Assembly (NCBI GenBank): GCA_010356995.1
Contig: ML996702.1
Coordinates: 496,001 to 560,000 of the forward strand
Direction: 5' to 3'
From: Trichodelitschia bisporula
Lineage: Eukaryota
DNA length: 64,000 nucleotides
Shown here: positions 1 to 64,000 of the stretch, in pieces
How positions within the stretch are numbered: position 1 is the first letter of the stretch
How the letters are laid out: the number at the start of each line of letters is the position of its first letter
Notes under the pieces: model-generated
What the model was told of the DNA's origin: nothing
Database searches by the model: none
The model's input: only the letters and a program-made list of their open reading frames with translations
Translations under genes and position numbers: made by a program

Positions 1-1233
1 GCAGATTGCCCGGCGGTACGTCCTGGGCCAAGATCCTGAGCTCAGTCACCTACACATCAACCCCAACCCGCCCCGCATCAAGAAGGCCATTGCTATGGGG
101 GTACACGGCTTCTTCCCTGCCCCAATCATTCAAAAGGTGATTGGACAACCAACTGGTACATCCATTCGCTTCGCCAACTCTGCGGCAACAGCCATCCAAA
201 AATGGACGGAGGAGCAGGGCTACGAGTGCGAGATTGAAAAGGTTGCACTCGAAGGCGAAGGCTTCATTGCCGATAGGGTGGACCTCTTGTGGAAATTGAT
301 GCTCAACTGGATTGAACATATTCGCAAAGCCGATTTCATTCTCGTTGCCTGCCATTCCCAAGGCGTCCCCGTTGCTACCATGCTCGTTGCGAAGCTCATT
401 CAGTTTGGCTGTGTGAACAATGCGAAGATTGGCATTTGTGCCATGGCCGGCGTCAACCTGGGTCCCTTTGCGGAGTACAAAACGCGCATGTTTGGAGGTT
501 CCGCTTTAGAACTGTTCGATTTTGCAGATCCGTCCAGCCGGGTTTCGGGCATGTACCGCACGGCTTTAGATCAGGTGGTCAACCACGGCGTTCGTGTGGT
601 GTACATTGGCAGTATAGACGACCAGCTGGTGTCGTTAGAGGTTCGTTGTATCGTCCGTTTTGGGAAATGAGGCTAACTGTGGGCAGTCCTCGACGTTCAG
701 CAATGTTTCGCACCCATACATCTATCGCGCTGCTTTCATTGATGGCCGCCTGCATGCCGCCGACTTGTAGGTTTTTCTCGTATACTGGTCTGAGTCATCT
801 GACATCTTCCAGCATCGCGCACCTCGTCGCCTTCTCCCTCAAGCTCCGCAACCTCGGCCTCTCCGACCACGGCCTGATCCGCGAACTGTCACCCGCCCTT
901 GCGGGCAGCCTCTACACCGGCGAGGGCCATAGTCGGCTCTATGACTCGCCAAACGTGTACTCGCTGGCCATCTCCCACGCGCTGGAAACGACATCCCTGC
1001 CGCACTCCGTGCCGCTGGTGGTGAAGCCGTACGAAGGACCGCCCTCGACCAAAGACGCCAATCCTTACTTCCTGCCGTGGGCCATGCGCGGCGTGCTCGA
1101 GGAGGAAAGGGTGCGCAACGAGCTCATGGGCGATTGTCAGGATCTGCTGGCGCTGTTCGAGGAGTGGCGGCCGCAGAGTAAGGGGCTGAAGGATATCAAG
1201 TTTAGGCTTGAAGCTCTTAGGAGCAAGCTTTAG
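1..1233 (+). CDS. YML020W-like conserved fungal protein (alpha/beta-hydrolase-like), 5'-truncated by the window edge; introns 641-686 and 767-812
   Basis: Motifs MGVHGFFP..IGQPTGTS.RFA, ACHSQG, GVNLGPF, GSIDDQLVSLE. Two GT..CTAAC/CTGAC..AG introns join the frames to give ...VSLE|SSTFSNVSHPYIYRAAFIDGRLHAADF|IAHLV...RSKL*. Confidence 0.85.
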
Positions 1234-1496
1234 TCGGTTGGAACTTTTGGAGTGATGGGTACTGGGCGGGGGAGTGGTGTTTGGGACTGGTTTGTAACTT
1301 TTGGGCATGGGCTAGAAGCATTGAGCGTTCGACTGACGGTCATAGTCACGAGGGGTGTATCTATTCTCTTTCTGTTGTTACTAGAATCCAGCAATAAGCC
1401 AGTAAAACCATTCATGTCGTTGAACGCGGGGTATCACAACGCAGACCAAAACCGGAAAGCAACAACGCCGGCCTACCGTTAACAGCAAGCACGAAT

Positions 1497-2485
1497 TCAA
1501 GTGAACCCACTAACAACCCCCGCATGCCAAACGCCATAGATCCCAACTCCCCCAACCACAAGTCCCAGCGCCATCCCCACCGGCACGCCGTAATCGAACC
1601 CAAACCACCCCTCCCCGCTCCGCTCCTTCTCCTTGACACCCGTTTTCTCCTTCGCGACCTCCTTCCTCACGCCCTCCTCCTCAACCCCTGTACTCAGCAC
1701 CACCGCCAGTTCCGCCAGCATCCCCGCCATCCTCTCTGCAACCCCCTCCGCCGCCCTAACGACCATATCCTCCTGCTCCTCCCCCAACCACCTCCCCCAC
1801 TCATCAACCTCCTCCTCCCAAGCCCTCCACACCCGCTCCTCCGCAGCCGCAACCGCACCCAGAAACTCCCATCCCGGGCCCCGAATCTCTCCCACCATCA
1901 CCGCCATGGCCGCGAGATCAGCGACAGCGCGGGCCAATGCGTACGCCACGCCCACCCCCGTCGCCGGGAGGGCAAAGACAGCGAAGCGCGCATAGTTCAA
2001 CACATCTTCCGAAGCCGGCGTCCCCTTGATAATGGGGGTTATAGAGGAGGATGCTGTGAGGACGGCGATGTCGCGCCGCAGGAGGGAGGTGGGGAGTAGC
2101 TCTGGGGGGGGGCTGGGGAAGTGTGGCGCGCGGAGCGTGGGGGGGAAGAGAGTAGCTGATGGGGAGGGGGATGGGAGACGAGGGTAGGAGAGGAGGATGT
2201 GCGCGAGGGGGAGGAGGGCGGTTGTGTATTCTGAGCGGGTGCTGGGTTGGAAGGTTGATGGGGGGAGGGGGGAGGGGATGTGTGGGCTGGGCTTGTTAGC
2301 GGGGGGATTGTGAGGGAGGGGAGGATGCGGGGGATGGGGGGGGCGTACGAGATTGCAGCGCGGAGGCGTGCGGAGAGCGAGGAGTCTTCGAGATCCGAGA
2401 GGCTGAGGTTGTCGTTCTCGGCGAGTGGGAAATCCATGCCGGCGAGGCCGATGAGGTCGTCTGTTGTCCCTTGGTTGGGCGGCAT
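1497..2485 (-). CDS. Hypothetical protein with C-terminal transmembrane segment; intron 2287-2348
   Basis: ATG at 2485 (MPPNQGTTDD...). Intron GTACGC..GCTAAC..CAG joins it to the 1497..2576 frame (AAIS|PHIPSP). Hydrophobic tail GVPVGMALGLVVGGVGIYGVW. Confidence 0.7.
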
Positions 2486-2896
2486 TGCGTTTAGGCGTCC
2501 TTGGGAGAGGTTTGGGTGTCTGTAAGAGCGGTACGTCGTTTTTATATCCTGTCGATCTGTGGCATGAGGCCGGCACAAGGCTGCCGCGCCTGGCCTTGTC
2601 TGCGCGTGGGGCGGGCGCGTGGGTGGGGCTTGGCGCCTGGGGTCAGAGATGACTGGAAGGGAAAGGGGTCATGTGATCGCTTCTTGATGGGTCATCGCTA
2701 GTCCAAAGCAGGCTGCACCGTAGAACCAGACCGCAGTGTCTTGAAGACATCGATTATTGTATGCGCCTTGCGCTGTTCCACTCCGCCTCCTTCACTCAAA
2801 CATCTATCCTACAAGCGCACCCGTACCGTACCCAACGCTGTCGCCCATTCTATCACCGCTTGTATTACCCCTTCGCCTTTGTCGTGTCTCTCAGCA

Positions 2897-3637
2897 TTAC
2901 AACAGCAGCAAGCCGCCTACTAGGCCCGCGGCTCCGAATGCCCATCGTCCGGTCTTTAGACGGCCGATGCCGCTCGTTGTGTCGAAGAGCGTCCCGCCCG
3001 CAGCGGCCTGGCCCTGCGCGCGCGTCGGCGCCGCTTGTGTAGATTTCGGGCTCGGGCTGGAAGTATCAACCACGATCCCATTCGTCGTGCTCCCCTTCGT
3101 CTCCGCTTCCTTCGTCGTACTCGTCTTCAGCGTAGTGCTCTCCAGAGCCGTCGTACTCGGCGCACTCGGCAGCGCCGTATCCGTTAACAACCCCGTCGGC
3201 TCGGGGCCATTAGACGAAAGCACCAACGTGCTCTGCCCGATCAACGGCGGCGTGGTCTTCGGCTCCGCGGGCTTGGGCGTCGCTTTCGGTGTCCCGGTTG
3301 TAGTGGTGATGACGGCAACGTTGCAGAGGACTTGGATTCCTTTTCCCAGCTTGAAGAGCCCGACGATGCTGGTTTCGCCGACGTCGATGCCGGCGCAGGA
3401 GGATGCGATTAGGGCGTTGATTTGGACGAGGCCGGAGAGGCAGGATGCGCTGCAGGAGGAGCCGCCGGCGAAGTCCCGCGCGGTACAGCCCGGGATGGGT
3501 GTGCAGTACGCTGTGCTGCAGGACCCGGTGAGGGTGGAGATGCTGGGGGAGAAGTCGGAGAGGGCGACGGCGTGTGTTGTGGGGAGGATGGTGAGGAGGG
3601 AGGCGGCGAGGCGATGGCGCCAGTGGAGTCGAGCCAT
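2897..3637 (-). CDS. Secreted Cys-rich, Ser/Thr-rich cell-surface protein, probably GPI-anchored (CFEM-like layout)
   Basis: Signal peptide (LAASLLTILPTTHA), six-Cys N-terminal domain, S/T/P-rich stalk, hydrophobic C-terminus WAFGAAGLVGGLLLL. Confidence 0.8.
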   Translation of the reverse strand: MARLHWRHRLAASLLTILPTTHAVALSDFSPSISTLTGSCSTAYCTPIPGCTARDFAGGSSCSASCLSGLVQINALIASSCAGIDVGETSIVGLFKLGKGIQVLCNVAVITTTTGTPKATPKPAEPKTTPPLIGQSTLVLSSNGPEPTGLLTDTALPSAPSTTALESTTLKTSTTKEAETKGSTTNGIVVDTSSPSPKSTQAAPTRAQGQAAAGGTLFDTTSGIGRLKTGRWAFGAAGLVGGLLLL

Positions 3638-6147
3638 ACTGTGATGTGGTTGTGGGAGGGTCGAGATGTGCGAGTGTCGTGAGGTCGGGAGAATGGGTGT
3701 CGGCGGGTAGAATGCCAGATTCCAGCCTTGCAGCGTTTACCGGCTTGCGGTCGTGTCGTCGGCGGAGTCTATCCAACCGGGCGGTGCGGCCTACCTGGGC
3801 TGCTTCTTTTCCCTCACCGATGCGGATGCAAGCTACGCCCAGCGTTACTTGTTGCGCGGCCGAGGACGGGCGTTGTTTATGCGTTTGCGACACCACCGGG
3901 GAGCATCGGGTTTGGTGTTTCGCGTTTGATGTGGCCGGCCTGGTGGGAGGGTGAGTGAAACCTGCCGCGAGGGAGATAGGACAGGACGCCGGATCCCGTT
4001 GTGCGAAGGGGAGGTTGATGTTGATGAGGGGAAGAAGCACACGTCGAGCCAGCTCACGACCGTCGCAGACGGGGCGTACACAACCCGGGGAGAAAGCGCG
4101 GGTCTTGTATCTCGTTCGCGTGCGCCAGGCGTGCGTGCGTTCAGTTCAGGAGAACTACAAGCTGAAGTCTCGATTCGGGATGAAGGTTCTTTTCAGAGGG
4201 GGGTTGAGCGGAGAAGTGGGGACAGTTGAACGCCACACACGGAGGTTCAAGGCGAGGGGAAGGGGAGGGGGGGAGCGGAGCACCGGGTGGCAGCGTGTTT
4301 GTTGCCGCCCGTCACATTCTTGAGCTGCGTTTCGGAGCCCCGATGGAATGCGCACTTCAGCCTGTCACGGCGGGCGAGGCTGCGCGCGAGTCCCGTTGGC
4401 GAGATGTTGGTGCTGGCGCGAAGCGAACGGGAAGCAAGCAGGTTTCGGGCCAGGGGGGCGCGAGAGGCTGCTCCGGTGTACAGAAAGGTAACAGCTTGCT
4501 GCGTCGCTCGGGAGCTGGAAAACGCTGCTTCGCTTCGCACTCGCGGAGAGGGAGTGCATTCCAGCTCCCCTCCGAAATGCACGTCTTTCATCCGTCCAAG
4601 GGGATCAGCATCACGAAGCCCCAGCTACCATCCGCCAGCACCCGGGGCGCTCGTTCAAGCCAATCCCGCACCCCACCCGACTGCTGAAACACGTCCGTCT
4701 CAGGAGTGCTCGAGCAGTGAGGCTTGGTGTGTGGGTGGTGCGGGATTGGCTGCGAAGGCAGGGGGGGGCGGGGGACAGATCGTCGAGAACGAAGTGCCAT
4801 TTGCTTTCGCGAGATCTGTGGTGCCCCCTTGATGCGAGCGCGGTCGCGGGTTTGCGTGGGCGCTTGCGGGGGGGAGGGGAGTATACTTAGGACGGAGGGC
4901 GATATATGGCAGACATCGATCTCAGATTCGGGACGGACGTCAATGTATCTCTGATGGAGTGCGCCGGTGCGCTGCTCGGCGGTATTTGCGTGTGACTTCA
5001 AGAGGGCAACGTGCGCTGCGGATGCCTAATGCGGGTTCTGGCACAGACCCGAGGCACAGGAGTTCCGAGTTGAGGCTCTGAGATGATCGTCAGGCACGCA
5101 GGCTGTTTTTCGCCTTGTACTTTGTGTTGAGACTGATGTGCGGATGCTGATGCGCGGCTGACGTTCGCGATGCCGGGTGATGTGTGTCACGACTCGGCGA
5201 TGCGCTGATGCAGATGACTGCAGCGACGTCACGGTATGGACTGCATGGCCCCCTTTCGCATGCTTTAGGCATCCCTGATGATGAGACGTCCTGTTCAGGA
5301 GACGCGTGCTCTGTCATTGCCGGATTTGGTCGCTTGGTGTTCCCGATTCGGGTCCCGCGGCTCCGGACGGCAGTTGGGCTATCAAGCCGAGTTCCCGTTC
5401 TTGGATGGCCCGACGGTTCAGTGCCGGGCTTGACGTCTGGTTGAATGAAAGTTAAACAGATGAGGCTGAAAGCTAGATGGACCTGACAGATCCGAACCAT
5501 GGCTGTGATAGTAATATCACACTCGGTTTGCGGCTCTTGTACATCCGTAGGGCTGACCTCATATCGCATCCTTCGACATCATGATATTTGTCTGCCCCGA
5601 CTGCCTCAAACCATGGAGTATCGCGATAGCTAGCCCGAGTTCTGGTAAAGACATATTGGAAGAGTCCATATGCTAAAGAAACACTCTCTAGTGAACTGAT
5701 CCTCGAAAATACGATCCGTACAGCTGCAGGAACCCGAGTCTGAGCCACTGCCATTCCACGGAATGTGCAGATGCAATGAATGCACCGCAGGTCGAAGAGC
5801 AAAACTCAAGCAATAAATACAGCCCAGAGAGCCAAACTCGAAGAAATAAATCCCAAGCAAGTCAAACCTATCCCGCTTCTATCTTCGTCCCAAAAATGCA
5901 CTCAAAGCCCCAAACAAACCGACGATGCACCTTCATCCATCTCATCAACCCCCCTCCCCCGCAAAACAAATGTCTGCCTCGTTGCCTCACCCCGCACCCC
6001 AGCCCTAAGTTCCTCCACCCTCACCAGCCGCAACCCGCGATCCTCCACGTCGCCTTCAACAACACAATCCGCCACCTACCTCCTCCACCCTCTCTACCAT
6101 CACCACCACCCTCCCTATAACCGTGCACGCGGGCACGCACAATCAAA

Positions 6148-7095
6148 ATGTCCACCCCAAAATTTAACACCAAATCCCCCACAATCAAGCGCATCCGTCC
6201 GTCCCCCTCCCCCCAACCACCCCCCCCCCCCCCCCCCCCCCACCCCCCCCCCCCCCCCCCCACTAACACCCCTCTAGTCAAAGAAGCCTCCGAACTAGCA
6301 ACCCACCCCTCCCCCGACTTCTCCGCCTCGCCCACCGAAGCCAACCTCCACGAATGGCACTTCACCCTCCGCGGCCCCCCGTCCTCTCCCTACACCGGCG
6401 GCCTCTACCACGGGCGCATCGTCCTGCCCTCCACATACCCCCTCCGCCCGCCCTCCTTCCGCTTCCTAACGCCGAGCGGACGGTTCGAGCCGAATCGCGA
6501 GATATGTCTCTCTATTTCGGGACATCATGAGGAGTCGTGGCAGCCGGCGTGGGGTGTAAGGACGGCGCTGACGGCGCTGAGGGCGTTTATGAGTGAGGAG
6601 CCGAATGGGCAGATTGGGGGGTTGAATGTAGGGAAGGTGGCGAGGGAGCGACTTGCGAAGGAGAGCGGCATGTGGACGTGTGCGGCGTGTGGCAAGAGTA
6701 ATGCGGATATCATGGCCGAGCACGACGAGCTGGTCCAGCAACTGGACCCGCAGGGCAAGGACAAGGACCGGCACGACGAGCAGCCCCCTCCCGAGCTCCG
6801 CCTCGCCTTCCGCGATGAATTGAAGCCTTCCAGTCTCACGTCACAAGCGCCGGTCGAGCGCGCCGCTGAGACGCCGACGAGTACGGGATCGGATGCGCTG
6901 CCGGCGCCGGATATCGGGCAGGTGCAGGTGCGAGCGCCGACTGAGACGCAAGTGACGGTGCCGATCCGACAACCGGTCGGGGTGCAGACGCGGCGACGTG
7001 CGGCGGGGGAGGAGGCGTGGCTGGATAAGTACATCTATGCCGTTGCTGGGATACTGGCGTGGCTGGTTGCGCGGAAGGTGTTGGGGTTTATTTGA
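6148..7095 (+). CDS. UBC6: ER tail-anchored ubiquitin-conjugating enzyme E2 (UBE2J1/Ubc6 family); intron 6197-6277
   Basis: After splicing TIKRILKEASEL; EWHFTLRGPP, YHGRI..P..YP..PP, active-site region ICLSISGHHEESWQPAW; C-terminal TM helix. Confidence 0.92.
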   Translation: MSTPKFNTKSPTIKRIRPSPSPQPPPPPPPPHPPPPPPTNTPLVKEASELATHPSPDFSASPTEANLHEWHFTLRGPPSSPYTGGLYHGRIVLPSTYPLRPPSFRFLTPSGRFEPNREICLSISGHHEESWQPAWGVRTALTALRAFMSEEPNGQIGGLNVGKVARERLAKESGMWTCAACGKSNADIMAEHDELVQQLDPQGKDKDRHDEQPPPELRLAFRDELKPSSLTSQAPVERAAETPTSTGSDALPAPDIGQVQVRAPTETQVTVPIRQPVGVQTRRRAAGEEAWLDKYIYAVAGILAWLVARKVLGFI

Positions 7096-7099
7096 TTGT

Positions 7100-7650
7100 A
7101 CAGGATGGGTCTGAGCGGGAGTTGGGTGTTGGGGGGGTAGTACCTTTTGGCTTGTGTGATTCGTGCACGGGGGAGGAGCATCTGATGGTATTAATACGTC
7201 TTAACTGACTCTCTGTGACCAGTTAACCTGCGAAATCCGTGGATACTAATACCGGTACGTGATGAGCTCTGTGGCATGGGATTCCTGTAAGGTGCCGGTC
7301 CGGCATTGTCCTGGACTTACATACGACTGAGCTCATCTCCTACCCTTATTTGGGTCTGCGGAAGCCGCTGGGGAATTGGGCCGCATGGGGTTGGGTGTTA
7401 AGGTACGGTGGTACCTTTTGGCTTCTGTTTTTCCTGCACAGGGAATGAGAATCAGCTGCTATCGCTACGCCGTAACCGACTCTCTGCGGCTCATTAACTG
7501 AGAGCCGCCGAACTGCTGCAGCATATACGCTAGAAGTAGTGTAGCGTATATGCTGCTGGAGTTCGGCGCTTCTCAGTAAACGGGCCCCTGGGAGTTGAAT
7601 GTCAAGGTGCCGTAATACCATTCGATTCTCATTTTCATGCACTGGATGGG
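7100..7650 (+). repeat. Diverged tandem duplication (~270-315 bp unit) downstream of the E2 gene
   Basis: Collinear anchors GTTGGGTGTT 7121/7390, GTACCTTTTGGCTT 7140/7411, GACTCTCTG 7207/7478, AAGGTGCCG 7289/7604. Confidence 0.7.
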
Positions 7651-7924
7651 AGAGTCATCTAGAATTAGATAGTGAGCACTGAATGCCTACATGGTCCACG
7701 TGGTCGTATGAAAGTGTACCTATGTGCCGTATCGTACCTCCCTGACCGAATAGCGAGTGACAATGCACACCACTCCTCATCGCTATGCCATCCAACCCGC
7801 CCCGCTCCCTCCCAGCAAGCAAAAACGCCAGCAATACACCCACCCTCAAGACAGCAAGCAACCCATCAACCCCGTTTCCAAAAAAAAAACAAAACCCCGA
7901 ACCAGCAACCGAGAAAGCAACAAA

Positions 7925-9479
7925 CTATCTATACCGCCTCGGGCCCCTACTGCCTCTCCTCTCCCCCGCAGGTCCAGCCAGCATCTCAGCCGGGACATCA
8001 TTCCACGCCGCCTCGACCCTGCTGCCAGGATGCGGACCCGGCACCTGACTCTGCGCCGCCAGCAACGCCCGCGCATCACCCCGCTCCTCCTCATCGCTGC
8101 TCGTATCGTACTCATCCCCCTCATCCACCGCCGAGGGCCTCACCGGCCGATCCGCATACATCCCCGGCCCCCTCCCCAGTACCCGATCTGCCTTACTCCC
8201 CCTCCACGCCCCCTGCCCCGGCACGCCCATCGCCGCAACCCCCCCCTGCCCCACAACCCCCCTTTCCCACCCCCCCTCCCACCCGCGCTCCGCCTCGCGC
8301 CGTCTCCGCACTTCATCCCGGCGGCGCGACCACTCAGCGCTGGTTTCCCACGTCCAGCCGTCGCCGACGGAATTACACACCGGCACAGCCCAGAGCCAGG
8401 GGTTTGGGCCTAGGACGGAGCGTAAGTTGTGGGCCCAGCCGAGGTCGAAGGCGTTGGGGAGGGACTCGTCGTCGCGCTCGTCGAGGTAGGATTCGTAGCG
8501 TGCGCGTTCGCGGGCGCGCTCTGCGGCGTCGAAGGCGGCGGCGCGGCGGAGGGAGGAGGCGGCGGGGGAAAGCCCAGTGTCGGCGGGGGTGGGGAGGGTG
8601 CGGAGGGGTTGGTCTGCTGTCCAGTGGTTGGGTTGCGTGGGTTGCGGGGTTGGGGGGTGGGTGCGGAGCGGGGAGAGATAGCGTGTTTTTTCGAGGGATT
8701 CGATGGTTGTGCGGCCGCGGGCGGTGAGGTGGATGTGCCACGCCGTGAAGCCGGTGAGGACGAGGCCGAGGACACCGGAGACGACGGATAGGAGGATGAA
8801 GTTGACGGGCATGAGGGAGTCTTCCACCGTGCCGTCTATGATTATTTCGCTGTAGATCCATTGTATACTGGTGACGAAGGCGATGCCGGCGAGGAGGCAG
8901 GTGTAGACTAGGAAGAGGAGGAAGGGCTTGTAGTTGCGAAGACCGATGCAGTTTGCTAGCCAGGGGCAGTGATGATCCATTTTCAGGACGCAGCGCTTGC
9001 AGACGGAGCAGTGATGCGCGCGGTCTGGCTTGGGCGCCTGGCATTTCTTGCAGAAGCGCGTGCCGCCCGTGGACTTCGCTGTTACGGCTGTATAGACGTG
9101 GGGCGGTTCTTGCGAGGGTAGCGATGTGTATTCTGCGGTATGTATGGAGGGCGATCCAGGGTCGGTGAATACGGCTGTTGTGTAAGACCAGATGAGCATC
9201 AGGAAGAAGAACACGCCGAGCGCCACCTCGAGATAACCTATGCTTCCATTAGCCTGCGCACTTAGCAAGGAGTCGGCGCTGCAAACCAAGCTTCGACTTC
9301 ATCCCCAAGGCTATTGATGTCTGCACCCACACCGTCCACGCCGCCACGCCGTACACGAAGGAGAGCGGAAAGTAAGTCAGCACGCCGCAACAGCAGCGCT
9401 CGACTTTGCGCGCCCAGGTCCTGCGGCGGCGGGTGCGGAGCGGCGACAGGGGCGGCGATTCGGGTGCTAGAGTTGCCAT
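7925..9479 (-). CDS. PFA3: DHHC palmitoyltransferase, Pfa3 type; intron 9238-9286
   Basis: [44 protein letters not shown] motif, NAFDLG. Intron joins ...[13 protein letters not shown]. Confidence 0.93.
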
Positions 9480-10375
9480 GGTGGTAGAGGATGTTGCGAT
9501 ATGGAGGATTGTAGCAAAAGCGCCGTCTGCATGGCACGCTGGCGATGTGGCGGACGAAGGACGGACGGGACAAACGCGCAGCGCGGTTAGAACATGAACA
9601 TGTCAGGGAGGAGTGTTTAGCGAGCGGATAAAACTGGGAAAAGACGATTCGGCGGGAGGGTTTGTTGGGAGAAAAGGACTCGGCGCTGCTTCAGGTTGGC
9701 ATTTGGCTGTTGTTAAGGATTGAGGGATCGCGGAGGTTGATGAGATGAACTGTGAGCAACCCCGGGGGCGGAGGCGGGCTTGGCTGCGTTGGTGTGGCTG
9801 TGCTTTGGGGTGAGACGGGGAAATCTTGGCTAGCAGTTCCAAATCCGGGCTGGAAGCCTTGCGGCCTTGAGGCCTTGAAGCCTCGTCTCTCGCTGATTCA
9901 TTCTGGTGACGACAGCGTGCGCCTCACAAGGTCATCATCACTCATCGCCGCCCCTTCAATTAAGGAGGCATTTGGTTGGCAACATCCCACCGTCAACCCA
10001 CATTGAGCAGAGTACTAGAATTACTGATGGCGATCTACCGAGTACAAAATACAAAAGCATCCAGGCAGTCCTAGCCAACACGAATGCCCGCCCGAGACTC
10101 CCCGAAACCATTATCCGAGTTGCATAACAATCAATGTGAGCCAAAAATCAAACAACAAAAATGAAAATCGTACGCCGTGCTTCATAGCCTGACAACTGAC
10201 CAGAGGCCAGACCATCCGCCCGTCGTTCGAATGCTGTGCGAGTGTGGTGCGACGCCGAGCATCAGTCGAGCCGGCGGCCTTGTTGCAGAGTTCAAAGCTT
10301 GAGTAGCCGAGCCTTGAGGAGGGGCCGTCAGAGTCGAGAGTTGAGCGGCAGATGCGATGGGATGCCGGTGGCATC

Positions 10376-10533
10376 TTACATCACGATGCACCAGCCATAG
10401 TTGTCGGTTTGCCAGTCAGCTGAACTTCCACCTATGCGAGTGTTAGCAGATCTTCGAATGAGGGGGGATGATACATACCTTCCATGGTGGGCTTCGCGGT
10501 CCTGGGCATGATATCCGTAGTGAAACCAGACAT
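10376..10533 (-). CDS. Putative a-factor-type (CaaX, lipopeptide) mating pheromone precursor, 36 aa; intron 10432-10478
   Basis: ACAATG start context at 10533; intron GTATGT...GCTAAC...TAG (47 nt); spliced product MSGFTTDIMPRTAKPTMEGGSSADWQTDNYGWCIVM* ends in CaaX (CIVM); TATAAA ~110 nt upstream. Confidence 0.85.
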
Positions 10534-10642
10534 TGTATCGGTTGTTGAGTTTGGTGGGCCTGGAAAGAGGAATATTGGATGTGTGTAAGAGCGAATGATG
10601 ATGTCTTTTGATGAAGTATCCATACTGGAGAGGGCAAGGGAA

Positions 10643-10909
10643 TTTATAGGTCAGTCGCCGCTCCTAGAATTGCAAGACTCTCGCTTCTTTTCTCAATGCT
10701 GAAAGAAAGAGTTCAGAAGGGATTGGTCGAGTCATCGTCAAGTTCGTGATGTTCTCGAGCCCGATGCGGCAATTTTCTCTTTGTCGTCCTTAACATTGTC
10801 CCCCCCTGCCCCTTTGAGCATTCGCGCCACACAACGCCATACCGGGAAAGGATCACAAAGCCGACATCACCAAAACAACGCTGAGCTTTGTTTGACGGGA
10901 AACACAATG
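10643..10909 (-). promoter_or_regulatory. Promoter of the CaaX-peptide gene: TATAAA (10643-10648) and six HMG-box-type core sites (WCAAWG)
   Basis: On the + strand: CTTTGT 10779, CATTGT 10794, CTTTGA 10812, ACAAAG 10855, CTTTGTT 10886, ACAATG 10904. Confidence 0.55.
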
Positions 10910-11587
10910 TTAAGAAGAGCAACATCATCCGCCGTTTACATCGCGACAAATTCGGCAGTGTGAAAGACCGTCGGTTCCGAGGACAGGGCTGTGATTGGGG
11001 GGTTTCGTCATGACCGCTGGGATCAATGCTGAATTCCGGAGAGTGAAGCACTTCTTTGGTAGATGTCAAGAACTGACAATGAATGGAAGCCTTGGCTCAG
11101 TTTATGGAAGGACCGAGGTGCTTTCCGGATACCGAGCAGGATGATGGACCAGTTCCAGAAGACTTCGAAAGGCTGGAGGCTGAGGTGGGAGCGGACACTG
11201 CAGCCGGGTGGCGAGGGCGGGAGTGTCGTCACTCCTTCCAGTCAGCTTTTGGCTTCTGGGGCGAAAGGCGATCGGCAAGCGGGATCTCACGTCAGTTTTT
11301 CGGGCCGCCAGCTGGCGGCGGATGCTCCGGATGAACTATCGTATTCAGCTCTTCACTAAGAACACGGCCATCACTAGTCTGCAGGTGATGCAAAAAGGCG
11401 ACTTCGGGTCTTGGGATTTCACTGAGCGACGCCTGGCTACGAACACAACTGGTGTCACTCAAAATGTCATCTGATAGCAAGGTCTGCCTATTGGGTCATA
11501 ACATTAGCGCTGGCTAATCATATTTGCATCTTCTCATAGAGTACAGTTGCCAATCCAAAACTCGCTCCGAACGTCCAAAAGTCACAC

Positions 11588-13527
11588 CTAAACAAATCCA
11601 GCGCAGGTATACACAGCCTTCTCCCACCGCTCAAACATCTTCTTGCCAGCATCCTTGGCAATCTTGGGCTCGAAGGACGTGGCGCCCTCGGTGTTGATCA
11701 GCTTCAGCTCCTCGATGTCGTTCCACACGCCGACGGCCAGACCGGCGGCAATGGCGGCACCTAGGGCAGTGGTCTCGCGCATCTTGGGCCGAACGACGGG
11801 GATACCGATGAGATCGGACTGGGTCTGCATGCACAGATCCGAGTTGCTCATGCCGCCATCGACGGCGAGAGCCTGCAGCGCCTTGCCGCTGTCCTTCTCC
11901 ATGGCATCGAGAATGGCCTTGGTCTGGTAGCACGTGGCCTCCAGAGTGGCACGGGCAATGTGCCCCTTCTGTGTGTACTGCGTGACACCGACTGCGGATG
12001 TTAGCCAGGAAATTGCGGGAATCGGACCAACTTACGGATCGTTCCGCGGACATCGTCAATCCAGTACGGCGCAAACAGGCCGCTGAAAGCGGTGACGAAA
12101 ACAACACCACCGTTATCGTCTACAGTTTCGGCAAGCTCACCCACGGCCGCGGATGATTCGGCGAAGCCCAGGTTGTTCATCAGGAACTTGACGCCGCTAC
12201 CCGCAACCGCAATGCTGCCCTCAAGCGCATACACGGGCTTGCGCCCGGCGAAGTCGTAAGCCACCGTAGCGAGCAGGCCGTGCGTCGAGATTACAGGCTT
12301 CTCGCCGACGTTGTACAGCAGGAAGCAGCCGGTACCATAGGTGTTCTTGGCCAGGCCGGGCTCGAAGCCCTTCTGACCCACCAGCGCAGCGGACTGGTCG
12401 CCCAGGCAGCCCGTGATAGGCACACCGGCAAGGGCGCCCTCAGCGAGCGACCCATAGACAGTGGGGTCCGACGACTTGACAACCTTGGGCAGGTTGATCT
12501 TGCTGCGGTCAAGCTGGAAGAAGGAGATCAGGCTATCATCATAGTCGAGGGTGTTGAGGTTCATGAACATGGTGCGAGACGCGTTGGTGGGGTCCGAGAC
12601 ATGGACGTTCCGCTCCGGGCCGCCGTTGAGCTTGTACACCAGCCACGAATCGACGGTGCCGAAAGCCAGAGTGCCGTTGTCGTAGGCAGCCTTGACGCGC
12701 GGCACGTGCTGCAGCATCCACAGGAGCTTGGAGCACGACGGGTAGGTGCTCAGAGGCAGACCGCACTTGGCCTGCAGAGCATCGGCACCCGGGCGGGCCT
12801 TGAGCTCGCGCACCAGAGCGGCAGCACGCGTGTCGGTCCAGACGATGGCGTTGTACAGAGGTTGGCCGGTCTTGCTGTCCCAGACCACGGTAGTCTCACG
12901 CTGGTTGGTGATGCCGACGGCCTTGATGTTCTTGGCGGAGTAACCCTTGCTCGTGAGGTCCTTGACCGCGCCCTCGAGGCAGGTTGTGACGGAGGAGACA
13001 AGCTCAAGCGGGTCATGCTCGTGCCATCTGATTGCATGTCAGCACGTGACAGGTGAAGAATTAGGGTTCAAAGCTTACCCGGAGTTGGGGTATATCTGAG
13101 TGAACTCCATCTGGTGGGAGGCCACCGGCTGGCCACTCTTGTTGAAAATCAGAACGCGGGAGCTTGTGGTGCCCTGGTCAATGGCAGCCACGAGCTCCGC
13201 CTCAGGATCCACAACAACCTCTCCATTTTGCTCTTCGACCTTCTCCACGGGCTTCGTCTCCTCGACAGCAACAGGGGCCTCGCCATTCACAGCAGGTTTG
13301 CTTGTGTTCGAGAGTTCTATCTTCTCGAGTCTCTGCTCCAGCTTCTCGTTGGCCTTTTGCAACGACAGCAAAATATCGAGAATCTGCTGGTTGCTGGGCC
13401 CCGCATGCGGTGCTGACGCCGGCGCCAGACTGTCGGTGCGGAGAGGAGTTGCTCCAGACACGATGGACAGCTCGCTCTCAACGGCGCGGTTGAGGTCAGG
13501 CCTCTCGGTGAATTCTTGGGGGGCCAT
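11588..13527 (-). CDS. GUT1: Glycerol kinase; introns 13028-13078 and 11992-12035
   Basis: [74 protein letters not shown]; both introns restore frame. Confidence 0.97.
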
Positions 13528-14267
13528 TTTGGAGACAGATACGCAAGCTGGTGATGGGGTCCTATGAGTCTGGGGAAGAAGGGACAGTAGACACGTTCTT
13601 TAACATCCTATATATGGGGCAGATGGGGCTATATCAACGGGGTAATTGAGGCGGAGCCAAAGCTCCCGCTGGCCGACACTCAAAGCCAAAGGCGGGGAAG
13701 GTAAGGCAGCGTCGCCTCAAAGACCCCACCATATGCCACATGTGACCGATCAGGAGTGAGAAAACAGAGCTAGGAGGAAGGATGAACAAGCCGCGTGGGC
13801 TTATCCCAATCTCCTGAATAGCACGGAAAATTCGGGCCAAGGGGTGTGTGTTTGCGTGTGTATGTGCGGTAGTCAAACAAAGGGTAGTCTTAGCCGAAGC
13901 AGCACTCAGCGCGCATTATTTCTCCCCACGCGCGTAGGGGCGAGGGTTAGTGGCTACATAGTAGTACAGTTCGTACTGCGCCCGACCGTCCGCCGGTGGA
14001 GCCGGCAACCATCCCCGTGGGAAAGGGAGCAAGAGAAACGGTGCAGGCCGAGGATGGTAGTACGGCATGCCATGCGGCAACTCTACTCCGCGAGCTCCTA
14101 ACTAGCTCAAAATCGATACGGACGAGCGTTGAGCCGAGGATCGCCTTCAGTTTCTCCCCCATTCGGGTTCGGGACCGATACTCAGGGTTCAGATTGAATT
14201 CTGGGCATGGGGGATTTGTGGAGTTAATAAGCGGATAGTATGCCGTTTGGAGATGGGGAAGTTGGAG

Positions 14268-14390
14268 GAGGACGAGGGGAAGAGGGGCAGGACGAGGGGG
14301 AAGAGGGACAGGACGAGGGGAAGAGGGGCAGGACGGGAGGAAGAGGGTGGAGGGTGGAGGGTGGAGGGTGGAGGGGTAGGACGGGAGGAA
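14268..14390 (+). repeat. Purine-rich minisatellite (~20-21-nt GGACGAGGGGAAGAGGGGCA units) plus (GGAGGGT)n tract
   Basis: About four copies of the longer unit and five of the heptamer are visible. Confidence 0.8.
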
Positions 14391-14919
14391 TCTCGGGAGA
14401 AAAGATGAGATGGAGGCATAGAGGGCAGAGCGTGAGACCCTGAAAAGCTTCAAAAGTTTGCGACTCTTGAAGATTGGGCGACGATGTGTTGGGGGCCATT
14501 GTCGCGGTCTGAATGTCACTATCCGCTAAAGTTACTATTGTAAAGACGTCCAAATGTTGTCAAGCGCTTTGCTCGAGGTTGCATTGACGTAGGAGCTTCT
14601 TCCGTCAACGCGAGAAGTGCGAAGATGGCCCAACGCCACAGCATCCAGAACCCAAGTCCTGAACGCCTCATCCGCGCTTTCCTGCATGATGATCTCTCAT
14701 TCTGGGCAAAAGCGCGTCGCCTATTTCCGCCCCGCGCTCAGCCGCTGCCGCTACCTTATCCCAACCTTCCTCACCACCATCCCATTTGCAGAGTAGACGC
14801 ACACTAAGCGCGACATCATTGACCCATTTCTCCGACACGCCAGGCGCCCTTTGCCCCAAGCTAGCCATTAAACGCCGCAGCGGAGTCATTCTCGCGCATG
14901 CAACCACACCTGCATCGGC

Positions 14920-14990
14920 CTACTGTCGGCCTACTGCCAACTACTGTCAACTACTCCCAGCTGCTATCAACTACTGCAAACCACTCCGCA
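14920..14990 (+). repeat. Degenerate 10-nt tandem repeat (CTACTGYCAA-like, ~7 copies)
   Basis: ctactgtcggc ctactgccaa ctactgtcaa ctactcccag ctgctatcaa ctactgcaaa ccactccgca. Confidence 0.7.
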
Positions 14991-17072
14991 CTTGGTACAG
15001 TATTTTCAGGTAATCGACTCCGCAGTCGACCCATCTCATCCCCTTCCCCCGCCATCATCCCCGCTACCCGTATCTCCAGCCTCGCATCCCCTCATCTCAC
15101 CCCGCTTAAACCCCGCCTCATTCTCCCTTGTCAGCACTAGACCCCACATCACCGGGCTAATGGTCGTCAGGACGTTGGTAACCCACTGTCGCCACGTCGG
15201 TATGCGTTCTCACAGGCCACGAACCATGCATCAAGCGAGTTCTCAACCGCCGATCCCACCCTTCCCCGCTCCCTTCCCCGGCTTCCCCGGCTTCCCACGC
15301 GTGTACCATCCTTCCATCTAGGACCGTTACAGTGATAGGCCCCCTCGCGTTCGCTTCGAGTTCCAACCCGCATACTAGCCGTGTAGTTGGTGGAGACCTG
15401 GAGACTGGACTCCGCTCCAACTAGGTTTCCCCTCACTGAAATCCCCTCCAACCATTCGGACCCACAGTCGGGGAATTATCACAGGCTATTCACAGGATGA
15501 CATCCAATGAGCGTCTCTTCTTTTCCACCATCATCTTGATGGGCTAGCCTCTCGTGAGCTATTGAGCGATTGCACTGTTTGGTTGACACCAACATCAAGT
15601 GGCGTCGGCCTGTTGGACAGATGGCCGTGATACGGCCCTATTCTGGAAATGTCGTTTACGTTCGCCAGGAGTACCCTGTGCGGGAGGTATGGTCTTGCTA
15701 ATCTACTCCGGACGTCAATCTTCGATCGTGGACGAACTTCACCCGCAAATACTGCACGCAACGACGCGACACCAAATTATAATCCGATCCACACTAGCCG
15801 ACAAAGTCTGCCGGTCGAACCCTGTTAAGTAAGCGTGGGCCTCCCGTCGTAGGTTAAGCTTTGGGAACGAGAAAATTCCCGACATCCGGCGCACGGCGGC
15901 CTCACGGAGCAAACGGCTAGTGTTGCCCTGAATCTGAAATAAACGCGGGACGAGAAACGGGCCTACTGTCTGACCCGCCGCGGTTCTGCTTGTCCCTTCC
16001 AACCGGCTCACTTGGCACCGACTAACAGGTCTTGACATCGACGACGTAACACTGCAGTCGTATTCCGCTCCGCCGGCGCTCGCCACGGTTTATGTGGTCT
16101 TTTAGTGCCACGGCATTGCGCAAGCATGAAGTGAAACCTGCCGTGGAAGAATGGCTGGGCTCGTCGAAAGCGAAGTGAGGTCAGAACGAGGCGTCAAATG
16201 CCTGCTGATGCACGGGTTTGGCGTGCGCAGGAACGCTTGAGATTGGACGGCTCTATGCAGGACTACCGTTGGCTCGCGGGGTACGTCAAAGGCTGAATAA
16301 ACTAGGGACTCGCTGCAAGCAATGTAACCCCGCCAGATTGAGCGTTGACACTCATGGAGTGCTCGGCTTTGAGCGTACAATGGCTTGCCGGTCACATTAC
16401 TTTTATCAATTCATAGTGATACGAGCGATGGCGCACCCCGGGGCGCAATATCTCTCCAAGTCCCTTGTCAGTGCGGCTCTATATTCGATCTGGATGGGTT
16501 TAGATGGCGCGACGCCTATACCACCGCACATGTGGCCAGTGGGGCGATCCCATTATCAACATCATAGATCGCTGCAACTTACGCACAAGCGGGCTGAAGT
16601 GCTGTTCTCAGACTAGGGTTTTGCACAATTCCTCTGAACCATCCGCTGTCTAGCGCCGGGAGTCCGGGGCCGCTCTACATCATCCGCATGGCATAGTCCT
16701 GCCAATATCTCCATCCCCGCTATCGCCTCTCCGCCCCGGCTAACGTCAGTCCAGGATGGGCGATGGTGTGGGTGAGTGGGTTGTCTCCCCCATGGGCTGT
16801 GCTCTCACTCCGCAGTCTCGTCCCAGCCCATCCGTTAGTATGACACCAACCGATCACAAGGTCGACATACCTTCCCTCTAGCCTTGAGCCTAGCGATTCC
16901 ATCACTCCATCTGCTCGGACCCTGCTGTCCGTGCCTAGCGGCTATTGCTCCCTGGAAACGAGCGCGTACCGCAACCTTGGATGGCCTGGCTCCACTTGCT
17001 CAAAGTCCATATTACAAACCCGAGAGTTCTCGATTTTTGTTCCCTCTCACCGTGCTCTCCAATCCATCCATC

Positions 17073-18403
17073 ATGTCCTCCGCCCAGAAGCTCGAACACC
17101 GCACCGGCGACAGCAGCCCCCACTCCTTCTTGGAGGATGGCCAGAAGGGACTGCCGCTCGAGGAGCGCCAACACCACGAGCACCACCATCCGCAAGCTCT
17201 GACTGAGCATGGCGCGCCCATCGACTTCCACACGGAGCAGGCGGACGCCCTCGAATCGAACCCGAATCTTGCGTGGAGCAAGTTCCGCAGGGTGATGCAG
17301 GAGCCCTTCTCCGAGTTCTTCGGCACCTTCGTCATGATTCTGTTCGGCGACGGTGTCGTGGCGCAAGTCACGCTTTCTGGGGGCAAGAATGGCGATTACC
17401 AGAGCATCAATTGGGGTGAGTCGTGATATCCGAGTTTGGTCCGAGAGCCATGCTAACAGTTACAGCTTGGGGGTAAGCTTTTTCCACGCGTTCGATTTTT
17501 TATCCCGCATCGGGGCCCTCGTGGTTTCGTGTCGAGCTTCCCGGTCACCCGGATGCCGGCGGATCGGAACACGAGCCCCGAGCGGCCCGGTGCTCCCGTT
17601 TAGCTCGCTCTCCCAGCCAGTCCCGTAGAATAGTCGCTGACGTATGACAGACTGGGAGTGATGCTCGGCGTGTACTGCGGCGGCAAATCCGGTGGGCACC
17701 TGAACCCCGCCGTGACGTTGGCGAACTGCATCTTCCGCAAGTTCCCCTGGCGCAAGTTCCCGATCTACCTGCTCGCGCAGACGCTGGGCGCCTTCGTCGC
17801 CTCCGGCGTCGTGTATGCAAACTACAAGTCGGCCATTGACCAGTTCGAGGGCGGGCGTGAAATCCGCACCGTCCCCGGTTTCTCCAACCACTCCACCGCC
17901 GGCATCTTCTGCACCTACCCAGCCGAGTTTCTGACGCGCACGGGCATGTTCTTCAGCGAGTTCATCGCTAGCTCCATCCTCATGTTCTGCATCTACGCGC
18001 TGAAGGACGACGGTAACATCGGCGCCGGCAACCTCACCCCCCTTGGGCTGCTGTTCGTCATTTTCGGTCTGGGCAGCTGCTTCGGGTGGGAGACGGGTTA
18101 TGCCATGAACTTTGCGCGCGATTTCGGTCCCCGCTGCATGAGCTTTTTCCTGGGCTACGGGCACGAGGTGTGGAGCGCGGGTAACTACTACTTTTGGGTA
18201 AGCTAGCCCCTGACCATGTGGGGCGGCCTCGTGGCTAACAAGTGGGGCAGATTCCCATGGTTGCGCCCTTCTTCGGCTGTGTCTTTGGCGCTTGGCTGTA
18301 CGATATGTTCATCTACACGGGCGAGAGCCCGATTAATACCCCGTGGATGGGTCTGCGCCGCTTCACCCGCCCCACGAAGAAGGAGTGGTCGAACACTGTC
18401 TAA
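17073..18403 (+). CDS. Aquaglyceroporin (MIP family glycerol facilitator); exons 17073-17415, 17466-17472, 17651-18197, 18251-18403
   Basis: EFFGTFVMILFGDGVVAQV; spliced SINWAWGLGVMLGVY; GHLNPAVT; second box YAMNFARDFGPR with the glyceroporin Asp; YYFW|IPMVAPFFG. Confidence 0.95.
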
Positions 18404-20629
18404 ACGGACGGGGCTTCAATGCGGGGACAGAGGCATGATACGGAGGATACGGTACTTGAGCGCAAGGGCGCGCTGGCATATGTTGAGATAATTTTCTTCC
18501 TCTAAAAGGGATCGGATCGCGGGAGCATAGGTTTGGGGGTGATTGGACACCGCCACGGTTAGGACGATGCACAATGGTCGTTGCGTTTATTACGTCGTAC
18601 GGGTTTAGCTTGGCGCGAGCGATGGAGCAATCTGGTTACGCTGGATATGCGGGATATCTTTCTTTTTCAATGCAGCACCCGATACCCCAATGCATATGTT
18701 GACCGTGCCAAACGTAACAGCTTTCTACGCTGAATGCATATCGAAGATGTCTCAGCCTCGAGGAGCCTCCTTCTCTTTCGGGACCGCAGATACGTCCTGC
18801 ACCCTCCCCCGCACCCCGCAGCGGCCATCATCGATAGGCACAAAACTCAGCACGCCCGCGCGGGCAGCATCGGCTAAACGCGCGCCTGCCGTGCGAGGCT
18901 GGGCTGCGGGCGCCCGGTCCGGCCGAGTGGGCCCAAGGCAGCCGGGTGCGATTCGGGCGTTGTCGGCTCATGCTCGTGAGTAAAGCACGGGCTTCCACGC
19001 GCCGGGTGGGGTTCGGGCACAGCGGGGTTTGTGCCCATGTGGGGGTTGTGAATTTTTCACCTCGTTGAGTATCGAGATCCGGGGATGGACAGATGACTTA
19101 ATGTCCTTCCGGGGAAGGCGCGGATGGAGGATTCTCCGGAGATTGAATGCGGGTTGACAGGTAAGGTCCGGGATTTTTGGGCGTAGGCGGGGGCGCGTGC
19201 GCGTTGCGATCGAGGGCGGGCGGGCTTTGTGCTTCGTCCTTCGTGCGGTCGTGGCCCGGAGTGGTGGGTCGGATTTGGGCGTTAGGGAATCTGCGGTGCG
19301 ACGGTGTGTGGTAATCGAGACTGTAGAGCGCGATCTGCATGTGGTGAGGGTTGAGATTACCTGCTTTGGGGCGGGTTGGAGAAGGGGAAAGGGAGAGGTG
19401 GTTGAGGGGGAAGGTTGAGGCTGTGGTCGGGAAGGCTGGAGTCGTTGACGGGAAGGGACAGCCTTGCTGGCTGGGTGGTGTGTGTGGGAGGAGCGGACTG
19501 CACCACAACAATGGGAGGTGTACTTCTGGGGAGACTCGGTCGTTTCTCTCTTTTCCAATCTTCTCGCACCGCTCACTTCGCCCGGATCAATTGCTGTTTG
19601 GTGGTACATTACTGCAGATGACTGTCCAGACCTCCACTTGACCATTCTTTGTTAGTATCATTTCGTTTCACCCTCTGAGACCACTAAGGACGTCTTTCCG
19701 GACGGTCACACAGCACGGCAGGATGACACGATACTCTCGACTCTCGATTCAATGACTGTGCAGCGGGCCGTTCAGGAAGCGGGCAGATAGACAAGGTGAT
19801 CGAGTTACTAGAACATATCATCGCAATCCAATCCAAGGTACTACGGGAAGATCATCCACACACAACATGCTTACCCGGCACAGATTAATGACGGGCTTCC
19901 TTTGCAAGAAGCGAAGCTACAGCCACCCGATGGAGCGCCATCGAAACAGACTATTCCGAAATGTCCTCTGCAACACGAGCGCTGGCGACAAACTCAAGCA
20001 CTTGGAATGTGAAGTTCAAGTGCAACCCATACCTGCCTGCGGCAGTAAGGCAATAACCACACACGTGCTGTGACGTTGTCACGCACATGAACTCCATTCT
20101 GGCCATCATGGGTCAGAATCTCGGATATGTCGTCGAGAGCACAAGTGAGTTTCCGCGCATGTCGTGTGGGCAGCCGCTAACACCTTGCAGATAGCCAGTT
20201 CATCTTCGACAGCGCCTGGCGCACTGGAGGACACTTGTGCGGTTGAAACAAACATATTAGAGCGGCGCGCCATGGAATATCCGCCTTCATTCGCTCGCGG
20301 AGAGACTGACTCCCTTCTCAATCGGTATGGGCCGGCTGTCCACTCCGATGTCCACTCCTCTCCACTCAGTCCCGGTCGCTCGTCCTTTGCCGCCAGGCTG
20401 AGCACGCCCGATGGCGCTTCGAAGACGGGATCCCGCGCAGCCTGCCTGGCCACTGCGACATTGTTAGTGCCCTCATACACGCAACAATCCTTGAGGCTCT
20501 GCGGGCAACGCACAGCGAGGCTCGCTCACAAATTTCCCAGATCCTTGGTCATCCCGCGGGACACTGGCCAACAATGTGCCGGAGGCAGACTTTACCTTTG
20601 TCATGTTCACGTCGTTTAATTTCACGGAC

Positions 20630-21400
20630 GCAGGGACCAAGGGACACGACCATAGAGCTGGAATGCTTAGCGGTGGTGAAGGCCGCCACCGAAGAGCGTC
20701 GGTTGCGAACGGACGCTTTATCACAACCCGTCCTTCTACAACTCGAACTACGGAGACATGATCCGGAACCAGAAAACACTCAGGGAGTTGGCCAACGATT
20801 ACCGGTGTGCAATCACAGTCAAAGCCCGCTACCCCTCCGAGCCGGCAACCATCGCCCACAACTTTGCGACGATGCACGGTCAACAGCTCCCGCAACAGTT
20901 CACCACCATTACCCAACAGAGGCCACAACAAGCCAAGAATGACGGGTTTTGACTTTACCCCTTCAAGCCTACCCTGACCTTCCGGCACAATGGGACCACC
21001 TGGCAGATGATGCACAAGAGGGGTATGAGGCTCTCGGGGAGGAGGTACAACAGGACTCTACCGAGGGCACCCATTTCTGAAGATCCGCTTTTCGAAAGCA
21101 CCGCTCGGCGTCATGACCAAGAAAGAGGAACAACTTCTCATATTGCTCAGTGGCAGTATGGGCTCGCGGAAATGGACTTCGAGATTCATTTGATGTAAGG
21201 AACGATCACTCGAACCGACGTCTGAGCGACTGAAAGCCTTTAACGACCTTCGAGAGGCCTTTCCCGGCAAGAGATGCCTCGTGCACGCGAAGCGAGATAT
21301 CCCGATGTTCACTGACGTTGACGCTTCGAAAGAGCGCGGAATTGGAGCAGTGGTGTACCACATCAAGTCGGACAATGTCAACAGGTTATCCCTATCTTCG
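20630..21400 (+). mobile_element. Degenerate Ty3/gypsy pol (RT-RNase H) fragments
   Basis: TIELECLAVVKA (~20648), IAQWQYGLAEMDFEIH (~21142), EPTSERLKAFNDLREAF..LVH...MFTDVDASKERGIGAVVYHIK (~21210-21370); interrupted by stops and out of normal order. Confidence 0.7.
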
Positions 21401-21516
21401 TCGTTTGGCGGACAGTTCAGGACACCGACTATGGCACCAATCACACAGACCCCAGCGAGAGAGATGGGTAAAGCGGATGAAAGAATTCTACTGTCACCCG
21501 GGCTCAAGACTATCGC

Positions 21517-21662
21517 GAATTCGGCGGTTCCCGACTGGATTTTCTGACGAACCCAGTTTTGTTGGATATCGATGTGTCTCAACTTTGATGAGAAGTTGGA
21601 GACTTCGCGATATCCAACAGAACTGGGTCCGTCAGAAGATACAGTCGGGAACCGCTGAATTC
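21517..21662. mobile_element. Head-to-head inverted duplication (hairpin) of a Ty1/copia RNase H C-terminal fragment
   Basis: Minus strand reads KLRHIDIQQNWVRQKIQSGTAEF, plus strand reads DIQQNWVRQKIQSGTAEF; 55-bp arms with five differences. Confidence 0.8.
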
Positions 21663-22371
21663 ACCATACCGCCGGCATTCCTAAGCGAAAGGACAGGACG
21701 TGCTACGGGTCCCTCTAGGGCCCATAGAGCTACAGCTTCCGCATGCGGGCTGGTGTTGACCCAGAGGGCTCCGGGGCACTTACCCCCGAGCTGAGGAAGA
21801 CTGGAGTATTTGCACGACAGATCTGTTTGCTTCTCTACTCCTCAACTGGAGACTGTTTGATTTGAACCACTACCTCCAAAAGGTACTTTGGTCCCAGGGA
21901 CATAATCTTCAGTTCTCCGAGGCCTGGGATACTGCTAACTTCGGACAGAGTTCTCAATCGAGGCGGCGGACTGAAGGCCAAATCAGCAGAGTTCCTAATA
22001 GGAGACACCAATGGAAGGGGCAAATTCCACAACGGTACTCCCGCTACCTGGCGTGGTCGTTTCTGCCTCAACCATCGTCGAGGCTCGTCTCATCGGTTTG
22101 GCGATTCTTAACGACTGCATCTTCGTAGGCATATATGCTTCCGATGTGGGGAGAGAATGAGCTGGAATGACGGGACGCAATCGCCAGAGACACGTTTCGC
22201 CACCGGTAGAGCGTTATTGGCGTCTCCCAAGCTTCTTAAGATCATGTGAGACTTGCACGACGTATCGGAGGCACGATGGGACGGGCAAGGCTGTCGATAA
22301 GTCGAGAGATGGAGGAGGAGTTCAGCACAAGATGAAGCAGAAATTTCAGCGAACGACAGAAGCGACAAGAA

Positions 22372-22690
22372 AAGAGGAAAGAGGAAAGAGGAAAGAGGAA
22401 AGAGGAAAGAGGAAAGAGGAAAGAGGAAAGAGGAAAGAGGAAAGAGGAAAGAGGAAAGAGGAAAGNNNNNNNNNNNNNNNNNNNNNNNNNNNNNNNNNNN
22501 NNNNNNNNNNNNNNNNNNNNNNNNNNNNNNNNNNNNNNNNNNNNNNNNNNNNNNNNNNNNNNNNNNNNNNNNNNNNNNNNNNNNNNNNNNNNNNNAAGAG
22601 GAAAGAGGAAAGAGGAAAGAGGAAAGAGGAAAGAGGAAAGAGGAAAGAGGAAAGAGGAAAGAGGAAAGAGGAAAGAGGAAAGAGGAAAGA
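22372..22690 (+). repeat. (GAGGAAA)n heptamer satellite spanning an assembly gap (N, 22466-22595)
   Basis: Perfect repeats on both sides of the N run. Confidence 0.98.
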
Positions 22691-25600
22691 TTCGAGAGAG
22701 TACACACAGACATTTGCGGTCCACCACCGTTGCTAGCAATCAGCAACTAGGTTCATTTCATGCCCATTGTGTACGGGGAAGCCGAGTTCACTCGGCCCGT
22801 TTGGATGGAGTAGATCGGAAGTGTGTCCTCTGCGCTAAGTGCGACAGCACATGGGAATGAGAGAGGAATTAGCATCTTGACGCAAGAACACGGAGCAATC
22901 ATACCCTTTCAGGTTTCACACTGGAATGTCTGTCCGGTCTTGAAACTGGAGTGTTGCGTTGCCACTTACCGCTGCAAACTTCAATTGCCCTTCATGTCGG
23001 ACCAAACCGATCATCCGCTCACTCGAACAGAGTAACCGCGCAGCCACGAGGAGCCCAGCCTAGCCATGCAGCTGAAAGATCCAATATAGATCACTTCGCA
23101 CTCAACCGGAAACTAGGAGTTGTTAACAGCTGACCCCTCCTTCATAATTCATGCTGTCCCTCAGCGACAAGTGCCCCGCATACATCAATCACGATTGCAT
23201 CACAGTAGAGCGGTAACCATAGCCGCCCCCCTCATCCTCGACCCAGGGACGACAGACACCCGACCCCGGTAAACCAGTCCCGCCGGGCCGACGACTCAGT
23301 GCGCCAGAGGAGCAAACCGCGCCCACCAGTACGCCGCGGAGTATCGAGGGCCATGACGCCGTGCAACCGCTGCTGCCGTACGCCTGTACCGCGGGACAAT
23401 GGACGACGGCGTGCCAGCAAGTCGGCCCGCAGCAGCGAGACCTGTGATGGGCCGCGTTCCGAGGACCCGGATTCGTGCCCGGACACAGCGTCTGATATCC
23501 GTCCCCTTCGCATACCGAGTATAGCCGGTTCTTAGCATCAACTCTGAGGACGCCGGCTGCCTGCGTGTCCGCCGCACTAGCCGGTGCGTGATGCGACGCA
23601 GCGCAGTGCAGCTTGCGCGCTGCGGTGCACAAGGCCTGGCAACCAGGCGCACCGCGCAAAAAAGGCAAGCAAGGCTGAAGCCTTCTTAGCGCAGGCGCGC
23701 GGAGTCAAAACCAGCCAATCGCAGCTTCGGCTTTTCCCGCAATGCCAGATGCACAGGATGTCACCGCCAGGCTCTGGTTTCAAGAACGCCCCCCACATCT
23801 GTTACCAGTGCGTTCAGCCAGCCGCGATTCCTCCTGTGCAATTCTTCCAACGTCCCACACACCACCTCTACTGCTCCACGTGCTCCAAGCCTTCACTCAC
23901 CAGACTGCCAGTCGCAGGTAACGGAGCGTCCCGCAGACCCTCTGCTCTCGACCTCGCTCTCCGACGAACTCACCTGCACCACCACCTCCCGCCCCCTCCC
24001 CGCTCGCACCTTCCCGCACCTCCCCGTCCCGCCCCACCGGCCCGAAGCCCAGCCAACAGCGAAAACCGGCCCGCCCACCCTCGGGCCGGGCCCCTCCGCA
24101 CCGAATCCAGCACCCCCTATGCATCACAACGAAACTTAAACACGCCACGCCACATCTCACCCCTCCATATCCCGCGATCCCCCCCGTTTCACCCTGCTCC
24201 CCATACCGCGATCGCCCTCGTTTCAGATCCAGCCTCCCAGGCCGCGGCCGCCGCCGCGGCCGCAGCGGCACCGAGTCACGGGCAGCGGGATGCGCGGGCA
24301 AGGTCGGATCGCGACCCCGCAACGTAGCGCTGTGCGTGGCGCGCGACTCAGGGCGTGCCGAGGGCGGACTGCGGGCGCGCGTACACGACTCGCGGGCTCG
24401 GATGGCTTCGCAAGGCGCTGCGGGCCGGACACGCAGGCGCGCGCTCGCGGTAGGAGGAAGCGCGCTGGGCCGTACGTCATTGTTTGTGGGACAAGACGTG
24501 AGGGGGAGCTGGGTGTACGGTAGATGTCCGAGTCCTCGCTTGGTTTTAGTGGGGGCGCGGCGCGGACGTTGGAATTGCTTGGAATGGGAGGAGAGGCTGT
24601 CAGGACTCGGAGAGCGCGCGTTGACTTGCTGTATGCCGCGCTCACGCGATCTTGAAAACTGAACTGCGTGCGAGCCCGACGGAACGGATATTCGGTAGCG
24701 AAGCCTTGCGCTCACGATGCGGGCCCGCCCAAAAATGGGTCGACAGTCTATCCGGGATGTCCCAGCACAGCCGAAGAAGAAACGCGAGCCCGGGTGCTAG
24801 GACTGGCGCATCCGGGCCCGCGACCCGGGGCTCACTTCCCGGGTGCAGGGGAAGAAGGGTTGAAGCTTGTCAGCGTCTGCGTGCTGGGAATTCGCACTTC
24901 ATTTCTGGTGGGTACGGTATGTGGATTAGCACGATGAGGAGAAGAGGAGGTTAGTTGCAAAGGCTGAAAGCGGAAATCAACTCCAATTGCCCAATCTTCC
25001 GAATTGCGCAACCCCCACATGGCGGGCGCGCCCGCACGATAGTGCGGAAGATAGGTTACGCGTGGCCCGAAGAGGGCGAAGATCAGCAGCCGCGTGGGCG
25101 GGCGGGAGCGCGTGGCTTAAATTTCGTAGTCGCGGATCGACGCGGATCGCGGGTGAATACCCGACGACTACGGCTCGGCACGGTAATGGAATCGAAACTC
25201 CTAATTCGAATGAACTGCCTCGCCTCCGGTTTGATACCCCGTACCCATAGTGAATTCTTGGTTTGTGGGTTGCATTCGCGCCTGGCTGCGCTTGCCGTGA
25301 TGGCCAGGGAAGTAGCAAGGCAAGGCAGCGCAAGGCAAGAGAGCTTGGAGTCTGACCCGGCAACCGCGACCCAAGCGGTCGGGTTGGAAAAAGAAAGGGA
25401 AAAACAAAAGAATATACGTTGGTGGGATCCTTGTCGCCTGCAATGGCAGTGCAGCTCAACCAATCATACTGCTGTTGCTTAACGTGCGATTGCTGGGTAT
25501 GCGCATTTGGCGGGGGTATCGGCGTGGAGGGATACGAGGTTCGGTTGATGGGGTTTTTAAAGGTGTGGGAGGTTCGTGGGCTCTGTAGGAGAAGCGAAAC

Positions 25601-25749
25601 TCGAGATGGGTTGGTTGAGGGCAGGACGAAGCGTAGGGCGGGCGGCGGGGATGACTTGTGGTGTGCTGGATCTGCCGGGCTTGAAGGACGGTGTCGGAAG
25701 CGGGACGGAGGCGAGGACGGTTATCAGGTGGTACAAGAGGGGACATGCA

Positions 25750-26130
25750 TGATGTCAAGATGGGGATGACATCGGAGTGTGACCTGAGGACTATCACACT
25801 GATGGTCGCAATGAACTTGACGGAAGCGATCCGATGGGTCCTGTTTCAGAGGATCTCTGTCCTTTTGCATACAGGATCGATTGGACAGGAGAACCGAGAC
25901 TTTCTGTATCTGGTGGATGCTGTCATCCTTTGCGAAACGTGCCATGTATGGGATTGAAGGAGCTGTCCGGATGCACTGAAAGATGCGGCGTGCGACGACG
26001 CAATCGAATATCTGATGTCTGTCCAGCGGACGACGACTTTGATACTAGAACTAGTCAACAATCCGTCTCAGGCGCAAGCAGCTTATCAAGATATCGGAGC
26101 GGTCTGCTGCACTGTCAGTCTTCGGCAAAG
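25750..26130 (+). pseudogene. Possible eroded BTB/POZ-domain gene
   Basis: Fragments in shifting frames: MTSECDLRTITL, GSDP, LFQRISVLLHTGS, LVDAVIL, MYGIEG/GLKEL, DAACDDAIEYL; they resemble the fungal BTB pattern ES...I.L...DP..F..FLYTG...LY.LA.KY....L. Confidence 0.3.
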
Positions 26131-29100
26131 CACCAGCTGCATGATAGTTGCCAACAGCTTGCAGTTACGAGGCCGCATTCAAGGCACATGTCCACATAAT
26201 CTCTTCAACCCTCCCAAGTTCCAACGAGGGCCTACATAACGCAAAGCACCCGATAACAACTGATATAAAAGTCAAAACTCGCCTCCAACGTCCAAACAAG
26301 CGCCCACCAAAAACCAAGCGGACCCTCCTCCGCGGATACGCCCTAGCCATCCTCCGCCCCGTGCCCTTCCAAAAACAATCCACCCCTCACCACGCAAAAC
26401 AAAACGGCATCTGAAGCCGGCTCTTCGCACTTATGCCGACCGGCTCACCAGTCACACCCCCTGTCACAGCCCCTCCCATGGCCCCGGGTCGCCTTCCGCT
26501 CCTTCTCGCGCGCCTCTCCAGTAGCGTCCTCGCAATCCAGGGCCAGGCCCGTTAGCACGGCAGGGGACGCAGGACCGGGTGGGGGTCCCACAACTAACCC
26601 TGTCATGTTTTTCTTTTTCCGTTTTGGGCGAAAAACCGGGCGGGTGCCTGTTGGGCTTTATAAACTCACTCCTTGAACAATGCGTACGGATGTACTGTGA
26701 TATTTCGGAGCGGGAGCAGAGTCATGGACCGCAGCGGCACTGCGCTTATTTACGCTTTATTGGGGGCCCGGCACTGCAAGCGAGAGACGCGGGGGTGGTG
26801 CGTGCAGGCCGTGCGCGGCGCCGCGCTGTGCGCTCGGAGGTTTGGGCCGGCGCGTGGCGGCGGGTTGGGGCTGTGCAGACTGCGGGTGCGTAGTTGGGTT
26901 CACACGCGGGTGGCGCTATCACCGAGGTGATGAAACGGGATGCTGGTGATGAAGGGAGGGGGGATGTTTGGTGCCTTGATGCACAGTGGAAGATGAGCGA
27001 TTCGCGCGATATGGAAGAGTTACTGTACGGGTGAGGAGATCGATACGGCTTTCGATATCGCTTTGATATGGCTTTGCCGCGATGGGAAGGAAGCGTGGGA
27101 GGGTGGAATCATGTCATTTCCGCATGGCATAGTCGAGAAGCCCCAATGGAACGTTGGATTAGCATCCCGCAGGTGGCTGGGGGCTAGATGTGGGTGCCTG
27201 GTACGGGGGGGATGTTACGTGAGCATTGGTACCGTGGTGGCGCGTATTCATTACCCAATGGCGGGAACGGTGCGCGGTGGTCAAAAGATTTCAATGTTTA
27301 TCGGAGTGCTCACTCGGAATGGTACACGACGAGTAATTAAGCAGTCGCGGTGGTGAAAGGGAACGGAGATGAGCTCCGGTTTGTACCCCGACGACCGCAA
27401 TGATCGTCTGTCGGAGCAAGGCGAGAGAATCGGTGATGTTCAGCGAACCATGCAAGAGATCGCTGGAGAGTTCGTCCACTTTGCCACGGGGGGGAGGGTC
27501 CCGGCTGTCTTTTGCAGGCAGATAGCTGGACTGGCAAGATTGGGTCCGGGAAGGGTTAGGAGGAAGCGACGGCATCGCACCTCGTTTTGCAACCAGGCCC
27601 GGCTACAGTAACCGGCGTATCGGGTCCATGTCCGCTTAAGACCCTCAACGGAAGTTAAGCAGGCAAAGAATTAGCGCAATTGGCTACCAACGAGGTCATT
27701 GAGGTTGCAATTCTGGGATGACTCCTGGTTCGCGGCATGGTTCGGGTTGGGGTTGGATCTCCGCCAGAGGTTTGGATCCTCCGCCAGAGTGGAAGCGGGA
27801 ACGGACAGGTGCAGGAGCAGCACCTTCCGAGACTGAAAGTCGATCAGGATTCGTGCAAAGCCTAGAGGAAGACGGAGACCAAATGTGGTTTCGGGTTAGA
27901 GAACCGCAGTCGTCGCAGAGGGGCCTGTTATGATGTCATTAGCCATGAAGATGAACGGGATTCCGCTGCAAGGGAATCAGAAGCAAATACAACTGCATAT
28001 GGATAGTGACAAATTCGAGGCACATGCAGCAAGCAAGGAAGGAGTGTGAGGGATGAGAGGCGATGGACGGGGGAGGGATGATGGTGGATGATGGTGTTGA
28101 AGCTTCTCCGAACTCGGGTCAGTAGCTCCACGAATCGGATGACTAATTTGGTACAAACGGTTAGAACTACCCCCAGGTTCCGGAGGTTCTCTCCGTAAAA
28201 CATCATCAACTACCGTACACGGACAACGGCTGAGGGAACCGACGACATCGAACGATAAGCTAGCCTTCATGTGAGATGCCAGGTACATCTCCAACGGTTT
28301 CCAGGTTGCTGCATGTTCAGCTGAAGAAAGCGACGCCAGAAGTGCATCTCGGCGCATTCATTTAGCGAAGACCAGCATCATAGCTCGGGAAATGCTTCAC
28401 AAAAGGATCAAAAGGCATCGATGCATCGACGTGCAGCCTCAACGTACCCGCTGTCTTCTGCGTCCAGGAACCCAGGCACAGCCCTGCTGACCAGGCCCTC
28501 CCAGCAACGCACATATCAACCCCGGTGCTGCTTCTCATGCATCAAAAATCGACAGCTGCTACTGGAGAGCTCGCTAAACTCCCCCGCCGTGATGCACGAG
28601 GCCCATCTCCTTGGATTCTTGCAAAATGATGTCCGTTTTTTCGTGAAATGATACTGGCCGGCGGCATGGCTTCAGATCACAAACTCCCACATCGGTCACC
28701 CTGGTCGTCCGGAGTATTTTTGCAAAATCGAGATGGAATCCCGGTGGAGACAGGGTGGTGGCGACAGCTCCCATTTTGAGCGCTCCGAATGCTGAACAGA
28801 GCGCCTTCCGCGAACCGGCCTTCAGCGCCACGGCCAACGCCCAAACGTCTATCGAGTCCTGTCCGCAAAACCTCATTTCCACCGTCACGTTCTTTGGACG
28901 GCTGTCTCTCGCGTGCGCGTTGCTTTGTTATTGCAGTGTCGTTGAAAGTTGGCATGCTGAGCCGCAGGCGCCGCGAGCGCGGGTTTTGCCTAACGGTATT
29001 ATCGGTACGTACTTCCCCGATATGTCCTTACGTAGTCGGCTATCCACAGCTTGTTATGCGCCTACGGACTAGTCGAATGGCTCAGAACGATTGAACTGTC

Positions 29101-30149
29101 CCGGTGCAGTGGTTCAGAAGGCTATTGTATCCCCATGTCTGCAACGCCTCAAGCTGCAGCTCGCCCGGTGCAGCACGGCCGTGACGGAACGGCAGCGGGG
29201 GGGTGAGAAGTGTGAACGTGTGATGGGAAGCGAGGGGAGTGATGAGGAGGAGAAGCTGAAGTGGTTTAAGGGGGGACGAAGGATGCCTCATCCCAGAGGT
29301 AAGTGTCTCAAGGCGAGAAAGGAGGAGCAGCTTCAGCTTCAAGAGAAGAAGAAGAAGCATCGTCGTCCTCGCAGAGGGTCCAGACAAGAGGCCGCCAGTC
29401 ATCCCCCCATCCCATATCGGCCCTCTGGCTTCCGGAGCTTTGTATCGTGCGCGGGGGTGGTGCGCCTTAGGGCCGTGCAGACTACCAATGGCCATGTCTA
29501 TTGGTCAATTGTGTGGGCGCCGGCGAACGGGGTTCAGGGCAGCAACACAGCTGGGCTTGTGAAGCCTTTCGCCTGAGCCTTTCAAGCCCTCGATGGGAGA
29601 AACCATGTTGTTGCTGGAGGACATGCGCCAGTCAAAGTCTATGTACACAGAAGTCTCGCCTGTCCTTGGCTTCTTGCTCTCCCGCGCCCGCTAAATATCT
29701 TAGTTGCTTGTCCTCTTGCTCGTGCCCTGGTCCCCTCCGGAGGTTGTTTCTGCGTGTATCCCCTCAATTTCGTTGTTTTTGAAGAAGCACTCGTTGCCGT
29801 CATATTTTTTGGAACAAAGAGCAAACGCAGTTCAATTGCTGGTGTCCGGATCTTATCTCCTCTAGAAATTTGCTTGTCTCGGAGCTTTGGTCGTTTTCCT
29901 TTCCTATCTCTACTCTCGCGAGGCAGCTCTTTTCGTCTCATTCCAGTATCCCCACCGCTCTTTTCCCCTCAACACCCCACCACCGATCACCAACGCCCAT
30001 AATAATTCTCCGCGCTGGAAACGCCAGACAGTCGTTGGCTTTGCGGGGCGAGATCAATTGACCCCACGATATCAGCATAACAGCCGCAGCAGCAACAAAG
30101 CCACAACGTCCATGCCCCTTTCGCCCCGCGAAAGGCACGACGAGGAGCA

Positions 30150-33100
30150 ATGGAGATCGCCGGTGCAGCCTTCCCCATCACGCCGCTACTCTCAACATGC
30201 ACCAAAATCGTCAAGATCCTGCACGACGTGGGCAAGAAGTTCCGCCGCGCCCCCCTCATGATGACATCCATCGCAACAGAATGCAGCCTCATCCACGTCG
30301 CCCTCGCCCAGCTGCGCAACTTCGACTGGGAGTCCATCGCCGCCTACGGCGACGGCCGCCACGAGCACATCACCCGCGCCACCGAGAGCATAATCCTAGG
30401 CTGCACGCTCACGCTCTCCGTCATCGAGGAATATGCCACGGAGCTGCAGGACTACGTCGAGGGGTCACCGCTTTCTCCGACTGAGCAAATGGGCATTATG
30501 GCGCGCGTCCGCGTCCTCTGGAAGGAAGACGAAATGCGCGAATTGCTCCTGCAGCTCCGCGGCTACCAAACGGGGCTAACCAACCTCCTCCGCGACGCTC
30601 ACGACTCCACCTTTGCCGACACAGCAGAGGCGCTCCTAGGCGGCGGCACCAATAACTTCGCGACCCTCCTCCAGCGCTCCCGCTCCTCCCGCGCCCGCAA
30701 ACCGCTGTCTATACGCGCCGCCATGCAGCAGGCGAGCACGTACAGCAGCTTGACGCGCGGGCTGCCGCAGACCAGTTCCCCGACCAGCACGGCGCACTCC
30801 GCCAACGCGAGCGTCAGCACCACGACCAGCTCACGGCAGAGCACCATCGCATCCAGCGTGTCGTCCGCCACGCTCTCCAGCCGCAACAGCAGCGTCAACG
30901 CGCTGTCTCCGACCGAGAGCACGGAATCTCTCCCCGCGAAGCGCAAGGCCCCGGATGCGGCGCGGCGCAAGCGCCCCGCTTTCCTAGCTCTCCAACCCGA
31001 AGAACCCGAGGCTGAGACTGAGCAGAAGACGCTTAGGCAGGCGCGGCCCCGGCGCCGGAATCGCGATCAGTTGAGGAAGAGTTCGCCGACTGTGGGGGAG
31101 AACTTTAAGTTTATTCCTGGGGAGCCGCCGGTTACGGATTTGCCGGAGGAGGAGGAGGAGGTGCGCGCTGCTGAGGAGCGCGAGCAGGAGGAGAGGGAGC
31201 GGGTTGAGCTGGAGCGGGAGCAGGGGCGGGAGCGGGAGAGGCTTGAGCGTGAGCATGAGGACGAGCATGAGCATGATGAGCGCGACCATGAGGAGAAGGA
31301 GGGCAGTGAGACGGAGACGGATGACGACCATGACCACTCACCCGACGAGCGCTTCCCCCCCTCCAAACCGCTCCCCGCCATCGCCCCCCCCAAACCCCCC
31401 TCCCGCTCCCAACACCGCCCTGCAAGCCAAACCCCCAACTCGGCCCCTCAAATCCCCTCCCGGGCCCCATCACGGCAAGGCGGAAACCTACCCCCCTCAC
31501 TCCCGTCACAAAACGAGCGGCGCAAGGCGAAGGCGCCGGTTCAGCAACAGCAGAGCTTTTACGACGACGATGATCATGAGCGTGAGCAGCATGAGCATGG
31601 GAACCGCGAAGTGGCCGACCTACGGGACAAGGGGCGCCAGTCGCACACGCCGAGTCCACATGGGTTTGTGCGGAAGGGGAGTACGGCAAGCGAGGAGCCG
31701 CGGAGGACGCCGACGAGTCCTCGTCAGTTGCAGCAGCAGCAGCAGCAGCAGCAGTATGAGCAGCAGTATCAACAGCAGCAAAACGGGCACCAGAACGGGT
31801 ATCAGAACGGCAACCAGAGCGAGTATCAGAACGGGCACCAAAACGGCTACCAAAACGTCCAAGCCACCCACCAAAACGGCCACTACTCCCCCGAACCTTG
31901 CCCCCCCTCCCAACACCCACGCAAGCAAAAATCCTCCTCCTCCGTCCGCGACCAAATAATGACTCTCCCGGAAACTGCCCGCCTGCGCAAAGAAGCAAGC
32001 GGCGAACTCAAAGCGCGGGCCCAGGGCCACCCGGTGCCCCCGCAACTCCCCCACGCCCACACCTACCCCTCGCACGAAACCCATCTCCCGGACGAGCCCG
32101 AGCACCACCCACAGGACCACCCCCCCTACTCCCCAACCCCCATGCACATCCTCGGCCCCCCCCGCACCTCCTCCCTAGAGGGCCTAACCCGCTCCCGCGC
32201 CGCCACAGACACTACCTCCGGCCCCTCCACCCGCGCCGGCCCCGCCTACAACTACACAAACGGCGTCCCCCTCTCCGTCCGCACCCGCCGCGGCCACTCC
32301 GCCTCAACCCCCGTCACGCGCTCCGCCTCCGACGCACGCCGCCCGCAGCCCGCCCAACCGGCGTACCAAACCGCAGGCCAGCAGCACTGGCACGCGCAGC
32401 ACGCGTACGCTATCCAGAACGGGGGGCCGAACGGGGCACACCCAGTCGAGGACCCGTATGTGCGGGCGCAGTCCCCCCAGAACCAGGATAGCCAAGGCGG
32501 GGACGCGGAGTGGCCTTTGCAGCCCGCCGATGCGCCCTCCATGCCGCGCATGCGCCGCGCGGAGGAGCAGCGGACGTATGTGCCTTCCCGGAACCCGCCG
32601 CCGGCACGGAGGGCCCCGCCGATATTGCTGGATTATGCGGCGAGGCCGAGTAGGGCGAGTACGCCGTATGGGGTTACGCCGAGGGGGGGCAGGAGTCGGA
32701 CGAATACGTTGAGGACTATTGAGAGTACGGATGCGAGTATTTTGGAGGGGGAGGGGGGGGGGGAGTATGTGAGTCCCGGCGGGGAGGGGGGTGGGTACAC
32801 AAGCCCAACGGAGGGGCACGGGTACACGAGTCCGACGGGAGAGGGACTGGGGTTGCCGGAGGGGACGGATGATGGGGCGAGTGTGGCGCCGAGTGTGTTG
32901 AGTGCGCAATGGTATCGGCATCCGAGGGAGAGGCTGGGGCTGGGGAGTCGGATTTCGAGGGCGGAGGTTGTGCCGTGGGAGATGGGCGAGTATGAGGTGC
33001 GGGTTGAGGGGGGGGAGGGGGTTTACCCGGGTGCTGGTGGACAGCCGCGGGGACAGGTGCAGCCCGGGCAGGCGCAGGCGGGCGCGCAGAGCCCGAAGGC

Positions 33101-33932
33101 GAAGAAAGGGCCGTTGTTTAGCGTGTTCCCGCCCAGGGCACCGAGTCGCATGCGCGAGGAGCAGGTCGAGAAAGCGGAGGACGCGCCGCGGAGTCCGCTT
33201 CTCACGGACGGGTTTCTGAACGGTGTTAGCAAACCCACGCCCGCCAGGCAAGCGGAGGAAGACGGCTCGAAGGCGAGCAGCAAGGACCGCAGCGTTGCGT
33301 CGCGCGGCAGCGAAGAAACCTCCAGCAAAGACGGGAAGAAAAAGAAGGAGAAGAAGGAAAAGAAGAGCAAGTTCGGCATGCTCGGCGAGATGTGGTCGGA
33401 GTACAAGGACTCGACCAACGCGCTGTATTTCACCGGATACTCCGCTGAATACGAGGCGCAGCAGGCGCAGAAGGACGTGAAGCGCAGCGCGTCCCGCCCT
33501 TCCACCGGCTCCGAGAGCCTGGTCAGCAGCACCGCGGCGAAGGAGAGCACTTACAGCACCGCCCCCACCCCCGGCCCGACAGTCGCAACCCTCACCCCCG
33601 CCTCGCACCACCACTACGTCCAAGCCCAATACGAAGCGCACCGCTCCACACAGCGCGCCGACCGGGAACCCAAACGGAGCGACAGCGTCGCCGAAACCCG
33701 CCCCCCGAGCAGCGCCGGGCACTACGGGCCCGTCCCGCCACGAAGACCGAGCCGAGACGCAGAGACGAGCCTAGCAGGTGGGAACAGCGGGGCCGCGGAG
33801 GGGGCTCACGGGAAGCAGGGCAAGTTCCCGACGCTGACGGAGATGTGGAGCGAGTACAAGAGCATGGGGGAGCAGTGGTACACGGCACCGTATAAGAGTG
33901 AGGAGCAGGGGAATATTGCGAATCCGCGGTAG
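30150..33932 (+). CDS. 1260-aa protein: N-terminal helical HeLo-like/STAND-N-type domain followed by a long low-complexity region
   Basis: Uninterrupted ORF. N-terminus IVKILHDVGKKFRRAPLMMTSIATECSLIHVAL.QL...ILGCTLTLSVIEEY...RVRVLWKEDEMRELLLQLRGYQTGLTNLL matches the fungal STAND N-terminal pattern from memory. Confidence 0.8.
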   Translation: MEIAGAAFPITPLLSTCTKIVKILHDVGKKFRRAPLMMTSIATECSLIHVALAQLRNFDWESIAAYGDGRHEHITRATESIILGCTLTLSVIEEYATELQDYVEGSPLSPTEQMGIMARVRVLWKEDEMRELLLQLRGYQTGLTNLLRDAHDSTFADTAEALLGGGTNNFATLLQRSRSSRARKPLSIRAAMQQASTYSSLTRGLPQTSSPTSTAHSANASVSTTTSSRQSTIASSVSSATLSSRNSSVNALSPTESTESLPAKRKAPDAARRKRPAFLALQPEEPEAETEQKTLRQARPRRRNRDQLRKSSPTVGENFKFIPGEPPVTDLPEEEEEVRAAEEREQEERERVELEREQGRERERLEREHEDEHEHDERDHEEKEGSETETDDDHDHSPDERFPPSKPLPAIAPPKPPSRSQHRPASQTPNSAPQIPSRAPSRQGGNLPPSLPSQNERRKAKAPVQQQQSFYDDDDHEREQHEHGNREVADLRDKGRQSHTPSPHGFVRKGSTASEEPRRTPTSPRQLQQQQQQQQYEQQYQQQQNGHQNGYQNGNQSEYQNGHQNGYQNVQATHQNGHYSPEPCPPSQHPRKQKSSSSVRDQIMTLPETARLRKEASGELKARAQGHPVPPQLPHAHTYPSHETHLPDEPEHHPQDHPPYSPTPMHILGPPRTSSLEGLTRSRAATDTTSGPSTRAGPAYNYTNGVPLSVRTRRGHSASTPVTRSASDARRPQPAQPAYQTAGQQHWHAQHAYAIQNGGPNGAHPVEDPYVRAQSPQNQDSQGGDAEWPLQPADAPSMPRMRRAEEQRTYVPSRNPPPARRAPPILLDYAARPSRASTPYGVTPRGGRSRTNTLRTIESTDASILEGEGGGEYVSPGGEGGGYTSPTEGHGYTSPTGEGLGLPEGTDDGASVAPSVLSAQWYRHPRERLGLGSRISRAEVVPWEMGEYEVRVEGGEGVYPGAGGQPRGQVQPGQAQAGAQSPKAKKGPLFSVFPPRAPSRMREEQVEKAEDAPRSPLLTDGFLNGVSKPTPARQAEEDGSKASSKDRSVASRGSEETSSKDGKKKKEKKEKKSKFGMLGEMWSEYKDSTNALYFTGYSAEYEAQQAQKDVKRSASRPSTGSESLVSSTAAKESTYSTAPTPGPTVATLTPASHHHYVQAQYEAHRSTQRADREPKRSDSVAETRPPSSAGHYGPVPPRRPSRDAETSLAGGNSGAAEGAHGKQGKFPTLTEMWSEYKSMGEQWYTAPYKSEEQGNIANPR

Positions 33933-34605
33933 GGGGAGGGAGGGAGGGGACGGGCAGAAAATGTTAGACGGTCCTTTTGGTGCTGCGTGGTGTCGCCGCT
34001 TGCCGGCTTTTCCTTGGTTCGGTATATACCCTTGTGTACGCTTGGTTGGTGGATGTACGTGGCGGCGGCGCGAAGTAAGCATGTCCGGGTACATACTTTT
34101 GCGCCGCGGAGAGCGCTGTTCCCGTGGGAAAGGCGCCTCATCCCCCGAACGGCGCGGTTTGGTGGGCTCCGTTTTGCGCCCTTGTACGAGTAGACGTCTG
34201 TGCCTCCGCACCCCTTTCCCCTTTCCCGTCTTGCGGGGGGAGTACGGAGTAGTAGTGTAGAGTACGTATGACGAGTCGTTGAGCCGCAAAGACCTCGTGC
34301 CAGCGACAAGTGACGCTAATCTCGCGTGCCTCGATACCCGCCATGTCCCCGCCCCGCAGCCCAGCGATCGAGCCGCGCCGATCCACGCCGATCGGAGCGC
34401 CTTACCGTCGGCCCGACCCGCGCTTCCGAGCCGCCGATCGACAATCGGTGCCGGTCTCAAAGCCCATGGCTCGCATACGAACACGAGTAAAGCAGTATAT
34501 TTCCTAACTCCTGATTTTATAAATGGCCTATCTACTATTGATAGCCCTCCCCAGACCTCGTCATCCACCAAGCCGAGTGCGCCGCTAAGCAGCTGTATAA
34601 TACAA

Positions 34606-36375
34606 CTATGCGCGCGAGAGGTGGGCTTCAACGCACCACCCCCTACCAAAAGGGTATCATGCCGGCCCCCGTAATCCGACTCCGGTCCCACGCCCGCTCC
34701 AGCCCGACATCCACAACGAAGACGCGCCACTCCTTAACCCCCTTCCAATATTCATCTGGATCAGCCATCTCCCGCGCCCTCCGCACCACGGCCAGAACCC
34801 CCTCCCTGACCGCAGCAGCACAAACCACGAAATCAGTAGGCGTGATAAGCTTTCAATCCTTAACGTGTCCAGGGAGTGGGTTGATACCGGCAGGACACTC
34901 AACCGCCACTACGCGCCCTCCGCGTTCCTCCTTCCACTCCCGCACCCATGCCAGGACATCCAGCGCCACGCCGATGTTCGCCCATGTCCCGCCCACCGCG
35001 TCTACCACCACGTCGACGCCGTCGCGCGTTACGACCTTTGCTGAGCTCCTGCCACGTCCCAATGCGGACGCCCGCGTCGATGCCCTCATCGAAGGCAGAG
35101 CGCATCTTCACGGGGCCGAGATCGGCGGTTAGGATGACGTACACATGGTCGGCGCGGCTGACCAGCAGTCGCACGGCGGTGAGGGCGGCGGTGAGCGCGC
35201 GGGGCATGGCATCTGGGCCGAGGAGGAACAGGAAGCACGGCCGGGCGGGAGCTGGGGGCTGTGCGGTGTGGGCGGTTGCCAATGCTACCTCGGCGATTTG
35301 TTCGCCATAGCACTCGGCGATGGCGCTAACTAGAACGTTGAGCTCGAGCTCGGAGATTTCCTCGAGGTAGTTGAGAGCACCGGGGGTTAGGGCGCCCGGA
35401 GTTGCTTTCGTTCCGGGAGGTGAAGGGGGTTTCCTTGGAGGCGTGGTCCTCGGAGACGTGGTGGGTGGAGAGAGATTCCTTAGAGGCGTGGTGGGCCGGG
35501 GAGAGATCCTTAGAGGCGTGGCTGGCGGAGAGAGATCCCTGAGAGGCGTGATGGGCTGGGGGGGAAATCCTTAGGGGCGTGACGGGCGGGGATGAATTCT
35601 TCGGGGGGCGTGGAGGGCGAGGAAGAACTCCTTGGAGACGTGTCAAGCCTTACTGTGTCGAAGAGTTGCAGACCTAAGGCGTCGGGGGCGGTCTGAATGG
35701 CGTGAGGCATTGGCTCCGTTACTTTGTCCGCACTTGAGGCAGAGTCCGTGATTATAAGACTGCTGGCATAGTTCCTTGGTGCGCTGAACGAAGTTCCGAT
35801 GGTGCTTCGGCTCGCCGGATGCCCCGCGGTAATCGGTCCCAGTCGAGTACTCCTTTGTCTTTCCGTTATTCGGCGAAGCAACGGGAGTCACAAGCCGTGC
35901 CGCCATCCTCGGCCCACCACTAACGGAAGCAGGACCTGCCAATGGACCCGTTCTCCAACTGCGGCACGCGAACTCGGCGGTTGTGGCGGTGTGCTTGCTG
36001 GCGAGCCCTTGCGGTCGGACGACGGGTGCTTTCCGCGCCCCGCCATTCGCACGTGCAGATTCGCGCATTGCGCGGCGTGCTGCTGAATTGTCTGCTTCCA
36101 GGAAGCATCAACCACATCGGCGAACTCGACCCTGTCGATGCCAGTACTCGGCATGTGCTCGTTGGGCGGGGATACCGAGACTGGGGGAAGAAATTAGTAA
36201 GTTTTGGACAGGAAGGAGTGGCGGGGCGGTACCGCCACTCAGTACAAAAGATTGAGGCTCGTCAAGCCTGTCCGAGACGACGTCGGTCACGAGGCCGGTG
36301 ACCGTAGACGGGCGAGTCTTGGAACGCAAACCGCATGCGGTGCCCGGAGAAAGAAGCGACCTCAATGCCGCCCAT
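34606..36375 (-). pseudogene. EDC3-like gene (Lsm-like N-terminus, YjeF-N C-terminus) disrupted by several frameshifts and a stop; intron 36181-36232
   Basis: Collinear pieces: SFSGHRMRFAF/TVTGLVTDVV..|VSV...; ALTPGALNYLEEISELEL...IAECYGEQIAEVA; FLFLLG; TWQELSK; VDVVVDAVGG; VVAVECPAGI; PTDFVVCAAAVREGVL; VFVVDVGL; IPFGRGWCV. Confidence 0.7.
35430..35645 (-). repeat. 30-nt coding minisatellite (TPLRxxSPPx-type units) inside the EDC3-like pseudogene
   Basis: Units such as cacgcctctaaggatctctccccggcccac and cacgcctctaaggaatctctctccacccac. Confidence 0.8.
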
Positions 36376-36498
36376 GATGCCTTATCGCATGGAGAATAGG
36401 GTGAGTGAGGGGATGAGGTTGGACTGAGGAGTTGTAAATTTGTAAGTGTGATATCGCTGAGATGGCTCTGAAGAAAAGTGGAAGCAGATGTCGAGAAA

Positions 36499-36618
36499 GT
36501 GTACGGAAGAAGCGTACGGAAGAAGTGTACGGAAGAAGTATACGGAAGAAGTATACGGAAGAAGTATACGGAAGAAGTATACGGAAGAAGTATACGGAAG
36601 AAGTATACGGAAGAAGTG
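36499..36618 (+). repeat. 13-nt tandem repeat (GTATACGGAAGAA), about 9 copies
   Basis: Directly visible; first copies are variants. Confidence 0.95.
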
Positions 36619-36767
36619 TTGAGCTAAATCCTGCAACGTATGACTCAGGAAAAGGTTGATATCTTGAGATGGATGGTTTTTTTCGAGGAGAAGAGATGTC
36701 GAGGACTTTTAAGACGGATCAGTTGTGGGATGAGAAAATTAGTCGGGGGTCTGACAAGGCTGAGGGA

Positions 36768-36826
36768 GGTACGCGTAACGCAACTGCCCGTATGGTACGC
36801 GTAACGCAACTGTCCGTATGGTACGC
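36768..36826 (+). repeat. 26-nt tandem duplication GGTACGCGTAACGCAACTGYCCGTAT
   Basis: Two full copies with one difference plus a partial third. Confidence 0.9.
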
Positions 36827-37107
36827 TAGCATTTGCCTCGACAGTCTTGCCACACAGTACACGTAATACTTTGCGGGGGGGCAGTTTCCCCCGCTTCACC
36901 GGCTCGTCACAGTTTCCGCAGGAAGTTGCCATGTAGCAGGGCAGTCGCACCTTCGGCATGCGCGTCCCAGGAGCAGGTCCGGATCTGGCTAGCCAGAGGG
37001 AACAGAGAAGAGAGAAGGCGCGATGGCATGTTGGCCATGGAAGGTTGGTTCGCCCTTCATTGCACCTTCCCACTTTTGCGGCGATGACGAATTCGTCCAT
37101 CCACCTG

Positions 37108-37231
37108 TCTTCTTCTTCTTCTTCTTCTTCTTCTTCTTCTTCTTCTTCTTCTTCTTCTTCTTCTTCTTCCTCTTCCTCTTCCTCTTCCTCTTCCTCTTCC
37201 TCTTCCTCTTCCTCTTCCTCTTCCTCTTCCT
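37108..37231 (+). repeat. Compound microsatellite (TCT)n-(TCCTCT)n
   Basis: Directly visible. Confidence 0.98.
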
Positions 37232-37463
37232 CACCAGCTAACAATCATCCACACAGCCCGCAAGCTGATCAAAGGTCAGCGGGACCGGACCTCTACGATG
37301 GATATCACCCTTTCAAGTGACTTCACCAGAGTGTGCGATCCGACTTGCTGTACGTATCACCTCGACACCTCCCCAGCAACAAAAACGGGCATCAATTCAT
37401 CATAGGTTACGTGTACGCATCCAGCCATCGTCCTGCCATCCTCTCAAGTCTCACTCCCCCCAA

Positions 37464-40400
37464 TCAAGTGTACACCTCCTCGGTAAAAGCATTCAACCCA
37501 AGCCCCTCCTGCGCAATATCCTCCTCCTTCAAAAACAGCAACGGCATCTCCACCAACGTCCCCTTAACCTTACTCAACAACTCCTTCACCTCCGCTACAC
37601 CCCCCGGGAACTCCTCCCGCACCACATGGCCAACCTTATACGTCCCCGCCGGCACCTTGGCCTTCTCATCCGCCAGCCGGAAGTGCTTGAGATACCACTC
37701 GTCATACTGCTTCCAGTTCTTGACCGAGTCGTGGGGGACCGGGTGGAACACCCTTCCGAATACATCGGTATTCGTGCGCGCGCGCTCGTTCCACAAGCCC
37801 TCGAATATGGGCGCCAGCGGGTCGGACACCAGCCGGTCTTCGGCCGAGCCCCAGTCGTAAGTATTCCCACTCGCGCCAACGGGCTCGTAGTTCGGCTGCG
37901 GGCGCTCATAGTCCTGCGGCGGCAGGAGGCCCAAATGCTTGCGGAAGATCTCACGGCGTAGGGAAGCGGCAAAACGCGAGCCCACGCACGGCCGCCCGTT
38001 CATCGTGATGTCCAGCGGCGTGTGGTCCGTGATCACGACGGCGATTTCCGAGTCATGGTCGCCGAGCTGCGAGCGGTCGTTGAGGTTGGCCGAGCCACAG
38101 ATAACGATACGGTCGTCGGCGATGAGAAGCTGCCCACATTAGTGCGCCCACCAAACCCTTTCAACGACGAAACTCACCTTCGAATGCACGTACAACTCCT
38201 CCGTCACAAAGGCGTCAATCTCATCCACGTTCCCTGTCTCCCACGGTACACTGCGGATGTCTGGCCCGTTGAGCATGTAGCACTCGGCCACCGAGTCCCA
38301 GCGCCCGCTGCCTAGAGCCCCGCCGCCAACCTGCCCTGCACCGGCTTGGTACTGGTGGTACGGGTCGTTCGGCGGGTATTGAGGCTTGTCGCCGTAGCCG
38401 CTGGCCGGAGGTGGGGGGCCGGGTGGTGGGCCGGGGAGCTGGCCATACTGCTGCTGCTGTGGCTGACCGTACTGCTGTTGCGGCGGCTGACCGTACTGCT
38501 GTTGTTGTGGCTGACCGTATTGCTGCTGCTGTGGTTGGCCGTGCTCCTGCTGTTGCGGTTGGCCGTATTGTTGCTGGCCGTATTGCTGAGGCTGGCCAGG
38601 CTGACCATATTGCTGTGGCTGGCCGGGTTGTCCGTAAGGCTGAGGCGACTGGGGCTGCCCAGGCTGCCCATAAGGCTGAGGCGACCGCGACTGCTCGGCC
38701 TGGCCATACGGCTGCGACGACTGCGGCTGCCCAGGCTGGCCATACGGTTGAGACGACTGCGGCTGCCCAGGCTGGCCATACGGTTGAGACGACTGCGGCT
38801 GCCCAGGCTGACCATACGACTGAGCCGGCTGCTGTCCCGGCTGCTGTCCCGGTTGCTGTCCCGGCTGCTGCGCATACCCACCACCATACAGATCATCATG
38901 CTGCTTCCTCGCATCCTCATACGGCACGCCCGTCTTCATCTCCACCTCCTTCATCGCCTTCCCCACATTAATCCGATCATAATTCCTCAAATTATAAAAA
39001 CGGATATACTCCATCGGGTTAATCCCCTCTCGTGCCAGTGACTCGTAAATACTGTGTCCCCCGCGGTTAATCGAGTTGTACTGGAACTCCATGATCGCAC
39101 GCGTGGACAGTGCGTCGTCGCTGCGTAGATCGCCCGCGAAGGCGGGGATCGCGGGCATGACGACTATGATTTTGTACCGCTGTTGGTTGCGGTGCGCACG
39201 GATGATGCGCTCGGTGATGGCGGCGCCAATTTTGTTTTTGATCGGTTTTTGAGAGGGGGAGGTGGCGGTGATGAAGAATTGGTTTTCGATGTACACGAAA
39301 TGTTCGCTGTGTTTGATCGTGCTGATGTAGGCGTCTGCGATCGAGTGCTGCCCCCGTAAGTTAGCTCTTTCCCCCCAGCCTGGCTGCAACTAACGTACCT
39401 CAATCTGCCCCCCATGGCTCCACTTCGCACAACTCCGCACAATCTGGCAACTCATCCCCTCTTTCCTCGCCTGCGACGACGGGCCCGGCTGCCCGAACCC
39501 CGGCTCGTGCTGGAATCCGAACTTCGTATCAAACCTATCTTCTAGCTTCTGCACGCCGCCTGAGAGGCGCCGGCGCATCTTTTCGTCTAGAATACCGTGC
39601 TCGCCCGTTAGGTACTTGTCGAAGCCGTGCATGCGGCCGCGGGACGAGGGACGCTCGTTTTCTTGCCCGTGGTGCGTGCCCTGCACGCGGGAATCCCAGC
39701 CGCGCGAAGTTTCGTCCTCCAAACCACGCTGGCCTGGCCCGGGGGCTGGACCGGAGGGGTCCTGGCCTTGGCTGGGGGGAGGCGGGAAGTATGGCTGCGA
39801 GGCTGGGGTGGGCGTGTATGTCTGCGGGGTGTAGCCAGCCTTGGGAGGGGGAGGGTATTGCGGCCCGGGTTGGCTGGGAGTATGCGGTGGCGCGGGGGAG
39901 GGGCCTGGGGCGTAGTAGCCTTGCTGGGGCGCGTTTCCGGGTTGCGGGTAGCCTTGCTGTGGGGGCGGGGGGTACTGCTGGCCGGCTTGACTCGGACTGT
40001 GAGGTGGCTGTGGTGTAGTACCTTGAGGATTGTAGCCTTGCTGGGGCTGGTACCCGGATTGCGAGGCGTGAGGCTGAGGAGTCTGCTGATGCGGACCACC
40101 AGCCGGACCGGTGACTGCATACCCGCCGGCCGGGGGCTTATTCTCCAGGCGAGAATACCGGACGTCCTTGCGGGACGTGTACTTCTCATCATAAATAAAG
40201 TTCCACCGCTGAACAAAATGCTCCTTCAAATCGCCGACCACGGGGCCACTCAAGCTGAGGCTGACATCCGTCCATCCCATGCGTGAATTAACCGTGCGGT
40301 CCAACTTGTTGTTCTGCCAGTTAACCACGTCCTGGAAGTCCATGATACGGCTATTATTATAGTCCTGGCCCACATACACGATTTTATTCAGATCGGCAGG

Positions 40401-41805
40401 ATGTGCATCCGCGATGCCGTGCTGATTCGTGTCCCACCGCCCGTAGCACAAGTCCAGTCCGCCCATGAAAGCGAGTGTCCCGTCTACGAGGCACAGCTTC
40501 TCGTGGTGCGCCCAGTAGAGCACGGTGTCTGCTGACACGCCGTAGAGCGATTTAAGCGCGTCGCCGGGGAGCTTGGATGCGGTTGCGGCGGTGAGGTTTA
40601 TGTTCTGCAGGTTGGCCATGAAGGACGAGTGCACGACTTGCCGGTCGGGCAGATGGTCGGGGTGGCGGAAGACGCAGATGTTTGGATGCAGATCCTCGAG
40701 GTGGTGCTTGGTGTGGGAGGAGGAGACTGTGAGGGGGGGCGCGATTAGCGGGTCGGTTTCCTCAGTGTACTCTAAAGACCTGGTGATCGCGTAGAGGCCG
40801 AGTTTTACGAGGGAGCTTGTCATCCAGTCCATTGAGGAGGGAATTGCGGAGTGGATGTAGTCACTGAGCGTGGGGTTGATGTACTTACGGGTCAACGCTT
40901 GAGTCACCTGTTTCGTTGTCAGTGGCTCCGTGAGGGAGGTGGGCGATGTTTCTTACCTCCTTGTACACGATGATATTGACCTTGACGCCGCGCTTCGCCG
41001 CCGCTTCGAGCATGCGGTCAAGCCGGTACTGCTCGTTCTTCGCCGGCGGGCGGCGCAGATACAGCTCCGGCGACAGCCACCCTACCCCTTCAGCATCATC
41101 ATTCAACTCAAGCACACAGCAACTCACAGTCAAGAATCCAAATGGACTCGCGCGCGCTCTCTATCGCAACAGACACAGCCCACATGTACCCACACCCGTC
41201 GACATACCACTTAGCATCATTGCCCTCCCGCTCCGGCACGAAGCTCAGATAGCGATTATTCGCATACGCCTCGTGAGCACCGGGATGGCAATTCCCGCTC
41301 GGATGCGTATGGCTGTGTTCCTGCTCCGTGCTCGTGAGGCGCGTTTTGATCTCCTTACCTACGGAATGGACTGCTCCGTGGAGCTTATCGAGCACGAACG
41401 CCATGCCAGGGGAATCCGGGGGCCGCGGCGAAGTACTCGTAGCAGAACTCGACTCAGCAACCGAAGCCGAAGTTGGTGAAGTAGCAGAAGCGAACTGAGG
41501 GCGCTGGTTGAGCAGATGCGGCTGGTAGGTCTGGGTGACGGGGTCCTGTTCACCAGCGTCGTTAGCGCCGCTTCTCAGTAGCGGGGTAGGTTGCGGGCTG
41601 GGCGGGCATTTCTTACAGGTCGCCCGGAGGCGGAAGCGCCGACCCCTCCTCCTGCTTCTGGCGTTGTTGGTCGCCGGATGCGCCCGACGAGCCCGTCTAG
41701 AAAGCCGCTGCGGGTGCGCTCGCTGGGACCGCGGGAGGAGCTGGAGTAGTCGCCGTAGGCGAGGTCGTCGTCGTCGCCGTCGTCGTCGAGGCGTTTGCGG
41801 GACAT
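37464..41805 (-). CDS. Phospholipase D (two HKD motifs, no PX/PH evident); introns 41546-41616, 41082-41127, 40908-40956, 40727-40888, 39348-39398, 38130-38177
   Basis: KWYVDG, WILDWWLSPELYLRRPP, WAHHEKLCLVD..AFMGGLDLCYGRWD, YIENQFF, YVHSK|LLIADDR.VICGSANLNDRS. All splice junctions keep frame. Confidence 0.95.
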
Positions 41806-42508
41806 GCTGGTGGGGGTGTGCAAAGGGGGGGGTGGGGGGCGATCACAGGGATAGAGGGGGGGAGTGGAGGATGATGGAGATGATGACAGAGAGGGAGGTG
41901 GGAGGAGTCGGATCACGGTAAGCCAGAGGAGGTTATGTAAGAGAAGCCGGGATAGAACAGGCAGTTGTCAGTTATCATCAGAGTTATCATTTCATCATCT
42001 CGAGATCATCTGCACGTTTGGCTTCCAGCCACGCCTCATTGGGTGTCGGGGGGGGGGGGGGGGAAAGGCTGGGCAATGGTGGGGCTGAGGCGTGAGCGAA
42101 AGGAGCAGATGCGGGGCTATCCATGACGTATACCGCCTCTCCTCCCCCTCACAACCGTTGCGCAAAATGAGGGGAACTAATAGGCTAGACCCGGCAGATA
42201 CCCACGATACTTATAAAGCGCAGCCGTGTCTAAGCAACCTAAGCAACCTAAGCATCAGCAAGCATCCCAATCCGGCTTCTTGACCCCAACTGCCGCTTGC
42301 CGCATTCAATTGCCCATTCTGACTTACCGTGCCGCCTTGCCGCAGCTCCCCATCCGTGAACACTTCCCGCACCAGCCCCACCTGTATATAAATCTTGACA
42401 TCATCCCGTCTTTCGTCGAACATCAGATCTAAAGCTCCATTCACAGCCTCAATCACCTCCTGCAACTCCATCAGCAACTCCCCAGTCAATCAATCAACCC
42501 AATCCACA

Positions 42509-43118
42509 ATGTCTCCCTCCAACATCGGAACCCCCGACCACCCCGTCGCAACCCTCGACGTACCTCCCCCCTCCCCAAACATCACCTCCTATAGACTAAC
42601 CTCATCCCTAGGCCAGCCTCGCCCCGCGCCTCCCAACTAGCTCCACAACCCTCTTCACGGCCAAAAAAGCCAAAAACCTCACCTTCCAAGCCATCGGCGA
42701 AGCCCTAGGGCGTGACGAAGTCGCCGTCGCCGCGCTCTTTTACGGGCAAGCCAAAGCCACCTCCGCCGACATCGGTGCCCTCGCCGAACTCCTCGAGATC
42801 CCCCAAGAACAGCTCGAAGCCGAACTAGGCGAGTGGCCCGACCGGGGACGGAGCATCGATCTCCCTCCCAAGGACCCGCTTCTCTATCGGCTGTTTGAGA
42901 TCATGCAGAATTATGGGTATGCGTACAAGGCGGTTATGAATGAGAAGTTTGGCGATGGGATTATGAGTGCTATTGCGTTTTCGACCAAGGTGGAGAAGGA
43001 GTCGGATGAGGTGGGGGATTGGGTTAAGATTACCCTTAGGGGCAAGTGGTGAGTGGTCCTTCTTTGTGGGAATGTGTTCTTTGCTGACAAGTGCAGGCTG
43101 CCGTATAAGCGGTTCTGA
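42509..43118 (+). CDS. cyn1: Cyanate hydratase (cyanase); introns 42560-42611 and 43049-43096; its main frame is absent from the ORF track
   Basis: Spliced: ...[45 protein letters not shown]...PDRG...[37 protein letters not shown]...ITLRGKW|LPYKRF*. Confidence 0.96.
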
Positions 43119-43359
43119 TCGAAGGGTCGGTTTTCTGTGGCCTGAGTTCGGTGTAATAGACTGCTTGGTGGCTTTCAGTACTGGATCAGGCTGATTTTGG
43201 AGGGCTAATTTATGCCGGGAGTATCCGAAAAGCTCCGCACATTGTGTTGTCTACCATCCACATATATATCTCGTACCTTCAATGTCTATATTCTCCTTCC
43301 ACTACCATCACTCATCCCGAGCACCCTCTTACCAGACCCAACAACCCCCCATCCGCAGG

Positions 43360-45329
43360 CTAATACTTAAACCCACCCGCCCTAGTCCAAAACCCACTCG
43401 GATCCACCCCCGCCTTCGCCCTCTTAAACCTCTCATAATCGCGATAACTCCCCGTAACATTCTGCTCCGCAAACGCATCATTCATAAAATACGGCAAGTA
43501 ATCCGCAACCTTATCCCCCTTCGCACTCGCCTGCCCACTCACCTCCTTCAACTGCTGCTCAATCCACTCCGTCAAAGCCCGCGCATACCCCTGCGCCGCC
43601 TCATCATCCTTCTTGTCGCTCCACAGGCTCGTGATCTCGAGGATGAACCGAGGTGGGTCCGATCCTTTGATACCCATGCTGTTCCCGCCGCGCGCTTCGG
43701 AGGCGCGCCCGATGAGGGGGCCGAAGGGTTGGAAGGCGATTGTGTGCTGGGGCCCGGTGAGGGCGGCGAGGCCGCTGAGCTTGGATTTGGTTATGTTGGC
43801 CCATTTGGCCTCGATTTCGGAGTACCATCCTGGGCGCGAGGCGAGGTAGGGGAGGGTGATGCTCTAAGGGGTGTTAGCGGGTGGGAGGGAAAGGTGTAAG
43901 GGGGCTAGGAAGGGGACGGGAGACGTACCCGGAACGCCGTCCGCATGGTCACGCCCGTGCTCTGGCTGAAGGCACTGCCCGTCTGCAGCGGCGGCGGCGG
44001 CGGTGGTGAAGCTGGCTTAGGGGCCGCTGTTGCCTTCGGCGCGCCGCCGAACAAACTACCCAGCCCGCCGAGTAGGCCCGCGATGCCGCCGCCGCTCGAG
44101 CCAGACGCCGGAGCTGCGCCGCCGCCGCCGAAAAGGCTGGCGAGGTTAAAGCCGCCACCGGACGAGGTAGCGCTGACGCCCATATTAAGCTGTGAAGTCA
44201 GCATCAGCGCAGGGATACAGAAGAGGGAGCGAGACTCACCATATCCGAGTACGGCTGCACCTTAACCATATCAATCAACGGACGCAGCTGCTCGAACTTG
44301 CCGAATGTGCCGGCGGGTGGCTTCTCGCCGTCATAAAAGAAGAAAACCAGGAACAAGGAGCCGCCGAGCGGATTCGACATCGTGGTGAAGATGATGGCGG
44401 CTTTGGGGTCTTTCTGCCCGCCGATGAAGTCGTGCAGGGCTGCGAAGGTGGGGTCGCGCTGGGTGAAGATGCGGATGCCGCCCCAGATTTTGCCGATTGG
44501 GTAGGCGGTTAGGGTGAATTTTGTGGTTATGCCTGGGGGGGTTAGTTCTAGCTGGTGGTTTGGACTGAGGGTTTGGGCGTACCGAATTGGTCGCCGCCGC
44601 CGCGCATGGCGACGACGAGGTCTTTGTTAGTTTGCTGGTTGATGTGGGCGATTGTGCCGTTGGCGAGGACGGTTTCGTATTCGACGATTTGCTGCTGGAG
44701 TTAGAAGTGCTGGGCAGGAACACGAGGCACCTACGTCGGCGGCCATGCCGTACTGGCTGCTCAAGTACGAGAGCCCGCCTTGCATCAGATAGCCACCAAG
44801 ACCGACAGCCCCTGAAATGTCAACACTGTTGCACCCAGAAGGCCGGCCAAAACCTACCAATACGTCCGCCCACAATGGTAACGCCATCCTTCTCCAGCTC
44901 CTTAATGACGCCAGACCATTGCCCGCCCGGCTTAAGGTACACCACCTTCTTCGCCTTGTCGTATTCAACACCCTTCATCTGGCTGAGCGCAATAAGCACA
45001 CCATCCCTAACGCTCGAATGTCCAGCATTCGGATCATGCCCTCCGCTCTTGACCGCAAACTTCACATCCGCGAACTTATTCAGAATCTTAACAATCTCCG
45101 CGACCTCCGGCGTCAATGTCGGGCGCACAATACACGCCGGCATCAACTCCGAAAGCCCAATATTGTAGTAGTCGCTATTTTCCTGCTTATACGGTCCGTC
45201 GCCCGGGTAGAACAGCTTCCCCGGAACGGCGCTCTGGATGGCCTTGCAGGCATCGAGGGTGGATGGGGTCGGGGCGGCGACCACGACCGCAGACCAGAGC
45301 TGCAGAGCCAAAAGAGTGACTGAGCGCAT
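43360..45329 (-). CDS. Secreted FAD-linked oxidoreductase (BBE-like / FAD_binding_4); introns 44812-44857, ~44692-44734, 44533-44582, 44190-44239, 43864-43928
   Basis: Signal peptide; FAVKSGGH covalent-FAD His motif; GGRIG|AVGLGGYLMQGG; YETVLANG; AMRGGGDQFG|ITTKF; C-terminal YFMNDA..Q.V..SY....K..VDP.GFW..AGGFK. Confidence 0.9.
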
Positions 45330-46573
45330 GTTGGTTCGAAGATTTTGACGCGAATGAGTGGAAGTCGAGGCTCGAGAGCTTGAAAGCTAATCGTGGGGGC
45401 GCTTTGCAGGTCATATAGCGTTCGCCGCAGCCCTACAGCCTCGTTTAGGGTACATTTCTTCGGCACTCTAGCTAATAGCGGGATCCACTCCTGGGGATGC
45501 AATACAATCGCTTGGCACTGGATGTATGGGGTGATTGCTTTGGAGGCACTTAGCTGATGAACTGTGGTATGAGCATTGTTGGGAGCTAGGTTGGTCAGCT
45601 TGCCATGTGGAGTTCCGGGGTGTTGGATGAAAAGCAGCAGAGGCTCGATATCCGATAGATTAAGCACTCGCTAGATCAGTCCTAATACTCGTAGATGTGC
45701 TCCCACAGGTCTGAGCTCGGCCCGGGCCTCCGTTGCCCAGGACACGAAGGATTCGAATGCTAGAGACATCGAGATGAGAACCAGGTTGCCGAAGATAGTT
45801 TCTGCAGCGAGCCGAGAGTTTAGACGGTGCTTATCAGCAACTCGATGGCAGCAGGAGTAGATTTGGAGTCCAAACCGATGGACATGTGGTTGGGGACCAG
45901 ACCTCAGGGCTTCGGGAGGGGTTAATTTGGTGTGAGCATCCGTGGATCTCTCGAAGCTTGAGAGCAATGTCAGTAGCGTTGCATCCTAATCTTTAGAAGA
46001 TATAACATATTGTGTCTAGAACTAGGGAAATATGCATGAGAGAGAGGAAGACGCCTCAACTCAAGGGCACCGTCGTATGAGGTTGGGAGGTCTGCCTTCC
46101 GTGGAGCATCTGTAGTCACCTGATCTCGCGTCTCTGTCGTGTCCAGCGATAGTGCCCTACCCGTGGAGCTTGCCTTGATACCGAGCTGTTTTGAACGTTG
46201 ATATGCGGCTGCTCTCCGAGGATTCAGCTGTCCAGATTCCGAATTTCTGAACGGAACACAAATGGAGATACTGGTGTCACGTGACACATTCAAGTCATCT
46301 ATGTGGTCAATGATGCTTTACAGCTGCTGTAGCAGCTGTTACTGTATGTGTTCGGATCTAAATGCGCGCGAGAATTGATCGGAGTTGTGTTAAGCAGTTT
46401 CCGAATTGGCTCCCTACGTCATTCGCCATACCACGTGATATCTCGATGACAGGCGCCCCGACTGCGCAACAATGACAACCTTCAGCCCCGCCAACTTTCA
46501 ACAAACAAACATACCCCGCCATCAATACCCCCATCACTCGTCTCCAGCTCCGTCGCTTCACCAGTTCGGCAAC

Positions 46574-48592
46574 ATGGCTGACAATCAGCATCCGTTCATT
46601 CAGCTGAAGCCCCCCGTAACCGACTTCGTGACCTACCTCACGCTTATTGAGCATAACCTTACTGAAGCCAATCTCCCCCTCCTCCACGAGATCCTGCAGG
46701 ATACCACGGTCACTGAGGGTATCGGCTGGGATCTGGTTCACTTGCTCATTGTGCTCCTCCCCGCTTCCCAGGAGTGCTTGCTCGATGTCGCGCGCCTGGG
46801 CAATCCGCGCGAGGTGCTGCTCAAGATCGCGGAGGCTCTGCGCGCCCTCGAGCTAGACGCCCTCGAGGAACCGACAGAAGACGAAGAAGAAGAAGAAGAA
46901 GATGGTGCCGACGCTTCTGCAGATAAACTCGTTGCCGGCGCATCCAGCTCGCAGGAATACCCACCGGACACTGAGCCCAAGCTACCGCTCCCAGTGCTCC
47001 AGTTCCGCGCTCTCCTGGACATGCTCTCCATCATCCATCCCCGCATCAAAACCAAATACCCAAGCCGCTTCCTCTCCACCACGCTCCAAGGCGTGCTCAG
47101 CGCCTATTGCAAGGCAACCATGTGCCACGACGAGCTCACCCACGACGTCGTCAAGTTCGTCAAGACCGTCACGGGGACCAAGCGGCCGCAACTCCCGCCG
47201 CGCGTCAGCAGTAGCCACATGCTGACGTCGCTGCCGAAGCGATCTGCGCCCGATCCCGAGGCGCAGGCCGAGCCGCCGTCGGCAGAAGAGGCCGAAATGC
47301 AGGAGCGGCTCTTGCAGTCGTTCTTGACGCACCTCCTCGAGGACTATCTCCTCTCGGTATCCTCCGAAGATGACGTCCCGGGCATGGCCTGGTCCGCCCG
47401 GCTACAGGAAAAACTTCGCCCAAACCACATCGTCCCCGGAAAACCCACCTTCCGCGCACGCTTCGCCGAATCCCCCGCCCTGCAGACCCAAGCCTCCACA
47501 GTAGGACAACTCGTCGCCCTAGCGCAAGACCTCGGTCTGTCGTCCGCAGAGCTCTCCGCCGTGATCCTCGACCCCACTCCCGAATCCCCCAACCCCAACC
47601 CAGAAGAAGAAGAAGAATCCGCCCCCCCAACCTCCCCCTCCTCCATCCCCCTCTCAAAACCCGGCTCCCTCCTCCTCCTCTCCGCCCGCAAAGCCCTCTC
47701 CGCTCTCTACACCCAACCCCCGTCCACCCCCCCGCTCGCTATCTTCCCCACCCACGCGGCCCTCCTATCCAACTTCTTCGGCTCCGCCTCACGCAGCTCC
47801 ATCGGCCTCGAGCCGCCCGCCCTCGTCGACGCAGTTCTCTTCCTCGGTCTCCTGGCTCTGAGCGACGATAACATCGGCTCCCCAGCCACGGACGACGAAT
47901 TCACAACCTATTTACAATCCACCTCCGTGCTCTCAGCGAACACGAGCAGCCCCGCGCTCCGCGCCGCGGCCCACGAACTCACATCCACGGTCCTGCGCTC
48001 GCATCCCAGCGATATCGTCCGGCTGGCGTTTATACGCGACACGCTCGAGCACTGTCCTTATGAGAATCTTAAGGCCAGCGCAGTGAGCTGGCTCAAGGGC
48101 GAGACGGTCGAGGCAAACCCCCCCACCGCGTCTCCCATCCCCAACGGCGGGGAATCCATCTTCGCGACCCCAGTCGCGCTGAACACCGTCGCGCCCTTCC
48201 TATTCCCCGACCTACGCAGCGGGGGGCTGACGGAGGAGCCGCTGTCCGAAGCCTACATGCAGTTCCGGCTGGACATGGGGTTCCGGCTCTCGGCGCTCAA
48301 CTTTTACTACCTCCTCTGGATGGCGCCGCATCTGCGCGACGCGCTCGAGGTGGGGAAATTTGCGAAGGAGCACGAGATTACTACTAGGTTTTTGAAGCCG
48401 TTGAGCGGGGCGGTTGAGGTCTTTCAAAAGGCGTTGAGGAAGGGGGGCGAGCTTACGGTGGGGAGGGGGGAGGAGAAGGGGTATCTGGGCACGGAGGAGT
48501 GGGGTGAGTTGAGGATTTTGGATGATGTGCTGAAGAGGACGGTGCATGTTGAGGATGTGCTGAGGGATGTGGGACTGCCGAAGATGCCGTGA
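46574..48592 (+). CDS. YAP-binding/ALF4/glomulin family protein (Ybp1-like, DUF1760)
   Basis: PPVTDFVTYLTLIEHNL, IGWDLVHLL, VARLGNPREVLLK, HPRIKTKYPSRFL, FIRDTLEHCPYENLKASAVSWLK; second ATG (MADNQHP) is the likelier start. Confidence 0.85.
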   Translation: MADNQHPFIQLKPPVTDFVTYLTLIEHNLTEANLPLLHEILQDTTVTEGIGWDLVHLLIVLLPASQECLLDVARLGNPREVLLKIAEALRALELDALEEPTEDEEEEEEDGADASADKLVAGASSSQEYPPDTEPKLPLPVLQFRALLDMLSIIHPRIKTKYPSRFLSTTLQGVLSAYCKATMCHDELTHDVVKFVKTVTGTKRPQLPPRVSSSHMLTSLPKRSAPDPEAQAEPPSAEEAEMQERLLQSFLTHLLEDYLLSVSSEDDVPGMAWSARLQEKLRPNHIVPGKPTFRARFAESPALQTQASTVGQLVALAQDLGLSSAELSAVILDPTPESPNPNPEEEEESAPPTSPSSIPLSKPGSLLLLSARKALSALYTQPPSTPPLAIFPTHAALLSNFFGSASRSSIGLEPPALVDAVLFLGLLALSDDNIGSPATDDEFTTYLQSTSVLSANTSSPALRAAAHELTSTVLRSHPSDIVRLAFIRDTLEHCPYENLKASAVSWLKGETVEANPPTASPIPNGGESIFATPVALNTVAPFLFPDLRSGGLTEEPLSEAYMQFRLDMGFRLSALNFYYLLWMAPHLRDALEVGKFAKEHEITTRFLKPLSGAVEVFQKALRKGGELTVGRGEEKGYLGTEEWGELRILDDVLKRTVHVEDVLRDVGLPKMP

Positions 48593-49186
48593 CTTTCTTT
48601 CAGGCGGGCGAAGATGGGATGGGTGCGATTTTGGTGGGCTTGTGAGGTTTATGAGGGACGTGTTCTGTCATATGGTTGATTGCTAGGCATAACTACGGCG
48701 TATGCTACGACTCCAGTACGTATGGATGTTAATCCCATGCCTACCACCTCTCAGCTTGCTCCATATCTCCACGCCTCAACTCAAGCACTTCAACCAAACA
48801 AAAACACCCATCAATTCACCTCAGCACAACAAATTCTCATAATCATAACAACCTCTGACCACTGCCAGAGCCCCAAAAGACCGCTTCCACCCACCTGCCA
48901 CTTCCCTAGCTAGATACAAAAACCCATGCCCGCTATTAGGCGTTGAGCCCCAGCTCCTTAGTCCCACTGCCTACATAAAAACGATGTAGCAGGAAAAAGA
49001 CCCGCCGTCGCCGATGCCGATGCCCGGCCGCCCGTCAATAAGCCCGAAAAATAAAAGTCCAAACTCCACTCGCAGCTAGTATGTAGCTGGTGACAGTTCC
49101 GTCCTAGTCAATGACCGCAAGAGAATACTCCGCCCAATCCCGAACCGACCAAAATATCAAGACAGACAGATATGCCACCGCCCCCC

Positions 49187-52174
49187 TCAGCACGCATAAA
49201 CTTTTATAGACTCGCCCCTCCGCACCCCTCCCCCCTCCCCCCCCCCCTCCTCCGAACTCCCATACCCCGCATCGCTCTCCTCCCATTCCCCCCCCCCAAC
49301 GCCAACACCAACCAGCACCCGACTCGCCCTCAAACACCTCTCCACCACCACCCCACGCACACCCTCATCCCCCACCGCCCTCCTCCCCCCCTCCCCCCCG
49401 ACCCAAACCCTCATAACCGCCGCCAAACGCTCCAATCCCCCCCTCGCCACCCCCAACATCCCCTTCTCCTCCTCCGTACAGTGTCGGAGCAACATAAACG
49501 CCGCCACAAAGCTCAGCAACGTGAAGCCCGCCTCTGCAGGCGCATACGCATTCACCATCGCCGCCACGACTTCAGCGCCCACGGCGCTGGTCTCCGCGAC
49601 GCACAGGCACTTCGCGAGCGCCAGCGCGGTCTTGACGTCGACGCCGACGGGCCTCTCGCTGACGTCGTTGAGCAGCGAGGATGGGGAGGCGGGGACGGGG
49701 AGGGCGCGCTTGCGGGAGGGGAGCGTGGCGAGGGCAGTGCGGATGTGCGCGTCGCGGTTATGCGGGACGAGTACGGCGCGGGAGACCAGGGCGCGGACGT
49801 GCGCGGTCGAAGTCGGGGGCGCGGTTTTAATAGCCAGCTCGAGATCGGCGTGTAAGTCAGATTCGGCATCGGCGCCTGGGTCCGTAGTAAGGGACTGGAC
49901 CAGCACGTGCGAGACCATGAGGGTGGACCACCAGGCGGCGAGGGCATCGAGGGGCGACGAGATGGCGAAGTCCTCAACCACTGTATCCATGCTCTCATCG
50001 GCGCGGACGTCCTCGGCAACCGGCTTATTCCAGGCAAGGTTGTACGCGCGCTGGATGATGGGCGCGACGAGCACGTCATCTGAATCCAGCTCGAGCAGCG
50101 CGGCGAGGTGTTCGGGCAGGGCCTCGATGCCCTCGCGCTGGTCGTGCGGGGTATTCATGTAAAGATGGTGCTCCTCGCGGGAGGCATTCCAGTAGCGACG
50201 TGAGAGCTTGGCGCCCACGAAGTCGAACTTGAACCACTTGACCGCCTTCGCGACCTCCCAGAGCAAGACGCGGATGTGCAGCGCCTTGAGCATCAAGCGG
50301 ACCGGAGTATCGGGTAGCGTGCCCGAGGCCATGAGCGTGAGAATCAGGCGGCTCATGCTGATCTCGGCGTCGCCGCCTGTGAGCTGCGCGTCAAGGGCAA
50401 TGTCCCAGGCCTTGACGCGGGCGGCTTCTTGTTCCTTGGTGATGCCGGTGAGCAGGGCGTAGCCGTGCCAGCCGACCAGCTTGCGCGTGCTCAGCTTCAG
50501 CGTCTTGAGCACCAGGGCCGCCAGCTCGAGCAAAAAGCTATGGCGCGGTACCCAGACGGTCTGGATGGCGGTCAGCCATGCTTTGCGGCGGACCTCGACA
50601 GGCGAAGCGAGAGAGGGCACAGGGGCTAGGCGGACAGCTGAAGTCCCCTTTCTCTTCGGTCTCGGCTTGAAGTCGAACAGCGGGGCGATGACGTATATGA
50701 CCGCGCTAAGCAGCACCAACAGCTTGAGGCTCGAAAACGCGGCGTGGGACGAAAGACCAAAGACCGATTTCGGAACCAAAGAGTCCGCAATGAGACGGAG
50801 AAGAGGGAAGGGCAAGGCAAATAATCCCCGATCCTCAGGAGCGTCACCGGACTTTTCCGCCTCCCGCGCCACAAAGCCTTCCATGAACATGAGCCCGGCC
50901 AACGAACCTACCATGAGCTTCGCGGCAAAGTTGGACCCGCGTCCGCGTCCTTGGAATCCGTTTTCACCAGGCATATGGCCACGGGCTGGACTGCCTGCAT
51001 ACATAGGGTAGCCGTTGGCCGGGGTCGGGTACGGCGCTTGGGCCGCCTGGGCACGGTGGAGGTTCATGATGTTCTCAGGTACGGGAATAAGACCCTGTGG
51101 CGGGTTCGGGTCGGGCATCTGCGGTGCCGATGGTCTAGGAAACGTCTGCTCCGCGTACCGTGGCAGGCCATCTGGCATAACCAACGCCCCAGCATTTGCC
51201 AGCTTCTCATACTGTTGCAGTCGCGCCTTGTACGATGCCACCTCATCCTGAAGTACCTTGTTACGCCTCTCGAGGTGCCGAATGTATTCCGTTGCCTTGG
51301 AAAGTACAGTAGCCTTGTTCAGCTTGTGAGCAGGCGTCAGGCCATCCAAGTCTTCTTGGTCGTCGTCTTCGTCACACTGGCCGTTTGCGCGAGACGTAAC
51401 GCGGAGACTGGGGACGCTGTCTCGCAAGGCGGCGATCTTGTCGTTGAGGTTAGTGCGATATCGCTTCTCGATCATGTTGTGCGACGTCTTCTTCACGGGG
51501 CCTTGTTTTCCCGTCTTTTCGGATCCCGATTCTCCACCGGAGGACTTGCGCTTCTTATTCCGGGACTGCACGGGCTCGGGTGAGGACTCCTGTGAGTGAG
51601 AAGCGTGCGCCGAACCCGGACTGTGTTCGAGACCTGGCGTTGAAATCGGTGGCGCTGGAACGGAGCCGGTTTGCAGCTGCTGGTCGTCCGGTGAAAGCGG
51701 CGATACCAGAGTCTGGTTAACCGCGTCCAGGGATGATGTCGGGCTCCAGGTGCTGCCGATGGGGAAAGATGTCGACGCTGAACTGGGAATGGTCGACGGA
51801 TCGAACGCAGGCACCCCAAAGTCAAATGCCGGGGCCATGCTCAGCGGCTGACCGAAGGAGTATGGAATACCATCCAACCTGTGCGGCACATAGGCTGGAA
51901 CAGTTTGGATGGAAAGTGTCTCTTCGACGGAAGGTTGGCGAGGAGTGTACGCGGGTGGTTTTTGCTCGGGCTTGACGAACGAAAGGGGACTCTGTGGATT
52001 GCGAGCCTTTGGAGACGGTTGTGCCTGCGCGGGATTCCATGCCATGAACTCCTCCCAGGCTCCTCCCGGTACGGCATCGTGAGGCTGTTGCGAAATGAGT
52101 TGAGTTTCGTCTGATGGCGCAACAATCCATGCCGATCCGTCGTTCAGATCGTAAGCTCCCGCTGATCCGTCCAT
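49187..52174 (-). CDS. srbA: SREBP-type bHLH transcription factor (SrbA/Sre1 type) with TM segments and C-terminal DUF2014
   Basis: KKTSHNMIEKRYRTNLNDKIAALRDSVP carries the SREBP-diagnostic Tyr; KLNKATVLSKATEYIRHLE; KLMVGSLAGLM; RRKAWLTAIQTVWVPRH; AWDIALDAQLTGGDAEIS; first ATG at 52174. Confidence 0.93.
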   Translation of the reverse strand: MDGSAGAYDLNDGSAWIVAPSDETQLISQQPHDAVPGGAWEEFMAWNPAQAQPSPKARNPQSPLSFVKPEQKPPAYTPRQPSVEETLSIQTVPAYVPHRLDGIPYSFGQPLSMAPAFDFGVPAFDPSTIPSSASTSFPIGSTWSPTSSLDAVNQTLVSPLSPDDQQLQTGSVPAPPISTPGLEHSPGSAHASHSQESSPEPVQSRNKKRKSSGGESGSEKTGKQGPVKKTSHNMIEKRYRTNLNDKIAALRDSVPSLRVTSRANGQCDEDDDQEDLDGLTPAHKLNKATVLSKATEYIRHLERRNKVLQDEVASYKARLQQYEKLANAGALVMPDGLPRYAEQTFPRPSAPQMPDPNPPQGLIPVPENIMNLHRAQAAQAPYPTPANGYPMYAGSPARGHMPGENGFQGRGRGSNFAAKLMVGSLAGLMFMEGFVAREAEKSGDAPEDRGLFALPFPLLRLIADSLVPKSVFGLSSHAAFSSLKLLVLLSAVIYVIAPLFDFKPRPKRKGTSAVRLAPVPSLASPVEVRRKAWLTAIQTVWVPRHSFLLELAALVLKTLKLSTRKLVGWHGYALLTGITKEQEAARVKAWDIALDAQLTGGDAEISMSRLILTLMASGTLPDTPVRLMLKALHIRVLLWEVAKAVKWFKFDFVGAKLSRRYWNASREEHHLYMNTPHDQREGIEALPEHLAALLELDSDDVLVAPIIQRAYNLAWNKPVAEDVRADESMDTVVEDFAISSPLDALAAWWSTLMVSHVLVQSLTTDPGADAESDLHADLELAIKTAPPTSTAHVRALVSRAVLVPHNRDAHIRTALATLPSRKRALPVPASPSSLLNDVSERPVGVDVKTALALAKCLCVAETSAVGAEVVAAMVNAYAPAEAGFTLLSFVAAFMLLRHCTEEEKGMLGVARGGLERLAAVMRVWVGGEGGRRAVGDEGVRGVVVERCLRASRVLVGVGVGGGEWEESDAGYGSSEEGGGEGGGVRRGESIKVYAC

Positions 52175-55100
52175 GGTGGTGGTTGGGTTCACGTAGGGAT
52201 ATGGAAATTATGCACTTTCGACCTCGGCGTTCAGGATGGGTCAGCAAAGTCAGAGGCGCATCTAGTCGGTAAATGGGAGATATAGAAGTATCGGGTCCAG
52301 TTGAGCTGAATGACAGCAGATGCTTGACAGCAGGTGCTTGACGGCAGCTAGTTGCCGAGAGCTTCGCGTTGTTCGACTCTTAAAGGCAGATTGGCGACGA
52401 GATGCGGAGAGCTGGAGGAAGGGAGGTCAGGTCTCCGGTGATGTCGAGGGATGTCGCGACCAGGATGAGCGAGGAGCACGGGGCTGCACGCAATTGAAGG
52501 GATGAAAGGGGCACGCGGGATTGCCGGGTCACTACAGTACGACAGCGAAGCACGAAGCTGTAGGAGGTGTGGGAGAGTTGGACGAGGTTTCTTTTCGAGG
52601 GTTCCAATTATAAGTGAGAGAGAATGGAGGGTGGGAGAAGATGGCGATAGGATCAGTTGAGGTGCATTCAAAATGGAGGGATGAGATGGGATGGGGGGAG
52701 GGGACAATAATTGGGGGAGGAGGGAGGGGAGGGAGGGGGGGAAGGTGGGAAAAAAATCAAGGCCTGCCGGGGGGTGACTGGGTTGATGAGGGAGGTCAAG
52801 ACGAAGCGTGGCTTTGGCAACTTGCCCAGCAGCCGCCCAGCGTTTATCTTCCCCCACAGCACAAAGGCGGAGGAGATAGCAGTGGCAGACGTCTTCACTC
52901 TCTTGAATTGGAGATGGCCCAAGAAAGTTCCTCGCAACGCAACGAAGCTGTGTTGTTGTCCCTCTCCCTTTCTTCCTTTTTGATGAGCTTCAAGCGAACC
53001 GTTGACGTGGGGATGGGGGGGAGCCGAGCTGAAGGAGCTCTGCTGCAGGGACAGCTTGTGCAGTTTAGTATAGCTTAGCTTCCGGCAAGCGCCTGAAACA
53101 CCCTTGAAGGCAATCAGATGCAATGAGAAACAAGTCGAAGGCAACGGTAAAGAGGAATGCCTTGGATGGAGGGGTGTTGGGAAGTGAGTGAGCTATCAGA
53201 GGAAGAGGTTGCAAGCTTCATGAGAAGGGGCGTTGCGTGCGGCCCTTCGATCTGTACAATGCCAACGTAGGCAAGCATCAACCAGCTCTCTACGGTTGTA
53301 CTTCTGGGAGAGACGGAAGGAATTGCACAGAGTGTTTTCAGCTCCGGGATATCTTTGTTTACTGTCGTCTAGAACTACGGGTAAACGTTTCACGACTCGG
53401 CCCGCAGCCCGCAATCTCGCGCAGTCGAATCGTCATTACTCGGATCGTGCAGCGGCAAGATCGGCGACGAGGTACGTACCCAAGATCCACAACCCAGCCA
53501 GAGGCTGCAGATGGGAATCTGGATTTGCAAAGTCCGATACCCGTCCTTCCAAATCCAGCAATAATGCTCCGTCCGAATTTATCTCTATAAAATGCAAAGA
53601 ATCGGCCGAATCATGGACTCGTCCAAATGGTGCACTTTTGAACCGCTCAAAATATCAATTGTCATTCCCTGGTCCCATATGCAGTACGCTCCCATCTACC
53701 GAACTACCAGCCCCACCCACATCAACTTATCAGATCCAGCTCCGCAGCTCAACAAAGGGATTGATTAGCTGGACCCCGCTTATAGCTCCCGTTCCAGTAC
53801 CAATTCTCGATTGCCCCAGGAATGGCTTCACACGTGTCGAAGAGTCATCGCTCTCAGCTCCACCCACACTATTCGTTCAAAGGCGAGCGACGACCCGGAA
53901 CCAGACCGAGGCCCTTGAACTTCAGCATCAGTTGGTCTGGACGAGTCCGTAGTGGAGTCTATTACCTGCCAAGCTCTCTGCCATCCCTCAGGGTCCAAGT
54001 GGTGATGATGCCTCGTGTACGTAGTAGCACTCGTGCGTCAAAGCATGTGATCTGGGAAGTTGAGAGAGCGGCTCAACCAGTTGAGTCGGAGGTTCAACCA
54101 CTGAGCAGTGGCTACCAGTTTTCATACGCAGAGGTTAACAATGACCATCTTTCCAGGAAAGCTACCGGTTCGGGTTGGCATGTCGGGTGAAAGAAGTGGC
54201 AGGAACGAGCGGTAGACGACGGAACGATAGGAAAGCCGATCAACCATACCTTCGAATATTCGACTCCGCACATCCAAAACCGCGCAGAGATATCATCGGT
54301 CATCTGAAGAGAACAACCTGAGTTGCGAATTCTGCCTTCATCACTCCCGTCTCGTCATTTGGATTGTGCTTCCAGCGACCAGCTAAGCCAAGCTCTGCAA
54401 TTCTCATTTTGTGCTCCCGGAACCGTATCGTGTCGCCCGAGGCGGGAGTATCTGCCAGCAGTGTGGATGACAGCACCGACGGGACGATCCAAAGCCAGTT
54501 CCATCTGGAACACGACGAGTAGGACGAGGGCATCCCCATCAACCGCAAACTGAAAACTGAAAAGTTAACCTCGCTGATGATAGCCGAGAATGTATGTGGA
54601 CAAGGCAACAGTAGCACGGCACAAGACATGGTACCATTTGCTTAATCAAAGACATTCTGCATTCGCTAACTTGGATAGTGTTGTCCCCTTCGATACGGCA
54701 GGCGTGGCTCCGACAGCGTCCCGATACCTGCTCACATCTCTTCACCTGTCCTTTCGGACGTCTGGCGTCTGTTCAAAAAGTGCAACTGGTAACGGCAGGC
54801 GGAGAATAACACACTGCGCAACCAAGGGCTCCAGACGACCTAGAGGAAACGATAGGAATACAACCCATTCTACCCCACAAGCTAGGAAGGCACCATGGCG
54901 TCCAGAGATAATGGTCCAACAACCTCATCGGTTGAGATCAGAAGACTTTTGTCGTGATACGGTACGGACAAGTCGAACGATTGGCGTCTCAAGCACCTGC
55001 AAGCCGGTGGCAAAAGGGTATTGAGAATGCAAGATGTGGTAGTACAGTCACTTATGCAAGTCCATTGCGGACTCCAGGACCTTGCAGTACCGTACACCGA

Positions 55101-58100
55101 CGGGCGCGGCTACTTTAACTTGTTAATCTGGTTCCTTCAGAAAAGAGTCGAACGACTCTTACGAATTAGGCCATTTGGCGCTGTGATTCAATAGCCTCAA
55201 CTCCTTTGAGTATCCTGCCATGCAACAGGTGTTCGTCATCACATCTACGATGCGAATCCAACGGCGAACCCGGGATCCCGCGTCAAGCCGCGCGGCAATC
55301 GCAGCCACCTCAAAGCCACAGCGAATCCCAAAGTACACAAAGATGCTCACAATACGCAGGGCAGTTCTATGGCTCATATACTGTTGCCATATCTGCGTTC
55401 CGACACATCAACCCGTGGGGGACGGAGTTTCGACCTTGCGTTACGAAAGGCAGGAGATTCGGTCACCGAAGTGAAGGATAAGGACTCGCGCCTCGATATT
55501 CCATGGACGTGGCTCCGGAACTTGCAATACGTCGCAGGTTGGCGAGCGACGTGACCCAGGCTCGCTTAAGATACCTTCTCGTCCAGTCGTCCCACGCCCT
55601 ACGTAGGACTGGCATCTTGCAGGCTGTGGCTTCGCAGTCGTCGTCGGAAACTCGGAATAGCAGGGGTATGACGTGAGGCGGGCAGGACGAACCGGCACGC
55701 AGGCCGCGTCGAATTGCCCAAGGCCAGCTGCGATTCCTGATGTAGCAGCTAGTGCGTCGGCTCCAAGTGCCTATCAGGCGGTTCCTCCGGCTAGGAGCGG
55801 GACGGAAAATCTCCGCATCGCCTTGGAGCCGTCCCGCTGCGGACTGGGAAACTGGCGGGGGGGGGTTGACTGCAGTGTATTTGACATTCCGTTGGTTCAG
55901 CGGGACATGCAACTGGATTCGCTTGACGAGCATGAGTGGATTCGATTCCACGGAATATTTACGCGATTGGGCAGCTCAACCCTGACAGGCCGGGTGCGAT
56001 GCAGCCGGTGCTGCAGGAGAAACGGAGAGGAATCGATCGAAGTGCGAGAAAATATGCGGGACGATACTGGGAGCGAGATAGTGAACGCCTCATCTGCCGG
56101 CCAATCTTGTTGGCATTCGTCACTTGTTAGCGCTGCGGCATTGCCTAGCTCTGTCCCAAATCGGCGCATCCGATGATCCTGCTTTTGATCAGGCTAACGG
56201 CCTCTCTTTCGCTTCCGTCGGCGATGCAGGATCGCTTCGCATATCGCGCGAGTACCCACGTTCGACCCGCCGAAAAGAAGCACCGCAGCCTCTCCTCCCC
56301 CCGCTTCCAAGCGCACCTGCATCCTGCAGCGCTACCTGCACTCCTCATGCCGTGACTTGCTCCCTGATGCAAGCCACGGGAAGTCATTGGATATCTCAAG
56401 GAGGCGTCGCGAGTTGCACGGCATGACCATCCGCGAAATCCTGCTCTGCGAGCGCTGGGCCGCGCCACGGGTGGAGGTGAGCATGCCGGCTCCCCGCACG
56501 GATTGCCACGAGGCCCCGCCCCCAGAGCCCCCGATGGCTCCGATGCGATACACGATTGTCGGCCAGATGATGCGCTGCTGCGCGTTTTTGACGTTTTGTG
56601 TGGGTGGCGGGTGCAGCAGCACGGCTGACGAACCGGGGGAAGCGTGCTTATGCGAAGATCAATCCGCGGATTGGCCTCGAGGGAAGTGGTGGGTGGGAAA
56701 ATGTCCCGGATGGCCCCGATGTCTTCTCCTGCCCGTTGGCGATTTGCCTGTTCGCCGGGCTTCGTTTTGTCGCCGAGCTGGTACTGGATGCCATTTGCGA
56801 GTCGCGGGTTCCGAGCACGAGTCGCGAAATTCTCCGGTCCCGGCATGCCGAAAATCGAACGACACGGGCTGTGTGGCTGCAGATTATGGAGGTCTGGACT
56901 TTCTTGTGTAGACTTTGATCCTATCGATGTCCTACAGTACGACGTGGTCTCGTTTTGTTTTAACGTGGGCTGATAGACGCGAGACCTATTGGCTAATAGG
57001 CGCCCAGCGCAACATGACACACCTCACATGCCGCGAGCAGAACACAAGCTGAAGATAAAAATGTTCGGTAAGCGGGATTAAGACCAATATGGCCTGACTT
57101 TACCTTTGTCTAACGTGTATACCTTTCAGAGGTTAGTTCCACACATCGCCATCTGGGCCATCGTTTCATCCAGTGGTGGACGGAAAAGCCGGCACATCCA
57201 CGGCTTACCAGCCCGCATCCCACCTCAAGGTCCCCCGTTCTCGCACGGAAGCTGGATTAAGAATGGCACGAGCAAGATTTCACTGCCGTGGATCTACGAG
57301 AGCCTGCTCATGGGCTGTTCATTCACGGATCACGGATCTGGCTTCCGCGGTCCACCGCTACCGTATGTTAACGCGCAAACGCTGGGCCCACGACCGCAAG
57401 AGGTACCAAATTCCGGCCGTTGGCGATCTGGAATTACGCAAGTGCCTTCCAGCGCCCTGGTCGCCCGATCTGACGTTGCTTTCTCCGCGAATTAAGGCCG
57501 AGGGAAGCAGGAGCCGCGAAACACCATCGGCGGCCAGATCGCAACAACCAAAGGCTTGACCTACCACTTACGACCCGCATCTCACATCCGGGCGTGGTCT
57601 CTGCGCAACAGAGCCCTAAGCGCAAGGAGCTCCCGATGCTGCAAGGCTTCCTTTGGTAGTAGTCCATCTGAGATCCCCTCCCCGACTGAATCGGTTTCGA
57701 CGGAAGTTTAATCAATCCGCCGCCGACCGATAGATTACCCGCCAGATCTGGGTTGGGGGGTCCGTCCGGGCCGGGGAACGTCGCCAGATTTCGCACGAGA
57801 TTGCATATATGAACTCCCCCGCATAACTTGCGCTTGGCCAGGCCCTAGCTGGGTCCGCCAGGGCAAGCGGTGTAGGGCTTCGCTCCCGACTTCCGAAGCC
57901 GAATCTCGCCAGCCCTCATTCCGCGACAAAGGCAGGCTGCGGAGAGAGCTGAAGGCGAGCTCGAGAGAGCTGGACCTGCGAGCGATGGGGGGGCGGGCTT
58001 GCCGTGCGAGTGGTCGCGACGAATATCTCTCAGGCGCTCTCGCATTTCACATGGCCTTTGGGTAAGTTTTACGCAGACGTTAGCCTGCCAAAAGACCGCG

Positions 58101-61100
58101 TTGAGCATGCGTTCCGAGGATGCGGCCCCTTACCCAATCGGGAAACATTTGGGGTTTTGCGTATCGCTGCCTTTTTTGCGATGCGGCCGGGGAGAGGACG
58201 TACCTATCCGCGTGGCCCTCGCTCGGCACGCCTGATGTCTGCACTGCTGCAACTCGTATCCTGCGTATGGAACGTCAATTTCCGCTGTACCCACGGCACT
58301 TTGTGCCTCTGTAGCCGGAGATCGTTTCCGCAGCTCGGTCTCGCTGAATCTTGCCTGCTGCTGGGGGGCGGGTATGGTGCGATCACGATACACACGCCCC
58401 GCCTCCATCTGGGATCTGAATACCTCACGGCTAAGTCATGCCCTTGCGTATGGGCGACCCTCACTCCGTCCCCAGCTTCGCATATGACAGCGAGACGAGT
58501 GGATGTTGACGCCGTTAATGCGCTGCCGCCAGCGTCGAGCAATTTGCTAACTAGGCTGCTTCGGCATAATGATCCTGTACTGGAACTCATGTAAACTGGT
58601 ACCGTACGCTCGACGTAACCCGCTCTAGCACGGCCAGTCTTCCGTGGCTTTCAATCTGCAATTGTCGCATCGCCGGCGATCGTCACCGCTCATCTGCGAC
58701 CGTGACGTGGGCCTCGAGTTGCCCTGCACTCCCACGAGGTTGGCTGTGAGAGGTAAGACACGGGACACGGGATGCGGCCGAGTGCAGGTCGCTATCAGTG
58801 AGCACCGCGAAACCGCCGCATCGGATCTGCCACGGGACTTGGCAGCTAGGTCCCAAGCCATAAGGCCACCAGGCCGGTGTTTCGTGCTCGAGGCTGCTGA
58901 ATGGCCAAGGGGGCCCTCGTTGCGGCGAGGTTGGGCAACGCGGGCACCTTAGCGGAGTGGCAGCCGTTCAGAGCGCGCATAACGTCGCACACGCTCTGCG
59001 CCGTTACGTAGGTGCGCATTGTGCATTATTGAGAGGCTGGGAACCTCGTCGGCGATTCCTGGTTTGCAGGAAAACGGGAGGGGTGGGGCAGGGGGCAATC
59101 TGCCGATCGCTTTCATCTCGTTTGCGATGCGATCGCGATTTTTGGCAACGTGATGGGGAGATAAGAGCTAACGCTCGCAAGATGCGGCGGGGAACGAATC
59201 TCGTTACCCTACCGTACGGCCGCTGGCGGGGTTGGTACGGCACTACCGTTGCGACTACGCTGCCTATTCGTACGTATGCCAGCGGTCCGGTAGGGCCTAC
59301 TCGGAAGATCCGTCCGTAAGAGCAGATCGTCCACCCTTCACTCTCATCCGCCGGAAGATCCGACGTCACGCCAGCATTCGTACGGGACAACACCACCCCC
59401 AGTGAGCGAACCTACCTCTAACCGACGCTGCCCACGCAGCCCCCCCTCCTAGCCTTACTCCGACTCGCCCGCTCATCTGCACCTCCCCCCCCGCCGATCC
59501 AGCCGCAATGCAGCAGCGCGCAGCAGCGACATCGGTCTCGCTCCCAGATACTGCAATTCTCCCGCCTATCTGATCGACAGCGCAGTGCAGTATCCACTGC
59601 CTTTCGCTTCGCACACCAATACAGAGCATGGCCGCAATGGAAGCATAGTCAGCGCCGATCGCGGCTAGCCGCACCGCTAAGCGCGCCCTACGCGGCCCAG
59701 CCTTGCGCTGCTAGCGGTGCGCGCGCGCGGCTGCCGCGGCGTAGGCCACGCGGGGGGTGCGATGGTGCGGCGCGGGACACGGGATGGCGGCAGCGCCAGT
59801 GTGGGTATTTCTTTTTGCGGCGTTCGCGGGCGGCGGGCGTGTCAGTCTCGTGGGTCGGGTCGGCGGGGCTGGTGGCCGGGGGCCTTGGGGGCAAAGGCTA
59901 AAGGGGGGGAAGGAGGGGGTTTTTCGAGTCGCTTTCGAATTCGCGTAAGGAACGGGAGATCGGGGGAATAAATTGGAGGTTGGACGGGAGGGTTTATGGG
60001 CGCGATTTGAGTGTGGATCGGCCGTGGGTGAAGAGAGGGTGAGTGGATTCATCGCTCGCCGGGCGCAGGGCTGGGGAATGGGCTGCAGATGGCGGCCGGC
60101 TCTTGATACGATCCCCGCGCCGCGCCGTGCGCCTCATGCAGCCACCGCGGGGCGCCGAACAAAGCTTCTCCGCACACAGGGAGGGGAAGGGCCCGACACG
60201 GTCTATCGACGGGATTCCTGGGACTTGACGACGGGAGTCAATCGCGGGAGTGGAGTGCGGGAACGGTGAGGGGAGATGGGGGGGTAAAGTACCGAGGAAA
60301 AGCGGAGAGGGCTCAGCGTCTCATACTTCGTATTCGCTGGGCAATCTATCTCTCATCGTGCGAACGATGGGGCAAGATCTCGTTCCTGCGGCTCCGGGCC
60401 TGGGAGTGGTTCCGGGGAGGAGACGTGAGCGATATTGCAGATTGAGTGCGCTGCGTGGCCGGTGATATTGTGCGCTGCTTCTCGTTCCTAGGTTTTTTGC
60501 GAGTGTGGTGCGGGGGAGCCTGGCCTGGGGTGAGGGGGTCGTGTGGATCGAGGGAAGGTGGGAAGATGGGCCGTTCGAGGCTGGGGTTCCGGGGAAGATG
60601 GATGAGGCCGAAGGCGATGGGGTGGGTTTTCTGTGTGCTTCCCCGGGCTGATGTGCAAGTGGATGGGGATGGTGAGTACCGTGTTGATGCTAGGAGAGCG
60701 TATCCTGCCTGATGTTGAGGGACTGAGCAGCTAATAGGCATTACTTCCCGCCTCCGTGGATGGTGGAAGAAAGCGACGATGCGGTTTTGGGATACATTGG
60801 ATGGCGTACTGCAGGCTGGGGCTGCTCTTGGTCAGTAACTTCGAAGCTAATTGTGAGTACAGTAGTGGCCGCATTACCACGGAGACCATATCGATGGCCT
60901 GAACTGGTAGCGTGAAGGGCACGACTACATCAATGGAAGAACTGGAACTTCCACATCGCGGCACGGAGGTATACAGAGTGGAAAGTGGAGACTGGATATA
61001 TGAAAGGTCGGTATCTTCTCATCCCTATCACTACTTTACCTGACTGGCCCCACATCCTCCTATTTTGGGTAAGTTTGTCAATTTGCCTTCCAGAAGGCTA

Positions 61101-64000
61101 CCATAGCTCCTGAGATTCCCATGCAAAAACTGAACCACCGAACTTCATATTTTTCCGGAAGTTCAGGCCAGCCTTCCTCAGAACACAGCTCCTCGAGCTC
61201 TCGATATAGGGGTTTATTTTCGGTCCAGGATGTACAGGACTCGTACCAGTTTACGAGACTATCGTTGACTACGGAAGAGAGCTCGCTCCGCTCCTGGCTG
61301 CAATGCGAGCCATCGTACCGGCGGATCAAGTTCCCAATCCCCTCTCCCCCATCGCAGAACACCCGTTCCCATCCCCATTCCTGCCATCCCCACAGCCCCA
61401 TCCGTATCAACACCCTCCCGCCGGGAAGGAATATGCGAGATAGCGTCTCGCGGGTGGAATATGAACAGTGCTGGCATCCAATACTCCGTCACCGGGTCGC
61501 CATTCGAAATTGACAGCCCACCCCACCGGCTGAGAGCCGTTTATCACCACACCGTACCCTCTTCGTACGGTACCCGATATCTCATTCTGATCACCGTGCA
61601 ACGTCCCGCCCTATCCGCGCGCCAAACCATTACCGCGCGCGGGCGCCACGGCGCCACTTCTGGCGGGGTTGGATTGATCGCTGCGATAACGGCGTTGTAA
61701 GGGCTGACTAGCGGTGCCGCGAGATGCCGCAGCGGGGAGTGCTTCGATACCAACTTCGTCGGTTTCCTTTTTTCGTACTCGGTTTCTCGGGTCTGGGTTG
61801 ATGGGATCGTGCGAACGGATGGCACTGTTGCGTATGATCGCGCCACGGTCAGGAACAATGGGCTTTCGTGCGCGGCGGGTACTTCCACGGCCCAGCAGCA
61901 TCGTCTAGGGTCGTCCCATCCACGGATGGTCAGCGGTAGCTACAGTGCGACGCAGACTTGCCAGGCATCCGTACTCGGCACTCTATCGTGCGTATGTCTC
62001 ATCGATGCATCGTCGCACTCAATCTGATCGCATCGCGCTCGAGCCTTAATCCCGCCCCGCGGCAAACACCACCAATCAGGAAATCCAGCTGAGAAACGCA
62101 TCCCAACGTCCACCCGCCTCGCACCCGCCTCGGGTTACACCAGCGCCCCCGCCCACGCCCCCCCGGTGTCCCGCGCGAACGAAGCCAGAAGTCATATGCA
62201 AAAGTGGCCTGTTATTCGGAAGTGCACCCCTTCAGGAAGCGACAACACCCCCGCGTGCGCCGCCGAGATTATCCCGCGCCGAGCATCGGGACCGGGGGTA
62301 GACTGCTGACGGGGCAGCATTTGCCGAACGGTGTCGGAGGCGCGCGCTAGCCGCTAGTCTGCTTGTCTCCCTCGTGCGGGCGGCGCCACTACGATACGCT
62401 ACGTATGGAAGGAGGCGGGGGAGGCGGGGCTGGATCGGCTGGCGCGGGGGCCGGACACGAGGCCAGGCGAAGCGGCGGCGACAAGAACTGCGGGCGCGGT
62501 CTGGGCGGCTGCTTGTAGGACTTGGCGATATAGGCTGAGGGGTCTGATGGGGCAAATCTCCGAGGGATGTGAGATGGGCGATGCGAGGTGTATCGTAATT
62601 TTGATTTTTTGGGGTTTGAGGACGGGAGGTGCTGGGAACGGGATGCCGCAAAATGCCGCAACGGCCCCTTCGTGTTCCCACGCCCCGAATCGGGCCCGTG
62701 GCGTCGCGGTCCGCATGGCTAACTGCAGGATCCAATTCCCCTTCTCGGAGTTCTCGCGTGGGACAATGCACAATGCGTCGCCGCCGGCGCCAGGGAGAGG
62801 GAGAGGGAGTGCCGGCGGGGAGGGTGAATTGCGGATGGCGACTTCAGGCGTGCAATGGCATGTTCCTAATTCTAATTCTGGAGGCCCCGATGCTGTGGAG
62901 GAGTAATCCCCGAAAATCGCTCCGCTGTTCAGAGTATCCAGCGCCGTCTTGAGGATCCGGCTCCGCACCAGTGCTAGCCGGGGCAAGCGCTCACCTGGTG
63001 AGCGTTAACGACGAGTAGTTGCGCACCAACATCGGCGGCCGATTTCTAGGCCCGCGAACTGCGATCCGCGGGCCGCTAGTTATTACCGCGACTCCAGCTA
63101 TTCCGTTAGTTTTCTCATCCACCTTCGCTTTCTGTTGCTCAGTCCGCCGGCATCACGGTGGACGACCCCCAGGTCATCCGTCAAACCCGTCAAAGCTGTC
63201 AAATCACTTCCCGCAGCACACTGTACGCCGTGTTCGTTCCGCCAACGACGACCGCAATCTGCAACCTAGCGAGCGTTCAGCAGGTGTTACACGTTAGACG
63301 AGGAGGCTTTCGCGACCTCCTGCGCAAGTGCGCTTGGGTAAAGATTCACGTGGGGGGGAACGGACGGCGTTGCTGGGGTGGGGAAAATTGGGGAAGGAAG
63401 AACCGGGCTGTGGCGGAGATGGGATTGTATGTGAGGCGTTAGGATAGGGGAGAGGGGGCCGGGTATATCCATCCAGTAACGGGACTAGTTTCCGCTCGGT
63501 GCGGTTTTCGATTGCGGCCGGCGATGCGGCCGGTATTTGCTAGGGCCGCTTAAGGACCTTTGCTTTATGCTGCCGAATGGCTTTGGCTTCGCTGTTCGTG
63601 AAGAGATGACCCGAATAGGTACGGTACAGTACCTACCTCCTCCTTCGTCTCCTACTGCCACCGCCTCGCGACCTGCGGTAAACAGCAACTGCACATCGCG
63701 GCATCGCAGTCCCGTTGCCAGAGCGCAGGGTCACGATCTGCGGTACGTGCACGATTCGCTCGTGTCCCAAAATACCCAGGCAAGCCAAAAAAAATCTCCA
63801 GCTTCCTAATTACGTCTACGTCGTCGTTTCAAACCGCGCGCTCCCCATCCGTTTCCCCCAAAAGCCAACTGCCCAAAAGCTACCTATATCTCCGAGATGC
63901 TTAATGCAAGGTACGTATCGCAGGGCCCATCGCACGACTCAGTGAGATTTCATATCCGAACGAACAGTACGTAGCTCTGGTTTCTTCCCCCGGCATCTTC

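Follow-up and report, generated by a model that had tools for sequence, protein, structure and literature searches.

A candidate intron-split a-factor-type pheromone precursor gene lies antisense to a spliced RNA in a Dothideomycete

A 64,000-nucleotide stretch of Trichodelitschia bisporula contig ML996702.1 (positions 496,001–560,000), here called the window, carries a candidate two-exon gene for a small CaaX peptide. The gene lies on the minus strand (10533..10376; window positions are used throughout), between a DHHC palmitoyltransferase gene and a glycerol kinase gene. An earlier prediction had left its strand unnamed. The window contains 130 N and has 58.5% G+C content, compared with 52.8% in the intergenic region (9480–11588) and 46.8% in the candidate intron. 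Features are listed in Table 1.

Table 1. Positions of the candidate gene, the overlapping RNA and neighboring features
Feature	Positions	Strand	Remarks
DHHC palmitoyltransferase gene (PFA3 in the original prediction), left neighbor	7925..9479	-	Intron removed in contigs, joint 9234->9284
Plus-strand RNA, exon 1	9936..10135	+	Left end 9936 (run X2) or 9954 (run X1); divergent from DHHC gene
Plus-strand RNA, exon 2	10211..10649	+	Contains whole candidate gene and TATA box, antisense
Candidate exon 2	10376..10431	-	56 nt; completes Gly codon, ends NYGWCIVM + TAA
Candidate intron	10432..10478	-	47 nt; GTATGT donor, GCTAAC branch site, TAG acceptor
Candidate exon 1	10479..10533	-	55 nt; ATG, 18 codons and first base of split Gly codon
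Upstream in-frame ATG	10621..10623	-	20 nt downstream of TATA box; product 66 aa if transcribed
TATAAA box	10643..10648	-	115 nt upstream of candidate ATG; one of 13 TATAAA in window, both strands
Plus-strand RNA, exon 3	10717..11481	+	Longest ORF 98 aa (11063-11356)
Three ACAAAG/CTTTGT motifs	10779, 10855, 10886 (span 10779..10892)		HMG-box core
Plus-strand RNA, start of exon 4	11540..11600	+	Contig merges with convergent glycerol kinase mRNA
Glycerol kinase gene, right neighbor	11588..13527	-	FGGY_N/FGGY_C; intron 11992-12035 removed in contigs
Cyanase gene	42612..43049	+	Cyanate_lyase, E 2e-30; 32 kb from candidate, same window

The ATG context, 47-nt intron, TATAAA box, and 36-aa CaaX product named in the original prediction are all present in the sequence. 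The start codon (10533–10531) stands in an ACAATG context, and the GCTAAC branch site (10447..10442) lies 11 nt before the 3′ end of the intron. Joining the exons by script gives a 111-nt coding sequence with the CaaX box Cys-Ile-Val-Met at 10390..10379 and TAA at 10378..10376. No unspliced ATG ORF runs to the CaaX end. Two further features were not given in the earlier prediction. One is the in-frame ATG at 10623. The other is a second in-frame acceptor (CAG) at 10421 on the minus strand, 11 nt inside exon 2; its use would remove four residues and leave the CaaX end untouched. The GC3 of the candidate coding sequence is 0.67, and that of a glycerol kinase exon is 0.78.

The available text of PMC10569646 describes precursors of the a-factor class as shorter than 100 aa, with a C-terminal CaaX or CpaX, often a Ser/Thr-rich N-terminus, and a Gly-Tyr motif; CaaX by itself is described there as not specific. 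The candidate precursor has 36 aa (66 if translation starts at the upstream ATG) and ends C-I-V-M-TAA. Its 36 aa fall inside the 21–66 aa range of the S2 a-factor list of the same paper, as far as that list was available. A Gly-aromatic motif is present, with G-W right before the Cys and Y two residues earlier. Ser and Thr account for 5 of the 18 N-terminal residues, which is moderately rich at most. Read by eye, these 18 residues are polar or charged and include no hydrophobic run, and no signal peptide was recognized.

Bare CaaX-stops occur 3 times in the window against 1.6 expected. A CaaX-stop alone is not beyond chance, whereas the combination of features is. Combinations were counted with a scanner that accepts an ATG followed by an open frame with no more than one intron-like element (GTRNGT...CTRAY...YAG, 40–120 nt) and ending in C-[VILM]-[VILM]-X-stop. 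In the 64-kb window, the candidate locus was the only spliced case. The 80 fungal metagenome loci, 387,323 bases in all, yielded no spliced CaaX ORF. Among 600 windows simulated with a second-order Markov model, three contained a spliced CaaX ORF, and all three lacked both the aromatic residue in front of the Cys and the C[VI][VI]M end. The same 600 windows contained 210 direct short CaaX ORFs, one of which combined these two features. For the full GTATGT/RCTAAC/YAG pattern, 0.065 occurrences are expected per window; two were observed, one of them in the candidate. Looser intron-like patterns number 14 in the window. Most of these lie between long open frames and are for that reason taken as real introns, and one (12035..11992) was confirmed by an RNA contig joint. 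The gene anatomy and its rarity are direct observations, and a chance origin of that anatomy is unlikely.

The three ACAAAG/CTTTGT motifs lie 250–360 nt upstream of the candidate. ACAAAG is the core motif of HMG-box factors such as MAT1-2-1. The cluster is the only spot in the window with at least three such motifs in 567 nt; 0.7% of all 567-nt stretches reach that number. Ste12 and Mcm1 consensus sites were also sought upstream of the candidate, and none were found. Because several motifs were tried, the HMG-core cluster lends modest support.

Open frames of at least 110 aa (228 in the window) were all scanned against Pfam at E 1e-6 (ten at 0.01), and 63 were rescanned at 0.01. The cyanase gene found in this way is of interest for its linkage. 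In the partly available literature, a cyanase (cyanate lyase) gene adjoins the a-factor gene in Neurospora, Magnaporthe, Fusarium, Nectria, Epichloe, Chaetomium, Podospora, and Colletotrichum, and EBP2 and a MYND protein are often near this Sordariomycete locus. A check for cyanase/EBP2 microsynteny placed the cyanase gene 32 kb from the candidate, whose direct neighbors are the DHHC and glycerol kinase genes. EBP2 and MYND had no match among the 228 open frames. Between 39.5 and 47 kb, the surroundings of the cyanase gene contain no better CaaX ORF. The linkage of candidate and cyanase is loose, unlike the adjacency in Sordariomycetes. Given the usual size of fungal genomes, the chance that a randomly drawn 64-kb window includes a cyanase gene is estimated at well below 1%. 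Three features support a real gene independently of how the ORF was picked: TATA box, HMG-core cluster, and cyanase linkage.

Several other features of the window were recorded. The cyanase gene (42612–43096) has an intron-like element (43049–43096, plus strand) with a chance CaaX-like stop, C-V-L-C, inside it at 43073. A major-intrinsic-protein (aquaglyceroporin-like) gene at 17634–18203 (plus strand) is separated from the glycerol kinase gene by about 4 kb, and the two may form a pair for glycerol uptake and use. On the minus strand, a 1006-aa open frame (49190–52207) combines a helix-loop-helix domain with DUF2014, the architecture of an SREBP-type sterol regulator. Open frames with phospholipase D active-site motifs at 37467–40952 (minus strand) are separated by intron-like elements (39398–39348 and 38193–38130) and probably form one large PLD gene. 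An uninterrupted open frame of 1283 aa at 30081–33929 (plus strand) matches no Pfam family at E 0.01.

Transcription was assessed with two runs from one sample of one study, probably of the sequenced strain; mating type and growth condition are not given. The runs were labeled RNA by guess and were treated as cDNA on the basis of intron skipping. Contigs were placed on positions 8900–12300. They skip 9234->9284 and 11991->12036 exactly at the breaks in the DHHC and glycerol kinase ORFs, which identifies the material as spliced cDNA. Both skips have minus-strand GT..AG ends. A single contig per run crosses the candidate locus, in segments 9936 or 9954–10135, 10211–10647, 10715–11479, and 11538 onward, with the exon 10211–10649 unbroken in 2/2 runs. 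The original prediction had proposed a spliced transcript as its test. The contigs of both runs keep the 47 nt, and a spliced RNA of the plus strand runs through the locus. Bin depths over 10268–10609 equal the depth of that single contig, so there is no alternative contig at the candidate. In this sample the locus is read from the opposite strand, and the candidate gene would thus be silent or minor there. Since contigs drop minor forms, they establish the presence of the antisense RNA and are still compatible with a minor sense mRNA.

The start of the plus-strand RNA and the 5′ end of the divergent DHHC gene's contig are about 190 nt apart; on the other side, the RNA runs over the 3′ end of the glycerol kinase gene, which is convergent with it. 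Its three introns are of the GT..AG type, at 10136–10210 (75 nt), 10650–10716 (67 nt), and 11482–11539 (58 nt), with donors GTGAGC, GTCAGT, and GTCTGC and acceptors CAG, CAG, and TAG. All frames of the spliced RNA are interrupted by stops, and its longest ORF has 98 aa. A protein-coding role was considered and rejected, as the 98-aa ORF belongs to no Pfam family and has repeat-like matches only (eight among 1.84 billion representatives, all weak and multi-stretch). No Rfam match was found over 9700–11800 at E values up to 1. The transcript is apparently a spliced non-coding RNA, antisense to the candidate.

Relatives of the host and of the locus were sought by protein and metagenome searches. 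The best matches of a 717-aa Ybp2-family protein of the window, other than its own record at 100%, are metagenome proteins with 56–61% identity. Its best named matches are Dothideomycetes, namely Tothia fuscella (56%), Venturia species (53–54%), and many Pleosporales (50–54%). A glycerol kinase exon reaches 83% identity with metagenome proteins, and the only named match among the 120 listed is Zopfia (72%). In the Atlas, the glycerol kinase matched bacterial FGGY clusters only, which says nothing about taxonomy. Judged by its protein sequences, the host belongs to the Dothideomycetes, and no close named relative is present in the protein database searched.

The query for the candidate was its unspliced exon-2 frame of 40 aa, 22 of them intron- or antisense-derived; in a set of 5.8 billion proteins, none of 22–70 aa had three 5-residue words in common with this frame. 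An Atlas search with the last 20 residues of the candidate gave no usable match. The degenerate pattern N-[YF]-G-W-C-[IVM]-[IVM]-M-stop had 0 matches in metagenome contigs. Through relatives of the glycerol kinase, 80 metagenome loci with Dothideomycete-like kinases (51–84% identity) were fetched. None of the 80 is syntenic; they contain no DHHC gene and no similarity to the intergenic region, and no similar CaaX peptide was found in these non-syntenic loci. The gene order of the window downstream of the glycerol kinase gene is likewise matched by none of them.

Published work was searched as well. According to the available text of PMC10569646 (2023), no filamentous ascomycete other than Sordariomycetes had yielded an a-factor gene before the Leotiomycete candidate of that paper, which is unrelated in sequence. 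No Dothideomycete a-factor gene was found in the published literature searched. The tail string of the candidate occurs in none of the papers searched and in none of 12 of the 14 supplements of PMC10569646.

Three other explanations were weighed. The candidate could be a chance ORF inside exon 2 of a plus-strand non-coding RNA, or of mere bidirectional-promoter transcription, with that transcription unit as the sole functional element. The contigs, which carry plus-strand RNA and keep the 47 nt, are as this explanation expects, and so is the search result that no homologue or conserved locus was found. Chance supplies about 1.6 bare CaaX-stops per window and supplied the 210 short direct CaaX ORFs of the 600 simulated windows. 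The first-stage scan spanned very many windows, so that rare coincidences get picked up, and the partly available literature holds examples of accidental small CAAX ORFs near other genes. However, a bare CaaX-stop is far more common than the joint pattern: the spliced form arose in 3/600 simulated windows, never with the aromatic residue or the C[VI][VI]M end, and in none of the 387 kb of metagenome loci. The full intron consensus, at 0.065 expected per window, is also rare, and a TATA box, an HMG-core cluster, and a cyanase linkage that played no part in picking the ORF agree with a real gene. We consider a chance ORF somewhat unlikely.

The evidence for a real gene would apply equally to a small prenylated peptide that is not a mating pheromone, such as a membrane-anchored micro-protein or a signal for vegetative growth. 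A possible parallel is the conserved Leotiomycete CaaX protein, which is expressed regardless of mating type and whose mating role is doubted by its authors, who consider a non-mating function for it themselves (PMC10569646, available text). Such a function is very improbable here, as 36 aa leave room for a processed tail only, and the pheromone class is marked by features seen here: aromatic residues next to the Cys, linkage to cyanase, and HMG-core motifs. The detection of antisense RNA only in the sample would also fit a decaying or permanently silenced pheromone gene, with its frame intact and unused (for example after loss of outcrossing) and the antisense RNA running over it. Repeated losses of a-factor genes are described for Colletotrichum in the partly available literature. 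Yet the candidate shows no damage to its start codon, splice signals, frame, CaaX box, or stop, and silence is not provable from one RNA sample. A decaying gene is barely credible.

We moderately favor the explanation that the candidate is a real a-factor-type pheromone precursor gene, silent or minor in the sampled condition and overlapped by a spliced antisense RNA. The pheromone reading of the original prediction is partly supported by a gene anatomy far from chance, a tail like those of Sordariomycete a-factors, the cyanase gene, and the HMG-core cluster. It is weakened by the lack of a spliced sense transcript in the sample, by the searches that found neither homologue nor syntenic locus, by the 32 kb between candidate and cyanase, by the different N-terminus, and by the intron in the coding region. 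Its mature peptide, (TDN)YGWC-farnesyl with 4–7 residues, is pure conjecture from the D-N-Y motif alone.

The yeast a-factor and Neurospora MFA-1 pathway is the established basis for the processing steps proposed here. The two-exon gene would be transcribed from the minus strand and spliced to encode a precursor of 36 aa (66 aa if the upstream ATG is used) that lacks a signal peptide and ends in C-I-V-M. By analogy with that pathway, the Cys would be farnesylated, the last three residues (I-V-M) removed, and the new C-terminus carboxymethylated. The N-terminal part of the precursor would then be trimmed. The result would be a short aromatic lipopeptide, ...YGW-Cys(farnesyl)-OMe, exported by an ABC transporter and presumably bound and sensed by a Ste3-type receptor on the partner. 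Silence in the sample would fit specificity to one mating type or one developmental stage; expression that depends on mating type is the pattern in Sordariomycetes.

Regulation of the candidate by the antisense RNA fits the layout, although this is speculation. The antisense RNA may start at a promoter shared with the DHHC gene. It could act as an off-switch, via transcriptional interference or duplex formation, and repress the pheromone gene except in the appropriate mating type or stage. The complete picture, a functional Dothideomycete a-factor pheromone that is still loosely cyanase-linked, intron-split, and placed inside an exon of an antisense RNA acting as its off-switch, is doubtful as a whole; it would make the cyanase-linked a-factor locus ancestral to a large part of Pezizomycotina.

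Both pheromone receptors are retained in filamentous ascomycetes, but their lipopeptide ligand has been hard to find. Among the Dothideomycetes are numerous crop pathogens, as well as rock or lichen fungi, whose sexual cycles are poorly known. If the pheromone reading is correct, the candidate would supply the missing ligand and make mating competence testable in such fungi. It would be the first a-factor-type gene for Dothideomycetes in the literature searched, which was available in part, and its intron split would be unusual. It would also tell what to look for in other genomes, namely an intron-split ORF with an aromatic-C-[VI]-[VI]-M end within tens of kb of a cyanase gene. The spliced antisense RNA would add a regulatory layer of a kind not described for pheromone genes in the partly available literature that was searched.

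Natural antisense transcripts of filamentous ascomycetes are likewise spliced, have no long ORF, and overlap a gene on the opposite strand, which in this case is the candidate. For the plus-strand RNA, a regulatory effect is hypothetical. Like the Leotiomycete putative a-factor (Botrytis BCIN_13g03330 family), the candidate is a small unannotated CaaX protein outside Sordariomycetes. The available text of PMC10569646 describes that family as 45–64 aa long with a conserved block, C-x-E-C-D-G-Y-x-C-C-C-I-P-I-P-C-T-V-M, and a few members ending in CIVM. Membership of the candidate was rejected by eye against the full family list, as it has a single Cys and no Cys-rich block. Trichoderma reesei HPP1 and the multi-copy forms of Verticillium and Huntiella are also CaaX precursors of filamentous ascomycetes. 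These contain several repeated CaaX-like units, whereas the candidate has a single one.

Saccharomyces cerevisiae MFA1/MFA2 and other yeast a-factors share with the candidate a similar precursor length, a CaaX end, and an acidic D-N-aromatic motif. In yeast a-factor, this motif marks the N-terminal cut site, and the mature peptide has 12 residues. A cut at the same type of motif would give a mature peptide of 4 residues in the candidate. The yeast genes are intronless and encode a CVIA box, in contrast to the CIVM of the candidate. In the available part of the PMC10569646 S2 list, yeast a-factors are 33–38 aa long with DN-Y/W before the mature part and the CVIA box, Colletotrichum a-factors are 34–47 aa long with CVVM or CVIL, and those of Sordariales (Neurospora, Sordaria, Chaetomium) end in PQT(T/S)..NFNGYCVVM.

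Sordariomycete a-factors include MFA-1 of Neurospora crassa, PPG2 of Sordaria macrospora, MF1-1 of Magnaporthe, PPG2 of Fusarium, and those of Colletotrichum. The candidate differs from them in having no detectable homology beyond the short tail, and it begins MSGF rather than with the MPST of Sordariales. Its coding sequence is intron-split; the a-factor literature consulted, itself available in part, describes no such interruption of the coding region. Its host is a Dothideomycete, and no sense transcript of it was seen in the two runs. Its cyanase gene is distant rather than adjacent, and EBP2 was not found in the window. Like the Sordariomycete a-factors, it is short, lacks a signal peptide, and ends in C-[VI]-[VI]-M, with Gly and aromatic residues before the Cys, Q-T..N upstream, and a cyanase gene nearby. 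Aligned by eye and unscored, with two one-residue gaps allowed, the candidate tail ...WQTDNYGWCIVM has Q-T, N, an aromatic residue, G, an aromatic residue, C, V, and M in common with the Sordariales tail.
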